Positions 1-64,000 of a DNA stretch of 64,000 nucleotides are shown here, piece by piece; the stretch's first letter is position 1; each line of letters begins with the position of its first letter. The stretch is from NCBI GenBank assembly GCA_966212235.1, contig CBIHPP010000002.1, positions 291,499-355,498 of the forward strand. Reading direction: 5' to 3'. The stretch is from an uncultured Niastella sp. Its GTDB lineage: Bacteria > Bacteroidota > Bacteroidia > Chitinophagales > Chitinophagaceae. The notes under the pieces were generated by a model. That model saw only the letters and a list, made by a program, of their open reading frames with translations, did no database searches and was not told the origin of the DNA. Both the position numbers and the translations under genes were made by a program.

Positions 1-283
1 GATCCCAGCCCGGTTCCTAACACTATAGCGGTGGATGCACCGGTAAAACCTTTCTCTTTTAAAAATAGGGCTGTTTGTGAGATTTTTTCAATGATTTGGT
101 TCATCCCGTGATTTTTTTTCAAAATAAAGTATTCCGGCGGTTATTTTATAGCATTTGAATATTTTTATTCAGCAATGCCTTGTACCCGTGTGTCTTAAAA
201 TAAAACAGCAATTTTTAAGGAATACGATCTATATTGTAAAATCTATTAATTTAGTGGAGTAATAGCGTCTAAATGTTAAGTAA

Positions 284-1753
284 ATGCCAATGCAAATGAG
301 CAAACCTTCTATCACGATTGCCTTAATAAGTGTGTGTATCCTGCTTCAACCTGGGTATAGTACCGGTCAGCAAACAAAAGCAGTAAGGCCTAATATTATT
401 TTTATCCTGGCCGATGATCTTGGCTATGGCGATCTGGGTTGTTATGGACAGAAACTGATTCAAACGCCTAACCTTGATGCCATGGCAAAACAGGGCATGC
501 AATTCACACAGTTTTATGCAGGCACTGCAGTCTGCGCTCCATCCCGCTCATCTTTGCTTACGGGGCAGCATACGGGGCATACCCCTATTCGGGGTAATAA
601 AGGCGTGGAACCCGAAGGGCAATGGCCTATACCTGATTCTGCAATTACTATTGCTGAGGTTTTAAAAAAAGGAGGCTATACAACTGGTAATTTTGGCAAG
701 TGGGGACTTGGACCGGTAGCGTCGTCCGGGGATCCAGTTAAACAGGGGTTTGATTTTTTTTATGGATATAACTGTCAATCCAAAGCACATGATTATTATC
801 CCGATCACTTATGGGAAAATGATACCCGCGTTGACTTTGCTGCCAATACGCCTGAACATCCTACCGATTATGCAGCCGAATTAATACATCAGAAGGCATT
901 GAACTTTATTGAACAGCAAAAAAGCAAGCCCTTCTTTTTATACCTTTCTTATACCTTGCCACATGCAGCGCTGCAAGTACCGAACGATAGCCTGTTTGCG
1001 AAATATAAAAAACTGTTTAATGAACAACCGGTTCCCGTAGAGCCCTGGAATGGCAAAGGATATGCACCACAGGCATATCCACATGCAGCATATGCAGCCA
1101 TGGTAAGCCGGTTAGATGCATACGTAGGGCAGGTGCTTCAAAAATTACGGGATTTGGGAATTGATAAAAATACACTGGTGATTTTTTCCAGCGATAACGG
1201 CCCGCATAAAGAAGGAGGTAACGATCCGGCCTACTTTAACAGCAATGGTTCATTACGTGGTATTAAAAGAGATCTGTATGAAGGTGGTATCCGGGAGCCG
1301 ATGATTGCCTGGTGGCCTGGTAAAATAAAAGCTGCCAGCATTTCTGATTATGCCGGAGCCTTCTGGGATTTTCTACCAACTTTTGCCGAAATCGCTAAAC
1401 AACCGAAACCAAAAAACATTGATGGCATTTCAATAGTACCCGTATTGTTGGGACAAAAAAAATCGCAGGTACACCCGTGGTTGTATTGGGAATTTCATGA
1501 ACAGGGCGGAAAGCAGGCTGTTCGTATGGGAAAATGGAAAGGCGTTAAATTAAATGCAGCCAGCCAACCCAATGGCCCCATTGAATTGTACGATCTGTAT
1601 TCAGATGTTTCAGAAATAAAAAATGTTGCAGACAAACATTCTGATGTAGTGAAGGCGATACAAAAAATTATGCAACAACAGCACCGTGAAAGTCCGGACT
1701 TTCCTTTGTTTACACAATCATCCGGTCTTTCCAATAAAAAGAACAGTGAATGA
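284..1753 (+). CDS. Cys-type arylsulfatase (sulfatase family), secreted
   Basis: N-terminal signal peptide; PNIIFILADDLGYGD, CAPSR (CxPxR formylglycine motif), GKWGLG, FSSDNG and GKRDLYEGG-like motifs. Confidence 0.95.
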   Translation: MPMQMSKPSITIALISVCILLQPGYSTGQQTKAVRPNIIFILADDLGYGDLGCYGQKLIQTPNLDAMAKQGMQFTQFYAGTAVCAPSRSSLLTGQHTGHTPIRGNKGVEPEGQWPIPDSAITIAEVLKKGGYTTGNFGKWGLGPVASSGDPVKQGFDFFYGYNCQSKAHDYYPDHLWENDTRVDFAANTPEHPTDYAAELIHQKALNFIEQQKSKPFFLYLSYTLPHAALQVPNDSLFAKYKKLFNEQPVPVEPWNGKGYAPQAYPHAAYAAMVSRLDAYVGQVLQKLRDLGIDKNTLVIFSSDNGPHKEGGNDPAYFNSNGSLRGIKRDLYEGGIREPMIAWWPGKIKAASISDYAGAFWDFLPTFAEIAKQPKPKNIDGISIVPVLLGQKKSQVHPWLYWEFHEQGGKQAVRMGKWKGVKLNAASQPNGPIELYDLYSDVSEIKNVADKHSDVVKAIQKIMQQQHRESPDFPLFTQSSGLSNKKNSE

Positions 1754-2895
1754 TATTGATAATTAGAAATAATAATAGGTTGACCTGGCTTTCTGCAGTA
1801 ATATTTACTGTAATTGCTGTGGGTTGTAAACAGTCAGCTGGAACAACACCTGCAAAAGAAAATATTCCTGCAGGTGATACTGTTATGTCGTGTTCTTCTA
1901 ATTTGCCATCGCGGTTTGCAACAGACAACTCAACGATTACAATAACGCCTGGTGGAGATAATTCCTACTCCGGTATGGTTAAAATTCCTGCAGGTGAATT
2001 CTTAATGGGCGCTGCCGATAAAGAGGGGAGGCCAGACGAATACCCGCAACATACTGTTCACGTTGATGGTTTTTGGATGGATGCTACCGAAGTGACCAAT
2101 GCCATGTTCAGGAAATTTGTGAAAGCAACCGGTTATGTTACAACGGCTGAGCGTGCACCCGATTGGGAAGCATTAAAAAAACAATTACCACCCGGTACCC
2201 CCAAACCTGCTGATACTTTACTGGTGGCAGCTTCACTGGTTTTCACCCCCACCACCCAACCTATTCAGCTGAATGATGTAAGTCAATGGTGGCAATGGGT
2301 AAAAGGCGCCGATTGGAAGCACCCCCAGGGACCAGGTAGCAGTGTTGAAGGAAAAGAAAATTACCCGGTTGTACAGGTGTCCTGGGATGATGCGACGGCT
2401 TATGCCAAATGGGCCGGCAAGCGATTGCCTACAGAAGCAGAATGGGAATGGGCGGCAAGAGCAGGGTTACCTTATCAACCATATACCTGGGGCACTGAGC
2501 CTGTCGATAAGGGCCAACAGAAGGCAAACATCTGGCAAGGGCATTTTCCCGATCGCAACACTGTTGCTGATGGATTTGCCCGCGTAGCGCCGGTAAAATC
2601 GTTTGCTGCTAATGCCTATGCTTTGTTTGATATGGCCGGAAATGTGTGGGAGTGGTGTTCCGATTGGTACAGATCGGATTATTATACGCAGACTGGTTCA
2701 AAAAAATTGATAAACCCGGCAGGTCCTGCTGCCAGCCACGATCCCGATGAACCCACTGTACCTAAACGAGTAGTGCGCGGCGGCTCTTTTTTATGTCATG
2801 CTTCTTATTGCGCCAGTTACCGGGTGTCGGCTCGTATGAAAACTTCACCCGACACAGGGCTGGAACATACCGGGTTCCGATGTGTAAAAAATTAA
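1750..2895 (+). CDS. Formylglycine-generating enzyme (SUMF1/FGE family) lipoprotein
   Basis: FWMDATEVTNA, RLPTEAEWE, DMAGNVWEW, RGGSFLCHASYC (both catalytic Cys); lipobox-like AVGC; ATGA overlap with the sulfatase stop. Confidence 0.93.
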   Translation: MILIIRNNNRLTWLSAVIFTVIAVGCKQSAGTTPAKENIPAGDTVMSCSSNLPSRFATDNSTITITPGGDNSYSGMVKIPAGEFLMGAADKEGRPDEYPQHTVHVDGFWMDATEVTNAMFRKFVKATGYVTTAERAPDWEALKKQLPPGTPKPADTLLVAASLVFTPTTQPIQLNDVSQWWQWVKGADWKHPQGPGSSVEGKENYPVVQVSWDDATAYAKWAGKRLPTEAEWEWAARAGLPYQPYTWGTEPVDKGQQKANIWQGHFPDRNTVADGFARVAPVKSFAANAYALFDMAGNVWEWCSDWYRSDYYTQTGSKKLINPAGPAASHDPDEPTVPKRVVRGGSFLCHASYCASYRVSARMKTSPDTGLEHTGFRCVKN

Positions 2896-3175
2896 GTTTG
2901 TCAAATTGTTTCATTTTCTATTCAATTTGTTTCACTTCCTCGTAGCTACTGCTTTATAAAACACGGTGGGGTTATACTGGCTGATCAATTAACCTGGTAT
3001 TTACTTTTATTCGATGGGCGCCAAAATATCATCAGAGCTGTTGATGCTGTTGATCTTATACATCTTTTTTGCCGATTAAACATTCATTGGAACCCTGCTT
3101 ATTATATGGCTCTATCCTCCCTTTTCTTCCCGGATTTCAGAAAAAAATATATGAAAAGGCTATTTTTTTAATTTT

Positions 3176-3208
3176 GCAAAATCGTTTTAGAAGTGTAACA
3201 TTGTTACA
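3176..3208. promoter_or_regulatory. Candidate operator(s) upstream of GH92: AAAATCGTTTT (LacI-like, CG centre) and palindrome TGTAACA-T-TGTTACA (3194-3208)
   Basis: Dyad symmetry seen directly; assignment to the LacI gene downstream is inference. Confidence 0.35.
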
Positions 3209-3255
3209 GATTTACGATTGCTGACACTCTTGGGTACATTAAACTAACTGATTAC

Positions 3256-5547
3256 ATGCGAGCAATAATTTACCTGGCAATACCTTTTTGTTGTGTTTTT
3301 TCTCAGGCACAAATAGTTCAAAAAGCAGTGGATCCAGTAGATTTTGTAAACCCCTTAATGGGAACCGATTCAAAGCCCGGACTTTCTAACGGAAATACTT
3401 ATCCTGCCATAGCACTTCCCTGGGGAATGAATTATTGGGTACCACAAACCAACACCATGGGTAGCGGCTGGACGTATCAATACAATGCCGATAAGATCAG
3501 GGGATTTAAACAAACCCATCAACCTTCACCCTGGATAAATGATTACGGGCAATTCAGTATAATGCCTGTTACCAGGAAAATGCAATTTGACCAGGATTCG
3601 CGCGCAAGCTGGTTCTCCCATAAAACAGAAAGATCTACTCCCTATTATTATAGTGTTTACCTGGCAGATCCTGATGTAACTGCAGAAATTACCCCCACCG
3701 AGAGGGCCGCCCAGTTACGGTTTACATTTCCTGCATGTGACAGTTCCTTTATAGTGGTTGATGCTTTTGACAAAGGCTCATATATAAAGATCATTCCTGC
3801 CGAAAGAAAAATTATAGGCTATACATCAGCCAATAGCGGGGGAGTACCTTCCAATTTCAAAAATTACTTTATTATTTCTTTCGATAAAGATTTTTCAATA
3901 GCGCATACCTGGCACGATAAAACACTGGCAAAGGACACCCTTGAATTACAGTCGAATCATACAGGTGCTATCATTGGATTTAAAACACGAAAAGGTGAAC
4001 AGGTGCATATAAAAACAGCCTCTTCGTTTATCAGCTATGAGCAAGCCGAATTAAATGCACAACGTGAGCTTGGAAATGATTCATTTGATAATACCTGTAA
4101 CAAAGGCCGTCAGGTCTGGAATCGCGAATTAGGCAGGTTGCAGGCAGAAGGCGGTACGGAAGAACAATTAAAAACATTTTATTCCTGTTTATACCGGGTG
4201 CTGTTGTTTCCACGAAAGTTTTTTGAATATAACAAGGCTAATGAAGCGATTCATTACAGCCCATACAATGGTCAGGTATTACCTGGTTATATGTTTACCG
4301 ACAATGGCTTTTGGGATACATTCAGGGCCGTGTTTCCGTTTTTTACACTGATGTATCCAACCCTGAACAGCCAGATCATGCAGGGGTTGGCAAACACCTA
4401 TAAGGAAAGCGGATGGTTGCCCGAATGGGCCAGTCCGGGCCATCGTGATTGCATGGTAGGCTCTAACTCGGCTTCGTTGATTGCCGATTCTTACATCAAG
4501 GGAGTACGCGGATATGACATCAATACTTTATATGAGGCTGTTTTAAAGAATACAGAGCATGAAGGTCCGCTTTCATCAGTGGGAAGAAAAGGCGTGCAGT
4601 ATTATAATGAATTGGGATATGTTCCTTATGATGTAAAGATCAATGAAAATGCTGCCCGTACTTTGGAATATGCGTATGATGATTTTACAATTGCTCAATT
4701 AGCCAAATCATTAAACCGGCCAAAAGAAGAAATTGATCGCTTTGCCCGCCGTAGCATGAACTATCGTAACCTTTTCGACAGTACAACCCGCCTGATGCGT
4801 GGCAAAAATAAAGACGGTCGTTTTCAATCTCCATTCAATCCATTCAAATGGGGAGATGCTTTTACCGAAGGTAACAGCTGGCATTACACCTGGAGTGTTT
4901 TTCACGATGTACAGGGATTGGCTGGCCTGATGGGTGGGTCGAAAATGTTTGCGAAAATGCTTGATTCGGTATTTGCGCTTCCCCCTGTATTTGATGAAAG
5001 TTATTATGGAGGTGTCATTCATGAAATTCGCGAAATGCAGATCATGAATATGGGGCAATACGCCCATGGTAACCAGCCAATTCAGCACATGATCTATTTA
5101 TACAATTATGCAGGCGAACCATGGAAAACACAATACTGGGTGCGCCAGGTAATGGATAAATTATATCACTCCGCACCGGATGGATATTGTGGCGATGAAG
5201 ACAATGGCCAAACCTCGGCCTGGTATATTTTTTCAGCTATGGGTTTTTACCCGGTTTGTCCAGGTACAACCCAATACGTTTTTGGAACACCGCTGTTCCG
5301 TAAAATGACCGTCACTTTTGAAAACGGACGTAAGCTGATTATACAGGCGCCTGCTTCAGATAAGAACAATTATTATATACATAACATTTCCTTGAACGGA
5401 GTTAAGCATACGAAGAACTGGATCGATCATAGCCAATTACAAAAGGGAGGTACATTGATGTATGATGTAAAAAAAGAGCCCTCCTATACCAGAGGAATTA
5501 CACCGGCCGCATTTCCATTTTCTGTATCTCCGGCATCTGTCCGGTAA
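3256..5547 (+). CDS. GH92 family alpha-mannosidase
   Basis: VNPLMGT, GNTYP..ALPWGM, FWDTFR, EGNSWHY, HGNQP and DEDNGQTSAWY motifs; signal peptide. Confidence 0.93.
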   Translation: MRAIIYLAIPFCCVFSQAQIVQKAVDPVDFVNPLMGTDSKPGLSNGNTYPAIALPWGMNYWVPQTNTMGSGWTYQYNADKIRGFKQTHQPSPWINDYGQFSIMPVTRKMQFDQDSRASWFSHKTERSTPYYYSVYLADPDVTAEITPTERAAQLRFTFPACDSSFIVVDAFDKGSYIKIIPAERKIIGYTSANSGGVPSNFKNYFIISFDKDFSIAHTWHDKTLAKDTLELQSNHTGAIIGFKTRKGEQVHIKTASSFISYEQAELNAQRELGNDSFDNTCNKGRQVWNRELGRLQAEGGTEEQLKTFYSCLYRVLLFPRKFFEYNKANEAIHYSPYNGQVLPGYMFTDNGFWDTFRAVFPFFTLMYPTLNSQIMQGLANTYKESGWLPEWASPGHRDCMVGSNSASLIADSYIKGVRGYDINTLYEAVLKNTEHEGPLSSVGRKGVQYYNELGYVPYDVKINENAARTLEYAYDDFTIAQLAKSLNRPKEEIDRFARRSMNYRNLFDSTTRLMRGKNKDGRFQSPFNPFKWGDAFTEGNSWHYTWSVFHDVQGLAGLMGGSKMFAKMLDSVFALPPVFDESYYGGVIHEIREMQIMNMGQYAHGNQPIQHMIYLYNYAGEPWKTQYWVRQVMDKLYHSAPDGYCGDEDNGQTSAWYIFSAMGFYPVCPGTTQYVFGTPLFRKMTVTFENGRKLIIQAPASDKNNYYIHNISLNGVKHTKNWIDHSQLQKGGTLMYDVKKEPSYTRGITPAAFPFSVSPASVR

Positions 5548-5560
5548 GAATTATAACCAT

Positions 5561-6577
5561 ATGAAGAAGATATCTATAAAGGATATTGCACAAATGGCGG
5601 GCGTTGCATCGTCTACCGTATCATTTGTATTGAACGGCAAGGCACGCAAAATGCGCATTAGCGAAACTGTAGAGAAGCGGGTGTTTGAAGTCGCCCGCAA
5701 TGCAGGTTATTATCCCAATCAGCTTGCCATTAGTTTACGGACCGGTAAATCAAAAACGCTGGGCCTTATTGTTGAAAACATTGGCAACATTTTTTTTGCC
5801 ACTTTAGCAAAAACGATTGAAGAAGAGGCTGAACAGTATGGTTACCGGGTTGTGTATTGCAGCACAGAGAATAATGCATCGAAAGGAAAAGAATTGATCA
5901 ATATGCTTTCACAACGGCAGGTAGATGGATACCTGATCACCCCGGCGCCGCATATGGAAGCGGATATTCAGCAACTGGTACAACTACAACGGCCTGTTGT
6001 TTTAATTGACCGGTATTTACCGAATGTAGATGCCTCTCATGTGTTGGTTAATAATGCAGAAGCAGTAGCGCAGGGGATGTCGCATTTATTTTCACAGGGC
6101 TATCGTGAAATAGGATTTGTTACGGTAGACCTTGATATTATGCAAATGGAGCAACGGCTCGATGGTTATATTGGCGCGCTTTCTAAAGAAGGGATCCGGT
6201 TGAATAAGGATATTATTCTAAAAATCCCATATACACATCAACGGGAAGAAGCTGTTGAGCTCATTGCAGCTCTATTGGAAAACAACCCCCAGTTGGATGC
6301 ATTGTTTTTTGCAACCAATTACCTTGGAATATTAGGCCTGGAAAGCATCAACCGGCTAAAAATGGCAATCCCACAGGATATTGCTGTCATTAGTTTTGAC
6401 GATCACGACATTTTCAGGTTGTATCCTCCCGGTATTACAAGCATTCAACAGCCTGTTGAAGCAATTGCCAAAAAAGCGGTAGGGCTATTAATGGAGCAAT
6501 GCGAAAATTCGGAAATTAAATTTGCAAAGACTGAGGTAGAACTTGCGGCAAAATTGATTGTGAGAGGGTCTACCTAA
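5561..6577 (+). CDS. LacI family transcriptional regulator
   Basis: ISIKDIAQMAGVASSTVSFVLNG HTH; C-terminal sugar-binding domain (IAVISFDD, SIQQP). Confidence 0.95.
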   Translation: MKKISIKDIAQMAGVASSTVSFVLNGKARKMRISETVEKRVFEVARNAGYYPNQLAISLRTGKSKTLGLIVENIGNIFFATLAKTIEEEAEQYGYRVVYCSTENNASKGKELINMLSQRQVDGYLITPAPHMEADIQQLVQLQRPVVLIDRYLPNVDASHVLVNNAEAVAQGMSHLFSQGYREIGFVTVDLDIMQMEQRLDGYIGALSKEGIRLNKDIILKIPYTHQREEAVELIAALLENNPQLDALFFATNYLGILGLESINRLKMAIPQDIAVISFDDHDIFRLYPPGITSIQQPVEAIAKKAVGLLMEQCENSEIKFAKTEVELAAKLIVRGST

Positions 6578-6643
6578 TTAGGCCTTGTATAAAAATGTTA
6601 GTATAGTCTTCGTTTTATTATCAGACCTGGTAGTTTTGTTTAT

Positions 6644-8704
6644 TCAATGGATAACCGGTAATGTAATAGTAAATGTTGCGCCTTGTCCAATTTCACTTTT
6701 CGCTGTAATAATTCCATCGTGGTGATCAACGATCTTTTTACATAATGCCAGGCCAATGCCGGTGCCACTATATGTTTTCAGGTTATTCAATCTTTGAAAT
6801 ATGATGAAGATCTGTTCTGCATACTGTTGTTCAAAGCCAATTCCATTATCTTGAAACACCAATTGTACATATTTACCCGCTTTCTTTAAACGCGAATGTT
6901 CCTGTACCTCTCCGGAAGAAAGCATTTTTGCTGTTATGGTTATCTGAGAATTTCCTTCTGAAAATTTCAATGAATTACTGATTAAATTCGAAAAAAGCTG
7001 GTGTAATTGTAATGGAATGCCCTTGATTTCCGGCAAATCGGTATACGTAATAATTGCTTGTTTTTGTTCAATGAGTAATTCAAAGTCAGATAATACGTCC
7101 ATCAATATTTTGTTTAAATCAGTATTTACAAATTGTTCACCTGTTTTGGTAAGTCGCGAGTAGTTGAGCACATCATTAATGAGTGAGGACATACGTTTGG
7201 CGGAGGAATATATTTTATTAAAGTATTTTTCAGCGATCTCATTGTCATGAAGATGCTCTTTAACCATGTCAGCAAAGGTTTGAATTTTGCGAAGGGGCTC
7301 TTGTAGATCATGACTGGCGATATAGGCAAATTGTTCCAGTTCATGATTTGATTTTTCAAGCGCTGAATTAGAAGTCAGTAATTCACTGGTCCGTGCGCGA
7401 ACCATTTTTTCCAATTCGTCTTTGGCTTTCTTTTGGTCCGTAATATCCAGCACAGTTCCAAGTAATCTAACAGGGATGTGTTTTTTATCATAAATGGTAG
7501 TTCCATTCACCCGTATCCATCGCTCTGAGTTATCGGGTCTGATGATACGGGCTTCGTAAGATATCTTTCCCGTTATTAAGGCTGTTTGAATGGACTGTTC
7601 TACCCACGGCCGGTCCGCTGAATGAACAAGGTCTAAAAAGCGCACCTTGCTCCATTGCTGTGTTTTTGCATAGCCCAGAATTTTTCGGTGTTCAGGTGAA
7701 GTGGTGGTTAAACCTGTTGTTAAATCGAGGTCCCACATACCCAGTTCTGTTATTTCTACAGCCAAACGCAAACGTTCTTCACTTTCCCGAATTAATTGCT
7801 CCGCTTTCTTTTGCGCTGTAATATCGTGGGCGATTTTTGATGCGCCGATAATGATTCCTTTGCTATTTTTAATGGGTGATATGCTTAACGAAATATCTAA
7901 CAACCTCCCATCTTTAGTAATCCGTTTGGTTTCGAAGTGATCGATCCTTTCTCCTCTTTTTAGCCGGGCCAGGATTTTAGTCTCTTCATCCAACCTGTCT
8001 ACAGGAATGATTTTTGTTATACGTTTTCCGATCATTTCCTGGGCTGTATAACCAAAGATTCTTTCCGCGCTATTGTTCCAACTGGTGATGGTACCCTCCA
8101 GTGTTTTACTGATTATGGCATCGTCAGACGATTGAATAATAGCTGCAAAATGTTCCTTTCTTTCTTCGATGTTTTTTGTGTCTGTAATATCAACCAGCAT
8201 ATTAATAGCCCCAATTACTTTTCCTGTAGTATTAAAAAAAGGTCTTGGGTAATTCATAATATTCCGTTTCTGACCATCCGGACGTTCAACAATAATTTCT
8301 ATATCATCGAGTACTTTTCCTTCCTTAAGTGCAATTGCCATGGGGCATTGATCCCGTGACAGGGGAGTGCCATCTGCTTTAAAAATTTTCCAGGAACCGC
8401 ACCATGTGTCTTTGCCTATTTCCGGTTTACGGCCCCATAGAACAGCTGCGGACTGGTTGTACGTCAAAATATATCCATTGGCGTCACAGGTGTAAATAGC
8501 ACCCGGTAGTGTCTGAATGAGTTGCTGATAGGGGATATCGATTTCTTCAAAATCATCAGAAGTTTGATTGGCGCCAACAGTTAAAAAACTTTCAATACTG
8601 TTATTCATATCTGTATGTGAACTGTTTCCTATAGGATGGGGCACAGGGGGCTTGTCTTCATTATTGGTTATTATTTCAAACTGAGGCATTTCTTTTGATT
8701 TCAT
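6644..8704 (-). CDS. Cytoplasmic PAS/PAC (three domains) sensor histidine kinase
   Basis: PAS repeats; H-box ASHDLQEPLRKI; N-box NLISNSLKF; DNGIGF and GTGIGLALCKKIV; no TM segments seen. Confidence 0.93.
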   Translation of the reverse strand: MKSKEMPQFEIITNNEDKPPVPHPIGNSSHTDMNNSIESFLTVGANQTSDDFEEIDIPYQQLIQTLPGAIYTCDANGYILTYNQSAAVLWGRKPEIGKDTWCGSWKIFKADGTPLSRDQCPMAIALKEGKVLDDIEIIVERPDGQKRNIMNYPRPFFNTTGKVIGAINMLVDITDTKNIEERKEHFAAIIQSSDDAIISKTLEGTITSWNNSAERIFGYTAQEMIGKRITKIIPVDRLDEETKILARLKRGERIDHFETKRITKDGRLLDISLSISPIKNSKGIIIGASKIAHDITAQKKAEQLIRESEERLRLAVEITELGMWDLDLTTGLTTTSPEHRKILGYAKTQQWSKVRFLDLVHSADRPWVEQSIQTALITGKISYEARIIRPDNSERWIRVNGTTIYDKKHIPVRLLGTVLDITDQKKAKDELEKMVRARTSELLTSNSALEKSNHELEQFAYIASHDLQEPLRKIQTFADMVKEHLHDNEIAEKYFNKIYSSAKRMSSLINDVLNYSRLTKTGEQFVNTDLNKILMDVLSDFELLIEQKQAIITYTDLPEIKGIPLQLHQLFSNLISNSLKFSEGNSQITITAKMLSSGEVQEHSRLKKAGKYVQLVFQDNGIGFEQQYAEQIFIIFQRLNNLKTYSGTGIGLALCKKIVDHHDGIITAKSEIGQGATFTITLPVIH

Positions 8705-8900
8705 ATTGGTGATAAGCGTATATTATATGATTTTAAAAATCTATGCCAACATAGGTGTTTTGCGTTTATGAACCCATAATCTATTGTAACATAGCATGTT
8801 TTGAGAGTTTGTCATTGCTTCTACAGTTTTTAAAAAGTGGGGTGAAATGAGGTGGTAAGCAATATGATAATAATCATCCCATATGTAAGCCGCTTGCGGT

Positions 8901-8908
8901 TAACTTTG
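8901..8908 (+). promoter_or_regulatory. Bacteroidetes -7 promoter box TAACTTTG upstream of the YtxH gene
   Basis: Matches the TAnnTTTG consensus 47 bp upstream of the ATG; no -33 box evident. Confidence 0.4.
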
Positions 8909-8954
8909 TATAGAAATGTGTTCAACCAATTTATTATAACTTAAAATTTATTTT

Positions 8955-9176
8955 ATGAACAGTGGTAAAATATTATCTGCCTTTATAATTGGTGCTGCTG
9001 TAGGCGCTACAATTGGGTTATTGTTTGCGCCCGACAAAGGATCGGAGACGCGCAAAAAAATTAATGAAGAAGGAAAAAAAATGTCAGACGCCATTAAAAA
9101 TAAGTTCAATGAAATGAAAGAAAAGATAAATGGTATGAAGGATGATATGGAGCACCAAGAGAAAGATTTTGCTTAA
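8955..9176 (+). CDS. YtxH domain protein
   Basis: GAAVGATIGLLFAPDKGSETRKKI motif. Confidence 0.9.
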   Translation: MNSGKILSAFIIGAAVGATIGLLFAPDKGSETRKKINEEGKKMSDAIKNKFNEMKEKINGMKDDMEHQEKDFA

Positions 9177-9203
9177 TGATGAATTACTTTAATACAGCCA
9201 AAT

Positions 9204-9575
9204 ATGAATGATACGTTTGAAAAATTGGAAGGGTTAACCGATCATGTGAAGGAGTATATAAATACCAGGGTTGAAATAACCAAACTACACCTTGCCGAAA
9301 AAACATCCATGGTGATAAGCAATCTGATCGCAGTTACCATTGTAGTAGTGTTATTTTTATTTGTTATTGTTTTCGGAAGTATTGCTGGTGCCTGGGCGTT
9401 GAGTGAGTGGATTGGGAAATCATATTCAGGCTTTTTGATTGTAGCAGGTTTCTATTTGTTATTGGGCATTATAATATGGATGGCAAAAGACAAACTTATT
9501 CGTTTTCCGGTAATGAATGTTATCATAAAGCAATTACAGAAAAAGGATGATGACGATGATATTAACCAGGTTTAA
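9204..9575 (+). CDS. Two-TM membrane protein of the holin-X / phage-holin-like family (not evidence of a phage)
   Basis: KEYINTRVEITKL N-terminus and two hydrophobic helices; typical YtxH neighbour. Confidence 0.75.
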   Translation: MNDTFEKLEGLTDHVKEYINTRVEITKLHLAEKTSMVISNLIAVTIVVVLFLFVIVFGSIAGAWALSEWIGKSYSGFLIVAGFYLLLGIIIWMAKDKLIRFPVMNVIIKQLQKKDDDDDINQV

Positions 9576-9756
9576 TCTGTTAAGCCTGCTTCTATCGATC
9601 GGCACTTTATACTTCATTTGTAAAGCCTGCAGGGCTTTAGCCACTTTTTTGTTCTTCCAACAAAGCCACATAACCCTAACATTCTCCTTTGTAAGTCTAT
9701 TAGTATAGTATAAGAACATGTGATGTTATATCGTTATATAGCGGAGCGTATTAAAA

Positions 9757-9802
9757 ATAAATTAAAGTTGTTATTGTAATTAAAATAACAACTTTAATTT
9801 AT
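9757..9802. repeat. Perfect 19-bp inverted repeat with 8-nt loop
   Basis: ATAAATTAAAGTTGTTATT-gtaattaa-AATAACAACTTTAATTTAT. Confidence 0.9.
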
Positions 9803-10311
9803 ATAGCTAATTGTTATGTATATTATTAAATGAACACCTGTGGAATATGAATATATAACGGAGAATATAATTTGAAATAAATATTGTTCATTGATTTTTA
9901 TTGAATCAAATTTTTTCTTTTTACTTTTAAGCAGATTCCCTGGTAAAAACTATTACAAAAACAGTAGCACCTTAACGTAAGGAGATTTATATAATCAAGA
10001 TTCCTTTTACTCCTGTAACTGAAAAAGAAAGTAAAATTTGAATAGTTAGTGCTTCTGTTTTTTAAGACTCATAGTAGATATTCGGCCTGATTGTATTCAT
10101 AACAATATGAATAATTTGCCGTTTTCTAATTAATGTGACCCTCCAACTGTTGCAGCTTTTTGCAAAAATTAATATTTATGTAGGCAGATTATTTATTATA
10201 CGCATGTGTTGAATACATGGGTATTTATATAATCGTTACTCATACGAATCGATATGCATAATATGGCTTCCGGCGATGCGGCAGCCATGATTAACCATTA
10301 AACACCTAAGT

Positions 10312-10575
10312 ATGAAAAAAATTAAGGTTATATTAAATTCTATTGCCATTACTATTGCTATTGCCGGTGCTTTTGCTACCCGTTTTTGTATGCAAAATGA
10401 CCAAACCCAATATATTCCGGTAAAGGATACTTATACACCAGTTGGTGATTTTGGTACTGACTATAACTGCTTTGATTCTCAAAATGTATGTACGTTCATT
10501 CTTCCAGATTCAGTTGCCCGCCCCAAAGAATTTTTACCATATCGCAAAGGACAGTTTGTGCCAATAAAGAAATAG
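10312..10575 (+). CDS. Small secreted Cys-containing protein (DUF6520-like), paralogue 1
   Basis: Signal peptide ending AGAFA; C-x6-C core; clear similarity to 11819..12079. Confidence 0.8.
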   Translation: MKKIKVILNSIAITIAIAGAFATRFCMQNDQTQYIPVKDTYTPVGDFGTDYNCFDSQNVCTFILPDSVARPKEFLPYRKGQFVPIKK

Positions 10576-11234
10576 TTCTGTTTGCAGCGCAAAAATTTTA
10601 TTTTGAAATAATACATAAAGGCCTAATCGAAAACATGTAGCAAAGCGTACATGAATACATGTATAAATAACCTTTAATCTGAGAGAGGAAAGAGAAAAAT
10701 TAGCTACCATCGTTTTATAGTAAATTTTTCATTAAAAAAGCAGGTCGTCTTAAATGGCCGATTTTTTGTAGTTTGATGGCTGCAAGGCGAGCGTTTTGTC
10801 GCTAAAGTGCATTAGCAGTATATTTTGATGGTAATTCACCCTAAAATTGAATAATAAATGAATGGGATTTTCCCAAAGTTTATTCCCACCATTAAACGAA
10901 CTATAAAAAAATGTAATAAGTATGTTTCGCTAAACCAGATTCACAATTGTGCAATAAATATTTAAACAATTTGTTTTAAGTAAGAATATTTTTTGCATAA
11001 ATTGTAAAGTAGATTTTAGTTTTTTAAATAAGCTAAAAATAACTGATATAAATTTTTGAACATAGTCTTTTAGTATTTAACTTTAAGTTCTACCATCGCC
11101 CTCAATTCTACCAAATCTGCCTTATCCCCCTTAATGCCTTATTCTAATCTACCATCTAACGTATAGCAGGATCAGTGAATTTTGGGATGCTTCCATTCAT
11201 CAATAACTGTTGCCCCTTATAACCCTTTCATATT

Positions 11235-11666
11235 ATGAAAAGAAAGATAATTATTGAAATAATATCTTCCTTATTGATATTGCTTTTTTTGTATGCAAGC
11301 GTTAGCAAATGGCTTGCTTTTAAACTTTTTATTGGTGAAATGAATAACCAGCCCTTTCCAAACTGGATTACCCCATTCCTGGTATGGAGTATTCCATTTA
11401 TTGAAGTATTGATTGCCGTTGGATTGATATTTGAGAAAACCAGAGTACCTGCATTATATGCGTCCTTGTTTCTGATGCTGGCATTTACGGTATATACAGT
11501 GGCTATATTGTTACATGCGTTTAAATATATACCCTGTTCCTGTGGTGGAGTAATCCGAAAGCTCACCTGGCCTCAGCATCTTTTCTTTAATTTATTTTTT
11601 GTAGGGATTTCAATACTGGGCATCATGCTTAAGAAGCGTGTTCCTGTTCATGCTGTAGACATATAA
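11235..11666 (+). CDS. MauE/DoxX family redox-associated membrane protein
   Basis: Four hydrophobic helices; LFLYASVSK, IPFIEVLIA and IPCSCGGV motifs. Confidence 0.88.
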   Translation: MKRKIIIEIISSLLILLFLYASVSKWLAFKLFIGEMNNQPFPNWITPFLVWSIPFIEVLIAVGLIFEKTRVPALYASLFLMLAFTVYTVAILLHAFKYIPCSCGGVIRKLTWPQHLFFNLFFVGISILGIMLKKRVPVHAVDI

Positions 11667-11818
11667 AATGGCACAGATCAAATACGAATAACTTTTTCCC
11701 GTTTTAGCTGCGTCACTTATTCCGGAGTAAGTGTACACCTATGTAACGGGTAAGGGTAAGCCGAAAACCTGAATAATAGAGTAGGCACAACACGTCAACC
11801 ATTAATGTAAGGACAAGT

Positions 11819-12079
11819 ATGAACAAAGTTAAACTGGCTTTTATTGCTATAGCAATTCTAACTGCGGTTGGTGGCGCTTTTGCTACCAATTCCTGTGTTC
11901 AATGTGAACACTCGACTCAATATTATTATAATGGAATTGGTTATGTTGAAGTTGGTGAGTATGGAGCGGATTTTGATTGTTTTGTTACCGGCGGTACCTG
12001 CACCTATTACAAACCTGATCCTATTGGGCAACCCAATGTATATGCTCCCTGTCATCTAGGGGCGTATGTGCCGTTGTAA
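11819..12079 (+). CDS. Small secreted Cys-rich protein (DUF6520-like), paralogue 2
   Basis: Signal peptide ending GGAFA; five Cys; TQY..VG..G.D..C-x6-CT..PD pattern shared with paralogue 1. Confidence 0.8.
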   Translation: MNKVKLAFIAIAILTAVGGAFATNSCVQCEHSTQYYYNGIGYVEVGEYGADFDCFVTGGTCTYYKPDPIGQPNVYAPCHLGAYVPL

Positions 12080-12169
12080 TCGTACTAAAGCTCTGTTTAA
12101 TTGATTAAACAAATGTTATTGCATTTGTATTCCCAATCAATTATAAAAAGTAAAAAAACATTCCTATAG

Positions 12170-12199
12170 GCCGGTCATTTATTTAATGGCCGGCTTTTT
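12170..12199 (+). terminator. Intrinsic terminator between the convergent DUF6520-like and SusD genes
   Basis: GCCGGTCATT-tattt-AATGGCCGGC followed by T5. Confidence 0.75.
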
Positions 12200-13562
12200 A
12201 TTTAGGTCTTTCGTTTTGTTTATACTGTCCCATTACAACTGCATCCGGTGGAATTGGTAAGGCATAAAGTGGACTATTAACCGGTAATTCAAAATCCTGG
12301 TTGTTGAAGCTCCGTTTTGGCTTTATATTGGCATTTTCCAGGTTCAGGCGACGAATATCCGTCCACCGAATGCCCCGGCAGGGCATTTCCTTACGTCTTT
12401 CAATCAGTATTGTATTTAATGCCTGTTCCTGTGTAGATGCAGTAAATGGAACAAAGGTCCCTGTTTTCCACCTTTGTATCAGCAAGGTATTCAGGTCCTG
12501 CATAGCGTCATTTAAATTGCCGGCCCGCGCCCGGCATTCTGCCCGTATCAAATGGGTTTCATCGGTTGCCAGTCCGGTAAAAGCCTGTATCAGGCCGGTA
12601 TAACTTCCTTTAAAATTAATTCTACCCGGGTTTACCAAAAAGAATAGGGTACGCCGCAGATCGTTCATTGCATAAGAGTTATATAATGTGGAATCAACGG
12701 CTCCATAACCTAATACGCCTTTAAGCACATTGGTTTCAACAAACTTGCTTTGGTACATGGTTTCTACATTCGTCTTGTCAAAGGGTCTAGGTAAACTCGC
12801 ATCTCTCGTATTATAATCTATCAGTGCTCTATACAGTTGTAAACTGCTGTCTGCATAGGCTCCTGCTTTATCATACTGGCGCATGCTTAAATATACCCTG
12901 GCCAGCTGGGCAAAGGCAGCCGGTTTATTGGGGCGGGTTCTATAACCGGTTATAGAGTCTGCTAAAAGTGTTTTTGCTTCTTGCAAGTCGATTATAATTT
13001 GCGTATAGGTTTGCTCAAGCGTTGAACGCTTTATTGATTCATCTACATTAGGTGTTAATTTTAACGGAATACCCAGGTCTTCATTCGCCGTGGAGGCATT
13101 ATAAGGTAGAGCAAATACCTGGGCCAGGTTGTAAAAAGCGTAGGCCCTTGTAAACAAGGCAGATCCCTTTATGTTATTCCATTGTTGCCAGTTATCTTGT
13201 GTAATTGTCACTTTTTTCAGCTCATCCAGCACCACATTGGCATACAATACCTGTTGATAAGGAGTATTCCAGTCTGAAACATTACCTTCTCCTTTAAAAA
13301 TATCAGAAGCCCATATGTATGCATTTTGTTCTTTTGTGCCGAGATTTTGCCATAAAGATTGGAGAAGATGATAATTATCCGCAGATAATTCGCCCAATAC
13401 AGGGGTTAAATTTAGAGCAGCATCATTGTCGAGCAACGCCTGAAAATCTTCCAGGGTCGTTGGCACAAACAGGTCCGACTTGGGTCTTTCATCCAGAAAT
13501 TCCTTTTTGCTACAGCTTAAAATACTAAAAAGAAATACAGATATGTACAAGCATACTTTCAT
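12198..13562 (-). CDS. RagB/SusD family lipoprotein
   Basis: Lipobox ILSC; RPNKPAAFAQLARVYL and ERRKE...RWTDIRRLN motifs; follows SusC. Confidence 0.93.
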   Translation of the reverse strand: MKVCLYISVFLFSILSCSKKEFLDERPKSDLFVPTTLEDFQALLDNDAALNLTPVLGELSADNYHLLQSLWQNLGTKEQNAYIWASDIFKGEGNVSDWNTPYQQVLYANVVLDELKKVTITQDNWQQWNNIKGSALFTRAYAFYNLAQVFALPYNASTANEDLGIPLKLTPNVDESIKRSTLEQTYTQIIIDLQEAKTLLADSITGYRTRPNKPAAFAQLARVYLSMRQYDKAGAYADSSLQLYRALIDYNTRDASLPRPFDKTNVETMYQSKFVETNVLKGVLGYGAVDSTLYNSYAMNDLRRTLFFLVNPGRINFKGSYTGLIQAFTGLATDETHLIRAECRARAGNLNDAMQDLNTLLIQRWKTGTFVPFTASTQEQALNTILIERRKEMPCRGIRWTDIRRLNLENANIKPKRSFNNQDFELPVNSPLYALPIPPDAVVMGQYKQNERPK

Positions 13563-13579
13563 TAGAAAAGGTTTTCTGC

Positions 13580-16500
13580 TTAAAAATCAATTTTTAACCC
13601 TACTGCAATCGTTCTGGGATTGGGTGTTCCTGAAATAAAATCTGGATCTATTCCGTTATTATTGGCTTTCCAAAGAATTCCCAGGTTATTAGCATAGATA
13701 TATACCCGGAGCTGGTTCATAGGCAACCATTTTGTATTGTTTTTGTCCATTTGATAACTCAACTGAATATCCTGTAACCTTATGTGATCACCCTTTTCAA
13801 TCAGTACATCTGAGTATTTATAAAAAGTGCTTCGGCTAGCACCGGAGTTATAAATTATGGATGGTACGGATGTATAATTCTCGTCCCCGGGATTTTGCCA
13901 TCTCAATGCATAATCAGAATGCCCTGGTGCCCCGTTACTAAACAGATCAAAATAATTGATAGAATTTCTTCTGAAATAATACCCCATTTTATAGGTAATG
14001 GTAAAGGACAACTCCAGTTGTTTATAGCTGAAATTATTTCTCAGGCTACCAAAATATGTGGGATTCGCAGGGCCTCTATATAATAAGTCAGAAATATCTG
14101 CAGAGTTTGTAATATCGCTATAATTAGTACTTTCTTTTTTATTAAATAAACCTTGCGGATCGCCAGTTTTTGGATCCAGGCCCATCCATTTAAAGCTGAA
14201 AATGGAATAAAGTGGTTTACCTTCTATGGGGCTCAGGAATTGCGGATCGCAATAATACCAGATGGGGCTGCTTTGTTGCAGTTTGTAACTGGTTAATTTA
14301 TCTGTATTATAGCTTAACAGAAAAGTAGTGTGCCATTTAAAACGTTTATTGATATTTTTCGAACGGAGTATAATATCCACTCCTTTTCCCTTCATATCAG
14401 CAGTATTACCACGAAATAAAGAAACGCCGGTAGTAGGGTCCATTGGACTATTGCCGATCAGATCGGTTCCCTTTCGGGTATAATACTCGAGGCTGCCTTC
14501 AATAACACAATTCTTTAAGGCGAAATCAATCCCGAAATTGACCATATGATTTTTTTCCCAGCGCAACGAAGGGTTCGGCGGATTTACGATAGAGGCTGGT
14601 AGTAAATTCCAATTATTTATCGCATCATTACGCACTGTTGTATAGGCTGATACCGTTTTATCAACATTGCCTTTGTATCCATTTGAAACCCGCAACTTCA
14701 GATAAGGCAACCAACCAATATGATAAAAGTTTTCCTGGCTCATATCCCAACTGGCGCCTACAGACCATAAGGGTACCCCTTTCTGGTTCGTGCTTACGCC
14801 AAACAGGTTCGATTCATCCTTGCGAACACTACCAGATAATACATATCGCCTTTGAAAAATGTATTTGGCATTTAGGTAGTAAGATATGTATCGGTCAGTT
14901 TCGTTTCTATTGAGGTTTTTGAAATCTATTTTTCTGGAGATAAAAGGTGCATAATACAGCGGGAAAGCACTGTCGTAGTTGACAATGTTGGTGGTTGGCA
15001 TATCTTTATTGTACCCGTATAAGCGAAGTGTTTCAAGAAAGGTTTTTATTCCCCTTACTTCTGCGCCTGCCATGGCCATGATCTGGTGATGTTTGCTTTG
15101 TTTGTGATTGTACCAACTACGGTCATAATTAATTTGAAATCGTGTATTGTGTGCTTCGTACTTGATGGCGCTCTGATCTAAGATCCCGCCCAATGGAACA
15201 CGCCTCACAACCTGGCCGGAACTAGTATCTGTAAACTGGTTAATATAATTCCGGGTATAATAGGTTTGCTGGCTTTTATAATCTTCCTGTTCAATATATC
15301 CCTTATTGTATTGGTAATAGATAGTAGCGTTTAGCCCTTTTAAGATCGTATATTTTGCATCGGTATTGATCCGGTAATCTGTTGTTTTTGTACTGTTGTC
15401 ACTATACTTAAGTTCGTTATACGGTTTGTAATCCCAATCCAGCACCGCTTTGCCGGCAGTATCTTTATATGGTTGCCTTAAGTCTCGCGATACTGTTAAT
15501 CCGTTTCCCAAGTCATCAACCAGATCGGAATACGGGTATATAATATTTGACGATTCAGTGTTATTGTTTCGTGCTCTTGATTCTGTATAAATAATACCGG
15601 TATTGAGCTCCAGTTTCTTTTTCAACCACGAAAATGAATTATTCGCTGTCAGGGTTAAGCGGTCAAACTGGTTTCTAACCAGGTTATCCAGGTTTTTATC
15701 GTAACCTAAGGATAAGTAATAATTATTATTACTACTGCCGCCGCTGGCGTTTAAGGCATATTGTTGATTAACACTGTTGCGGTAGAAGTATTTCTCCAGA
15801 TCTTTTCTTTTATCCTGGCCTCTTAACTCATTTAACTGTTCTTCGGCTTCAGTAGATGAGATCACTCTTTTCTTTTCCTTGTACATTATTTCCACCGCTG
15901 GTGATAGTACATCCCGCTTGGGGGATGTTTCTTTATTATCATAAAAACCTTGGCTAAATAAGAACCTTTCAACATCGATATAATCTGAAGAGCTCAATAT
16001 CGGTTTATAATACAGATCAGGCTTTTGTCCTACCGTAACATTGCTATTTATCGATAACTTAAGAGGCTGGTTAAACTTGCCTTTTTTAGTAGTTATAACA
16101 ATAACACCATTACCAGAATATGCGCCCCAGATAGAGGCGGCATCCGCATCTTTTAAAACTGTTATGCTTTCTACATCATTGGGGTTAATATTATTGATAT
16201 CGCCTGCGTAGGGAAAATTATCAACTACAATTAACGGGTTGGGGTTGGCATAAATGGTGGTTCGGCCTCTGATGGAGAGGTTCGACTGGTTTGTGGCCGG
16301 ATTTACATTCTTATTAAATATCAACCCACTGGTGATGCCCTCTAACCGGTCGAGGATATTGGTAGAAACACGGCGGTTGACCAGTTCATTATCGATCTTC
16401 ACAAATGAGCCCGGCGATTTATCTTTCGATATCTTCTGGTAACCGGTAGAAACTACCTGAATCTTATTCAGTTCGCTGATATGTTGTTTTAGCTGGATAT

Positions 16501-17032
16501 TTAATTCCGGTTCGCCCTGCCAGCTAGCTTCTTCGGGTTCATAATTGATACTGGTAACAACAATGTTTATATCAATTTCACTAACGTCATTCAGTCTGAA
16601 TTCGCCATTTTCGTTGGTGCTGGTTTGCTGGTTGCTGCCTTTCACCGTAATGGTAGCGCCTGGTACAGGTTCGCCCTGTTCATTAATGATCTTGCCCTTA
16701 ATGTTTGCCTGTTTGGTAGCGGTATTTGTTTGTTTACCTCTGGGGATGATGGTTATAGCCTTGTCTATAATGGTATAGGTGCAGGTCTGATATTTAAAAT
16801 ATTCATCAAGCAGTTCTTCAACAGTTCCATTGGTGATATGAATGCTTACAGGCTTTAATTTGGCTGAGATGGAATTCGAGTTGAATATGGTATAACCCAC
16901 CTGCTTTTCCAATACTTTGCGGATATCGCTAATGGTTGCATTCTTTTTTGAGAATGTGATCTGTGCAAGTGTGGATACACTCAGTAGTATACAAGCAATG
17001 ATTAGAAAAGCAGTTATGTGTTTCATAATCAA
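13580..17032 (-). CDS. SusC/RagA TonB-dependent transporter with N-terminal STN (signalling) extension
   Basis: STN and carboxypeptidase-regulatory-like domains; plug motif INPNDVESITVLKDADAASIWG...NGVIVITTKKG; NPSLRWEK; C-terminal Phe. Confidence 0.95.
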   Translation of the reverse strand: MIMKHITAFLIIACILLSVSTLAQITFSKKNATISDIRKVLEKQVGYTIFNSNSISAKLKPVSIHITNGTVEELLDEYFKYQTCTYTIIDKAITIIPRGKQTNTATKQANIKGKIINEQGEPVPGATITVKGSNQQTSTNENGEFRLNDVSEIDINIVVTSINYEPEEASWQGEPELNIQLKQHISELNKIQVVSTGYQKISKDKSPGSFVKIDNELVNRRVSTNILDRLEGITSGLIFNKNVNPATNQSNLSIRGRTTIYANPNPLIVVDNFPYAGDINNINPNDVESITVLKDADAASIWGAYSGNGVIVITTKKGKFNQPLKLSINSNVTVGQKPDLYYKPILSSSDYIDVERFLFSQGFYDNKETSPKRDVLSPAVEIMYKEKKRVISSTEAEEQLNELRGQDKRKDLEKYFYRNSVNQQYALNASGGSSNNNYYLSLGYDKNLDNLVRNQFDRLTLTANNSFSWLKKKLELNTGIIYTESRARNNNTESSNIIYPYSDLVDDLGNGLTVSRDLRQPYKDTAGKAVLDWDYKPYNELKYSDNSTKTTDYRINTDAKYTILKGLNATIYYQYNKGYIEQEDYKSQQTYYTRNYINQFTDTSSGQVVRRVPLGGILDQSAIKYEAHNTRFQINYDRSWYNHKQSKHHQIMAMAGAEVRGIKTFLETLRLYGYNKDMPTTNIVNYDSAFPLYYAPFISRKIDFKNLNRNETDRYISYYLNAKYIFQRRYVLSGSVRKDESNLFGVSTNQKGVPLWSVGASWDMSQENFYHIGWLPYLKLRVSNGYKGNVDKTVSAYTTVRNDAINNWNLLPASIVNPPNPSLRWEKNHMVNFGIDFALKNCVIEGSLEYYTRKGTDLIGNSPMDPTTGVSLFRGNTADMKGKGVDIILRSKNINKRFKWHTTFLLSYNTDKLTSYKLQQSSPIWYYCDPQFLSPIEGKPLYSIFSFKWMGLDPKTGDPQGLFNKKESTNYSDITNSADISDLLYRGPANPTYFGSLRNNFSYKQLELSFTITYKMGYYFRRNSINYFDLFSNGAPGHSDYALRWQNPGDENYTSVPSIIYNSGASRSTFYKYSDVLIEKGDHIRLQDIQLSYQMDKNNTKWLPMNQLRVYIYANNLGILWKANNNGIDPDFISGTPNPRTIAVGLKIDF

Positions 17033-17230
17033 AACCCCTCCTTGCGAATACTAAGTGACAGTACCCCTTGCTTTGAGACCTTTATTTTGTGTAAAAATAA
17101 AAATAGTCAACCGCATTCCCGCACAATCGGAAAAAAGTTGACTAAATACACCTTTTCGCAATTAAGGCGACCATCTTTAGTATCCGGCTAATAAAATTAC
17201 ACTTTAGCCTTGAAGGTAGGGAGAAATATT

Positions 17231-17294
17231 ACAAAAAAAAATTAAGCCACCGTACTGCAACCATGAGCTTGAAGGCTCATGGTCGCAGGGTAGC
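17231..17294 (-). terminator. Sense-strand terminator between fecR and susC
   Basis: On the minus strand CTGCGACCATGAGC/GCTCATGGTTGCAG stem (one G-U pair) followed by TTAATTTTTTTTT. Confidence 0.65.
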
Positions 17295-17420
17295 TTTTTA
17301 GCTCAACACTGCTCATAATGTACCATGGAAGAACAGTGTTAGATGTGGTTTAATGATTAACGGAAATATTATTACAGCTTTTAGAAGTAGGTATTACTTG
17401 TGCTATTAATTAATTGATAG

Positions 17421-18713
17421 TTATGATGTTACTATAATAGTTCTATCCTTTTCGTTTAATCGCGCCTTTATATTATTGGCATTCAGCAGTTTTATAATGT
17501 TTCCAATGGTAGCGGCACGGGGAAGCTTACCCTCAAAAGAAACATCGGGCTTTTTCCCTTCGTATTTAATATTTACGTCATACCAACGGGATATTTGACG
17601 TAATGTATATTCAATATCAGGACCGCCGACCGGAATAAATCCGCTTGTCCATCCAACTACATCCTCTGCATCAACATTTTGAACCATTATATTTCCTTCT
17701 TTCAGCTTGGCCTGTTCGCCGGGCCGGATAGTTTGGAAATTATTTCCGGATGTCACTTTTACTTTCCCTTCTATTAAGGTCGTTTTAATTGTCCCTTCTT
17801 CCGAATAAGCCATTACGTTAAAATGCGTTCCCAATACTTCCACCTCATTCTTATTCCCGGCCGGGGTGTTTATTTTAACGATAAATGGTGTTTTGGCAAT
17901 TTTTCCTTTACGGCCAGCTACATCTTTACTTGTTGTATTCTGTTCCTGAGGATTTACTTCAAAATAAGCTTCGCCGGTGAGTTCAACAATTCGCTCGTTC
18001 CCGGCGAAGGCTATAGGAAAACGCAATGATGAAGCCGCATTCAACCATACTTTACTTCCGTCAGGTAAAGTAATCTGGTATTCGCCTCCCCTTGGGGTGG
18101 TAACTGTGTTGTATAAATCCTGCCCAATTGAAGAGTTTTTAGCATCCGGCTTCTTGTTATATATTAACCGTCCATCAGTCTTGGTTATCTGTGCCTGACC
18201 CTGATCTGCTACATTTCCGTTCTGCAAATTGGTTAGTACAATTGCTGATCCATTGGCCAGGGTCAATATGGCTTTATTACTACCGGGAACGATCTGGCTC
18301 GTTATTCCGGCCTTGTTACTATCTGTTTTAGCAGTTTTATTTTGAGATGACTGGCTGTAATAATACCAGGTACCAGCAGAAATAAGCAAAATAACAGAGG
18401 CTGCCGCTGCAATTTTGCCAAATGGTATTCTGAACGATTTCTTTTCAGGGTACAGGTCCAGTAATTTGGCTCCTTCCAGTTCGGCTTCATTAATTTTTTG
18501 CAGCGTCTTTTGCCAAATAGCTTCGCTATCAGTGCTTGCATAGATCTTCAATTTTTCCCGCAAAACATCTTTATCGGTGATCTGCTGAAAAAATGAATTA
18601 TTATGCTCAGCTTCCGCTAACCATTCTTTAAGTTCCCCTTCTTCCTCTGGACTTAACCTCTCCTCCAGGAACTTTTCGATCAGACTTGTGATTCTATTTA
18701 CCTTTTCCTGCAT
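17421..18713 (-). CDS. FecR family anti-sigma factor
   Basis: N-terminal EEEGELKEW, a TM helix, TPRGGEYQITLPDGSKVWLNAASSL, VEVLGTHFNV. Confidence 0.95.
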   Translation of the reverse strand: MQEKVNRITSLIEKFLEERLSPEEEGELKEWLAEAEHNNSFFQQITDKDVLREKLKIYASTDSEAIWQKTLQKINEAELEGAKLLDLYPEKKSFRIPFGKIAAAASVILLISAGTWYYYSQSSQNKTAKTDSNKAGITSQIVPGSNKAILTLANGSAIVLTNLQNGNVADQGQAQITKTDGRLIYNKKPDAKNSSIGQDLYNTVTTPRGGEYQITLPDGSKVWLNAASSLRFPIAFAGNERIVELTGEAYFEVNPQEQNTTSKDVAGRKGKIAKTPFIVKINTPAGNKNEVEVLGTHFNVMAYSEEGTIKTTLIEGKVKVTSGNNFQTIRPGEQAKLKEGNIMVQNVDAEDVVGWTSGFIPVGGPDIEYTLRQISRWYDVNIKYEGKKPDVSFEGKLPRAATIGNIIKLLNANNIKARLNEKDRTIIVTS

Positions 18714-18836
18714 AGTTAATGGTATTTAAAACTTGAAAGTCACCTAACTCTCTGAGCCTTTAAAACCTTACTTATATAAAAACAACCAAAGGAGGTTTTT
18801 GACAAAAAAAATTTAAAAAATAAATAAAGGTGTTGG

Positions 18837-19484
18837 TTATTCAGCACATATAGGGGAAACTACTATGTTTTCGATCATCCGACCGTATTTTTGCTTATTT
18901 GCTGTTGAGCCGTTTAAGCAAAAGCTTATAAATACGGCTACAAGTAATCTTTTTTTCAGCAGTTGAAGGGCGCGCCTTTTCTGATTTAATACATTCCGCG
19001 GCGTAATATGTAGTTTTTCGGCTACCTCATCGGTACTGGCATCTTCAAAATAGATCAGTTTAAAAATTGTTTTGCATTTATTGGGCAGGGTTTCGATCAT
19101 GGGATAGATCATTCTTAAAAGCTCGCCCTCTATCATATCGGTAATAACATCCTGATCGTCTTTGTCTCTCTGGAGATACGACAATTCACTTTGTGAGGCT
19201 GTTTTTCTTTGTATATGCCTCAGGTAGTTGAGGCTTGCGTTGCGGGTGGTAACAAATAAAAATGCTTTTATGTGTTCTTCGGTCTGAAAAACATCATGAC
19301 GTTGCCATAGTTTTGTAAAGGATTCAGAAACAATATCTTCTGCCTGTTCTTTGTCCTTTACCAGTTGTATGGCGCAAGTAAAAAGTAGTCTGTTGTAGTT
19401 CTCGAAAATAACCTGAAAGGCCCTACTATTCCCTTGATTAAATGCTGTAAGCCAATCATCCTTTTCCAAAAATTGCTTCTTCAT
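18837..19484 (-). CDS. ECF RNA polymerase sigma-70 factor
   Basis: AEDIVSESFTKLW, KAFLFVTTRNASLNYLR; region 4 LPNKCKTIF...EVAEKLHI. Confidence 0.93.
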   Translation of the reverse strand: MKKQFLEKDDWLTAFNQGNSRAFQVIFENYNRLLFTCAIQLVKDKEQAEDIVSESFTKLWQRHDVFQTEEHIKAFLFVTTRNASLNYLRHIQRKTASQSELSYLQRDKDDQDVITDMIEGELLRMIYPMIETLPNKCKTIFKLIYFEDASTDEVAEKLHITPRNVLNQKRRALQLLKKRLLVAVFISFCLNGSTANKQKYGRMIENIVVSPICAE

Positions 19485-19852
19485 CGGGTTTCAATTTATG
19501 ATCATCTTATTATCGGGAACCTTTAGTTTGTAACATATCTTTATGAAACTCCGGTCCATTAACCGAAAGTTTATAATGATAAGGTTAGTGACTATCAATA
19601 AATTGCTGGTACAGGAATAACGATCCAGTTTCAAATAACGGAGGTTGCTATAATCAGAGTAGTCGTGGAACCAGAAAAGCGCGTTACCTGCCCATCCTTA
19701 AAGACAGCCAACGGCGGGATGCAAGTTTACAAAAATATATTAAAAAATCGCTTAAGTGTTTTTTCTAAGGGCGGATAAGTAATTCACCTGATTTCGCCAG
19801 TGAAAAAAACGGAACTGTTCATTGTCATCAAAAAGTAAAAATTTTAGGGAGG

Positions 19853-20662
19853 TCAGTATATGGAAAGGTAACGGCTGATCGATCTTTCAAAGAGAGCACG
19901 GGCGCCTTCAGCAATATTCATCCACTCAAAAGCTCCATACATAGCGTCGAATGGCAGGGGGTGCACTCGTTCATATATAAGTTCAATGTCTTTTTTGGGG
20001 AGGGGAATGTGATTGGGGTAACTATACATGAAGGCCATGTGCCGGCGGCTGGGGGCCACATAAATGCTGTCGCCGGTAAGTAAACAACCTGCTCTTCCAT
20101 GATCAGGTAAATGGAGTATGGTGCTTCCGGGAAAGTGTCCGCCTACGTGTACAATACTAATATTATCCCAAAGTGTTTTTATACTGCCCGACCACGATTC
20201 AATATATCCTCCCGGATCTTTGACCCACTCCCTATCATTGGCGTGTAAATAAATAGGACAGTCGAAAGCGGTAGCCCAGTCCTGCATTAAACTATAATAA
20301 TGCGGATGTGAAATAACAATGGCCCTGATGCCTCCCAGTGATCTGATAAAGGCAATGGTTTGATCGTCGATAAAAGGTAAACAATCCCATAATACATTGC
20401 CGGAAGAAGATAGAACCAAATGTGCCTTTTGTGCAATGGCAAATGCCGGCGTTATTCTTAAATCGTATATAGTAGATTGCAAGCGGGAAAAACGAATGCT
20501 GCTTTTGGCGGCTAGTTCATTATAACTTGTCCATATTTGTCCGGTAAAACCAGGAAACTGCCGGTCGTCGGCACAGATCTCGCACATAGTGGGAATAATA
20601 GAAGTACCATACCGCACACCACAGGTATGGCATATGTTCTTTGCCGAAGGCGAAATAATCAT
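19853..20662 (-). CDS. Metallo-beta-lactamase fold hydrolase with N-terminal Cys motifs
   Basis: CHTCG...CEICADDRQ; ISHPHYY; GGHFPGS; LLTGDS. Confidence 0.85.
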   Translation of the reverse strand: MIISPSAKNICHTCGVRYGTSIIPTMCEICADDRQFPGFTGQIWTSYNELAAKSSIRFSRLQSTIYDLRITPAFAIAQKAHLVLSSSGNVLWDCLPFIDDQTIAFIRSLGGIRAIVISHPHYYSLMQDWATAFDCPIYLHANDREWVKDPGGYIESWSGSIKTLWDNISIVHVGGHFPGSTILHLPDHGRAGCLLTGDSIYVAPSRRHMAFMYSYPNHIPLPKKDIELIYERVHPLPFDAMYGAFEWMNIAEGARALFERSISRYLSIY

Positions 20663-21182
20663 AGAAAAGTATTTGCGTAGAATTGCTACTATAGAAATGT
20701 CAGACCTTTAACCAACAGATGCTGCTGCCAGTGTTACGAATAATGATACTATGATATTATCCACTACAGGTGAGAATGTGCATCAATGTTTTCAGGGTTG
20801 CACAGACATTGCCGGATCGCATGTTCGATATTATCATGATATCAGGGTTTCTGATAATGCAAAGTTAATACCAGAAATTTTTTCTTATGAAATTGCAGAC
20901 AACGCCGTATAGATCAGGATCAAACATTTTTATATTGTTGTGCATGTGTTTTCACCTTTTCGCTGATGATGTTTTTTGCGTATATTTATAATTCACCAAA
21001 GAAAAGGAGGTATTCATGAAATCTACAGATCATTCATGGACACTTTCGGTTGGTATCGCCTAGCCGGGGTATGTTCCATCAAAATATCTGCTGACATAAG
21101 TCAGGAAGTCTCCCGATACATCGGGAGGCTTTTTTTATTCGCACCGCGTTCAAATTACAATGCACAACTTTTACCTTAGCGT

Positions 21183-22010
21183 ATGCTTACAGTCACCGAA
21201 CTATATATTTATCCCATTAAATCATTAGGAGGGATTGCCGTAAACTCCGCCAGTCTTACCGATCGTGGTTTTGAAAACGATAGAAGATGGATGCTGGTTG
21301 ATACGAATAACCAGTTCCTGTCACAGCGCGAAGTGAATGCTATGGCTTTATTAAAAGTGCAACTGACTGAACAGGGACTGTTGGTCAAAAATAGCAGTGT
21401 AGCAGGCGCTGAACTGCTGGTGCCTTTTCAACCTGCTACTGACGAAACCTTTACGGTTACGGTGTGGAGCAGCCATTGCCGTGCACAGCGGGTAAGTGAT
21501 GCTGCCGATGCCTGGTTCAGCAAACAATTGGGCATAACCTGCAAACTGGTTTACATGCCAGGTAGCACTCACCGCTATGTTGATAGCCGCTATGCGCATA
21601 ATAAAGAAATTACCAGTTTTTCTGATGCCTATCCTTTGCTCCTGATCTCACAAGCATCCCTCGATGAGCTGAACAGCCGGTTACCGGCTCCAATACCTAT
21701 GAACCGGTTTCGACCCAATATTGTATTTAATGGTGGAACGCCTTTTTTGGAAGATTCCATGAAACATTTTGAGATCAATGGTATTAACTTATTTGGGGTG
21801 AAACCCTGTTCCCGTTGTGTAATAACCACTATTGATCAACAAACCGGCGAAAAAAACAAAGAACCACTTAAAACACTTAGCTCATATCGTTTAAAATATA
21901 ATAAGACATACTTTGGCCAGAATGTAGTGTATGAGGGAAGGGGTGTTATTAGTATTGGTGATGTCATAACCATTCGCGAGCAAAAAGCTGTGGAGGTTTT
22001 ACCTGAATAA
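21183..22010 (+). CDS. MOSC domain protein (YcbX/mARC-like, no Fe-S domain)
   Basis: LYIYPIKSLGG, DRRWMLVD, FSDAYP, RFRPNIV, KPCSRC, FGQN. Confidence 0.92.
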   Translation: MLTVTELYIYPIKSLGGIAVNSASLTDRGFENDRRWMLVDTNNQFLSQREVNAMALLKVQLTEQGLLVKNSSVAGAELLVPFQPATDETFTVTVWSSHCRAQRVSDAADAWFSKQLGITCKLVYMPGSTHRYVDSRYAHNKEITSFSDAYPLLLISQASLDELNSRLPAPIPMNRFRPNIVFNGGTPFLEDSMKHFEINGINLFGVKPCSRCVITTIDQQTGEKNKEPLKTLSSYRLKYNKTYFGQNVVYEGRGVISIGDVITIREQKAVEVLPE

Positions 22011-22149
22011 TGTTTGTCCACAAATAAGTGTCAGTACCTGTGGAAAAACGTCAACACACTGCGTGCATTTTAGTTAGATTATCAGTAAAAATGGGTGGCC
22101 TGTTATTTTAACTATGTAAGGCCCTGATAACTTACTAAATGCACTGCTC

Positions 22150-22380
22150 ATGAAAAGAAATTCTAATAAACAACTCATTCATTTACCTGCCTCCGAGGAT
22201 TCTACTTTGCTGCGTTTGGCTTATAAGAATGAAGAAGTAATAAATGAAGAAGCAAACGTTACAGCTGATAAAGAAAAGGCTATCCTGAAAGCCAAAACTC
22301 CCAATAAACTTTTTGTAAAAGAGCCACTCCCGCTTTTTGATGACTATAAGTATAAAATAAAGGATCACGATCCATTATAA
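22150..22380 (+). CDS. Small hypothetical protein
   Basis: 76-codon ORF whose stop abuts the convergent PorP stop; no motif recognised. Confidence 0.45.
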   Translation: MKRNSNKQLIHLPASEDSTLLRLAYKNEEVINEEANVTADKEKAILKAKTPNKLFVKEPLPLFDDYKYKIKDHDPL

Positions 22381-23454
22381 CTACTGTATCGGACAGGCAC
22401 TTTTACTGTTTATACGTGGTTTACAGGCATTACCCGATTCCTGATCATAAGTACTTTGGTCCCATACAAAACCCAATTCAGAACTACCAGTGGTATAGGA
22501 GTACCGGTTTTGACCCACAGGTGCGTCGTGCGCTATACCAGCCCGCACTTTGTATCCATCGCCGCTATGACCGGCCAGGTTGATGGATAGGGTAACTGTA
22601 AAGGCATCATAATTACGAAAATTGACGCTGCCGCGGTACCATAAACCCAGGCTGATATCATACTGATTTTGGGTGATCTCGGTTCCTACCTGAAACGAAT
22701 TTTGCTTAGCCTGTGAATATACAATACCGGCTATGCTATAGGACCAGGTTTGTTCGGGATTGGTATAAGTATACATGACATTGCCAGACCAGCGAACGGG
22801 TAACTGGCTGCGAAAGGAATCGGCTGTATTGGTGATTGATTCATCGGGCCGGTTTACGTGGTGGGCGCTACCGCCCAGTAATAGTCGATTATTTTCATTC
22901 CAGTTGTAATTGAAGAAAAGCCCGGCTGAAAAATCAGGGTACCATTTACCGCTGTTTACAGCTTTGTCAGCAGAAGATACGCTGCCGGGAATTACACCAT
23001 CCACATCCAGTTGATCAGCAAAAACCAGCTTACTGTAATCAATTCGTCGTTGCACGAAACCAAATTGTAATCCACCACTGGCGAACCAACGGGGCTCATC
23101 CCCATTTTCTGCCGGTGATAAAGTGCCCGAGCAAATGGTATATGCATAGGACCCATAGATGCCGGTCTTTTTCAGGTAGCCTTCGGTAGAATGAGTGCCC
23201 ATTAATCCAAAACCTCCGTTGAGGGAAGGAATGAATTTATCGATCGATACGGCGCTGTATGAAATTTGAGAAGGAATGCTCCACCATTGCCGGCGATAGA
23301 TGCCACTCACACGAAGATCGTAATCACCTGCCCCCGTTGCTGCCGGGTTAAGGTAAATAGGTGATAGAAAGGATTGTGAAAATACCCCGTCCTGCGCATA
23401 CACAGCACTGGTAACCAGAAGGGCCATTAATGCAGTTAGTAGATATTTGAACAT
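22381..23454 (-). CDS. PorP/SprF family T9SS outer-membrane protein
   Basis: FSQSFLSPIYLNPAATG, YRRQW and HHVNRP motifs; start moved to MFKYLL (signal peptide); directly downstream of a CTD-B cargo. Confidence 0.9.
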   Translation of the reverse strand: MFKYLLTALMALLVTSAVYAQDGVFSQSFLSPIYLNPAATGAGDYDLRVSGIYRRQWWSIPSQISYSAVSIDKFIPSLNGGFGLMGTHSTEGYLKKTGIYGSYAYTICSGTLSPAENGDEPRWFASGGLQFGFVQRRIDYSKLVFADQLDVDGVIPGSVSSADKAVNSGKWYPDFSAGLFFNYNWNENNRLLLGGSAHHVNRPDESITNTADSFRSQLPVRWSGNVMYTYTNPEQTWSYSIAGIVYSQAKQNSFQVGTEITQNQYDISLGLWYRGSVNFRNYDAFTVTLSINLAGHSGDGYKVRAGIAHDAPVGQNRYSYTTGSSELGFVWDQSTYDQESGNACKPRINSKSACPIQ

Positions 23455-23536
23455 AATTCTATTTCGGGTTTGTGGTTCTTTATACTCGTGACGCACGCAA
23501 TTCATTGATGCCTCAATACTCTTTCATTCCTCATTT

Positions 23537-26500
23537 TTATTTAACTACCGTAATAAACCCGGCCTTTACATGCTTATCGCTTCCCGGATACTGCATGCCT
23601 TTCCATTCGGTACCGTTTATATACCGGCCTTCTATTTGCCAGCCATAACTGTCCTGTTGCAAAGGTTGTCCGTTGTATCTTCCATCCCAGGGTTCGCTGG
23701 GCGATCCATTGCCATCGAGCCGGCTTGTTTCAAATATCTTTTGTCCCCACGAATTAAAGATGCGCAACCGGTATTGCGACAATCCTTTACCCATGGGCAG
23801 AAACTGCCGTAAAGAGTGGTTGCTGCAACCCGGGCAAATGGCACTGGGCACATATAAATAGCCTGGTATATACAGGATGCGTACACGCACCGTATCATAG
23901 CCACTGCAACCGGTTCCATAATCCTGCACCAGCAACTGCACGCGATAAGAACCCGTATCAGCATATTGATAGGTGATCTTTTGTCCCGAAAGTTGCTGCC
24001 GGGTACGGTCACCCATATCCCATTGATATATTTTATTGGTGTTGGTTGGTATGGAATCCCAAAATGTAAAGGTGTAATCAGGTTGTACCAATACGTTTGA
24101 TGGCGACAACGCAATAGCAGGGCGTGGTAATGGTTGAATGTTCAGGCTGCCCCCTGAAACAGTATCACCGCATCCGGCTTCATTTTCGGCCAGTACCTGA
24201 ATAGTAAATAATGTTGGCACAGTACTAAGGGCCGGTGCACGGAACCGGAAATTAAACGGACTATCCATACCCTCCAGGCCATTATTGATAAACCATTTCA
24301 GGTCTACTTTATCGGTACCGGTATATTTAATGCCGGCCCTGAACGAGATGGTTGTATCATGATTGCAGGTGCTGCTATTAGCCGGCGTGTATTGAACTAC
24401 GGGTGTATTGTGTACTTCAAAAGTATAGGTCGTGCTATCTGCGCAATCCGATGTGGTATGCACTACCAGCTTCACCGAATAAATGCCGGGTTTCTTATAA
24501 ATATGCGCTGCAACCATACCGGTGCCTTTGAATACAAAGGGCGACTGGGTGCTGTCGTAAAATGTCCATTCCGTTTTTATGGCATTTGCTGCGCCCGTTG
24601 CGGTAGTTTGTAAGGTATATGGAATGCAGGTCTTACCCGGGCGTACCGATATTTTCGAAATGATTTTATCTGTTACTACTACCACACGCGAAGCGGTATC
24701 TGTACATACCATACCTGAATTGTTCAGTTTTTTGGCAACCTGGCGAATGGTGTATGTACCTGGCAATAGATAAGTATGTGCGTTTCCCGCCGAAGTAATT
24801 TGCCCGTCACCCCACAGCCACTCATAGGCAGTAGCATTGGTTGCGGTATTGGTTGTAAACACATTGCTACCGGTGCAAATAACAGGATAGCTGATATTGA
24901 ATCCGGCAATGGGCTTACTGTATACGGTGACATTGCGATATATCAATGTATCGGTACAACCGTTTTCCAGTTTGATACTTATTGTGTATTTGCCGCCATT
25001 GACGTAAGTATGGTTTACGATATTTTGAGTATTCGGTGTTGTTGCTAATGGCGATCCATCGCCAAAATTCCAGGTAAGAATGGAAGCGCCGGTACTGCTG
25101 TTGTTAAACGTAACGGCATGCGGAGCACAACCTTCCAGTTGATTTCCGTTTACCGATACATGTGCATCAATGGTGTTTGGCATTACCAGCAGGCTGATGG
25201 TTTGTGTATCGCGCCGGCATTGATTTTCGGCAATCAGCCTGAGGTCGAATGTGCTGATGGTCCCTGTATGATAAATATGAACGAAGGTGTTGTTGCTGGT
25301 AGTTGTATCCCTAAAGCCATCGCCAAAATTCCAGTAATAGGCAAAGTTGTTACCGGCCGATTTATTGGTTATAGTTACATCAAAAGGAGAGCAACCCTTC
25401 GTGGTATCAACTGTAAACCGGGCCTTTGCATCGGCATATACCAGCACGCTGTCACGATGGTACGAAGTATCGCACCCGTTATAGGCTTTCAAGGTAATAT
25501 AATAGGTCGTATCGCGAAAATCAGGACTGTTATTATAAGTAACAACGGAAGGTGACGGCTGGCTACTGGTGATGCCATTTCCAAAATTCCAGAAGAACTG
25601 TATGCCATTTAACTGGCTCGATGTATTGGTGAACGCGACCTTCAATGGACCACAACCTTTTGACATATCTTTTGTAAAGCCGGCCGTAACGCCTGGTACG
25701 GTATGAAAGATGGTCTCCATACTATCGGCTTTACAACCATGGGCGCTGGTGGCAACCAGCTTTACCACCACGGTTTGGGCCTGGCCGGTAATCGGATAGC
25801 TGGGAAATGCACCGTTTGTATTAGACCCAATACTTACTCCGTTGGCATACCAGTTATACATGCCATTGCCTTGGGGGAATGGAATCGTTTTAATTACAGA
25901 ATCCAGATTTACCGGTGCACATTTGGTAGTGCCGGTTGCCGTGAATTGTGCTTTGGCATCGGGATTTACAATTATTTGCACATTGGCTGTATCGGCACAA
26001 CCGTTGGCCAGTAACCCTGCAACATAATATGTAGTTGTTACAGATGGGGTTGCAATTACAGTGTCTGGCGTAATACCAGTCAATGTTGCTGTTGGCCACC
26101 AGGTATATGCAGTGGCGCCATCAGCCGCCAGTTTAATACTGTTTCCAATACAAATAGCAGTGGCCGCGGTGGATATGGTAACTACCGGCCGGCGTTTTAC
26201 GGTGATATATATGGAGTCTTCCGTAGCGCAATTGGCGCCAATAGAGGCTGTTAATTTATAACCATAGGTGGTATCGGCTGCGGTGCCTGGATAATCGAGG
26301 GTTAAAAACGGATTGGCGCTTCCCGCATTATTAAGTCCGGTTGCAGGTGACCATTGATACGTTACACCATTTACCGCTGGTGAACCAATGGCAATGGTTT
26401 CCCTGCTGCAAATAGTGACGTCATTCCCGGCTTTGGCAACAGGTTTATCGATAATGGTGACGGTTGTATTTACCAGGGCACTGGTGTTGCAACTGCTGTC

Positions 26501-28627
26501 GATTACTTTGAATTGAACCGCAAACGTTCCGGTACTGGTATATTGTATGGTGCCAGGATCCAATTGGGTTGCTGTGGCGGGCGTGCCGTTGGCAAACGTC
26601 CATTGATAGCCCATAGGGCCGGGCGAATAGCAAGTGCTTGTAATAGCTGATGGCAGAAGCCCGTTACTGATACATACCGGACCGATGGTATTGATGGCCG
26701 CATTGGGTAACCCCTTTACATAAAACGTATCTTCTTTAAACGATTCCGGGCAAGCAAGCCCGGCAGTTACGGCAGTAACCAAAAGACGCACAACATACCG
26801 GCCTGGTACATTGAATTGTATTTCAGGCGAGGCGCTGTTCAGCGTTGAACCGTTTATAAACTGCCAGGTAGGGGATTGGCCGGTTCCACAACCCAACGGA
26901 TCGCTATAGGTTACCGTCCATTTATAATTATCGCCCTGACATCCGTTTGCCGGTGAAGTATTGGTAAAAATGGCGCTGCCAGCTCCGCAACTGCTTTTGC
27001 GGTTCATAGTGAATTGAGCATCGGGGGCCTTGCGAACGCAGATCACCTTCATCGTACTGTCTAAACCACACTTATCATTAAATATATACAGCTTTACCGT
27101 GTACGTACCGGTTGCTGTAAAATTCAGATTTAGTAAACCAGTACCGGTTGTCCATAAAAAGCCATTTGTGGAACTACCGTTTAATGAACCCGTGGAGCCT
27201 GAGGTGATCGTATAACCGGTAGCCGGAGAAATGGTCCAAACCTGTTTGCCCGAATTGATACAGGTAGAACCGGTGCCGCCGGTGGGCGTGATCACTGACC
27301 CATATGCCGAATTGCTGATGAGGGATACGTTTGTATTGGTGCACACTGTTTCGGACGGGGCAATGTATATATTGGCGCGTGGCTTACCCGATACATAGAT
27401 GGGCACTACCGATGGGCTGGTAGTACCGCAAGGGTTTTCGATGGTTAAATAAGCCCCAAATGCATTGTTGAATGTATTATTACCGCTGCTGCTTACAAAG
27501 GAGCAGGAACCTTGTGAAAAGAAATGCGATGCAACCGATGGCGGAACATGTTGAAATACCTGCGCAGCCGTACCATCATTAATAAGGAATGTATACTGTG
27601 TGCCTGGCGGGTTGGCTGAAATATTGTTGATGGCAAACCGCAATGAATCGGATGCACAGATATCCGTATTGCCAAGACTCGACAAACCGCCTGCCGGCGT
27701 AGAACCGAGAAATACAATGTATTTTTTAATTCCTATACAGCCATCGGAGCCGGTTACGCTAACCGTCATGGTGCTGCTGCCTAAAGGGAAAATGTGTTTT
27801 ATGATAGTGGCTGCTGGCCAGGTATTGAATGTAGTATCAGGTGTACCATCGCCCCATGAAATGGCATAGCTGGTATTAATAGGCGTTGTAGTTGACTGAT
27901 TAATAAAGCTAAAAATATAGGAAGCGATATTCGAGCAGCGCCTGAAAGTAGGCACGCCATTGAAGGTACCAAAGCTTATAGCGGCATCGGCATTGCCAAC
28001 CGTTGCATCCGGAACATTTTTAACGGTAACATTTCGGGTAGTTGAATCTTTACAACCATATAAATTGGTAACAACCAGTTTTACGGGGTAAACCGTTGTG
28101 CCGGGCATGCCTACCGCTTGTAGAAATTGGTGGGTAGGGTTGGCCAGTGTGCTGGTACTGCCATCGCCAAAATCCCAGTCGTACGACAATCCGGTTCCGA
28201 TCGATTGATCCGTGAATTGCGTATTGATATTTCCACAAACATTATCTGGTGAGAAACCGAAACCGGCTGTGGGCCTGTTATTCGAAACATGCACCACAAT
28301 AAACATGGAGTCAACCATATTTCCGCCGTCTACTAATTGATTGGTTATATAGAACCCTGCAGCTGGATAATTCACGATGATGGGTCCCAGGCCGGTAGCC
28401 GTTGCCTGGCTGCCACCGGTAAATTTCCAGTAGATATTCATAGAGCCCTGTGCTGAACTCTGGTAGGTAAGCGAATTGCCTTCACATACCCGCACGGTAT
28501 CTCCGTAATTTATAATCCGGCCATCGGCTCTTATACCGGCTGTCACCTGCGTGAATGCCGGAGATGCAAAGAGTATCGGGATCAACAATAATAATAACAA
28601 GACAGACGACTTTCTGGTCTGACGCAT
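23537..28627 (-). CDS. Large PKD-repeat surface protein with T9SS type B (gliding-motility) C-terminal domain
   Basis: Signal peptide; repeated WDFGDG/WNFGDG PKD motifs; C-terminal IFNSWGQKIF...WDGRYNG...GFITVVK. Confidence 0.92.
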   Translation of the reverse strand: MRQTRKSSVLLLLLLIPILFASPAFTQVTAGIRADGRIINYGDTVRVCEGNSLTYQSSAQGSMNIYWKFTGGSQATATGLGPIIVNYPAAGFYITNQLVDGGNMVDSMFIVVHVSNNRPTAGFGFSPDNVCGNINTQFTDQSIGTGLSYDWDFGDGSTSTLANPTHQFLQAVGMPGTTVYPVKLVVTNLYGCKDSTTRNVTVKNVPDATVGNADAAISFGTFNGVPTFRRCSNIASYIFSFINQSTTTPINTSYAISWGDGTPDTTFNTWPAATIIKHIFPLGSSTMTVSVTGSDGCIGIKKYIVFLGSTPAGGLSSLGNTDICASDSLRFAINNISANPPGTQYTFLINDGTAAQVFQHVPPSVASHFFSQGSCSFVSSSGNNTFNNAFGAYLTIENPCGTTSPSVVPIYVSGKPRANIYIAPSETVCTNTNVSLISNSAYGSVITPTGGTGSTCINSGKQVWTISPATGYTITSGSTGSLNGSSTNGFLWTTGTGLLNLNFTATGTYTVKLYIFNDKCGLDSTMKVICVRKAPDAQFTMNRKSSCGAGSAIFTNTSPANGCQGDNYKWTVTYSDPLGCGTGQSPTWQFINGSTLNSASPEIQFNVPGRYVVRLLVTAVTAGLACPESFKEDTFYVKGLPNAAINTIGPVCISNGLLPSAITSTCYSPGPMGYQWTFANGTPATATQLDPGTIQYTSTGTFAVQFKVIDSSCNTSALVNTTVTIIDKPVAKAGNDVTICSRETIAIGSPAVNGVTYQWSPATGLNNAGSANPFLTLDYPGTAADTTYGYKLTASIGANCATEDSIYITVKRRPVVTISTAATAICIGNSIKLAADGATAYTWWPTATLTGITPDTVIATPSVTTTYYVAGLLANGCADTANVQIIVNPDAKAQFTATGTTKCAPVNLDSVIKTIPFPQGNGMYNWYANGVSIGSNTNGAFPSYPITGQAQTVVVKLVATSAHGCKADSMETIFHTVPGVTAGFTKDMSKGCGPLKVAFTNTSSQLNGIQFFWNFGNGITSSQPSPSVVTYNNSPDFRDTTYYITLKAYNGCDTSYHRDSVLVYADAKARFTVDTTKGCSPFDVTITNKSAGNNFAYYWNFGDGFRDTTTSNNTFVHIYHTGTISTFDLRLIAENQCRRDTQTISLLVMPNTIDAHVSVNGNQLEGCAPHAVTFNNSSTGASILTWNFGDGSPLATTPNTQNIVNHTYVNGGKYTISIKLENGCTDTLIYRNVTVYSKPIAGFNISYPVICTGSNVFTTNTATNATAYEWLWGDGQITSAGNAHTYLLPGTYTIRQVAKKLNNSGMVCTDTASRVVVVTDKIISKISVRPGKTCIPYTLQTTATGAANAIKTEWTFYDSTQSPFVFKGTGMVAAHIYKKPGIYSVKLVVHTTSDCADSTTYTFEVHNTPVVQYTPANSSTCNHDTTISFRAGIKYTGTDKVDLKWFINNGLEGMDSPFNFRFRAPALSTVPTLFTIQVLAENEAGCGDTVSGGSLNIQPLPRPAIALSPSNVLVQPDYTFTFWDSIPTNTNKIYQWDMGDRTRQQLSGQKITYQYADTGSYRVQLLVQDYGTGCSGYDTVRVRILYIPGYLYVPSAICPGCSNHSLRQFLPMGKGLSQYRLRIFNSWGQKIFETSRLDGNGSPSEPWDGRYNGQPLQQDSYGWQIEGRYINGTEWKGMQYPGSDKHVKAGFITVVK

Positions 28628-28998
28628 ACATTCAGGTTAGGGGTTAAATAGGGGATCCGGAAGGGTTCTACGGTATTTTCATGAAAGGATATAACGATTC
28701 AATACAATCAGCGCAAACGCTGGCCCAACTGCAATTGCTTTCGGGATCAATCTTTGACCGGGGAAATAAAATGCCTGTAAAAGCGATGTATGATCTGTCG
28801 CTTTTTTCGTTTTAAGGCTAATTGTTATGCCCTCCGGTTTTCTTTTTTTTGTGGAAGAGGTATCTAAAGATGGGCGCTAATATACAGAAAAAAGATGTTG
28901 CCTCATTAAAACGTTAAGGAATCCCTAAACAGGGACAGCAAAATAAAAAGCTGCAACGGCTGTTAAAAGGACTTTGTCTGGTAACACAAATTAAACGC

Positions 28999-29532
28999 AT
29001 GAAACCATTACTAATTGCTACGGGCATAGGGCTCCTCTTGTGCCTGTATAGCTGCGACCCGGATTATGACGATAATCACTACAACGGAGATATTCAAGCC
29101 TATGTGCCCGTGTACATGTCTGCAACTGAAAAGAATGTTTCCCTCTCCAGCGCACGAACAACCGAAAAATCAGGAAAAATATATGCCTTTGGGAATTACA
29201 TTTTTCAGAACGACTTAAATAAAGGCATCCACATCATTAATAATACCGACCGGTTACATCCGCAAAAGATTGCCTTTTTAAACATTCCTTACAATACTGA
29301 ATTCGCGGTAAAAGGCAATTACATATATGCCAATAATGGAAATGACCTGGTGGTAGTGGATATTCGCGACATTATGCATCCTGCTGTGATCAAACGGTTG
29401 GAAGAGGCATTTCCATATGTTGGCCAGAAATACCCGCCCCAAACCGGTTATTTTGTTTGCCCTGATCCTGCGAAGGGCGTTGTGGTAGATTGGGAACTTC
29501 AAACTGTAAAATCAGCTAACTGCAAGCGCTAA
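28999..29532 (+). CDS. Lipoprotein with LVIVD-type repeats
   Basis: Lipobox LYSC; GKIYAFGNYIF, GIHIINN, AVKGNYIYANNGNDLVVVDI. Confidence 0.8.
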   Translation: MKPLLIATGIGLLLCLYSCDPDYDDNHYNGDIQAYVPVYMSATEKNVSLSSARTTEKSGKIYAFGNYIFQNDLNKGIHIINNTDRLHPQKIAFLNIPYNTEFAVKGNYIYANNGNDLVVVDIRDIMHPAVIKRLEEAFPYVGQKYPPQTGYFVCPDPAKGVVVDWELQTVKSANCKR

Positions 29533-29543
29533 AAAATACCAGT

Positions 29544-30284
29544 ATGAAAAAAATATTACTTTTTATAGGGCTATCGATTGTGCTGTTAGCAGCAATTAAA
29601 TGCCAAAAAACATCTGATTCCGGCACCAACACGGGCACCGGCGGTTCAACAGCCAGGTTTGCCATTCAGGGTAACTATTTGTATATAGTTGACAGGTCGA
29701 ACCTGAAGGTGTTTAACATTGCTGATCTGGCTGATCCGGTTCTGAAAAATACGGTACCGGTTGGGTTTGAAATTGAAACCATTTATCCGTTTAAAGATAA
29801 ATTGTTCATTGGATCAACGAGTGTGGTGCATATATTTTCTGTAGAGGATCCGGAATCTCCTGAAAAATTAAGCACGGCCATTTCCCCCGAGGTTATTCGC
29901 CGTTGCGATCCGGTAGTGGCCAAAGATTCTGTGGCATTTGCTACTTTACGTACGAATAGCATGTGTGGTGGTACTCAAAGCATACTGGCCGCCTACGACA
30001 TAAAAGATATTACCAAACCGGTGCAAAAAGCAACCTTCCCGGTTAGTGAACCATATGGATTGGGCTATGCTGATACCGCATTATATGTATGTGATCGCAA
30101 TGGGTTGAATGTTTTTAATATCAAAAATGCGTTCGATCCCAAACTCATTAAAACGATCAACGATGGCTGGTTTATGGATGTGATCCCCTATAACAATACC
30201 CTTATTTGCCAGGTTCAGGATGGACTGAGTTTGTATGATATTTCCACGCGCCTGGATCCAAAACTTATTACAAAAATTAAATAA
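29544..30284 (+). CDS. LVIVD-repeat probable lipoprotein
   Basis: GTGGSTARFAIQGNYLYIVD, IETIYPF, CDPVVA, PYGLG. Confidence 0.82.
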   Translation: MKKILLFIGLSIVLLAAIKCQKTSDSGTNTGTGGSTARFAIQGNYLYIVDRSNLKVFNIADLADPVLKNTVPVGFEIETIYPFKDKLFIGSTSVVHIFSVEDPESPEKLSTAISPEVIRRCDPVVAKDSVAFATLRTNSMCGGTQSILAAYDIKDITKPVQKATFPVSEPYGLGYADTALYVCDRNGLNVFNIKNAFDPKLIKTINDGWFMDVIPYNNTLICQVQDGLSLYDISTRLDPKLITKIK

Positions 30285-30952
30285 TGCACCGTATCAGTTT
30301 ATTCTGCCTGCTCCTGTTGTTAATGGCAGCAGTTGGTAATGCTCAGTCGTATTCTTCCCGTACATGGCGGAACGACACCGGGAAAGTATACCTCAGGGCG
30401 AATCCGTTAGGTTTAACAGATGTATTTGATGGAAACGTTTCATTTGGTGGAGAGTACCGGTTAAATAAATCCTGGTCTGTTACTATGGATGCAGGTTATA
30501 TTTTTTATTCGATATATACCGGCAACGCTAAAAGGACCAGCGGTATATTACTACGTCCCGGTATTCGAAAATATACGAGTAAATACAGAAACTGGTTTAT
30601 TGACCTGCAATTTCACTATAAAAGTGTGGAGTATCATATCAACGACTGGCTGGGGAAGGATGTAGTGAATGATGTGCCTACATATGAAGAGAAAAAAGTA
30701 TTCCATTACCGGAAACGGGTAGTGGGCACACAAATTCTGTTCGGAGGCAGGAAAGCATTAACAAGGAACCACCGGTTGTTTCTCGAAATATTTGGGGGGC
30801 TTGGCCTTCATTATAAGGAAGAATGGCTTCCCGACGAAGCTAACAGCCGGTATGCGCCTACTTCATTTAATTTTAGATCTGCTTCATCTGACAAAGTAAA
30901 TCGTTTGTTACCTGCTTTTCCAATGGGCATACGATTTTTATATGCGTTATAG
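30284..30952 (+). CDS. Outer-membrane beta-barrel protein (DUF3575-like)
   Basis: Signal peptide; LRANPLGL; amphipathic strands; C-terminal GIRFLYAL. Confidence 0.65.
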   Translation: MHRISLFCLLLLLMAAVGNAQSYSSRTWRNDTGKVYLRANPLGLTDVFDGNVSFGGEYRLNKSWSVTMDAGYIFYSIYTGNAKRTSGILLRPGIRKYTSKYRNWFIDLQFHYKSVEYHINDWLGKDVVNDVPTYEEKKVFHYRKRVVGTQILFGGRKALTRNHRLFLEIFGGLGLHYKEEWLPDEANSRYAPTSFNFRSASSDKVNRLLPAFPMGIRFLYAL

Positions 30953-30965
30953 CAGATAAATCGCG

Positions 30966-31008
30966 AAAGCTGAACGCAGAATGCCGTAAGCGTTTTGCGT
31001 TCAGCTTT
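30966..31008. terminator. Bidirectional hairpin built from heptamer units between convergent genes
   Basis: AAAGCTGAACGCA ... TGCGTTCAGCTTT, perfect 13-bp arms. Confidence 0.75.
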
Positions 31009-31027
31009 AATGATGCGTTGAGCGGTA

Positions 31028-33586
31028 TTACACTTCTTTGCGCAACACCTCCAATGGTGGTTTGTTCAGTACGCTGCGGCTGTTAAAAAGGCCAATGATC
31101 ACCGTTAATAAAGAAATACAGCCAAATAAAGCAAGAACAGGTAGCCAATGTGGCGTAAATGGCGCATTGAAACTATATTTCGCCAATGCCCAGCTGGCTG
31201 CCAGTGATAACAAAATGCCCGTAGCTGCCGCCAGGGCGCCTAAAAAGAAATATTCGAGCGCCGTAATAAAGAGTATTTGTTTTCGACTGGCGCCCAATGT
31301 GCGCAGCAGGATACTTTCCTGCATACGCTGGAATTTGCTAATGAGCACAGATGCAATAAGTACTATCAATCCGGTAATGATGCTGAACCCGGCCATGAAC
31401 CGGACCACAAAACCGATCTTATCCAGCACTTCATCCAGTACCGTAAGGATCAGGTTGAGGTCAATGACCGATACATTCGGGTATTTTCGTACCACGGCCT
31501 GCTGAAAACGGGCCGATACTTCCGGTGATGGCACGCGGGTTACCAATACATGGAACTGTGGCGCTTCTTCCAGTACACCGGTTGGGAAAACCACCCTGAA
31601 GTTGGTTTGTACCCGTTGCCAGTCAACCTGCCGGAAGCTGCCGACAACCGTAGGGATCAGTGTGCCCTGCACGTTAAAAATAATATGATCCCCAACGTTA
31701 ACATGAATGCGTTTGGCATACCGGTCTTCCATTGAAATATAGATCACATCGTCCGCAGATCTTACCGGCCCGTATAATTTACCGGAGGTTAATTTTTCAG
31801 AACTGGTTAAGGTATCGCGATAGGTAACGCGGAATTCCCATTCATAGGCCTCCGTACGATATCCCGAACCGGAATCCTGTTTTACCTGTGCCGATGTCTG
31901 GTGATTGATCTCTTCTACCCGCATGGTAACAATAGGTACCTGCTGCATCACGGGCAGTTTATATTGTTTGGTAAGCACGGCAACGCTGTCTTTCTGGCTG
32001 TTCTGAATATCGAACAATACCATATTGGGCTGACTGCCGCTGCCCGATAATGTTACCCGGCTGATGAGTATATCCTGAATAAAATACAAGGTGCCGATAA
32101 ATGTGGCGCCCAACCCGATGGTCACAATCAAAATAAGGGTTTGATTGTTGGGCCGGTACAGGTTGGCAAAACCCTGCCGCCACAGGTAATTCCACGAAGC
32201 GGGAAAGAAGCGGCGCACCAGCCATCGCAAAAGCAATGCTACCATCGACAATAGCAAAAATGCAGCGAGAATGCTCCCGGTAAATATGAAGGCCTGCCGC
32301 CAGTTATGGATCTGCCACCAGGTAAAGCCTGCTACGAAAAACAGGATGGTGGCATACACCAGCCATTTAAGCGGATCGCGAAACCGGATCTGTTCAACCG
32401 ATAAACGCAGGGTGAACAGCGGAGAAATATTTCTTACACTTACCAATGGCAACAGCGCGAATAGTAAGGATATTACAACACCCGATATAATACCCTGCGT
32501 GATCGCCTTCCAGGAAATGATGGTAGTTACCTGCACCGGTAAAAAATCTTTGAATACAGCCGGCAATTGCTGTTGAATGACAATGCCCAATGCCGCACCC
32601 AAAACAGAACCTATTAATCCAATGGCAACGATCTGTATTAAATAAATTAAAAATGCCTGCGACGAGTTTACGCCAAGGCAACGCAGAATGGCTATGGACG
32701 CAATTTTTTCACGTATATAAATATGGATAGCGCTGGCTACGCCTATACAACCCAGCAATAGCGCAATAAAACTAATGAGGGTTAAAAACTGGTTGAAGTC
32801 TTCAAAAGCCCGGCCGGTACTTCTTTTTCTTTCCTCCACAGTATCGTAATCCAGGCCCTCTTTTTCTAAACGAGGTTCTATATCCGAAATAATACCATTA
32901 ATGACAGCCGGATGGGTGTATTTATAATAATAGGAAGTAGCAATACGACTGCCTTTTTGTATAAGGCCGGTAGAGTCGAGATATTTAAGAGGAATGTAAA
33001 CAGGCGGCGCCACAGTTGTAGAAAGACCGGTGCGCCCCGGCGCTTTGGTAATAACGCCGGCAATGGCAAACGTAACATCACCTATCATAATGGAATCGCC
33101 TACCTGCGCATTGTATTGCAGCATCAGGGTTTTATCTACCAGTGCCTCCCTGCCTTTACGAAAAGTTCTGGCTGCCCGTACAGGGGTGGTTTCTATGGAA
33201 CCGTAATAGGGATAGTCGCCTTCGAGCGCCCGTACCTGTACCAGCCTGGTGCCATCGTTTTTGGTAAAGTAGATCATGGAGGCGAAGGTGCGTTCAATGG
33301 AACGCTGATCGCCCAGGGAGTCGAGCAGGGGCTTTATACGGGAACTGATTTTTTTATTGCTTTCAATCACCAGGTCGGCGCCTACAAGTGTTTTCGCCTG
33401 CTGATCGATGTCGGTACGCACATTATCACCTAAGGAGAAGATGGCTACCAATGCCGCAATGCCCAGCACAATGGAGGATATAAACAAAAACAAACGCGAC
33501 CGGTTACGGCGGCTGTCGCGCCAGGCCATTTTCAATAACCAGCCAAATCGGAGCCGCCTTTTATATTTGAATCTTTCTAAATCCAT
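31028..33586 (-). CDS. ybbP: YbbP-like ABC transporter permease (duplicated FtsX/MacB domains)
   Basis: MAWRDSRR, LVGADLVIES, GDYPYYG, IAILRCLG, LRTLGASRKQI; two TM clusters. Confidence 0.88.
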   Translation of the reverse strand: MDLERFKYKRRLRFGWLLKMAWRDSRRNRSRLFLFISSIVLGIAALVAIFSLGDNVRTDIDQQAKTLVGADLVIESNKKISSRIKPLLDSLGDQRSIERTFASMIYFTKNDGTRLVQVRALEGDYPYYGSIETTPVRAARTFRKGREALVDKTLMLQYNAQVGDSIMIGDVTFAIAGVITKAPGRTGLSTTVAPPVYIPLKYLDSTGLIQKGSRIATSYYYKYTHPAVINGIISDIEPRLEKEGLDYDTVEERKRSTGRAFEDFNQFLTLISFIALLLGCIGVASAIHIYIREKIASIAILRCLGVNSSQAFLIYLIQIVAIGLIGSVLGAALGIVIQQQLPAVFKDFLPVQVTTIISWKAITQGIISGVVISLLFALLPLVSVRNISPLFTLRLSVEQIRFRDPLKWLVYATILFFVAGFTWWQIHNWRQAFIFTGSILAAFLLLSMVALLLRWLVRRFFPASWNYLWRQGFANLYRPNNQTLILIVTIGLGATFIGTLYFIQDILISRVTLSGSGSQPNMVLFDIQNSQKDSVAVLTKQYKLPVMQQVPIVTMRVEEINHQTSAQVKQDSGSGYRTEAYEWEFRVTYRDTLTSSEKLTSGKLYGPVRSADDVIYISMEDRYAKRIHVNVGDHIIFNVQGTLIPTVVGSFRQVDWQRVQTNFRVVFPTGVLEEAPQFHVLVTRVPSPEVSARFQQAVVRKYPNVSVIDLNLILTVLDEVLDKIGFVVRFMAGFSIITGLIVLIASVLISKFQRMQESILLRTLGASRKQILFITALEYFFLGALAAATGILLSLAASWALAKYSFNAPFTPHWLPVLALFGCISLLTVIIGLFNSRSVLNKPPLEVLRKEV

Positions 33587-33602
33587 CCCGTTTATTATTT
33601 CT

Positions 33603-33689
33603 GATTTTGCGATTTAGCGATTTTGGGATTTCTTTTGTCCGGGATTGTATTCAAATCTCTAAATCCCGAAATCTCAAGATCTCTAAATC
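33603..33689. repeat. 8-bp-phased convergent repeat array (GATTT x4 ... AAATC x5)
   Basis: GATTT at 33603, 33611, 33619, 33627; AAATC/AGATC at 33653, 33661, 33669, 33677, 33685. Confidence 0.85.
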
Positions 33690-33691
33690 AA

Positions 33692-34372
33692 TTAATTCAG
33701 CTCATCCGCCACTATATGTCCACCCTTGAGTTTTATAATGCGTTTTGTTTGAGAGGCCAGTTCCAGGTTATGCGTTACAATAATTAAAGTAGTACCGGCT
33801 TCCTGGTTCAACTCGAATAGCAGCTTGATCACCTTATCGCTGGTTTCAACATCGAGGTTGCCGGTTGGCTCATCGGCAAATAAAATACGGGGGCTATTGG
33901 AAAAGGCGCGGGCAAGCGATACCCGTTGCTGCTCACCGCCCGACAACTGGGCAGGGTAGTGGTGCAGCCGGTTTTGCAGCCCTACTTTATCCAGCAGGTT
34001 GATGGATCTTGCTCGTATATTTTTTTCGCCGCGCAACTCCAGGGGAACCATCACATTCTCCAGGGCCGTGAGGGTAGGCAGCAACTGGAAGTTCTGAAAA
34101 ATAAACCCCACATAGCGGTTGCGTACCTGTGCCCGCTCATCTTCACTCAACTGGTCGAGCCGGATGTTATTCAGTTCAACCGAGCCCTGGCTGGCGCGGT
34201 CAAGCCCGGCGCATAAGCCCAGCAGCGTGGTTTTACCACTGCCCGACGGACCCACAATAGATACCGTAGAACCGGTTTCTACCGTAAAATCCACCTCATT
34301 GAGCACGGTCAGGGTTTGACCAGCACCCTGATATGTTTTACTTACTTTTTTAACATTCAGAATTGTCTCCAT
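33692..34372 (-). CDS. ybbA: YbbA-like ABC transporter ATP-binding protein
   Basis: Walker A GPSGSGKTT; signature LSGGEQQRV; Walker B ILFADEPTGNLD. Confidence 0.92.
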   Translation of the reverse strand: METILNVKKVSKTYQGAGQTLTVLNEVDFTVETGSTVSIVGPSGSGKTTLLGLCAGLDRASQGSVELNNIRLDQLSEDERAQVRNRYVGFIFQNFQLLPTLTALENVMVPLELRGEKNIRARSINLLDKVGLQNRLHHYPAQLSGGEQQRVSLARAFSNSPRILFADEPTGNLDVETSDKVIKLLFELNQEAGTTLIIVTHNLELASQTKRIIKLKGGHIVADELN

Positions 34373-34631
34373 AATTGTCGTAGATAGTGAAGGGCCATGG
34401 TGAAAAATTCCTGTTTCTTCGCTTCCTTAATAATAGTTATGTATACGATCTTTTATTACAGTTGTGTGGTCATAAAGTTGCTTAAATTAATGTTATTTTG
34501 AGTGTAAAGGGTTGAAATCATCACTTACAATGGAAGATCGGTAAAAACAGGAATAGTTCTTTCTTATTAATTTGATAATTCAACAACTAATTTGAACTAA
34601 TAATTGGGGTTTAATATAAAGGAGGTATTGA

Positions 34632-35342
34632 ATGAAACAGTTTAGCAGTAATTTTTATATGGGTGTAAAAAAGGTATTGGCCGGCTTGCTGATAATCGGA
34701 ATGCTGGCTGGTTGCGGGAACAATACAGAAAAAACGAACGATACAACCAAACAAAAGAGAGAGCAGCTGCCATCATCTACGGATAAGTCAAAAGCAAAGA
34801 CAATTGTTTTTTATGGTAATAGTTTGACTGCCGGCTATGGCGTAGACCCCTCGGAAGCTTTTCCTGCCCTGGTGCAGGAAAAAATAGATTCATTGCAGCT
34901 ACCCTACAAGGTGATCAATGCGGGATTAAGCGGAGAAACTACGGCAGGCGGTAAAGGACGCATCGATTGGATACTGCGGCAACCCGTAAACATATTTGTG
35001 CTGGAACTGGGCGGAAATGACGGTCTGCGCGGTATCCCCATTGCCGAAACTTCCCGAAACCTGCAGGCTATTATTAACAGGGTGCGTGAAAAGTATCCTG
35101 ATGCCAGAATAATCCTGGCAGGCATGCAGGTGCCACCCAATATGGGCCGCAACTATGCTTCGGCGTTCCGGGTGGTTTTTCAACAATTAGCAGCCAAAAA
35201 CAATCTGGAACTTATCCCATTCCTGCTAGAAAATGTAGGAGGTGTTTCTTCGTTGAACCAGGGCGATGGCATTCATCCCAATCCAAAAGGACATAAGATC
35301 GTAGCGGAGAATGTTTGGCGGGTATTGCAGGGAATATTGTAG
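34632..35342 (+). CDS. tesA: TesA-like SGNH arylesterase/thioesterase, lipoprotein
   Basis: GNSLTAGYG, NAGLSGETT, ELGGND, DGIHP; lipobox LAGC; divergent from ybbA as in E. coli. Confidence 0.88.
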   Translation: MKQFSSNFYMGVKKVLAGLLIIGMLAGCGNNTEKTNDTTKQKREQLPSSTDKSKAKTIVFYGNSLTAGYGVDPSEAFPALVQEKIDSLQLPYKVINAGLSGETTAGGKGRIDWILRQPVNIFVLELGGNDGLRGIPIAETSRNLQAIINRVREKYPDARIILAGMQVPPNMGRNYASAFRVVFQQLAAKNNLELIPFLLENVGGVSSLNQGDGIHPNPKGHKIVAENVWRVLQGIL

Positions 35343-35399
35343 CTGGAATAGCTGATCGCGATTAAACAGTAAAAAAGCCGTCCCGGCTTTACCCGGAAC

Positions 35400-35888
35400 T
35401 TACACATCCCACAGGCACAGTACCGCATGTTTGTTTCGGTTGATAAAAGGTGTTATTCGCTCTGTATGCAGTTGCCTGGCCTTCATAAACCAGCATTCCG
35501 GTGTTACCTTATTGGCTGTATCAGTGAGGTAAGCCAGTGGAAATAACTTATTACCTGTATGTACCTCAACCACAGCTTGTGGCTTATTGATACGTTGCAG
35601 GGTATGCACCATCAGCTTTTCTGTTACAAAAGTGATGTTCTCATTGGTGGTCACCTGAAAGCCATTTTTAGTATAGCGAAGGTGGGTGATCTTGCTGGCG
35701 TTCAGTTGGGTGACTGTTACCCCTAACCGGTTGAACACGTTATCTACAGATGCTGGTGTAGCCTCCTCATCGTGTATAATAAGCAGCGAAGTGCTGATGG
35801 TTTTGGACGATGCCATTGCCCATGAAGGGGATGCCAGCAGTGCTGGTAGTAATAAACCTGAATTATATAAAAAATCGCGACGTCGCAT
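35400..35888 (-). CDS. Hypothetical protein with Tat-like signal peptide
   Basis: MRRRDFL...PSWAMA; 17 bp after the T9SS cargo stop. Confidence 0.65.
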   Translation of the reverse strand: MRRRDFLYNSGLLLPALLASPSWAMASSKTISTSLLIIHDEEATPASVDNVFNRLGVTVTQLNASKITHLRYTKNGFQVTTNENITFVTEKLMVHTLQRINKPQAVVEVHTGNKLFPLAYLTDTANKVTPECWFMKARQLHTERITPFINRNKHAVLCLWDV

Positions 35889-35905
35889 GGTTGTAGGTTA
35901 ATGTG

Positions 35906-38164
35906 TTATTTTACTAATTTATACGTGTATGCCCGCCCGTTCAATTGTATCCTCAACAGGTAAATACCGGGTACCAGTTTATCAATACCGGTCACGGGAA
36001 TAATGGTTTCTCCTTTCGGTACAGACAGGTACACTGTTTTCAGTGTTTTACCGGTCACATCACTTAGTTGAAGCGTTCCCTGTGCCGCCTCGGGCATTTG
36101 CACGGTTACTTTTACATAACCGGTAAACGGATTGGGCGTTATGCCGATAACCGGTGAATTGGCATCGGTCAGCGATATAGTTACGGTCTTACTGTATTCT
36201 ATAGCACCGTTGGTGCTTACCATTTTTAAGCGATAGTATAATTTTGAAGGGCTCAATTGTGCGGCATTTGCATCAACAAAGTTGTAGTTCCGCAACCCGC
36301 TGCTATTGCTGCCTGCGACGCGCCCGGCAGATGTAAAGTTTTGTCCGGCTATGCTTCTTTCTACTTCAAAATAATCATGGTCGATCTCGCTTTCGGTTTG
36401 CCATTGTAGTAGTACATCGCTATTGGTTAAACGGCCGGTAAAACTGATCAGGTTCAGTGGCAGGGCGAATAAAGCCGTTTGTACAAAAAAACCGCCAAAG
36501 CCGGCAACGGGTATGGTTATTTCCCAGCGGTTGTACGTGCTGTTCCATACAATATCGGGGTCATTGGGGTCAATCACAATTCCGCTCGTTGCATTATAAG
36601 AAATTGGTAACCCGGTGCCATTGCTGCTGGTGCCCGGCAATTTACCCACACGCAAATTGGCTTTACCCAAATTATCATTGGGGCCGGTAGGTAAATCGGG
36701 ATCGCTGACCATGGCTGCATTGAAAGCATCAAATTCGGCCTGGGTAAAGTATAACGTCACGGTACCGGTGGCGGTAGCGGCATTAATGGCCGGTGAAATA
36801 TCATAGTGCCGGGCAACAAAAGGCTTACTGGCTGCTACAGGCACAGCGCTTTCTACCCATACTTTACTGGTAATAGTATCGGTAGCAGCGTTGGCGCCCG
36901 ATGGCACTACCTTAGCTATCAGGGTGCAGGGAGCACTATAGTAAAAGTTGTTTTGGGTATTAACAGTTTGGGTAAGTGAGGCGGCTGAAGTGGGTAAGCC
37001 GGCATTTACGGTGAGCAATGCGCCGGTGCTGTTTACCGGGCCGCACGTATTGCTTACAACGGCCCGGTAATAACGGCCGGTTAAGAGGGTATTGTCAAGA
37101 ATACTTAGTGCAGGTGTGGCTACGCCATTGTACACACTGTTGTTGCCAAGCGTAACGGGCGAAGTAAAAACGGCATCGGTACTTTGCTGCCATTGATAAT
37201 TTAATGTGCCCGTACCGGCGGCAGCTACGGAGTAGGCGGTCGTTAACCCATAACATACGTTCTGTGCTACAGGATTGGTACTCACCGTAACCGGATTATT
37301 CAGGGTAAATGAAGAGTGGCCAGAGGTTGTACCTATGGCAAACGCTGTATTGCTAAGCGTATTATTGGCAGGGGTATTTACTGATGTTATTAACGTGGCT
37401 AAGGCACAGGCGGTGGAGCCGGTACCGTTGTATTTTCCGTTATCGAATTCTCCACTACCTGGGGTAGCTACGGGCAGCGTAGCCTGCGATAATAAAAAGG
37501 CAGTGGCGCCATTGATTAAACCGGGTGGCAAACTGCTTTGATGACCGCCGGCAGGAGAGCTGCCATCCCATTGGGTATAATTAGTTATAGTGGGCTCCAC
37601 GTTAGCATGTATGGCGGTTAAAAACTGGCGGTTAGCATCAAGATAGTTGCCGGCGGGCCCTGCGGAGGAACCTGTTTGATAAGCCAACACCTGGTCGCCG
37701 CCGGAACTTAGCTCCATGTAATTGGTGCCGCTTTCGGTGGAAACGGTGCCGGCAGTACCGGTGCCATTTTCATTTAACCAGGCGACCCAGCTTGTAACCG
37801 GGTCGTTATAGCTGCTGATGAAAAATACTTCGGTCCCAAAAGCAATACCGCCGGCAGGCACGGTCCATTTTATAAAACCTTCCGATAAGCCTGAAATAAA
37901 ATTAGCCGTACTGGCATTCCAGCCATTATCGGTAAAATAGATAACAGTGCCTGCGGCCAATCCACCGTTCTTCAATACCGCTATTGAAAAACGATCGGTA
38001 TAAGCGGTAGCGCCACCCAGGTCAACATGGCTGAGGTCTTTATCGCTTTGATAGCTGGTGATCACTATGTCGCCCGCCGAAAGGTTGTTTTGTGCATAAC
38101 CATGCACGGTAATAACCAGCAAGACAGCGATACAGGAACCCGCAATCCTGAAAAATTGTTGCAT
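35906..38164 (-). CDS. T9SS type A cargo (unknown N-terminal domain, Ig-like domain, CTD-A)
   Basis: Signal peptide; LPLNLISFTG linker; C-terminal ITPNPF...DVTGK...GIYLLRI...KLVK. Confidence 0.9.
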   Translation of the reverse strand: MQQFFRIAGSCIAVLLVITVHGYAQNNLSAGDIVITSYQSDKDLSHVDLGGATAYTDRFSIAVLKNGGLAAGTVIYFTDNGWNASTANFISGLSEGFIKWTVPAGGIAFGTEVFFISSYNDPVTSWVAWLNENGTGTAGTVSTESGTNYMELSSGGDQVLAYQTGSSAGPAGNYLDANRQFLTAIHANVEPTITNYTQWDGSSPAGGHQSSLPPGLINGATAFLLSQATLPVATPGSGEFDNGKYNGTGSTACALATLITSVNTPANNTLSNTAFAIGTTSGHSSFTLNNPVTVSTNPVAQNVCYGLTTAYSVAAAGTGTLNYQWQQSTDAVFTSPVTLGNNSVYNGVATPALSILDNTLLTGRYYRAVVSNTCGPVNSTGALLTVNAGLPTSAASLTQTVNTQNNFYYSAPCTLIAKVVPSGANAATDTITSKVWVESAVPVAASKPFVARHYDISPAINAATATGTVTLYFTQAEFDAFNAAMVSDPDLPTGPNDNLGKANLRVGKLPGTSSNGTGLPISYNATSGIVIDPNDPDIVWNSTYNRWEITIPVAGFGGFFVQTALFALPLNLISFTGRLTNSDVLLQWQTESEIDHDYFEVERSIAGQNFTSAGRVAGSNSSGLRNYNFVDANAAQLSPSKLYYRLKMVSTNGAIEYSKTVTISLTDANSPVIGITPNPFTGYVKVTVQMPEAAQGTLQLSDVTGKTLKTVYLSVPKGETIIPVTGIDKLVPGIYLLRIQLNGRAYTYKLVK

Positions 38165-38252
38165 GTGAATATTTGTTATTTATAATAGGGAAGCCCTATC
38201 GTATCAAAATAGTTGAATGGTTCTTAAGAGGTTATTGGATATAATGAATAGA

Positions 38253-39401
38253 TCAAATGCACAGATATGTATTTCGCCAGCTGGTGATAATGCCGTCTGG
38301 CACCTGTTGCATCATTTCATCAAATACCGCGGTGGTATCGGCTATCACGTCCCTCACCTGTATTTGCAGTTCGCCGGTGGCGCTTACCAGGTAAGCCGGA
38401 CCGGTAACTATATTGCTGTTGTTTATGCGCAGTTGTCCGCGCGGACTTTGCACCGGTTGCTTTTTCAGTTTTTCAATGGCTGCGGGCACAGCGGAGCCGG
38501 TTTGTTTGTGTTGTAAATAATGCAGCATCAGCAAGGCGGTTTCCCATCCCTGTAAGGTGAACAGGTTGGCGGCCTTGTGGTGTGCATTTTTAAAAAGCTG
38601 TATGAAATTGTTGTTGTCCGCATTATCCAGTACGGGTACCCAGGGGGTATAGCCCTGTATGTGTTGTACGTAAGGATGTGTGTCGGTAAAATCGCCTGGC
38701 GTACTATCGAACAACATGGGCGAGCCGAACAACTGCAAATTGTATTGTTTTTGTAAGGGTGCTACCTGTTCATAAAAACACCGGGCCATATCGCCGCTAT
38801 ACAAACAAAGCAAGGTGTTCACTTCCGGGTTGCTTTGTATAAAAGCAGCCAGCGGTTGTATGGTAAACGCCTGTTTTTTATAATGACTGATAAAGTTGAA
38901 TCGTATTGCGCCGCCTGCCGCTTCAAATGCATTGCCCATCGCATGGGCGTGCTGGTAACCACCATCGTAATAAGAAGTGGCGGAAATAGCGCTTTTATTG
39001 GGTGTTGATTGCTGGCATAATTGTCCGGTTAAATAAGCGCACAGGCTGTCATTCAACAAATTGAACAGCGTATGGTCGTTGCCTGAATTTACAGCAGGGT
39101 AGTGTGCGCCTGCATTCACTATGACCAACAATTTACCGGCAGCGGCAAACAGTTTACCCAATGTCTTTGCCAGGTGATCTTCTGCGTATATCACCAATAT
39201 ATCCACATCATGTACCAGCAATAATTTTTCTGCTTCTTTATACAGTTCTTCCTCATTCAACCCAAACCCGGCAATCGCATTGTGAAAGGTAACCTCATTG
39301 GCCTGGTGGTAGGAAAAACAGGTTTTTATCCCTTGCAGGAAATCAATTCCTATGGAGGGGTAGAGTGTTGAACCTGGTAGCAGTAATCCTATAGAGGCCA
39401 T
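38253..39401 (-). CDS. Type I periplasmic-binding-protein fold (LivJ/AmiC-like) lacking a signal peptide
   Basis: Starts at IGLLLPGS (first strand of the fold); LQGWETAL and SPRGQLRI C-terminal motifs. Confidence 0.75.
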   Translation of the reverse strand: MASIGLLLPGSTLYPSIGIDFLQGIKTCFSYHQANEVTFHNAIAGFGLNEEELYKEAEKLLLVHDVDILVIYAEDHLAKTLGKLFAAAGKLLVIVNAGAHYPAVNSGNDHTLFNLLNDSLCAYLTGQLCQQSTPNKSAISATSYYDGGYQHAHAMGNAFEAAGGAIRFNFISHYKKQAFTIQPLAAFIQSNPEVNTLLCLYSGDMARCFYEQVAPLQKQYNLQLFGSPMLFDSTPGDFTDTHPYVQHIQGYTPWVPVLDNADNNNFIQLFKNAHHKAANLFTLQGWETALLMLHYLQHKQTGSAVPAAIEKLKKQPVQSPRGQLRINNSNIVTGPAYLVSATGELQIQVRDVIADTTAVFDEMMQQVPDGIITSWRNTYLCI

Positions 39402-39432
39402 ATGTTGGTGTTAGGTATATTATTTTGATTAC

Positions 39433-39981
39433 TTACTGGCGCGATGGGAAAGCACCTGCCATGGAAATGATCCAGTTAAGTGCCAGCACGGGTTGCATAA
39501 TACCAACCGGTGAATTATTGCCTGAATTGCCAATCGCGAGATTGTGTTGCATGGGAATAGTGCTGCCAGCGTCTTTGGCGCTGTTGTAAGTAGCCGTGCC
39601 TGTTTGCATGGCGGGATACGTATTGTAGGGAGTATCGGTGTTTCCTGCCGTGGTTGTGCCCGGTTGAGTAATTACGCCTGTTATGTTGTGGCTGTGTGCG
39701 GGAAGGTTATTGATAGTGAGTACAGTGGTTTCAGAACCTCCCTGTTGTCCCCAATCATAGAATGATAGATCATTGCCTTGTCCTATGCCTACAGCTACGC
39801 GTCCCTGCAGGTTGGGCAGGGCAAAAGTAGTTCTGCCATCACCGCCATAGGTAGGGCCCAGCAATGCAAATAAAGCGGTGTACTGTCTTATAGGAATTAC
39901 CTGTCCGTTGCAAAATGCCCAGCCTACAGGCGCAAAATCGCCGGCAAATAATCTTATTTCTGCAAGAATTTCATCAGCCAT
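39433..39981 (-). CDS. Phage tail-collar domain protein (microcystin-dependent-protein-like), copy 3
   Basis: EIRLFAGDFAPVGWAFCNGQ, ALFALLGPTYGGDGRTTFALPNLQGR, HSH; start moved to MADEIL. Confidence 0.92.
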   Translation of the reverse strand: MADEILAEIRLFAGDFAPVGWAFCNGQVIPIRQYTALFALLGPTYGGDGRTTFALPNLQGRVAVGIGQGNDLSFYDWGQQGGSETTVLTINNLPAHSHNITGVITQPGTTTAGNTDTPYNTYPAMQTGTATYNSAKDAGSTIPMQHNLAIGNSGNNSPVGIMQPVLALNWIISMAGAFPSRQ

Positions 39982-39992
39982 AAAATGTATTG

Positions 39993-40532
39993 TTAGGTAG
40001 TGGGATAAATGCCCTCCAGGCAAATGATATAATGAACGGCCAGGTAGGGTTGAACATTACTGAATGGCTCGGGCTGGGCGCTACCCGTACTGCCAACCGT
40101 AAGCGAGGGCGTAAAACCTGCCATTTGACTGCCGTCACTTGTAGTAGAATAAATGTTCTGTCCGTTTACAGCCGGGTAATTATTACCGGGTGTAACGCGG
40201 TGGCCGTCTTCGCTTGATACCGGTATGCTGGCGCTGCCTGTTACAAGATGATTATGAAGCGGCAGATTTGATGGAAGGAGCGTAATTGTTTCCTGCCCGT
40301 TTTTTTGTGCCAGCGTAAAAGTTCCAAACACGCTGCTGCCCTGGCCCACTGGTATGCGGCCTTGCAGGTCGGGTACATTAAAATAGGTTTGGCCGTCGCC
40401 ACCATAGGTTTCACCAATGAGGGTATGTAAGGCATCATATTCTGAAATAAGTAATGCCTGGCCATGGCAAAAAGCCCAACCCACGGGCGCAAAGCTACCG
40501 CCGAACATCCTGATCTCTCCGATATATGGCAT
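39993..40532 (-). CDS. Phage tail-collar domain protein, copy 2
   Basis: GEIRMFGGSFAPVGWAFCHGQ, TYGGDGQTYFNVPDLQGR, HNH. Confidence 0.92.
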   Translation of the reverse strand: MPYIGEIRMFGGSFAPVGWAFCHGQALLISEYDALHTLIGETYGGDGQTYFNVPDLQGRIPVGQGSSVFGTFTLAQKNGQETITLLPSNLPLHNHLVTGSASIPVSSEDGHRVTPGNNYPAVNGQNIYSTTSDGSQMAGFTPSLTVGSTGSAQPEPFSNVQPYLAVHYIICLEGIYPTT

Positions 40533-40541
40533 ATTGTATAA

Positions 40542-41087
40542 TTATTGTCTTTGAGGAAAAACACCGTACATGCAAATGATATAGTTTACTACCAGGTAAG
40601 GCATCATATTATTAAAGGGAACGCTGCCCCCGGCAGCACTGGTAGCAAGATTCGCGGTGGCGGGTTGCATGGTTACGCCATCGTGCTGGGCATCGTACTT
40701 TTTACTTCCATCATTGGCGAAAAAGCCCGCAGCAGGCGATTGCTGGTTACCGGTTTGGCTGGTAGCCGGCAGATTGATGGAGCCAGTAAGGGTATGTGTG
40801 TGTACCGGTAGTTGTGACCAATTCAACGTGTTTTCAATAGTTCCGGTCCTTTGTCCCAGGGTATAAAAGGGGGACGCGGAATCTGTTCGTCCCACCCCAA
40901 TGGCTGATCTTCCTGCCAGGTTAGGCAGACAAAATGTGGAGATGCCATCACCACCGTAGTTGGTGCCGAGTATGGAAAATAAAGCCTGGTTTTGCTGGAT
41001 ACTTATAAATTGACCGGAGCAGGGTGCCCAGTATTTTGGCGTAAAACCGGGGGCAAACAGGCGAATTTCTCCTAAAAATCCATCCAT
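40542..41087 (-). CDS. Phage tail-collar domain protein, copy 1
   Basis: GEIRLFAPGFTPKYWAPCSGQ, NYGGDGISTFCLPNLAGR, HTH. Confidence 0.92.
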   Translation of the reverse strand: MDGFLGEIRLFAPGFTPKYWAPCSGQFISIQQNQALFSILGTNYGGDGISTFCLPNLAGRSAIGVGRTDSASPFYTLGQRTGTIENTLNWSQLPVHTHTLTGSINLPATSQTGNQQSPAAGFFANDGSKKYDAQHDGVTMQPATANLATSAAGGSVPFNNMMPYLVVNYIICMYGVFPQRQ

Positions 41088-41410
41088 AAATCAACGGGTA
41101 TTAGTGATTAGTGGGTCAAATGTATGTGTATTAGTGTATAAATAACATCAAAACGAGCTTTCTCCCCCTAACATGGGATATAAAGGGATTTCATTAAAAA
41201 TCTCATAAACCTGCTACAGCAAAACAATCAATAAATGCCTACCTTTGCGGCGCAAATCGACGCCCGGCCATTTCTACCCATTGAACGCACCCAACAGTTA
41301 AAACAGGCGCCAATAACCTGCCAATCCGGTTCAAACCCATTGAACATCAGCAAATAGCCCGTGATAAAAATAATTTATCCCTTTATAAAAAGAAATGATA
41401 CAATGCTGTT

Positions 41411-41442
41411 TATACTTTTTAGTATAGATTATTGTACCTTTG
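41411..41442 (+). promoter_or_regulatory. suf promoter region: palindrome TATACT-N4-AGTATA (41411-41426) and -7 box TACCTTTG (41435-41442)
   Basis: Both seen directly; a second TACCTTTG lies at 41240-41247; operator role is inference. Confidence 0.45.
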
Positions 41443-41484
41443 TGCTTCCTAAACAGAAAACAGGTCAATTCAAAAGAATTTGCT

Positions 41485-42930
41485 ATGAATAATGAGCTTA
41501 GTGCAATTGAGAAAACGGTTCTCACTGATTACAAATATGGCTTTGTAACAGATATTGAAGCGGATGAAGCGCCTCCCGGATTAAATGAAGACACTGTCCG
41601 TTTTATTTCAGCCAAAAAGAACGAACCGGAATGGATGTTGGAATGGCGGTTAAAAGCTTATAGACATTGGCTTAAAATGGAAGAGCCTACCTGGGCCAAT
41701 ATTAAATACGACGCCATTAATTACCAGGACATTATATATTATTCCGCCCCCAAGCAGAAAAAGACGATAAACAGCCTCGACGAAATTGATCCTGAGTTAC
41801 GCAAAACATTTGAAAAGCTGGGCATCTCCCTCGATGAGCAAAAACGCCTGTCCAATGTAGCCATCGACGCGGTTATTGACAGCGTTTCTATCGGTACCAC
41901 TTTTAAAGCGCAACTGGGTGAGCTGGGTATCATTTTCTGCTCCATGAGCGAAGCCATTCAGGAGCATCCCGAACTGGTAAAAAAGTATATAGGTTCAGTA
42001 GTGCCTATCACCGATAATTATTTTTCGGCATTGAATTCAGCCGTTTTCAGCGATGGTTCTTTCTGCTACATTCCAAAAGGCGTTCGTTGCCCGATGGAAT
42101 TATCTACCTACTTCCGCATAAATGCTGAGAATACCGGTCAGTTTGAACGTACGCTGCTGGTCGCTGACGAAGGCAGTTATGTGAGCTACCTCGAAGGTTG
42201 TACAGCGCCCATTCGCGATGAAAATCAGTTACACGCTGCCGTGGTAGAACTGATCGCCATGGAAAATGCCGAGATCAAATATTCAACGGTTCAAAACTGG
42301 TATCCCGGCGATAAAGATGGCGTTGGCGGTATTTACAATTTTGTAACCAAACGCGGTATTTGCCAGGGCGCCCATTCAAAAATATCCTGGACGCAGGTTG
42401 AAACCGGTTCATCTATTACCTGGAAATATCCCAGTGTAATATTAAAAGGTGATTATTCAACCGGAGAATTTTATTCAGTTGCAGTAACCAATAACCACCA
42501 GCAGGCTGATACCGGTACCAAAATGATGCACCTGGGAAAAAACACCCGCAGCCGTATTGTATCAAAAGGTATTTCGGCCGGCGTTAGTAATAATAGTTAT
42601 CGCGGTCTGGTGCATATTGGTAAAAATGCAGCCAATTCCCGTAACTTCTCCCAATGTGACTCATTGCTGTTAGGTGACAAATGCGGTGCACATACTTTCC
42701 CATATATCGAAGTAAAAAATAGTTCAGCGGTAGTAGAGCATGAAGCTACTACTTCAAAGATCGGTGAAGACCAGATCTTCTATTGCAACCAGCGCGGTAT
42801 TAATACCGAAACGGCCGTTGCCCTGATCATTAACGGTTTTGCCAAAGAGGTAATGAACCAGTTGCCCATGGAATTTGCGGTAGAAGCTCAAAAGCTGCTT
42901 GCAATTAGTTTGGAAGGAAGCGTTGGTTAA
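41485..42930 (+). CDS. sufB: Fe-S cluster assembly protein SufB
   Basis: [53 protein letters not shown]; start moved to MNNELS. Confidence 0.97.
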
Positions 42931-42975
42931 TTCACGATTCAAAATTTAAGATTAAGATAAAATATATCATTTACT

Positions 42976-43734
42976 ATGTTATCAATTCACAACCTGCATG
43001 CAGGTATTGACGAGAAGAAAATTCTGAAAGGTATTAACCTCGAAATAAAGCCAGGTGAAGTGCATGCCATTATGGGACCGAACGGATCAGGAAAAAGCAC
43101 CCTGGCATCGGTATTGGCCGGCCGTGCAGACTATGAAATAACAGCAGGCACGGTTGAATTTGGCGGTAAAGACCTGCTGGAATTATCACCTGAAGAAAGA
43201 GCCGGCGAAGGTTTGTTCCTGGCCTTTCAATATCCGGTAGAAATACCAGGTTTAAGCACCACCAACTTTATAAAAACTGCGGTGAATGAAGTACGTAAGT
43301 ACCGGGGCGAAGAAACGCTGGATGCGGTCGCTTTCCTGAAATTGATGAAGGAAAAAATGGCGCTGACAAATATCGACCAAACATTACTGAGCCGTTCTTT
43401 GAACGAAGGATTTTCCGGTGGTGAAAAGAAAAGAAATGAAGTATTCCAGATGGCCATGCTGCAACCCAAACTGGCTATCCTCGATGAAACGGATTCTGGC
43501 CTTGATATCGATGCCATCCGCATCGTTGCCAATGGCGTGAATAAATTACGCAGCAAGGATAATGCAGTGCTGTTGGTTACACACTATCAGCGTTTGCTGG
43601 ATTATATCGTTCCTGATTTTGTGCATGTATTGTATAACGGAAGGATCGTAAAATCGGGCCCTAAAGAACTGGCGCTGGAACTGGAAGAAAGAGGTTATGA
43701 TTTTATTAAAGACGAGAATAAAGTAGAGGCATAA
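42976..43734 (+). CDS. sufC: Fe-S cluster assembly ATPase SufC
   Basis: MGPNGSGKST, AFQYPVEIPG, LNEGFSGGEKKRNE, LDETDSGLDID. Confidence 0.97.
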   Translation: MLSIHNLHAGIDEKKILKGINLEIKPGEVHAIMGPNGSGKSTLASVLAGRADYEITAGTVEFGGKDLLELSPEERAGEGLFLAFQYPVEIPGLSTTNFIKTAVNEVRKYRGEETLDAVAFLKLMKEKMALTNIDQTLLSRSLNEGFSGGEKKRNEVFQMAMLQPKLAILDETDSGLDIDAIRIVANGVNKLRSKDNAVLLVTHYQRLLDYIVPDFVHVLYNGRIVKSGPKELALELEERGYDFIKDENKVEA

Positions 43735-43780
43735 CAACTCAGCAGGCATTTGGCATTATAGCCGGTACAAAATTTACACA

Positions 43781-45085
43781 ATGAACAATTTAGAATATAT
43801 AAAGGAGCGGTATAATCAGTTACCTTCTGTAAACGATCTGAATGGGCTTGGGGTTATTCGTCAAAAGGCATTTGATGCTTTAAATAAAATGGGCATCCCA
43901 ACCACTCGTCACGAAGAGTGGAAGTATACCCGTATCGGTAGCTTCTTTAATAAAGAATACCAGTATACCGAAAGCCAGGCTCCATTGAGTGCGGCTGAAC
44001 TGGCATCTCTTCGCTTACCAGGTTACGAGCAAGCCAACGAACTGATCTATATCAACGGCCGCTATTCCTCTGAATTATCTGTAGTCCGTTCAAAAGGATT
44101 GACTGTACAGTCGTTGCAGGAAGCTGCGAAGAATGAATACAAAGATATTGTTTCAAAACACCTGGGTAATAGCAGCAATTACCTGAAAGACGGTATCATT
44201 GCCCTGAGCACAGCTTTTGTGCAGGATGGTGTGTTTGTGCATATTAAAAAGGGACAGATCATTGAACATCCCATTTACATTTATAATATTACCGATGCCC
44301 GGGAGGCCAACATTCTGGCACAACCGCGTACGTTGGTGTATGTAGGTGAAAATGCACAGGTGAAGTTTGTAGAAACTTTCAACACCCTGGGTACACAGGA
44401 AAGTTTTACCAACCGCGTGATCGAGATCGTGGTAGAGAAAGATGCTATCACAGAGTATTATAAGATCCAAACCGATGCATCGCACGCCAGCCAGGTTGCT
44501 ACCACGCATATACATCAAATAGGAAAAAGCTATACACATACCGTGACCGTGTCGCTGAATGCAGGCCTGGTTCGTAATAACCTGAACATTGTGCTGGACG
44601 CAGAACGGTGTGAAGCACATTTATACGGTATTTATTTACAACAAGGCCAAAGCCACATCGATAACCATACGGTGGTAGACCATGCCAAGCCTCATTGCGA
44701 AAGCAATGAATTGTACAAGGGTATGTTAGACGACCAGAGCACCGGTGTGTTCAATGGAAAAATATTTGTAAGGCAGGATGCGCAGAAAACCAATGCGTAC
44801 CAAAGCAATAAAAATGTATTGTTGTCGGAAGGCGCGAGCGTAAATACCAAACCGCAGCTGGAGATCTTTGCAGATGATGTAAAATGTTCGCACGGTTGTA
44901 CCATTGGCAGTCTGGATGATGAAAGTTTATTTTATCTGCGTTCAAGAGGTATTCCGGAGAATATTGCCCGTTCGTTGTTGTTACACGGGTTTGTGTTGGA
45001 TATCCTGGAGCAGATTAAATTGGCGCCCATCCGGGATTACGTTGATAAACTGATTTCAGAACGTTTGGAATTTAATATAGCATGA
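43781..45085 (+). CDS. sufD: Fe-S cluster assembly protein SufD
   Basis: EEWKYT, VFNGKIFV, NTKPQLEIFADDVKCSHG, YLRSRGI. Confidence 0.96.
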   Translation: MNNLEYIKERYNQLPSVNDLNGLGVIRQKAFDALNKMGIPTTRHEEWKYTRIGSFFNKEYQYTESQAPLSAAELASLRLPGYEQANELIYINGRYSSELSVVRSKGLTVQSLQEAAKNEYKDIVSKHLGNSSNYLKDGIIALSTAFVQDGVFVHIKKGQIIEHPIYIYNITDAREANILAQPRTLVYVGENAQVKFVETFNTLGTQESFTNRVIEIVVEKDAITEYYKIQTDASHASQVATTHIHQIGKSYTHTVTVSLNAGLVRNNLNIVLDAERCEAHLYGIYLQQGQSHIDNHTVVDHAKPHCESNELYKGMLDDQSTGVFNGKIFVRQDAQKTNAYQSNKNVLLSEGASVNTKPQLEIFADDVKCSHGCTIGSLDDESLFYLRSRGIPENIARSLLLHGFVLDILEQIKLAPIRDYVDKLISERLEFNIA

Positions 45086-46323
45086 TACAAACTAACACCA
45101 TAGCAAAGGAACTGGATGTATATGCCATACGGCAACAGTTCCCGGCACTGAACCGGCAGGTGAAGGGGAATCCGTTGGTTTATTTTGATAATGCCGCAAC
45201 TACGCAGAAGCCGCAGGTGGTGATAGATGCACTGGTTGATTATTATACCAACTTTAATGCGAATGTGCATCGGGGTATACATACGCTGGCTGAGGAAGCA
45301 ACCGCTGCCTTTGAAGCCAGTCGCGATGCAGCCCGTCAATTTATCAATGCTTCCTCAAGAGAAGAGATCATTTTTACCCGGGGTACTACCGAAGGCATTA
45401 ACCTGGTAGCGTATACCTGGGGACGTAAAAATATACAGGCCGGTGATGAGATCATTATCTCCGAAATGGAGCACCACTCCAACATCGTTCCCTGGCAAAT
45501 ATTATGTGAAGAAAAAGGCGCTGTGCTGAAAGTGATTCCCCAGCAAAACGGGGAGTTGTTACTGGATGAATATAAAAAACTGCTGAGTTCAAAAACAAAA
45601 CTGGTTTCTGTAGTGCATGTGTCAAATGCACTAGGGACCGTGAACCCGGTTGAACAGATTATTGAATTAGCACACCAGGCCGGCGCTGTAGTGATGATAG
45701 ATGGCGCGCAATCAACCGTTCACCTGGATATTGACGTGCAGGCCATGGATTGCGATTTCTTTGCTTTCTCCTCACATAAAGTATACGGACCAACCGGCAT
45801 TGGCGTGTTGTATGGCAAAAAGCATTTGCTGGAAGCCATGCCTGTTTTTCAGGGTGGGGGCGAAATGATCAAAGAAGTGTCGTTTGAAAAAACAACCTAT
45901 GCCGATCTGCCTTATAAGTTTGAAGCTGGTACACCCAATATCGGCGATGCCGTGGTATTAAAAGCGGCGCTCGATTTTGTGAGCAAAATTGGTAAGGAAA
46001 AGATCCGGAACCACGAAAATGAATTACTGGCCTATGCAACGGAACAGTTGTTGCAAATACCCGGTGTAAAGATCATTGGTACCGCTGCTAACAAGGTGAG
46101 CGTTGTTTCCTTTGTGATCGATAAAGTGCATCCGCAGGATATCGGCATCCTGCTCGACAACCGCGGCATTGCGGTACGCACCGGTCACCATTGCGCGCAA
46201 CCATTGATGCATTGCTTTGGTATCCCGGGCACTATCCGCGCTTCTTTTGCCATGTATAATACCAGGGAAGAAGTAGATCAAATGATCGTGGGATTGCAAA
46301 AGGCCTTAAAAATGTTATTATAA
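45082..46323 (+). CDS. sufS: Cysteine desulfurase SufS (group II)
   Basis: YFDNAATTQKP, MEHHSN, FSSHKVYGPTGIG, RTGHHCAQP. Confidence 0.96.
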   Translation: MIQTNTIAKELDVYAIRQQFPALNRQVKGNPLVYFDNAATTQKPQVVIDALVDYYTNFNANVHRGIHTLAEEATAAFEASRDAARQFINASSREEIIFTRGTTEGINLVAYTWGRKNIQAGDEIIISEMEHHSNIVPWQILCEEKGAVLKVIPQQNGELLLDEYKKLLSSKTKLVSVVHVSNALGTVNPVEQIIELAHQAGAVVMIDGAQSTVHLDIDVQAMDCDFFAFSSHKVYGPTGIGVLYGKKHLLEAMPVFQGGGEMIKEVSFEKTTYADLPYKFEAGTPNIGDAVVLKAALDFVSKIGKEKIRNHENELLAYATEQLLQIPGVKIIGTAANKVSVVSFVIDKVHPQDIGILLDNRGIAVRTGHHCAQPLMHCFGIPGTIRASFAMYNTREEVDQMIVGLQKALKMLL

Positions 46324-46325
46324 TA

Positions 46326-46799
46326 ATGAGCGATCATAAGACCATACAGGAGATTGAAAATGAAATAGTGGAAGAATTTTCACTGTTCGATTCATGGGAT
46401 GATAAATACGAATATATCATTGACCTGGGTAAGAAGCTGGAAGTACTGGAAGACAAACACAAGCTCGATGAAAACAAAGTGCGAGGTTGCCAAAGCACCG
46501 TATGGCTGGTAGCTGATTATGTTGACGGGAAAGTATTTTTCAAAGCCGATAGCGATGCGATCATCGTAAAAGGTTTGATCAGCATGCTGATCAGGGTGCT
46601 TACAGGCCATACGCCTGATGAGATCATACAGGCCAGCCTGGGATTTATTCAACAGATAGGCATGACGACCCACCTGGCGCAAACCCGTTCAAACGGGTTG
46701 CTGGCCATGGTAAAGCAGATGAAGAATTATGCGCTTGCCTTTAAAATTAAAAACTCAATGTCGCATGGAGAACGAAGCGCTGAAGCAAAAAACAATTGA
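46326..46799 (+). CDS. sufE: SufE sulfur-transfer protein
   Basis: WDDKYEYII, VRGCQSTVW, ADSDAIIVKGL, RSNGL. Confidence 0.93.
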   Translation: MSDHKTIQEIENEIVEEFSLFDSWDDKYEYIIDLGKKLEVLEDKHKLDENKVRGCQSTVWLVADYVDGKVFFKADSDAIIVKGLISMLIRVLTGHTPDEIIQASLGFIQQIGMTTHLAQTRSNGLLAMVKQMKNYALAFKIKNSMSHGERSAEAKNN

Positions 46800-47076
46800 G
46801 GTATTACAAACTATTTTTGATCCCGAATTACCGGTGAGCATTTGGGAGCTGGGTTTGATATATGAAATAAATGTGCTGCCGATCAACAATGTACAAATAG
46901 TGATGACCTTAACGGCGCCGGGTTGCCCGGCGGCCCAGTCGTTACCGGTTGAAGTAGATCAGAAGGTACGCTTGATAGAAGGGGTGAATGACGTGCATGT
47001 GGCGGTTACCTGGAGCCCGGCCTGGAATAAAACTATGATGTCGGAAGCTGCACAATTGGAATTAGGATTTATGTAA
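46765..47076 (+). CDS. SufT/DUF59 Fe-S assembly protein
   Basis: DPELPVSIWELGLIY, MTLTAPGCP, WSPAW...MMSEAA; start moved to MENEAL, overlapping sufE by 35 bp. Confidence 0.92.
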   Translation: MENEALKQKTIEVLQTIFDPELPVSIWELGLIYEINVLPINNVQIVMTLTAPGCPAAQSLPVEVDQKVRLIEGVNDVHVAVTWSPAWNKTMMSEAAQLELGFM

Positions 47077-47077
47077 G

Positions 47078-47112
47078 AACGCTGAATGCAAAATGCTTAA
47101 CGCTGAACGCCA
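47078..47112 (+). repeat. Heptamer tandem repeat after the sufT stop
   Basis: AACGCTG AATGCAA AATGCTT AACGCTG AACGCCA. Confidence 0.7.
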
Positions 47113-47146
47113 GGAAACGTTTTAACAAACAAGAACTCATTTTTAC

Positions 47147-47650
47147 ATGAAAATAACTGCACAGGAAGAATATGGCTTGCGTATATTGATACGACTTGCG
47201 GCATGCAAGGATACGAATGGTATGAGCATTCCGCAGTTAAGTGAAGCGGAAGGCCTTACGGGTACGTATGTGGCAAAACTCACCCGTATTTTGCGCATGA
47301 AAGGGTTTATAAACAGCAAGCCCGGCAATAAAGGCGGCTATGTATTGGCCAAACCTGCGAAAGAAATTGTGATCAATGATGCATTGAAGGCTTTGGGTGG
47401 CCCCATGTTCAACAGTACATTCTGTGGTTCGCATGCCGGCACCATGAAATTGTGTACCAATTCGGTTGATTGTTCGGCCCGTTCATTGTGGCAGATGATA
47501 CAGTATACGCTTGATCAGTTATTAGATAAAGTTACCCTGCACGACCTGGTGAACTCAGAGAAAGAATCGACCAAAATATTATACCAGATGCTGGAACCGG
47601 ATCCGGCATTGAAGCGAAGCATCATGAGTATCATTGCGCCTGAGCAATAA
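47147..47650 (+). CDS. Rrf2 family transcriptional regulator with three Cys
   Basis: MKITAQEEYGLRILI, GNKGGYVLAKPAKEI, C-x9-C-x5-C. Confidence 0.92.
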   Translation: MKITAQEEYGLRILIRLAACKDTNGMSIPQLSEAEGLTGTYVAKLTRILRMKGFINSKPGNKGGYVLAKPAKEIVINDALKALGGPMFNSTFCGSHAGTMKLCTNSVDCSARSLWQMIQYTLDQLLDKVTLHDLVNSEKESTKILYQMLEPDPALKRSIMSIIAPEQ

Positions 47651-47668
47651 AATTATTTGCAACTTACT

Positions 47669-47713
47669 ACGCATAAAAAAATGGATCTGTAATAGATCCA
47701 TTTTTTTATGCGT
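47669..47713. terminator. Bidirectional terminator with perfect 20-bp arms
   Basis: ACGCAT-A7-TGGATCT-gtaat-AGATCCA-T7-ATGCGT between convergent genes. Confidence 0.85.
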
Positions 47714-47742
47714 GTATATGATTACGCTAATTGTCGTATCTG

Positions 47743-48198
47743 TTATCTTTCCAGGAAAATGTGTCTTATGTGAAAAGAATGGCTGCCAGTAGTGAATCTT
47801 CTATATAATTCCAGTTTAGTACCTGTTAACTCCCTGATCTGGTAGGGTTCAGTACCAAATTCATTTTCCAGCGTCATGTTGGCCTCATTAAATTTGTAGT
47901 ACCATTTATAAATCAGAAAATTCCCGCCGAAGGATTTTTCTGACTGAGTAACTGAATCATCATGGCCAAATTCATAATACTCTCCGGGTTGCCCATCATA
48001 TTCCAGCGTATCACTGCGACTTAAAGCATTATATATGGTATCATATCTCTTTACCAGATTCCATTTTTGTTTTAATTGATCGCTTTTAGAATCCTTATCT
48101 TTTTTACAGGAAAATATAAAAAGCAACGTGATGGCCAGGCCTAACGCAATGATAGTTCGACTGAACCGGAAAATTGGGTTAATGTGAATTGATTTCAT
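47743..48198 (-). CDS. Hypothetical lipoprotein (lipocalin-like), paralogue A
   Basis: Lipobox IFSC-KKDK; KWNLV...DT.Y...GEY shared with 52343..52786. Confidence 0.75.
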   Translation of the reverse strand: MKSIHINPIFRFSRTIIALGLAITLLFIFSCKKDKDSKSDQLKQKWNLVKRYDTIYNALSRSDTLEYDGQPGEYYEFGHDDSVTQSEKSFGGNFLIYKWYYKFNEANMTLENEFGTEPYQIRELTGTKLELYRRFTTGSHSFHIRHIFLER

Positions 48199-48461
48199 AA
48201 AGGTTTTTGTATTTGGGTTAACTTAAATACGGCGGTAAAGGTAACGCTAATTGTATTTATCCTAAATACAACCCAAATGCTTAGTTGATAAAATAATTGT
48301 AAGGAATCGTTAAAATCCTGATCTATATCTTAAAATAAATATTTGATGATTTGTGAACTTTTCTTGTAGCCGTGTGAGTGGATCCTCTATTAAATGCAAA
48401 GTGGGCCACACAGGGTGACCCACCTTATAACAAAAACGGTTATGTGTATGTTTTTTATTAA

Positions 48462-49769
48462 TTACTGATCGCCTTTTTCCTTCTTTTCTTTTTCTGCACC
48501 GCCTTCTTTTTCACCCTTGCCCTTTTCTTCACTTTCCTTTTTCTCTTTCTCCTCTTTGTCTTTCTGCTCATTTTCTTTCTGTTCTTTCTCAACGCGCTCC
48601 TTGTCTTCTTTCTCTTTCTGTTCTTTGGCAATGCGGTCTTTTTCGTCCTTCTCTTTTTGCTCTTTTGCGACGCGCTCTTTCTCTTCACGGTCTTTTTGTT
48701 CCTTATCAGCGCGGTCTTTGTCTTCTTTCTCTTTCTGTTCTTTGGCGATACGGTCTTTTTCTTCCTTGTCTTTTTGCTCTTTTGCTACGCGCTCTTTGTC
48801 TTCACGATCCTTTTGTTCCTTATCAGCACGATCTTTATCATCTTTATCTTTTTGTTCTTTGGCTACACGTTCTTTCTCCTCACGGTCCTTTTGTTCTTTC
48901 TCAGCGCGGTCTTTATCTTCTTTCTCTTTTTGTTCTTTGGCTACCCGTTCTTTGTCTTCGCGATCTTTCTGATCTTTCGCTGCACGGTCTTTATCATCTT
49001 TATCTTTTTGTTCTTTTGCTACGCGCTCTTTGTCTTCACGATCTTTCTGATCCTTAGCAGCACGATCCTTGTCTTCTTTATCCTTTTGTTCTTTGGCTAT
49101 GCGGTCTTTCTCCTCTTTGTCTTTCTTTTCTTTATCGAGGCGTTCTTTTTCTTCCCGTTCTTTTTGCATTTGTCCAAAACGTCCGCCCGGTCCAAAGCCC
49201 CTTTTCTCTTTATCCAAACGCTCTTTATCTTCCCTGTCTTTTTGCTCTTTAGCTATACGGTCTTTTTCTTCTTTATCTTTCTTCTCTTTATCGAGGCGTT
49301 CTCTTTCTTCCCTTTCTTTTTGCATTTGTCCAAAGCGTCCGCCCGGTCCATAACCTCTTCTTTCTTTATCCAAACGCTCTTTCTCTTCGCGTTCTTTTTG
49401 TTCTTTATCAATACGTTCTTTTTCCAAACGGTCTTTCTCTTCCCGCTCTTTCGTTGTTGAAAATTTATTAGGGAATGTTGGCCTTGTGGGTGTATTAGTT
49501 CGTGGTGGTGTAGTCGTGGCAGGTGTAGTTGACGTTCTTGTATTCGTGTAAACGGTTTCTGTTTTGTTTACTACAACTTGCGGTTGTCGTTCTTTTATGA
49601 TCACCACTTTTTCAACAACACGCGGTTGCTCTTTAACGACAATTACTCTGGTTTGCGGTATGGGTTGTGGTACATTATTATATACTGTGGTGTGCGACGA
49701 ATGGCATGCGACTAGTAAAATTACTATTCCGGTATAGGAACATACCGATGCAATTTGCTGGTAATTCAT
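48462..49769 (-). CDS. Lipoprotein with long E/K/D/R 13-aa repeat region
   Basis: Lipobox LVAC; Thr/Pro linker; about 21 in-register 13-aa units; start moved to MNYQQI. Confidence 0.75.
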   Translation of the reverse strand: MNYQQIASVCSYTGIVILLVACHSSHTTVYNNVPQPIPQTRVIVVKEQPRVVEKVVIIKERQPQVVVNKTETVYTNTRTSTTPATTTPPRTNTPTRPTFPNKFSTTKEREEKDRLEKERIDKEQKEREEKERLDKERRGYGPGGRFGQMQKEREERERLDKEKKDKEEKDRIAKEQKDREDKERLDKEKRGFGPGGRFGQMQKEREEKERLDKEKKDKEEKDRIAKEQKDKEDKDRAAKDQKDREDKERVAKEQKDKDDKDRAAKDQKDREDKERVAKEQKEKEDKDRAEKEQKDREEKERVAKEQKDKDDKDRADKEQKDREDKERVAKEQKDKEEKDRIAKEQKEKEDKDRADKEQKDREEKERVAKEQKEKDEKDRIAKEQKEKEDKERVEKEQKENEQKDKEEKEKKESEEKGKGEKEGGAEKEKKEKGDQ

Positions 49770-50296
49770 GAGGTACGGTTTTAAAAGGGTTACGCCTACC
49801 TGTTTTTCAATATGTTGCATTTATACAGGTAGTGCTGTTATTATAAACGTTTATAGTTGTTTTTTGGTATATAAAAATAATGTAATTCATTAGTAATGTG
49901 GATAATATACTAAGGCCCTTTAAAAGGACGCTGATCTTCATCATGTTGTTAGTGTTATCAATACACTGATTTGTATCATGAAAACCAGCTTTCAACGAAA
50001 TATGATTACCGGTTTTGGGTATAGATTATTAAAATTATTTAATGTAGCTTAGGCAGAATTTTCTAACTGTTCCGTGTATCCTCTCTAAACTTTCTTCTCA
50101 ACCAAATTAGTCTTTAAGCAGTTTCGGCAGTAAGCACAGTATTGAAACAATACGGTTAAGGATCCTGTATGCCTTTGTTATAAAAACAAAGCGCAATTAT
50201 CTGTACGCCTGGCAGTGAACAATACCGATCGATGTGAACATATCGGCCTGATTGTACTTGTAATTATTTTTCTTTAACCATTTAAATTATGCGCTT

Positions 50297-64000: not shown

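Follow-up and report, generated by a model that had tools for sequence, protein, structure and literature searches.

A candidate MauE folding cassette for exported DUF6520 mini-proteins, paired with a SusCD importer in Niastella

Introduction

SusCD transporters have been studied almost entirely as glycan importers. In the HasA-HasR-HasI/HasS system, one locus encodes a small secreted protein made by the cell itself, a TonB-dependent receptor whose N-terminus carries a signalling extension, and an anti-sigma/ECF pair; HasA binds haem and has its own type I exporter. Lasso-peptide clusters, such as that of the astexins with AtxE2, combine an isopeptidase with a TonB-dependent transporter.

That MauE forms disulfides is a very recent finding. 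MauE proteins substitute for DsbB in E. coli and require their CXC motif to do so, a result obtained with two MauEs from phyla other than Bacteroidota (bioRxiv 10.64898/2026.03.05.709764). Our literature search found no paper on DUF6520, nor on MauE together with SusCD. Here we analyse a 64,000-nucleotide stretch of the genome of an uncultured Niastella sp. (hereafter the window), for which a reading made from the sequence alone had proposed that MauE supports the oxidative folding of two small secreted proteins encoded on either side of it.

Results

The core of the locus consists of three genes in the same orientation:

10312-10575, plus strand: DUF6520-A, an exported mini-protein of 87 aa (Pfam PF20130, 41.3 bits)
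11235-11666, plus strand: MauE, a predicted four-helix membrane thiol oxidase of 143 aa (Pfam PF07291, 111 bits)
11819-12079, plus strand: DUF6520-B, an exported mini-protein of 86 aa (Pfam PF20130, 26.4 bits)

The sequence-only reading had described two small cysteine-bearing ORFs at these positions with a CSCGG-containing MauE between them, and had proposed profile searches for both families; these confirm the description, with all three genes above the Pfam cut-offs (25.4 bits gathering score for DUF6520; 27 bits for PF07291, of which the window MauE spans profile positions 2-127 of 128). The paralogy of A and B, read at that stage from shared residues, is likewise borne out by sequence comparison (BLASTP, 38% identity over 86 residues, E 5e-23). 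We retrieved 36 close homologues of A, every one of them Niastella-like, and 43 homologues of B, and a profile made from both sets recovers 177 clusters of proteins of 80-110 aa. The sequences of A and B differ between lineages and are multi-copy.

Both N-termini are Sec-type signals, with a K/R-bearing n-region, a hydrophobic core and an AFA/T end (the point where the signal peptide of A stops), and in the DUF6520 alignment the residues M1, K5, A12, A16, A20, A22 and T23 of this region are nearly invariant. The mature part, of ~63 residues, is predicted to fold as a small beta domain in both mini-proteins; the AlphaFold2 model of B (pLDDT 85.5) is a small four-strand beta fold, for which we found no structural relative in the PDB. 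Neither a T9SS C-terminal domain, nor a lipobox, nor an ABC exporter was found for A or B in the window locus, and no dedicated outer-membrane exporter is encoded there or in related loci.

These features bear on the earlier suggestion that the two proteins could be bacteriocin-like. Being small, cysteine-bearing, multi-copy and variable between lineages, A and B do resemble bacteriocins or RiPP precursors that MauE would mature. But the window locus holds no double-glycine leader, C39/ABC exporter, immunity gene, radical-SAM, YcaO or lanthionine enzyme, and no modifying-enzyme, C39/ABC exporter or immunity gene appears in the gene maps of the 19 related loci, of which only selected proteins were scanned against family libraries. 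Moreover, the proteins start with a Sec signal, their mature part is confidently predicted to be a folded domain, and an uptake receptor encoded beside a toxin, as we describe below, would be self-harming. Lacking a modifying enzyme, an exporter and an immunity gene, and with a protein predicted to fold, the bacteriocin role finds no support, and we regard it as very improbable.

The cysteines are three in A (C26, C53 and C60) and five in B (C26, C29, C54, C61 and C78). The only invariant cysteine feature of the family is the inner C-x6-C pair, found in 134/134 DUF6520 sequences. The outer pair, made of an N-terminal and a C-terminal cysteine, is complete in 111 sequences and entirely absent in 15, a covariation with a Fisher p of about 1e-13 that is uncorrected for relatedness. 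From this pattern we predict one conserved disulfide pair in A (C53-C60) plus an orphan C26, and two disulfides in B (C29-C78 and C54-C61) plus an extra C26. The odd counts had been taken as a hint of intermolecular bonds or a metal ligand, which we cannot support: the third cysteine of A is a remnant, with Tyr in its place in several orthologues, the fifth of B is present in about a quarter of family members, and both odd counts are lineage noise.

In MauE, residues 99-106 are IPCSCGGV, and the CSC (101-103) sits between hydrophobic segments 70-96 and 114-134, that is, in the helix 3-4 loop. Hydropathy and charge pattern show that the N-terminus, loop 2 and the C-terminus are rich in K/R, from which we infer that the CSC loop faces the periplasm. 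PCxCGG is invariant in all 30 of the 30 cassette MauEs, and by its PCSCGG motif the window protein would be a DsbB-like, quinone-linked thiol oxidase. The genome encodes one VKOR and no DsbB together with 12 short MauE paralogues, so that general housekeeping does not require every one of these copies. Nine of the 12 belong to complete cassettes built in the same way, and two more stand beside partial ones. This one soil genome has about ten such cassettes, which differ in peptide, oxidase and importer type.

A thioredoxin-fold gene follows MauE immediately in seven such loci of this genome. Within 9500-20700 of the window no thioredoxin-fold, MauD-like partner is found, and the partnership with MauD that had been invoked by analogy is left unsupported at this locus. 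It is nonetheless conceivable that MauE serves importer-side thioredoxin-fold proteins or general envelope folding, the small proteins being neighbours with a separate role. DsbB-type oxidases usually work through a thioredoxin-fold carrier (bioRxiv 10.64898/2026.03.05.709764), and in many cassettes such carriers are encoded beside MauE or inside the SusCD operon. Against this, the window and one related locus (L016) hold MauE and peptide without any thioredoxin-fold gene, MauE type tracks peptide type, the cysteine pairs of the peptide are conserved, and in most loci MauE ends 25-144 nt 5' of the peptide gene. We consider this explanation unlikely.

The non-coding parts of the locus contain several motifs and structured elements:

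10263-10288, plus strand: hairpin ATGGCT...AGCCAT just 5' of gene A, read from the sequence
10293-10301, plus strand: AACCATTAA motif, 10 nt 5' of the ATG of A
10743-10759, plus strand: weak terminator-like hairpin with a T run, 3' of gene A
11751-11787, plus strand: DUF805b leader pseudoknot RNA (Rfam RF02914), ending 31 nt 5' of the ATG of B
11797-11805, plus strand: AACCATTAA motif, 13 nt 5' of the ATG of B
12168-12196, no strand assigned: 12-bp hairpin terminator common to gene B and the convergent SusD gene

The stem of the first hairpin is retained, with base changes, in an alignment with three other Niastella species. The start motif that the sequence-only reading had noticed before both ORFs is present as AACCATTAA, invariant upstream of A and B in four Niastella genomes. 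Genome-wide, this 9-mer occurs in 237 copies versus about 170 expected, and with no notable enrichment we take it as a conserved local feature rather than a general signal. The weak hairpin behind A suggests that A forms a transcript by itself. In the two spacers that flank A (660 bp and 736 bp) we found no decayed AraC, TlpA, S9 or propeller genes, and no small ORF kept in all four species.

The leader of B scores 42.7 bits against a gathering score of 35.6 (E 3.7e-10, Rfam RF02914). Its two helices covary over 35 copies: of 4 pairs, one retains 3.9 and the other 3.5 on average, compensatory changes are frequent, and none of 5000 shuffles matched the observed pairing; the Rfam model misses the GATC-stem variants of one family (f27), whose loci were treated with a regular expression and pairing counts. 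DUF805b is a general Bacteroidota leader that precedes many unrelated exported-protein genes, and therefore not a cassette-specific switch; it probably sets the translation level of B. We also considered this element as an ECF promoter and rejected the idea, as the spacing is about 12 nt instead of 16-17 and the flanking segments both show the covariation of RNA helices. No promoter motif common to the peptide genes and the susC operon could be established, the only candidate being a TTAAYCATTAAAC-like block 3' of fecR, and a sigma-70 consensus scan performed no better than shuffles.

Converging on gene B lies an operon that the sequence-only reading had left out:

12198-13562, minus strand: SusD-family lipoprotein of 454 aa (Pfam SusD-like_3, SusD_RagB)
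13580-17032, minus strand: SusC-family TonB-dependent transporter (Pfam CarbopepD_reg_2, Plug) with an N-terminal extension of ~85 aa
17421-18713, minus strand: FecR-type anti-sigma factor (Pfam FecR, FecR_C)
18837-19484, minus strand: ECF sigma factor (Pfam Sigma70_r2, Sigma70_r4_2)

The SusC/SusD pair is recognised by SusD-like and TonB-dependent Plug/CarboxypepD_reg domains in neighbouring genes (Pfam), and it comes without sugar-cutting enzymes. The SusC ORF was called from a TTG at 17032, the likelier start being the ATG two codons downstream (17026); its extension matches Pfam STN weakly (positions 1-51 of 52, 15.1 bits, E 0.02, cut-off 28.4). The FecR and ECF sigma genes adjoin the transporter and are kept in three other Niastella species, as is the whole A-MauE-B/SusD-SusC-FecR-ECF synteny, at 60-75% protein identity. 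N. vici and N. caeni are examples of culturable Niastella with this locus.

To see how far this arrangement extends, we surveyed 20 DUF6520 matches from 15 other genomes of 5 families. One match, rich in lysine and aspartate, is probably false. In all 19 genuine loci, which belong to other genera, the gene immediately 5' of DUF6520 is a MauE in the same orientation, and a convergent SusD-SusC follows just downstream, as in the window; these loci are not independent, 13 of them coming from one family. The co-occurrence of MauE and peptide expected at family level is therefore observed, while the notion that two peptides bracket MauE holds in Niastella and not elsewhere, where a single peptide gene stands downstream of MauE. 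An S9 peptidase lies in between in 13/19 loci, and in most relatives the importer operon includes such a peptidase, thioredoxin-fold proteins, or the two together. A fusion of MauE with a membrane-anchored, periplasmic beta-propeller occurs in 13 relatives; the propeller domain has no sequence match in Pfam, NCBIfam or the PDB. Lacking a thioredoxin-fold partner, S9 peptidase and AraC regulator, the locus in the window is the most reduced form of the cassette.

Phylogenies follow the same lines. The window MauE joins the MauEs of DUF6520 cassettes from other genera, whose branch, with 100/99 support, excludes every one of the 11 other short MauE paralogues in the Niastella genome. The window SusD clusters with SusDs from other DUF6520 cassettes, and the SusD tree contains the same deep split (SH-aLRT 100). 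Since the two trees split the cassettes alike, oxidase, mini-protein and importer have been inherited together. In the MauE tree, MauE type tracks peptide family rather than host genome. On these comparisons, the locus is the form taken in Niastella by a cassette that Bacteroidota conserve, and the convergent SusC/SusD-FecR-ECF operon belongs to the conserved unit. Might the adjacency be due to chance, and the small ORFs be non-functional genes? The score of B, barely above the Pfam cut-off (26.4 versus 25.4 bits), could be read in that sense. Yet the 177 clusters recovered by the family profile, an order and orientation kept across five families, the conserved cysteines and the structured leader RNA before B all speak against it, and we give this explanation almost no credence.

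Discussion

The core of the initial interpretation has stood: the pairing of MauE and peptide is tight, MauE type follows the peptide, and PCxCGG is invariant. What did not stand are its reading of the odd cysteines, the role of MauD and the bacteriocin role. We think it probable that a dedicated DsbB-like MauE folds the exported A and B, and that these work with the facing, ECF/FecR-controlled SusCD. In a first step, A and B would receive their disulfides from MauE itself or by way of a thioredoxin-fold carrier encoded outside this locus, such as the one that sister cassettes encode beside MauE. In a second step, the folded mini-proteins would cooperate with SusC/SusD, the transporter encoded convergently to gene B, probably as its self-made ligand or as a periplasmic partner. 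The most likely role would be that of a self-made ligand: capture by SusD and entry through SusC would be relayed by FecR to the ECF sigma factor, turning the transporter operon on. The S9 peptidase and thioredoxin-fold proteins of relatives would fit a role in reducing and degrading the peptide once it has been taken up. Counting against the scheme are the sub-threshold STN match of SusC, the lack of an established promoter motif common to the peptide genes and the SusC operon, and the reduced state of the cassette at this locus.

Carried to its end, this scheme becomes a closed loop, which we propose only tentatively: a mini-protein is locked by its own oxidase, released, and recaptured by a matched SusC/SusD, and a signalling arm reports the capture. 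Such a loop would be a peptide autoinducer circuit or a hemophore-like protein scavenger cycle, portable and present in many orthogonal copies per genome. The arm that would report capture is ECF/FecR here, and AraC or LytTR regulators elsewhere.

Because no outer-membrane route is encoded, A and B may never leave the periplasm, and confinement there would rule out the step in which a released ligand is recaptured. It is thus possible, if not the reading we would choose, that the mini-proteins stay periplasmic and serve SusCD from the inside, MauE still folding them. They could hold imported cargo, or bind the SusC plug, the SusC N-terminal domain or FecR and tune signalling. The Sec signal without any outer-membrane export device fits this proposal, co-inheritance with SusD suits a partner as well as a ligand, and the MauE-propeller fusion of the 13 relatives suggests periplasmic assembly. 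However, the S9 peptidase and thioredoxin-fold proteins are easier to understand as a means to break down an incoming disulfide peptide, and we know of no SusCD system with such a periplasmic partner, which we also count against it.

In this cassette a private copy of MauE and a very small folded protein are coupled to a SusCD pair without sugar-cutting enzymes at its side. Should the mini-protein prove to be the ligand of its own importer, a major phylum would have a novel form of peptide signalling or scavenging, which would also supply a set of orthogonal ligand-receptor pairs. Under a more cautious reading, the locus still offers a natural substrate for MauE and a testable role for DUF6520. 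The minimal three-gene form found in Niastella (A, MauE and B), beside an ECF-controlled promoter, is a simple entry point for genetics.

Comparison with known systems

Like the Has hemophore system, the locus brings together a small exported protein, a TonB-dependent transporter with an extension and an anti-sigma/ECF pair; it differs in that no exporter is encoded and that the receptor is a SusC/SusD pair. With lasso-peptide clusters the cassette shares a constrained, self-made peptide accompanied by a TonB-dependent importer, FecIR-type regulators and an S9-family peptidase. The best NCBIfam match of the cassette peptidase is indeed the AtxE2 family, although far below the cut-off (80 versus 400 bits). 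The peptidase is missing from the window, and the constraint would here consist of disulfides made by MauE instead of a lariat knot.

The mau cluster (MauE/MauD/MauA) resembles the cassette in that the gene of a membrane MauE neighbours that of a small periplasmic protein, rich in disulfides, which depends on MauE, and the thioredoxin-fold protein of the sister cassettes follows MauE just as MauD does. The window, in contrast, has no MauD-like gene, the proposed substrate is a DUF6520 mini-protein of ~63 residues and not MauA, and a SusCD importer goes with the unit. Finally, the MauE proteins described by Gonzalez et al. (2026, bioRxiv 10.64898/2026.03.05.709764) share the four helices and the CXC in the helix 3-4 loop. 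They are generalists, present in single copy in phyla lacking DsbB or VKOR, in a study that does not treat Bacteroidota, whereas here 12 short paralogues are each attached to a peptide and importer cassette of their own.

Results

In the window, the genes for two DUF6520 mini-proteins, A and B, bracket a MauE gene in the same orientation and face a SusD-SusC operon.

Features of the locus (window coordinates)
10263-10288: hairpin before A, its stem kept through base changes in the Niastella alignment
10312-10575, plus strand: ORF A (DUF6520), 87 aa, Pfam 41.3 bits
10743-10759: weak terminator-like hairpin after A
11235-11666, plus strand: MauE gene, 143 aa, Pfam 111 bits
11751-11787: DUF805b RNA element (Rfam RF02914), 42.7 bits (gathering score 35.6), ending 31 nt before the B ATG
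11819-12079, plus strand: ORF B (DUF6520), 86 aa, Pfam 26.4 bits
12168-12196: strong 12-bp hairpin between B and SusD
12198-13562, convergent to B: SusD
13580-17032, convergent to B: SusC
17421-19484: FecR and ECF sigma factor

The ORFs, the CSCGG motif of MauE (residues 99-106, IPCSCGGV) and the copies of AACCATTAA before both ORFs (10293-10301 before A, 11797-11805 before B) had been described in a sequence-only reading that was right as written, as judged by sequence and Pfam. The profile searches for DUF6520 and MauE that it proposed place all three genes above cut-off (25.4 bits for DUF6520), and an NCBIfam scan of A, MauE and B gave nothing beyond the Pfam assignments. A and B, which share 38% identity (E 5e-23), are paralogues, and each starts with a Sec-type signal (MKK/MNK, then a core of about 15 hydrophobic residues, then AFA|T).

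DUF6520 is a rare family, above cut-off in 5/301 Chitinophagales and 16/401 Bacteroidota genomes, and its profile matches 177 clusters among 1.8 billion representative proteins. We scanned 16 kb around 20 DUF6520 hits from 15 other genomes (8 genera, 5 families), using an HMM built from the MauE copies of the window's own assembly and, for the remaining parts of the cassette, phmmer. MauE lay directly upstream, on the same strand, in 19 of the 20, and in most of them 25-144 nt separate the end of MauE from the peptide gene. The twentieth hit (locus L031), a Lys/Asp-rich protein whose surroundings are unrelated, is apparently a false positive. Chance adjacency would be well under 1% per locus, because a genome of several Mb holds at most about a dozen MauE genes, and while the 19 loci are not independent (13 are of one family) the pattern still spans five families, bearing out the family-level co-occurrence for which the sequence-only reading had looked to neighbourhood statistics. 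In the same 19 loci the peptide gene is closely followed by SusD and SusC in convergent orientation, with an S9 peptidase in between in 13, and the window arrangement matches. The conserved unit extends beyond the A-MauE-B group first noticed and includes SusCD. The MauE and SusD trees show that the cassette parts travel together. The window MauE clusters with DUF6520-cassette MauEs of other genera (L035, L032, L028), and a 100/99 branch sets it apart from every one of the 11 other short MauE paralogues in its genome. The SusD tree is divided at depth in the same way, with the window, L028, L032, L035 and the own-genome locus C13 against the rest (SH-aLRT 100).

Homologues close to A (36) and to B (43) are all Niastella-like. 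The order A, a spacer of about 660-810 bp, MauE and B recurs in three named Niastella genomes, with SusD, SusC, FecR and the ECF sigma factor convergent beyond B. Across all four Niastella genomes AACCATTAA is unchanged before A and before B, the remaining upstream sequences of the two having diverged; genome-wide this 9-mer barely exceeds its expected count, and it is therefore a conserved feature of local scope. The MauE-B interval contains no terminator and the 660-bp A-MauE spacer (10576-11234) no conserved ORF. Within that spacer, long blocks are identical in the four species; TACCATCGCCCTCAATTCTA and GTGAATTTTGGGATGCTTCCA, which lie 40-145 nt upstream of MauE, are examples. Another block, CCGTTAATCATTAAACCACATCTA (17345-17368, minus strand, directly past the fecR stop), is kept in all four genomes and is similar to the gene A leader TTAACCATTAAACACC; beyond it lies a hairpin with a T run (about 17240-17285). 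Two Niastella species carry a response-regulator/cNMP-binding/Crp-type regulator gene divergent from A (L037:7268-8308, L038:5747-6787), which is missing from the window (9576-10311 compared) and from N. caeni.

The window's genome (9.77 Mb) encodes 12 short, high-scoring MauE paralogues, nine in complete cassettes, two beside partial ones and one (C10) alone. On one side of a full cassette, the gene for a small regulator of the AraC type is followed by MauE, by a lipoprotein of thioredoxin fold (about 165 aa, with a CPYC-type motif; Pfam Redoxin / Thioredoxin_2) and by between one and three small four-Cys proteins that have signal peptides. The convergent side encodes an S9 peptidase and, besides SusD and SusC, thioredoxin-fold proteins about 430-450 aa in length. 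The small proteins of these cassettes match DUF6520 no more than weakly (E 2e-3 to 3e-4), so that DUF6520 is a single branch within a larger group. The window cassette is the most stripped-down, having a second peptide gene and lacking AraC, thioredoxin-fold gene and peptidase; no decayed remnants of these were found in its spacers. Since the genome has one VKOR, and a search for DsbB found none, the multiple MauE copies are not all required for general folding. Several sister cassettes (C3:473597-475464, C22:96522, C11:150900 and neighbours) have, inserted between regulator and MauE, genes for a glycosyltransferase of family 2 and for a membrane protein about 520 aa long (in some cases about 1060-1090 aa), a hint that some cassette peptides may additionally be glycosylated.

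When upstream regions are compared, almost every cassette peptide gene proves to have a conserved stretch about 35 nt long in front of it, the DUF805b RNA. It is an H-type pseudoknot whose first (CAGG/CCUG, GUGG/CCAC, GGGC/GCCC) and second helices (GCC/GGC, GAUC/GAUC, GACU/AGUC, GACC/GGUC) both covary over 35 copies, a pairing reached by 0/5000 shuffles. Gene A has no such leader. The element is not a cassette-specific switch, because some of the 16 copies in the window's genome precede unrelated lipoprotein or secreted-protein genes. About 7-9 kb past the right end of the window, four tandem genes for signal-peptide proteins of 140-149 aa (TYYFD... family; C2:362168-364460) are each preceded, at a distance of 25-28 nt, by a DUF805b leader of their own; the L035 match to DUF6520 is similar to these proteins.

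In an alignment of 134 DUF6520-family members the inner pair C-x6-C (C54 and C61 of B) is invariant, and the N- and C-terminal Cys occur together in 111 members, are jointly missing from 15 and disagree in 8, six of these being the A lineage of the window. An invariant inner pair and an outer pair present or absent together argue for two disulfides in the family, one inner and one outer. A has lost the C-terminal partner, leaving C26 an orphan (Tyr in several A orthologues), and B has the complete set plus one extra Cys giving a CxxC, seen in about one member in four; the odd Cys counts, to which the sequence-only reading had attached meaning, are therefore no family trait. In an AlphaFold2 model of B from this alignment (mean pLDDT 85.5, about 90 over the mature part), a signal helix and a linker precede a small beta domain with four strands. 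Foldseek against the PDB found no relative (best E 2.7). The fold may be new, but with a length of about 60 residues the evidence is weak. In 13 loci among L018-L033, a fifth membrane helix connects MauE to a fused periplasmic domain about 330 aa long (e.g. L019:6389-7900) that models as a beta-propeller (pLDDT 83.8) similar to BamB, DUF4221 and NHL propellers, with no sequence-family match in Pfam or NCBIfam; in L017, L034 and C13 the propeller has its own gene (about 350 aa).

Discussion

All our functional readings draw on genomic context and one preprint (bioRxiv 10.64898/2026.03.05.709764). There, MauEs of two other phyla rescue motility and PhoA activity of E. coli dsbB mutants, each Cys of the CXC being essential, and the authors expect a thioredoxin-fold carrier between MauE and its substrates; Bacteroidota and cassette-type MauE paralogues are absent from that work (bioRxiv 10.64898/2026.03.05.709764). 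PCxCGG is invariant in 30/30 cassette MauE domains, and hydropathy and charge place it, by prediction, in the helix 3-helix 4 loop on the periplasmic side.

Starting from the observed gene identities, kept order and co-inheritance, conserved Cys pairs and MauE active-site motif, we infer that the disulfides of A and B would probably be made by the window MauE, and we hold it quite likely, a shade more so, that the mini-proteins are functionally coupled to the facing SusCD. The form of this coupling could tentatively be that of a ligand, self-made and recaptured, and in the window reported via FecR and the ECF sigma factor, a reading that the peptidase and thioredoxin-fold genes of most importer operons fit. 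That the mini-proteins instead act as a periplasmic partner of the SusCD transporter is likewise possible rather than probable, and fits the lack of any encoded outer-membrane export route. Bacteriocins, an option of the sequence-only reading, or RiPP precursors are disfavoured, every defining accessory gene being missing.

Regulators vary among cassettes (AraC with PAS-like domain and DUF7793, LytTR, two-component systems, ECF/FecR in the window), which fits a portable module plugged into varied control circuits. Many cassettes (L016, L017, L019, L021, L026, L027; e.g. L021:2252-4687, L019:4899-6247) have upstream of them a DUF7793 protein, a PAS-like AraC regulator and a divergent protein of about 800 aa in which an alpha-oxoamine synthase (BioF/serine palmitoyltransferase-like) domain is linked to a GNAT domain. 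LytTR-domain regulators, a class typical of Firmicutes peptide-pheromone circuits, stand upstream of MauE in the two cassettes nearest the window type, L032 (6794-7213) and L028 (3944-5771; both in oriented coordinates), at 48 and 63 bits to Pfam LytTR.

All component families are already catalogued; our literature search found no paper on the cassette as a unit or on the role of the mini-protein. For dedicated MauE-type folding of a small protein, the mau cluster provides a precedent.

Follow-up and report, generated by a model that had tools for sequence, protein, structure and literature searches.

Small secreted proteins facing a ButCD-like SusC/SusD transporter: a recurrent Bacteroidota gene pairing in a soil Niastella bacterium

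Closest described systems

ButCD (PDB 8YPT/8YPU) is considered a nutrient system for proteins in Bacteroides fragilis; in a TonB-dependent manner it imports BfUbb, an intact, signal-peptide-bearing protein of 8.8 kDa, and no CAZymes are found at its locus (PMC11467351). BfUbb is a ubiquitin-fold toxin encoded elsewhere, which hijacks the transporter of other strains; the small proteins of the Niastella locus, by contrast, are encoded beside the transporter of their own genome and have a predicted fold with no PDB match. The but locus has a zinc metalloprotease neighbour and lacks MauE, while ButC carries neither an N-terminal extension nor an ECF/FecR partner. RagAB of Porphyromonas gingivalis likewise carries peptides, not glycans; it imports heterogeneous peptides from host proteins, and neither a cognate encoded ligand nor ECF/FecR goes with it.

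The canonical trans-envelope signalling cascade, as in HasA-HasR-HasI/HasS and FecIRA/PupIRB, links the N-terminal signalling domain of a TonB-dependent transporter with an anti-sigma factor of the FecR type and an ECF sigma factor. The Has ligand, which both triggers signalling and delivers cargo, is a small secreted protein from the same locus. ECF-FecR-SusCD units are also typical of glycan loci of Bacteroides.

Two further systems combine a membrane protein with disulfide-bonded exported products. In methylamine dehydrogenase clusters with mauE and mauD, a CXC-type MauE stands beside a small exported protein rich in Cys and supports the disulfides of the latter; MauE substitutes for DsbB, and its CXC motif is required (bioRxiv 10.64898/2026.03.05.709764). 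At the loci of bacteroidetocins (class IIf bacteriocins), a transmembrane protein and a thiol oxidoreductase are needed for an active disulfide-bonded peptide (PMC6671954). These peptides carry a double-glycine leader of 15 aa, use a C39-peptidase ABC exporter and target BamA; no SusCD belongs to their loci.

Layout and gene content of the Niastella locus

The window (the whole 64,000-nt stretch of DNA analysed) comes from a soil Niastella bacterium. At 10312-19484 (Table 1), DUF6520_a, MauE and DUF6520_b on the + strand converge, tail to tail, with SusD-SusC-FecR-ECF sigma on the - strand. The two arms meet across a hairpin terminator with a 12-bp stem followed by a T-run on the + strand, which lies between the stops of DUF6520_b and SusD, ends one base short of the SusD stop codon and is kept, with compensatory stem changes, in eight orthologous loci. 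The initial annotation had described an ECF-FecR-SusC-SusD unit that terminates opposite a DUF6520-like gene and contains no CAZyme; we found all of the named genes, at the coordinates given there, and the hairpin with its T-run, and the operon content bears out the absence of CAZymes. All seven genes are syntenic in eight other Niastella genomes (56-92% protein identity) and are best explained as a single compact copy of a conserved two-operon Bacteroidota module.

Table 1. Features of the locus in window coordinates.
Feature	Position	Strand	Description and basis
DUF6520_a	10312-10575	+	87-aa microprotein; PF20130 41.3 bits, cut-off 25.4
Non-coding region upstream of MauE	10930-11234	+	Alignment of orthologous intergenic regions
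MauE	11235-11666	+	143-aa membrane protein, short type; PF07291 111 bits
DUF805b RNA motif (RF02914)	11751-11787	+	42.7 bits vs gathering score 35.6, E 1.5e-9
DUF6520_b	11819-12079	+	86-aa microprotein; PF20130 26.4 bits, cut-off 25.4
Hairpin terminator	12168-12196	unassigned (.)	Terminator scan
SusD-like lipoprotein	12198-13562	-	454 aa; Pfam SusD-like_3 (E 1.4e-38) and SusD_RagB
SusC/RagA TonB-dependent transporter	13580-17026	-	1148 aa; TIGR04056 507.5 bits, cut-off 368; TIGR04057 signature
FecR-SusC intergenic elements	17104-17286	-	Orthologue alignment and coordinates
FecR-type anti-sigma factor	17421-18713	-	430 aa; PF04773 (FecR) and PF16344 (FecR_C)
ECF sigma factor, Bacteroidetes subfamily	18837-19484	-	215 aa; TIGR02985 141.6 bits, cut-off 126.4

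The closest solved relative of SusD is ButD (8ypt_A, E 3.5e-26, full length), and that of SusC is ButC (8ypu_C, E 9.4e-78; second-best solved SusC, E 3.5e-49). RagA is also among the PDB matches of SusC (E 3.4e-46), being far less similar than ButC. Since ButCD is the closest solved relative and sister loci contain peptidases and thiol reductases instead of CAZymes, sequence comparison supports the placement of this SusCD in a protein/peptide-handling clade. Unlike ButC, the Niastella SusC starts with an extension of about 85 aa of the STN type, followed by a CarboxypepD_reg domain, plug and barrel. Its earlier label as STN needs a qualification: the Pfam STN match remains under threshold (E 0.05, 13.9 bits vs 28.4). 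Nevertheless, a profile built from the N-terminal extensions of 11 paralogues matches STN domains of PilQ (E 6e-4) and the complete signalling domain of PupA (2a02, E 0.003).

Both DUF6520 microproteins (mini-proteins below) begin with a signal peptide: in DUF6520_a it is of the Sec type (MKKIKVILNSIAITIAIAGAFA, followed by T) and precedes about 64 aa of mature protein with three Cys, and in DUF6520_b (MNKVKLAFIAIAILTAVGGAFA, followed by T) the mature part has about 63 aa and five Cys, namely a CxxC near the N-terminus, C54, C61 and C78. The C-x6-C pair (C54/C61 in DUF6520_b numbering, also found in DUF6520_a) is invariant across the family alignment. Orthologues of DUF6520_a are present in eight Niastella loci, and dN/dS among orthologues is 0.165 for DUF6520_a and 0.154 for DUF6520_b (medians 0.15-0.17, with dS near saturation), which argues that these ORFs are real genes. 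None of 43 close homologues of DUF6520_b has a functional name (they are hypothetical, uncharacterized or "Secreted protein"), its AlphaFold2 model (pLDDT 79.5) is a small beta-sheet fold with no PDB match, and we found no paper mentioning DUF6520.

In MauE, the PCSCGG (CXC) motif, K25 and E57 are invariant in an alignment of 10 paralogues; together with the family function, the motif predicts a DsbB-like disulfide-forming oxidase. The MauE paralogues of the host genome share just 30-42% identity, so the copies are old. As in mauE/mauD clusters, MauE lies beside a small Cys-rich exported protein, and in sister loci a thioredoxin-fold lipoprotein stands in for MauD. In contrast to those clusters, methylamine dehydrogenase genes are lacking, the DUF6520 family has no relation to MauA, an importer of the outer membrane is linked to the module, and the locus itself contains no thioredoxin-like partner for MauE. 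A thiol reductase and a peptidase are missing from the locus as well.

Recurrence of the mini-protein/SusCD pairing

In the host genome, a SusD of the clade found at our locus lies in convergent orientation within 16 kb of 10 of the 12 short MauE genes, as compared with 2.6% of random positions (binomial P 9e-15). Convergent SusCD also occurs at 12 of 13 short-MauE loci in other genera, and additionally in Mucilaginibacter sp. MD40, but at none of the 13 fused-type MauE loci that served as a control. Among 300 sampled Bacteroidia genomes, all nine genuine PF20130 matches outside Niastella lie within such loci. The adjacency pointed out in the initial annotation is thus both non-random and strongly conserved, in the genome, in the genus and in several families of Bacteroidia; the pairing recurs across Bacteroidota. 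We found no paper describing it.

The SusD phylogeny, suggested earlier as a check, agrees. The SusD of our locus falls in a supported clade of SusDs facing small secreted proteins, and MauE-facing SusDs form two supported clades, with six label changes against 14.3 expected (0/500 shuffles as low). Its sister is the SusD of a paralogous locus (C8:299039-306346), where ECF-FecR-SusC-SusD face a DUF6520 gene 22 bp off. MauE is not obligatory, being missing both there and from the C2:346-365 kb locus; hence the conserved link is that of a small secreted protein with SusCD. Peptide type does not strictly track SusD subclade, and a phylogeny-controlled co-evolution test among orthologues gave a partial r of 0.07 for DUF6520_b/SusD and -0.02 for DUF6520_b/SusC.

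These data also bear on the reading of the locus as an ordinary glycan PUL, in which SusCD serves the nearby GH92/sulfatase genes or another glycan and the microprotein/MauE adjacency is meaningless. Genes for GH92, a sulfatase, an FGE-sulfatase and LacI do occupy 284-6577, about 3.7 kb left of DUF6520_a, and are syntenic in N. yeongjuensis; moreover, ECF-FecR-SusCD units are common in Bacteroides glycan loci. However, the group lies on the + strand, opposite to SusCD, past three unrelated genes and under its own LacI regulator. Of 14 related loci tested from other genera, none has this group and nearly all have a MauE/mini-protein partner. Partner genes in sister loci encode peptidases (S9, S8, Met-zincin), TlpA, AhpC or thioredoxin-like proteins, and none encodes a glycan enzyme. 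With chance adjacency excluded (P about 1e-14) and ButCD, not glycan SusCDs, as the closest solved relatives, we regard this reading as very improbable and already close to refuted.

The signalling genes show a different distribution. In 16 loci examined in other genera, a FecR homologue was detected in three (L027, L030, L034), whereas SusCD was found in 15; the ECF/FecR feedback is therefore a lineage-specific add-on in Niastella and a few other lineages, and not part of the conserved core. The microprotein-triggered signalling loop proposed in the initial annotation thus fares unevenly: the conserved adjacency and the peptide-type SusCD clade speak for it, while ECF/FecR lies outside the core.

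Possible fates of the mini-proteins and control of the two arms

Given the conserved adjacency and the protein/peptide-handling SusCD clade, the most economical reading is that the microprotein is a ligand or cargo, and the module probably marks a system for uptake or sensing of the cell's own mini-proteins. More specifically, we consider it evenly balanced whether MauE oxidises the exported mini-proteins and the adjoining SusCD recognises and imports them. In such a scenario, the two DUF6520 proteins would be exported by Sec, as their n-h-c signal peptides ending in A-F-A suggest, and would receive their disulfide(s) from MauE in the periplasm. ButCD-like SusC/SusD would bind the oxidised mini-protein at the surface for TonB-powered import. 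In Niastella, the STN-type extension of SusC might signal binding to FecR and the ECF sigma factor, switching on susCD; in fuller sister loci, TlpA or thioredoxin-like proteins would reduce the imported protein, and S9, S8 or Met-zincin peptidases would cut it. The cycle could serve as a signal, as a hemophore-like carrier of a scarce nutrient, or for recycling. Compared with the Has, Fec and Pup systems, the Niastella transporter differs in being a SusC capped by a SusD lid, the mini-protein would be a putative ligand with no known cargo, and ECF/FecR is missing from most related loci in other genera.

We favour this retrieval because of the adjacency, the MauE-less C8 locus, the kinship with ButCD, the peptidase and thiol partners, the CXC-type MauE and the SusD tree. 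Several observations count against it. No route that would take the mini-proteins across the outer membrane is encoded in the cluster (no T9SS C-terminal domain, lipobox or nearby C39-ABC exporter), and therefore they may remain periplasmic. Peptide type and SusD subclade are not strictly matched, the locus has no peptidase, thiol reductase or thioredoxin-like MauE partner, and its arms are convergent instead of co-directional, with no operon-level sign of co-expression.

The missing exporter would suit a foraging locus, in which the nutrients taken up by SusCD are peptides or small proteins of exogenous origin that contain disulfides. MauE and the mini-proteins would then not be cargo but auxiliary factors of the periplasm or the surface, e.g., a protease inhibitor, substrate-handling chaperone or redox mediator. 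Small disulfide-bonded secreted proteins are a common protease-inhibitor format, ButCD itself is seen as a protein-nutrient system, and the gene set of sister loci resembles protein capture: peptidases and thiol reductases, and also a T9SS surface protein accompanied by PorV and a Met-zincin (the Met-zincin of the sister locus at the right end of the window recalls the metalloprotease next to but). Nevertheless, our locus and the C8 locus are peptidase-free and yet keep the pair, the mini-protein is the most constant SusCD partner even where MauE and enzymes vary, and the strong divergence of mature sequences from one paralogous locus to another fits specific recognition better than a generic helper. 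We hold foraging to be rather unlikely.

It is also tempting to think of antagonism, with the mini-proteins as antibacterial toxins entering competitors by orthologous SusCD, as BfUbb does by ButCD in the same transporter clade. Adjacency would then reflect toxin-receptor co-evolution, the producer having a non-importing or protective receptor allele, and MauE would correspond to the 5-TM protein and the thiol oxidoreductase that are both required for activity at bacteroidetocin loci. Our locus, like those, combines a small Cys peptide with a neighbouring multi-pass membrane protein; fuller sister loci add a thiol oxidoreductase. Each genome has numerous divergent peptide/receptor pairs, short MauE loci vary from 2 to 13 per Niastella genome (fewest in the least complete assemblies), and our locus appears missing from two complete Niastella genomes (G005 and G006). 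On the other hand, nine Niastella genomes have it intact; with dN/dS at about 0.15, selection is purifying, and nothing hints at an arms race. The mini-proteins carry a Sec-type signal peptide instead of a GG leader, and neither an immunity gene nor a C39-ABC exporter is present. A toxin producer would not be expected to retain an ECF/FecR-inducible importer for its own toxin either. Antagonism therefore appears quite improbable.

Both arms carry non-coding elements. The approximately 300 nt 5' of MauE are almost invariant in nine Niastella orthologues and probably act as a leader or regulatory region. The DUF805b motif, a hairpin with a pseudoknot 31 nt upstream of the DUF6520_b start codon, occurs in 16 genome copies, at least 10 of which sit 25-50 nt upstream of small secreted proteins, and each of its two helices shows covariation (96% of cells paired; 0/500 shuffles). 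It is a leader of such genes and may place DUF6520_b under extra control; the theme recurs at the right end of the window (54655 onward), where DUF805b precedes four secreted proteins. On the - strand, a hairpin at 17255-17286, conserved among orthologues, serves together with a T-run as the terminator of fecR. Upstream of susC, the inverted repeat TAGTCAAC-N25-GTTGACTA at 17104-17144 lies where a candidate ECF-dependent promoter or operator would be expected.

The convergent locus and its genes

The initial annotation had drawn attention to an ECF-FecR-SusC-SusD series that converges on microprotein and MauE genes, and had proposed a peptide-triggered loop between the two arms. Because the gene content, the convergence, a terminator and a CAZyme-free operon were all found as stated, we can confirm the observation itself: in this 9.77 Mb genome, whose nearest named relatives are Niastella species, transporter and signalling genes on the minus strand face a MauE gene flanked by DUF6520_a and DUF6520_b, which encode two small Cys proteins predicted to be exported. 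The transporter is a SusC/RagA TonB-dependent transporter with a SusD partner, as the subfamily model, signature, plug and downstream susD are all present. An ECF sigma factor and a FecR-type anti-sigma factor are encoded directly upstream of it, as in trans-envelope signalling units. Ahead of its CarboxypepD_reg domain, SusC carries an N-terminal extension of ~85 aa that had been labelled STN. The Pfam STN model stays below its threshold here (13.9 bits vs 28.4, E 0.05); however, a profile built from 11 paralogous SusC extensions aligns with the PupA signalling domain 2a02 over its whole length (E 0.003), as well as with PilQ STN domains (E 6e-4), a weak but consistent match that suggests an STN-type signalling domain.

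Unlike a polysaccharide utilisation locus, the SusCD operon encodes no CAZyme. Glycan-related genes nearby (for a sulfatase, an FGE-type sulfatase-modifying enzyme, a GH92 alpha-mannosidase-family protein and a LacI regulator) make up a small unit of their own on the plus strand, so the claim of a CAZyme-free unit stands. This unit is syntenic within Niastella only and missing from all 14 other-genus related loci tested; a glycan locus served by the GH92/sulfatase genes was rejected, since the unit is not conserved beyond the genus.

Coordinates of the features discussed (window positions unless a contig, C, of the genome is named)
Feature	Position	Strand	Details
Glycan-related unit	284-6577	+	
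DUF6520_a	10312-10575	+	87 aa; PF20130 41.3 bits vs 25.4 gathering threshold
Nearly invariant region upstream of MauE	10930-11234		~300 nt
MauE	11235-11666	+	143 aa; PF07291 111 bits, cut-off 27
DUF805b RNA (RF02914)	11751-11787	+	42.7 bits vs gathering score 35.6; 31 nt upstream of DUF6520_b
DUF6520_b	11819-12079	+	86 aa; PF20130 26.4 bits vs 25.4 gathering threshold
Convergent terminator	12168-12196		12-bp hairpin and T-run
SusD	12198-13562	-	begins 17 nt past SusC
SusC	13580-17026	-	TIGR04056 507.5 bits (cut-off 368.25); TIGR04057 46.8 (cut-off 46.2); Plug E 6e-12
fecR-susC spacer	17104-17286	-	strongly conserved terminator hairpin and T-run 17255-17286
Inverted repeat	17104-17144	-	TAGTCAAC-N25-GTTGACTA; in fecR-susC spacer
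FecR	17421-18713	-	FecR E 1.7e-13; FecR_C E 7e-9; directly upstream of transporter
ECF sigma	18837-19484	-	TIGR02985 141.6 bits, cut-off 126.4
Nearly invariant region upstream of ECF gene	19485-19780		~280 nt
PorP/SprF-family and multi-PKD genes	22381-28627	-	
Second copy, window right end	54655-64000, on to C2:365136	+	ECF 54655-55251, FecR 55399-56619, ECF 56670-57269, SusC 58185-61772, SusD 61832-63214
Further DUF805b leaders in the genome	C11:172435, C13:188185, C3:502674, C18:93197, C22:99409, C2:362168-364460		

Both microproteins begin with an n-h-c signal peptide (hydrophobic, Sec-type) ending in A-F-A, whose cleavage would leave mature proteins of ~63-64 aa. They have in common an invariant C-x6-C pair, to which DUF6520_b adds three further Cys; by its PF20130 score the latter is marginal, yet it aligns with DUF6520_a and with 43 homologues. 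Lipoprotein status was rejected, as no lipobox lies ahead of the first Cys. The microproteins have no double-glycine leader, and neither an ABC nor a C39 gene is found in or beside the cluster. Neither MauE nor the microproteins received a name from NCBIfam, and a Foldseek search with the AF2 model of DUF6520_b matched nothing in the PDB at E <= 1e-3; thus, its fold gave no functional lead. The microproteins are under purifying selection (dN/dS ~0.15), as are all seven genes by gene-wide dN/dS, without an arms-race signal and with dS near saturation.

In MauE the PCSCGG motif is invariant, and C101-S-C103, K25 and E57 are invariant across 10 paralogues. These features mark it as a DsbB-like, putatively disulfide-forming membrane protein. 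MauE can take the place of DsbB in E. coli, and for this activity it needs the CXC motif, its active site (bioRxiv 10.64898/2026.03.05.709764). No thioredoxin-fold partner (MauD/DsbA-like) adjoins MauE within window 10312-19484, and in most of the sister loci a TlpA-like lipoprotein (family F8) comes next after MauE. In several other genera (loci L026, L030, L031, L032, L033 and L058), MauE continues into a fused C-terminal domain of ~360 aa without a Pfam match. This domain is free-standing in a further locus, L034, and has a homologue in the present genome at C13:186870-187877, beside a MauE/peptide locus (28% identity, E 7e-30).

Conservation of the pairing within and beyond Niastella

With ~150 SusC loci, ~60 FecR genes and 14 MauE genes in the genome, chance adjacency had to be tested. 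For ten of the 12 short-type MauE genes, the next 16 kb downstream contain a convergent SusD of the same clade, as against 2.6% of random positions (binomial P ~9e-15; P ~1e-8 with all SusC loci as targets), and chance adjacency was rejected on this within-genome test. The MauE paralogues are just 30-42% identical to one another, which indicates ancient copies rather than recent segmental duplication. In the SusD tree, the proteins facing MauE fall in two clades, both well supported (SH-aLRT 99 in either case), with six label changes vs 14.3 in shuffles, none of 500 shuffles giving so few.

The seven-gene synteny recurs in eight further Niastella genomes or MAGs; the culturable strain Niastella yeongjuensis DSM 17621 has the syntenic locus. 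The orthologues share 84-90% identity with the window's MauE, 82-87% with its ECF, 70-82% with its SusC, 64-74% with its SusD and 56-92% with its microproteins. Beyond the genus, short-type MauE occurs in few genera of the class Bacteroidia. Simple ORF calls were used for the other genomes. A convergent SusC/SusD pair lies 0.5-6 kb downstream of MauE in 12 of 13 short-MauE loci from five other families, vs none of 13 control loci (12 around MauE of the common fused type, plus one arbitrary stretch). Outside Niastella, the SusD most similar to the window's in the genome collection (45% identity) is that of Mucilaginibacter sp. MD40, where SusC-SusD-redoxin faces peptide-MauE. Together with the 13 other-family loci this makes 14, and in 13 of them the gene right after MauE encodes a small protein with a signal peptide and 2-5 Cys. 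A PF20130 search of 300 sampled genomes returned 10 matches outside the genome under study, one of them spurious; the nine genuine ones all lie in MauE-peptide loci facing SusCD. The adjacency is therefore clearly conserved at the levels of genome, genus and class. That the SusCD genes form a glycan locus with a meaningless neighbour, for which the GH92/sulfatase unit nearby might speak, appears to us highly improbable; no copy examined has a CAZyme in its SusCD arm. Across the eight orthologous loci, Mantel and partial correlation revealed correlation of all genes through phylogeny, with a partial r of ~0 for DUF6520_b against SusD or SusC.

Several loci differ in their composition. At C8:299039-306346, ECF-FecR-SusC-SusD faces an 84-aa DUF6520 gene across a 22-bp gap, without MauE, and its SusD is sister to that of the window. 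The second copy at the right end of the window, where SusD is followed by a T9SS-tailed fn3 protein, a PorV-like protein and a Met-zincin, faces four tandem secreted proteins of 140-149 aa with DUF805b RNA leaders and an AraC regulator, also without MauE. Two "unlinked" members of the other SusD clade likewise face small secreted proteins. Since all of these loci keep a secreted protein facing SusCD, the constant pair is SusCD plus a small secreted protein, which MauE joins when that protein has disulfides, as in most cases. ECF/FecR genes accompany all Niastella copies, and a FecR homologue was detected in just three of 16 other-genus loci examined; in other loci whose neighbours were examined, AraC-, LytTR- or Crp-like regulators stand beside MauE.

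The fuller Niastella copies encode AraC-type HTH proteins, a GT2 glycosyltransferase, a large polytopic membrane protein, MauE, a TlpA-like lipoprotein and a small Cys protein on the plus strand, facing an S9 peptidase, thioredoxin-like or AhpC-DUF3738 proteins, SusD, SusC, FecR and ECF on the minus strand. Other genera contribute S8 subtilase and TlpA-like proteins. The peptidases and thiol-disulfide oxidoreductases of these sister loci suggest that the substrate is a peptide or protein with disulfide bonds. In the sister loci at C22:95-99 kb, C11:143-151 kb and C3:465-475 kb, the GT2 and the polytopic protein (~510 aa, no Pfam match, in sister loci sometimes fused to an FAD/NAD oxidoreductase) lie between the AraC genes and MauE. 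The mini-proteins of these three loci are Ser/Thr-rich, and their periplasmic glycosylation is a possibility.

The mini-proteins as candidate ligands of SusCD

Among solved structures, ButC is by a wide margin the nearest to the window's SusC (E 9.4e-78; next SusC, E 3.5e-49, and RagA, E 3.4e-46), and ButD is the nearest to its SusD over the full length (E 3.5e-26). In B. fragilis, this SusCD takes up BfUbb, a secreted ubiquitin homologue of 8.8 kDa, as an intact protein; the but locus is CAZyme-free, with a zinc protease, and the native substrate of ButCD is unknown (PMC11467351). The Niastella operon has no CAZyme, and its locus has no protease, S9, S8 or Met-zincin peptidases being found in sister loci. 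At their length, the mature DUF6520 proteins fall inside the size range of BfUbb, and the likeness to ButCD/BfUbb would comprise both the transporter clade and a small-protein cargo.

In our judgement, the chances are about even that the adjacent SusCD has the locus's own mini-protein as its ligand or cargo. The microproteins would be exported by Sec with cleavage of the signal peptide, acquire disulfides via MauE and be released from the cell, after which the neighbouring SusCD would recognise them and import them TonB-dependently. In Niastella, signalling from the SusC extension through FecR to ECF would induce susCD; in the fuller loci, the mini-protein would be reduced and proteolysed in the periplasm. 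Such a cycle might provide a signal, a carrier or a means of recycling. The most serious point against such a ligand or cargo role is that no route across the outer membrane is encoded for the mini-proteins at the locus. If SusCD serves instead to forage exogenous peptides, the mini-protein would act as a helper or an inhibitor, an explanation that we consider rather unlikely. It is even less probable that the mini-protein is a BfUbb-like toxin entering through a competitor's SusCD: the precedent of BfUbb import notwithstanding, this idea is weakened by the stable retention of the locus in nine Niastella genomes, by purifying selection and by the lack of immunity or export genes.

Other known systems resemble the locus in part. 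In HasA/HasR/HasIS, a secreted protein ligand is encoded in the locus together with ECF signalling; the Niastella locus likewise encodes a predicted secreted protein, here a putative ligand, and has ECF signalling genes. Bacteroidetocin loci offer a parallel in a Cys peptide with dedicated disulfide machinery (predicted here), but the GG leader and C39-peptidase ABC exporter of bacteroidetocins and class II bacteriocins are both missing from the Niastella locus. As in mauE/mauD, MauE stands beside a small Cys-rich protein, although the adjacent thioredoxin partner is absent. The component families are known; their combination is identical to none of these systems, and we found no paper mentioning DUF6520 or linking MauE with SusCD.

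Taking the ligand or cargo role further, it is tempting to speculate, though we lean against it somewhat, that Bacteroidota possess private "mini-protein channels". Each locus would encode a small extracellular protein locked by disulfides and a SusCD importer dedicated to it; in many cases ECF/FecR feedback would be added, along with a periplasmic reductase and peptidase for turnover. About a dozen orthogonal channels would then run in parallel in this Niastella, as a protein counterpart of siderophore/hemophore shuttles or peptide quorum-sensing. In Bacteroidota of soil and gut, hundreds of SusCD pairs are, to our knowledge, without glycan enzymes and without a known substrate, and we know of essentially no peptide communication in this phylum; the module described here provides a concrete, testable candidate ligand encoded adjoining its SusCD. 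Should the mini-proteins prove to be cargo, the single experimental case of SusCD protein import (BfUbb/ButCD) would extend to a native, self-encoded ligand, DUF6520 and the DUF805b RNA would gain a biological context, the newly recognised MauE disulfide pathway would have a specialised use, and a new cell-cell signalling route, nutrient-shuttle strategy or toxin class would emerge.

Regulatory elements and neighbouring genes

A terminator fills the 118-nt gap separating the convergent stop codons, and orthologues keep it with compensatory changes. DUF805b RNA occurs in 16 copies in the genome, at least 10 of them 25-50 nt upstream of genes for small secreted proteins whose signal peptides are of this style; six of these genes are the peptide genes of MauE/SusCD loci. 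Covariation is seen both in its hairpin and in a candidate loop-tail pseudoknot of three pairs, one covarying and two invariant (96% of cells paired; covariation score 0.60 vs 0.14 in shuffles). The pseudoknot reads GCC:GGC, with the compensatory variants UCC:GGA, CCC:GGG and ACC:GGU. DUF805b acts here as a 5' leader of small secreted-protein genes.

No ECF-type promoter common to susC and the peptide or MauE genes was identified, and a scan for sigma-70 consensus promoters gave no excess (32 sites vs 37.5 in shuffles). In the fecR-susC spacer, the inverted repeat upstream of susC may represent an operator or promoter region; its palindrome word TAGTCAAC occurs nowhere else in the window. Across 8-9 Niastella species, the stretches preceding MauE and the ECF gene hardly vary, less than neighbouring coding sequence does, and they may represent long leaders or dense regulatory DNA. 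Outside the locus, a PorP/SprF-family T9SS membrane protein is encoded beside a 1696-aa multi-PKD-domain protein, as is usual for a T9SS cargo and its PorP-like partner.

Follow-up and report, generated by a model that had tools for sequence, protein, structure and literature searches.

In bacteriophage T4, gp12 and gp37 are homotrimers in which an HxH motif binds metal on the three-fold axis. Trimeric phage-type fibre tips are also said to serve bacteria themselves for surface recognition, as in the mosaic adhesive trimer (MAT) fibres of Bdellovibrio that Caulton et al. reportedly described in 2024. Small bacterial proteins with the PF07484 collar domain occur outside prophages in the COG4675 'microcystin-dependent protein' family; RhiB, encoded in the Rhizobium rhiABC operon, bears a collar domain (PMC13133039), and MrpB of Microcystis is RhiB-like and co-transcribed with mrpA (PMC3328848). 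A triad of such proteins has been described in the virophage DSLV2, where the PF07484 proteins of three consecutive genes, with a combined size of about 58 kDa, co-purify on co-expression (Chu et al. 2025, J Virol, PMC12724248). This tripartite tail is a heterotrimer that forms a fibre of about 16 nm and is reported to bind cyanobacterial LPS, whereas the phage collar homologues are stated to be homotrimers (PMC12724248).

The window, that is, the whole 64-kb stretch of DNA analysed, comes from a Niastella-like soil bacterium and holds six co-oriented genes on the minus strand, separated by gaps of 9, 11, 31, 88 and 17 bp. These encode the tail-collar proteins TC1 (181 aa; 40542..41087), TC2 (179 aa; 39993..40532) and TC3 (182 aa; 39433..39981), a PBP-fold protein of 382 aa (38253..39401), a predicted T9SS type-A cargo of 752 aa (35906..38164) and, as the last gene of the operon, a putative twin-arginine (Tat) signal protein of 162 aa (35400..35888). 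Coordinates, domain matches and alignments thus confirm the preliminary description, which had listed six co-oriented genes with gaps of 9-88 bp, three diverged collar paralogues with one HxH motif each and no signal peptide, a signal-less PBP-fold protein, a CTD-A cargo and a Tat-like protein. DSLV2 shares with this locus the three consecutive small PF07484 genes and a similar protein size; its triad, however, consists of virion genes beside capsid genes and co-purifies as a heterotrimer, whereas the triad of the window is chromosomal, has no virion genes within 64 kb, is at most a putative heterotrimer and is coupled to a PBP, a T9SS protein and a Tat protein. The likeness to the T4 gp12/gp10 tips (PDB 1ocy, 1pdi) lies in a collar domain followed by a putative head region with an HxH motif, with weak sequence similarity over the collar and to Gp10_C. 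In T4 the tip is the C-terminal part of a long, baseplate-attached fibre that depends on phage chaperones, while each tip encoded in the window is an independent protein of about 180 aa; there are three paralogues, accompanied by neither a shaft nor a phage. RhiB and MrpB are each encoded by one gene, in quorum-sensing- or light-regulated operons with RhiA or MrpA, and have not been described with a triad, a PBP or a T9SS adhesin; the JGI label for homologues of the TC proteins is likewise 'microcystin-dependent protein'. MAT fibres match the locus in being a bacterial, non-phage use of trimeric phage-type tips, but they are long single-gene products with anchor and stalk, whereas at this locus small individual proteins supply the tips and a T9SS cargo, encoded by its own gene, is the stalk-like partner. 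We give about an even chance to the following reading: the locus represents a reduced version of a cassette that is non-viral and conserved in Bacteroidota, and its collar proteins assemble into a trimeric knob, stapled by metal, which acts together with an adhesin.

The three collar proteins match PF07484 (Collar) with E-values of 1.2e-21 (TC1), 6.8e-26 (TC2) and 9.5e-28 (TC3) and scores of 76.8, 90.4 and 96.4 bits against a Pfam gathering cut-off of 24; matches to Gp10_C are weak (17.6-26.6 bits, TC3 being the best with 26.6) and below the cut-off of 27. Pairwise identity is 40-45%, with the strongest divergence in the variable middle region, and the single HxH motif is HTH in TC1 (PVHTHT), HNH in TC2 (PLHNHL) and HSH in TC3 (PAHSHN). 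The proteins open straight at the collar strand (M..GEIRLF), which leaves no space for a signal peptide; for TC3, the family alignment places the start at the ATG at 39981, the TTG at 40023 of the ORF list being unsupported. PHROG matches are confined to the collar proteins and are tail proteins throughout (E 2.8e-23 for TC1), TC3 weakly matches the T4 gp12 collar (PDB 1ocy, E 0.0077), and full-length homologues of TC3 with 33-37% identity are actinophage minor tail proteins. Apart from this phage-like domain family, nothing speaks for a decaying prophage or tailocin remnant without a function of its own, which is extremely improbable: six out of six reading frames are intact, more than 80 species-level genomes share the gene order, with paralogues at 40-60% identity, and the G+C content of the operon (0.45-0.49) is native, similar to that of the flanking DNA. 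Moreover, Pfam scans of about 36 ORFs of the window, comprising the six genes and about 30 further large ORFs, revealed no gene for a capsid, sheath, baseplate, portal or integrase, and the only phage-named match is an isolated Phage_holin_3_6-like membrane protein (9204-9575) located 30 kb from the operon; a prophage, a tailocin and a contractile injection system were rejected for the window on these grounds. The locus is therefore non-viral, with no phage genes in the window, a PBP family that is absent from IMG/VR, and suf and ABC-transporter flanks identical in kind to those of N. vici, and the earlier view that it is neither accompanied by phage genes nor a phage remnant stands. The full-length phage homologues, together with the missing export signals, might also suit an anti-phage decoy or poison subunit, in which cytoplasmic fibre-tip mimics would be built into the tail fibres of an infecting phage and so ruin its progeny, or released knobs would mask phage receptors. 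Such a role is highly improbable, given that no PADLOC model matches the six proteins or the Fmt-like enzyme of their relatives, that the neighbourhood is syntenic and housekeeping rather than a defence island, that the constant partners, adhesins and acyltransferases, would be left unexplained, and that the phage homologues belong to actinobacterial, Ralstonia and cyanobacterial phages, not to phages of Bacteroidota.

A census of 84 loci retrieved via the PBP family (83 public loci and the window) places the operon in a wider context, spanning Chitinophagaceae, Sphingobacteriaceae, Spirosomataceae, Fluviicola and Solitalea. In 83 of the 84 loci, the PBP gene is immediately preceded by collar genes, with three copies in 44 loci, two copies in 33, a single copy in 4 and four copies in 1, and exactly one HxH motif is found in each of the 206 collar proteins of the cassette (206/206). 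Downstream of the PBP gene, within 3.5 kb, 61 of the 84 loci encode a secreted protein that starts with the same N-domain as the cargo of the window, while 9 of the other 23 are on truncated contigs. The linkage of collar genes, PBP and secreted protein is thus not due to chance, and the failure of this linkage to be conserved, named beforehand as a possible refutation, did not materialize. The window has both hallmarks of the cassette, with three collar genes ending 31 bp upstream of the PBP gene and an N-domain protein downstream. A third component, an Fmt-like formyltransferase (Formyl_trans_N and Formyl_trans_C), follows the PBP gene in 67 of the 84 loci, and in relatives its start overlaps with the stop of the PBP gene; its HMM has no match in the window, where the PBP-cargo gap is only 88 bp, nor in the Niastella loci L004-L008, all five of which carry a close PBP copy. 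Relatives also encode accessory Asp/Arg hydroxylases, a 2OG oxygenase, APS kinase, and sulfotransferase-like and cytidylyltransferase-like proteins, all devoid of signal peptides. Most relatives carry the Fmt-like gene together with hydroxylase and sulfation genes, all of which are missing from the copy in the window; the absence of the Fmt-like gene leads us to file this copy as a reduced variant rather than a full member, a point that the preliminary description did not make. In a Niastella MAG (L005), tandem cassettes with the orders TCx3-cargo-Tat and TCx3-PBP-cargo-Tat indicate that collar genes, cargo and Tat protein are linked even without the PBP. No published description of this cassette was found, and culturable relatives provide a route to testing its function.

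The relationships among the collar genes bear on the composition of the trimer. TC2 shares 51-56% identity with counterparts from Cohnella, Nocardioides, an acidobacterial MAG and another Chitinophagaceae locus, compared with a lower 40-43% to TC1 and TC3, and, judged by these identities, it belongs to an orthogroup conserved across phyla. TC1 clusters with first-position copies in the tree, on which position labels change 4-6 times as against about 40 times after shuffling. Conversely, in two-copy loci the copies are 62-85% identical and the TC2 type is missing, and independent re-duplications have occurred in the Pedobacter group, L069, L045 and L050. A variable copy number and two-copy loci without the TC2 type mean that a strict 1:1:1 trimer cannot be general. 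In the three-gene loci, including the window, the collar proteins probably form a mixed trimer with one chain per gene; a mixed trimer is plausible for the cassette, not universal. Hence, the heterotrimer proposed in the preliminary description is upheld as far as position tracks orthology, TC2 crosses phyla and the virophage offers a precedent, whereas its obligate 1:1:1 form fails on the 33 of 84 loci with two copies and on the re-duplications. Three separate homotrimers, each paralogue being its own knob with its own specificity in a small repertoire of binding tips, are somewhat unlikely. This arrangement would fit the flexible copy number (1-4) and the recurrent lineage-specific duplications, the variable middle region as the main difference between paralogues, and the homotrimeric state of phage homologues (T4 gp12 and gp37, and those covered in PMC12724248), but it sits poorly with gene order and orthogroups conserved over long distances, with TC2-type orthologues across phyla, with a spacing of 9-11 bp that suggests equal co-translation, and with the co-purification of a virophage triad of similar size as a heterotrimer (PMC12724248). 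Outside Bacteroidota, four triads were sampled (Cohnella, Nocardioides, a Thermoanaerobaculia MAG and one further contig), and 4/4 adjoin surface proteins of 1,700-1,900 aa with cadherin or Big-type (Big_9, Big_5) repeats, accompanied by GNAT and/or DUF6916 genes, which bears out the earlier remark on GNAT genes and large secreted proteins beside triads elsewhere.

The PBP-fold protein matches Peripla_BP_6 (E 4.6e-16) and opens directly at strand 1 of the fold; none of the 16 aligned members of its family, which is restricted to Bacteroidota, has a signal peptide. It ends in SWRNTYLCI, in keeping with the near-invariant C-terminal tail WRNTYLCI of the family (W-x-N-T-Y-L-C-I). When the family profile is compared with the PDB, the only matches at E<=0.001 are four solute-binding proteins of aromatic-acid transporters, including 4evq as the best (E 4e-21) and 4ey3, and no AmiC-like chain is among them. 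A LivJ-like ABC-transporter solute-binding protein was considered and rejected: the fold alone agrees, as there is no signal peptide and the window has no Liv-type permease, only a MacB/FtsX-type ABC system nearby. The most conserved columns of the family presumably map to the loops lining the ligand cleft of LivJ-type proteins. AmiC of Pseudomonas aeruginosa is a cytoplasmic protein with a type-I periplasmic-binding-protein fold that binds its ligand for a partner protein. The PBP-fold protein resembles it as a predicted cytoplasmic type-I PBP fold without a transporter, and differs in that its partner is not an antiterminator.

These features also suit a purely cytoplasmic complex of collar trimer and PBP, joined elsewhere by Fmt-like or GNAT enzymes, that would sense a ligand or metal or act in a modification pathway. 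Hydroxylation, sulfation and N-acylation would be its reactions, an adhesin or a small molecule its product or substrate, and the link to the surface protein would be regulatory or biosynthetic rather than physical. We regard such a complex as rather unlikely. Signal peptides are missing from the collar proteins and PBP of every locus and from the accessory enzymes, PBP and Fmt-like genes overlap in relatives, the conserved PBP columns presumably fall in the ligand-cleft loops, and the nearest solved relatives bind aromatic acids. On the other hand, the collar proteins have the fold of an extracellular receptor-binding tip and no DNA-binding or signalling output domain, the cassette of the window has lost every enzyme while keeping collar genes, PBP, cargo and Tat protein, and what stays constant across phyla is the giant surface protein and no single enzyme.

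The 752-aa protein is, by its sequence features, a T9SS type-A cargo, with an N-terminal Sec signal, a hydrophobic stretch ending ...GYAQ, and a C-terminal sorting domain at about residues 675-752 (35906..36142; TIGR04183 at residues 675-752, E 8.4e-9, 35.3 bits against a cut-off of 23; Por_Secre_tail at residues 677-751). A PorP/SprF gene is present within the window. Between signal and sorting domain lie a cassette-specific N-domain and Ig-like beta-sandwich domains; the AlphaFold model of the cargo (pLDDT 87) matches only generic Ig/FN3 strings in the PDB. The N-domain, predicted to be all-beta (residues 25-285, 37310..38092; pLDDT 85.5, pTM 0.89), has no match at E<=0.001 in the PDB or BFVD, and no Pfam or NCBIfam family matches its 49 members searched. 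Nevertheless, this domain of about 260 aa matches 4,478 representative protein clusters at E<=0.001 and occurs in up to three repeats in giant proteins. In other phyla the giant proteins gave no match to it, so it is not a universal docking site.

The 162-aa protein begins with MRRRDFLYNSGLLLPALLASPSWAMA, and its twin-arginine motif, moderately hydrophobic stretch and AxA site characterize it as a putative Tat substrate. Indeed, R2, R3 and F5 are invariant in the family and RRxF is kept in 16/16 aligned homologues. Members of this family follow the cargo gene in 18 loci, and the cassette shows a striking enrichment of Tat-signal proteins. A GxGxxG Rossmann motif, retained by longer members (about 210 aa), has been lost from the copy in the window, and the family weakly matches FAD oxidoreductases in the PDB.

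In the preferred reading of a metal-stapled knob, modelled on T4 gp12 and gp37, the collar proteins would fold in the cytoplasm into a trimer whose three HxH motifs hold a metal on the three-fold axis, and the PBP-fold protein may bind a small ligand or escort this trimer. The trimer would then serve as a binding knob with the surface protein, most likely docking on the N-domain of the cargo, while the Tat-signal protein would take part in this process from the periplasm. As the collar proteins and PBPs have no export signal, a role at the surface requires an additional export route.

Finally, elements that may govern transcription frame the operon. The divergent intergenic region of 352 bp between TC1 and sufB (41088..41439) presumably contains its promoter; a TAnnTTTG-like element, TACATTTG, which may correspond to the Bacteroidota -7 consensus, precedes the start codon of TC1 by about 30 nt. 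At the other end, a consensus scan placed a terminator-like hairpin with a T run (35374..35399, minus strand) directly 3' of the last stop codon.

A conserved, non-viral cassette joins phage-type fibre-tip proteins, a signal-less Peripla_BP_6-fold protein (PBP) and a T9SS protein that carries a shared N-terminal domain (N-domain). In the window, the cassette takes the form of a six-gene operon on the minus strand (35400-41087, from ORF calls), and its description at first reading proved right in every particular. The first three genes encode tail-collar proteins of 181, 179 and 182 aa (TC1, TC2 and TC3), which match the Pfam Phage Tail Collar model with E-values from 1e-21 to 1e-27 and the Gp10_C head domain weakly, under the Pfam cut-off. 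They share 40-45% identity, carry a single HxH motif each (HTH, HNH and HSH) and start straight at the first collar strand, thus leaving no space for a signal peptide. The fourth protein, the PBP (382 aa), also begins at strand 1 of its fold and has no signal. The fifth (752 aa, hereafter the cargo) combines a Sec-type N-terminus with a TIGR04183 type-A T9SS sorting domain, while the sixth (162 aa, Tat-162) opens with MRRRDFL, followed by AMA, the R-R-x-F element being invariant in its family. The genes are separated by gaps of 9, 11, 31, 88 and 17 bp when the start of TC3 is taken as the ATG at 39981, which is backed by the family alignment; a TTG start at 40023 was rejected as it would overlap TC2 and add 14 residues present in no homologue. 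A terminator-like hairpin lies directly 3' of the last stop codon. A sigma-70 promoter scan was uninformative: it returned 9 sites against 11 expected, and Bacteroidota promoters fall outside its range. A tie to the divergent suf operon was dropped, this neighbourhood being common to N. vici only.

The preliminary description depended on this operon being conserved, and it is. A profile of the PBP family retrieved 80 species-level genome loci, which, with three found by exact look-up and the window, gave 84 loci whose ORFs were called and labelled with purpose-built HMMs. The PBP-like proteins form a compact family with named members from Niastella and other Chitinophagaceae. Collar genes lie directly upstream of the PBP gene and on the same strand in 83 of the 84 loci, the sole exception being a contig that begins inside the PBP gene. 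Most often there are three collar copies (44 loci) or two (33 loci); four loci have one copy, and one locus has four. A formyltransferase-like (Fmt-like) gene, with Formyl_trans_N and Formyl_trans_C domains, directly follows the PBP gene in 67/84 loci, often overlapping its stop codon. It is absent from the window, from all five Niastella loci with a close PBP copy (L004-L008), from the Pedobacter group and from others, so that the window holds a reduced form of the cassette. The complete 12.4-kb contig of a Niastella MAG (L005) bears two tandem cassettes, the first with three collar genes, cargo and Tat gene and no PBP, the second with three collar genes, PBP, cargo and Tat gene; the PBP-less copy indicates that in Niastella the collar genes, the cargo and the Tat protein travel together. 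Two variants of the Bacteroidota type were also found. The first (L088, 1-16549) has the triad of collar genes, an Fmt-like gene and a 2OG oxygenase gene without a PBP, with the sulfate-activation genes CysC, CysD and CysN directly upstream; the second (L090) combines the triad and a PBP with a giant that bears both an N-domain and a CHU_C sorting domain, and lacks the Fmt-like gene. As side observations, a nearby set in L088 (PqqD, Transglut_core3, Asn_synthase, ScmC and Sulfotransfer_1) looks like lasso-peptide biosynthesis, and at least four further collar genes adjoin a Lipase_3 gene on the other side.

A viral origin of the locus, whose collar domain is itself of phage type, was also weighed. 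In line with the first reading, the window holds no capsid or other virion, sheath, baseplate or integrase genes, according to Pfam scans of about 30 further large ORFs (a few small ORFs lay outside the scan). G+C content is native across the operon, and no relative of the PBP family was found in IMG/VR. That the operon is a phage remnant is hardly credible. A role as an anti-phage decoy is slightly less remote and still very improbable, as PADLOC returned no match for the cassette proteins and the locus is not a defence island.

The surface protein belongs to the cassette. Residues 10-400, approximately, of the cargo are homologous to the starts of proteins encoded downstream of the PBP or Fmt-like gene elsewhere, which range from proteins of 425-460 aa to giants of 2,000-3,000 aa with up to three copies of the unit. 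An HMM built on cargo residues 25-285, with proteins counted if their start lay on the same strand and no more than 3.5 kb downstream, places an N-domain protein in 61/84 loci; nine of the other 23 are truncated contigs. The full cargo was modelled with a pLDDT of 87 as a signal helix followed by the N-domain, several beta-sandwich domains in a row and the sorting domain, and generic Ig/FN3 strings were the only PDB matches of the whole 752-aa model. Modelled alone (pLDDT 85.5, pTM 0.89), the N-domain of about 260 aa (37310-38092, minus strand) has no match in PDB or BFVD at E<=0.001, and no Pfam or NCBIfam model matches any of 49 N-domain members. Its profile recovers 4,478 representative clusters at E<=0.001; tightening the threshold to E<=1e-30 leaves 632. 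The N-domain is a large domain family without a database model and deserves a family definition of its own.

Collar triads extend beyond Bacteroidota, where homologues of TC2 from Firmicutes, Actinobacteria and Acidobacteriota show 45-51% BLAST identity (51-56% in global alignment). In Cohnella (L084) the triad neighbours a 1,797-aa cadherin/SLH protein, a GNAT and a DUF6916 protein; in Nocardioides (L085) a 1,847-aa cadherin/RTX protein and a DUF6916 protein; in a Thermoanaerobaculia MAG (L086) a 1,879-aa cadherin/Big_9 protein, a GNAT and a DUF6916 protein; and in a further contig (L087) a 1,721-aa Big_5/cadherin protein and a GNAT. The remark in the preliminary description that such triads often sit beside GNAT genes and large secreted proteins is independently confirmed. 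Across phyla, what stays constant beside the triad is a giant surface protein; an N-acyltransferase (GNAT or Fmt-like) is often present yet dispensable. The N-domain HMM detected nothing in the giants of Cohnella, Nocardioides and the acidobacterial MAG.

From sequence, synteny and structural models, we infer that the collar proteins may form a trimer stapled by a metal ion held in the HxH motifs, by analogy with T4 gp12 and gp37, and that this trimer may work together with the surface protein. Its composition was examined on a tree of 206 collar proteins, in which positions 1, 2 and 3 each need 4-6 changes, against about 40 with shuffled labels. TC2 is closer to its counterparts in other phyla (51-56%) than to TC1 and TC3 (40-43%), and between Nocardioides and the acidobacterial MAG each triad member has its own counterpart, at 57, 65 and 62% identity. 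Exactly one HxH motif occurs in all 206 collar proteins, the collar genes of the window are spaced by 9-11 bp, and three virophage proteins of matching domain and size are recovered together on purification, in a complex of about 55 kDa (PMC12724248). Overall, there is an even chance that TC1-TC3 of the window form a mixed trimer. On this question of composition, separate homotrimers are the less likely arrangement: the tree signal and the cross-phylum identity of TC2 argue against them, while they would accommodate the 33 two-copy loci, where the pairs are 62-85% identical and the TC2 type is lacking, and the independent duplications in the Pedobacter group, L069, L045 and L050. The latter two findings also argue against a strict 1:1:1 rule. 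Of the heterotrimer initially proposed, positional orthology and the virophage precedent stand in support, and its extension to every locus does not hold.

The PBP may bind a ligand or escort the collar trimer. Its closest solved relatives are aromatic-acid binding proteins, its best-conserved columns map to cleft-lining loops, and its last eight residues, W-x-N-T-Y-L-C-I (38253-38279, minus strand), are invariant or near-invariant across homologues down to 38% identity. Such conservation at an extreme C-terminus is unusual, and it suggests a docking or modification site.

Twin-arginine proteins recur in the cassette. In 18 loci a Tat-162 homologue is encoded after the cargo; the longer family members (about 210 aa) retain a GxGxxG Rossmann motif that the window copy has lost, and the family bears a weak likeness to FAD oxidoreductases (best E 0.007). 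Homology of Tat-162 to DUF6916 was rejected (hhalign probability 1%). Many relatives also carry a divergent accessory block (L001, 2408-7269; also, for example, L002, L009 and L012-L019), of which the window has no gene. It encodes a Tat-signal protein resembling 5'-nucleotidase metallophosphatases (E 5e-14 to PDB 5h7w), two Asp/Arg-hydroxylase-type proteins, a 2OG-Fe(II) oxygenase, an APS kinase fused to DUF2061, and sulfotransferase-like and small cytidylyltransferase-like proteins, a content that suggests hydroxylation and sulfation of some substrate. The twin-arginine motif is present in 40/45 members of the 5'-nucleotidase-like family and 19/19 of the Tat-162 family, against 5/550 unlabelled neighbouring ORFs. 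Tat signals are likewise found on a cassette protein of L090, another Bacteroidota lineage, on the Nocardioides DUF6916 protein (9130-9549 in L085, TRRTVLG) and on a 250-aa protein directly after the acidobacterial triad (7452-8204 in L086, DRRDFLV); the Cohnella DUF6916 protein has none.

Topology is the weak point of any surface role, since both the collar proteins and the PBP lack an export signal. One clue to a route is the strong enrichment of Tat-signal proteins in the cassette. Tat and T9SS both transport folded cargo, and two piggy-back steps could therefore bring a folded trimer to the surface. In this scheme, cytoplasmic folding of the metal-stapled trimer would be followed by passage through Tat across the inner membrane, for which the trimer would hitch a ride with a Tat-signal protein, here Tat-162. 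Once in the periplasm, the trimer would bind to the adhesin's N-domain, and the two would exit together via the T9SS pore. The Tat route is not universal, as no Tat family was seen in 21/84 Bacteroidota loci, some of them on truncated contigs, nor in L084, L087 and L088. A surface organelle built through these two successive exports is, as a whole, quite improbable. A purely cytoplasmic complex for sensing or modification is also unlikely, if less so; it would suit proteins without export signals, and the constant presence of a giant surface protein across phyla speaks against it.

Few recognition devices in biology are as well understood as the receptor-binding tips of phages. In this cassette, a stand-alone tip is kept in the chromosomes of several phyla, always adjoining large surface proteins. 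To this the Bacteroidota form adds a cytoplasmic binding protein of its own, in most cases a second formyltransferase, and a surface protein from the N-domain family, whose thousands of clusters have neither a database model nor a known fold relative. If the knob reaches the surface, the cassette would show how folded proteins without a signal can be exported and how bacteria can equip adhesins, module by module, with the specificity of phage tips; a knob confined to the cytoplasm would put a viral recognition fold to a new use there. The collar family PF07484/COG4675 is known and includes RhiB (PMC13133039) as well as MrpB, which is RhiB-like (PMC3328848). A literature search found no published description of the cassette or its role. 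The window newly contributes three things: a cassette that is minimal by nature and lacks the formyltransferase, the insight that the N-domain is one of the cassette's components, and the association with a Tat protein. With three collar genes, a PBP, one N-domain cargo and one Tat protein, it is close to the smallest version found and thus a convenient starting point for reconstitution.

The organism's use of T9SS is shown elsewhere in the window by a PorP/SprF-family gene directly downstream of the gene for a 1,696-aa PKD-repeat protein (22381-28627, minus strand, by Pfam), the usual layout for a type-B T9SS cargo and its anchor. Pfam further identified a GH92 gene, SusC/D-type genes, pairs of ECF sigma factor and FecR, a MacB-type ABC system, a GDSL lipase, a papain-family protease and the suf operon with its Rrf2 regulator. 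A 123-aa membrane protein matching Phage_holin_3_6 (9204-9575, plus strand, E 6.6e-12) stands alone, without phage genes in its vicinity. At 284-2895 on the plus strand, a sulfatase gene is followed by one for an FGE-sulfatase (formylglycine-generating enzyme) whose start overlaps the sulfatase stop, the pair being an enzyme with its own maturase.
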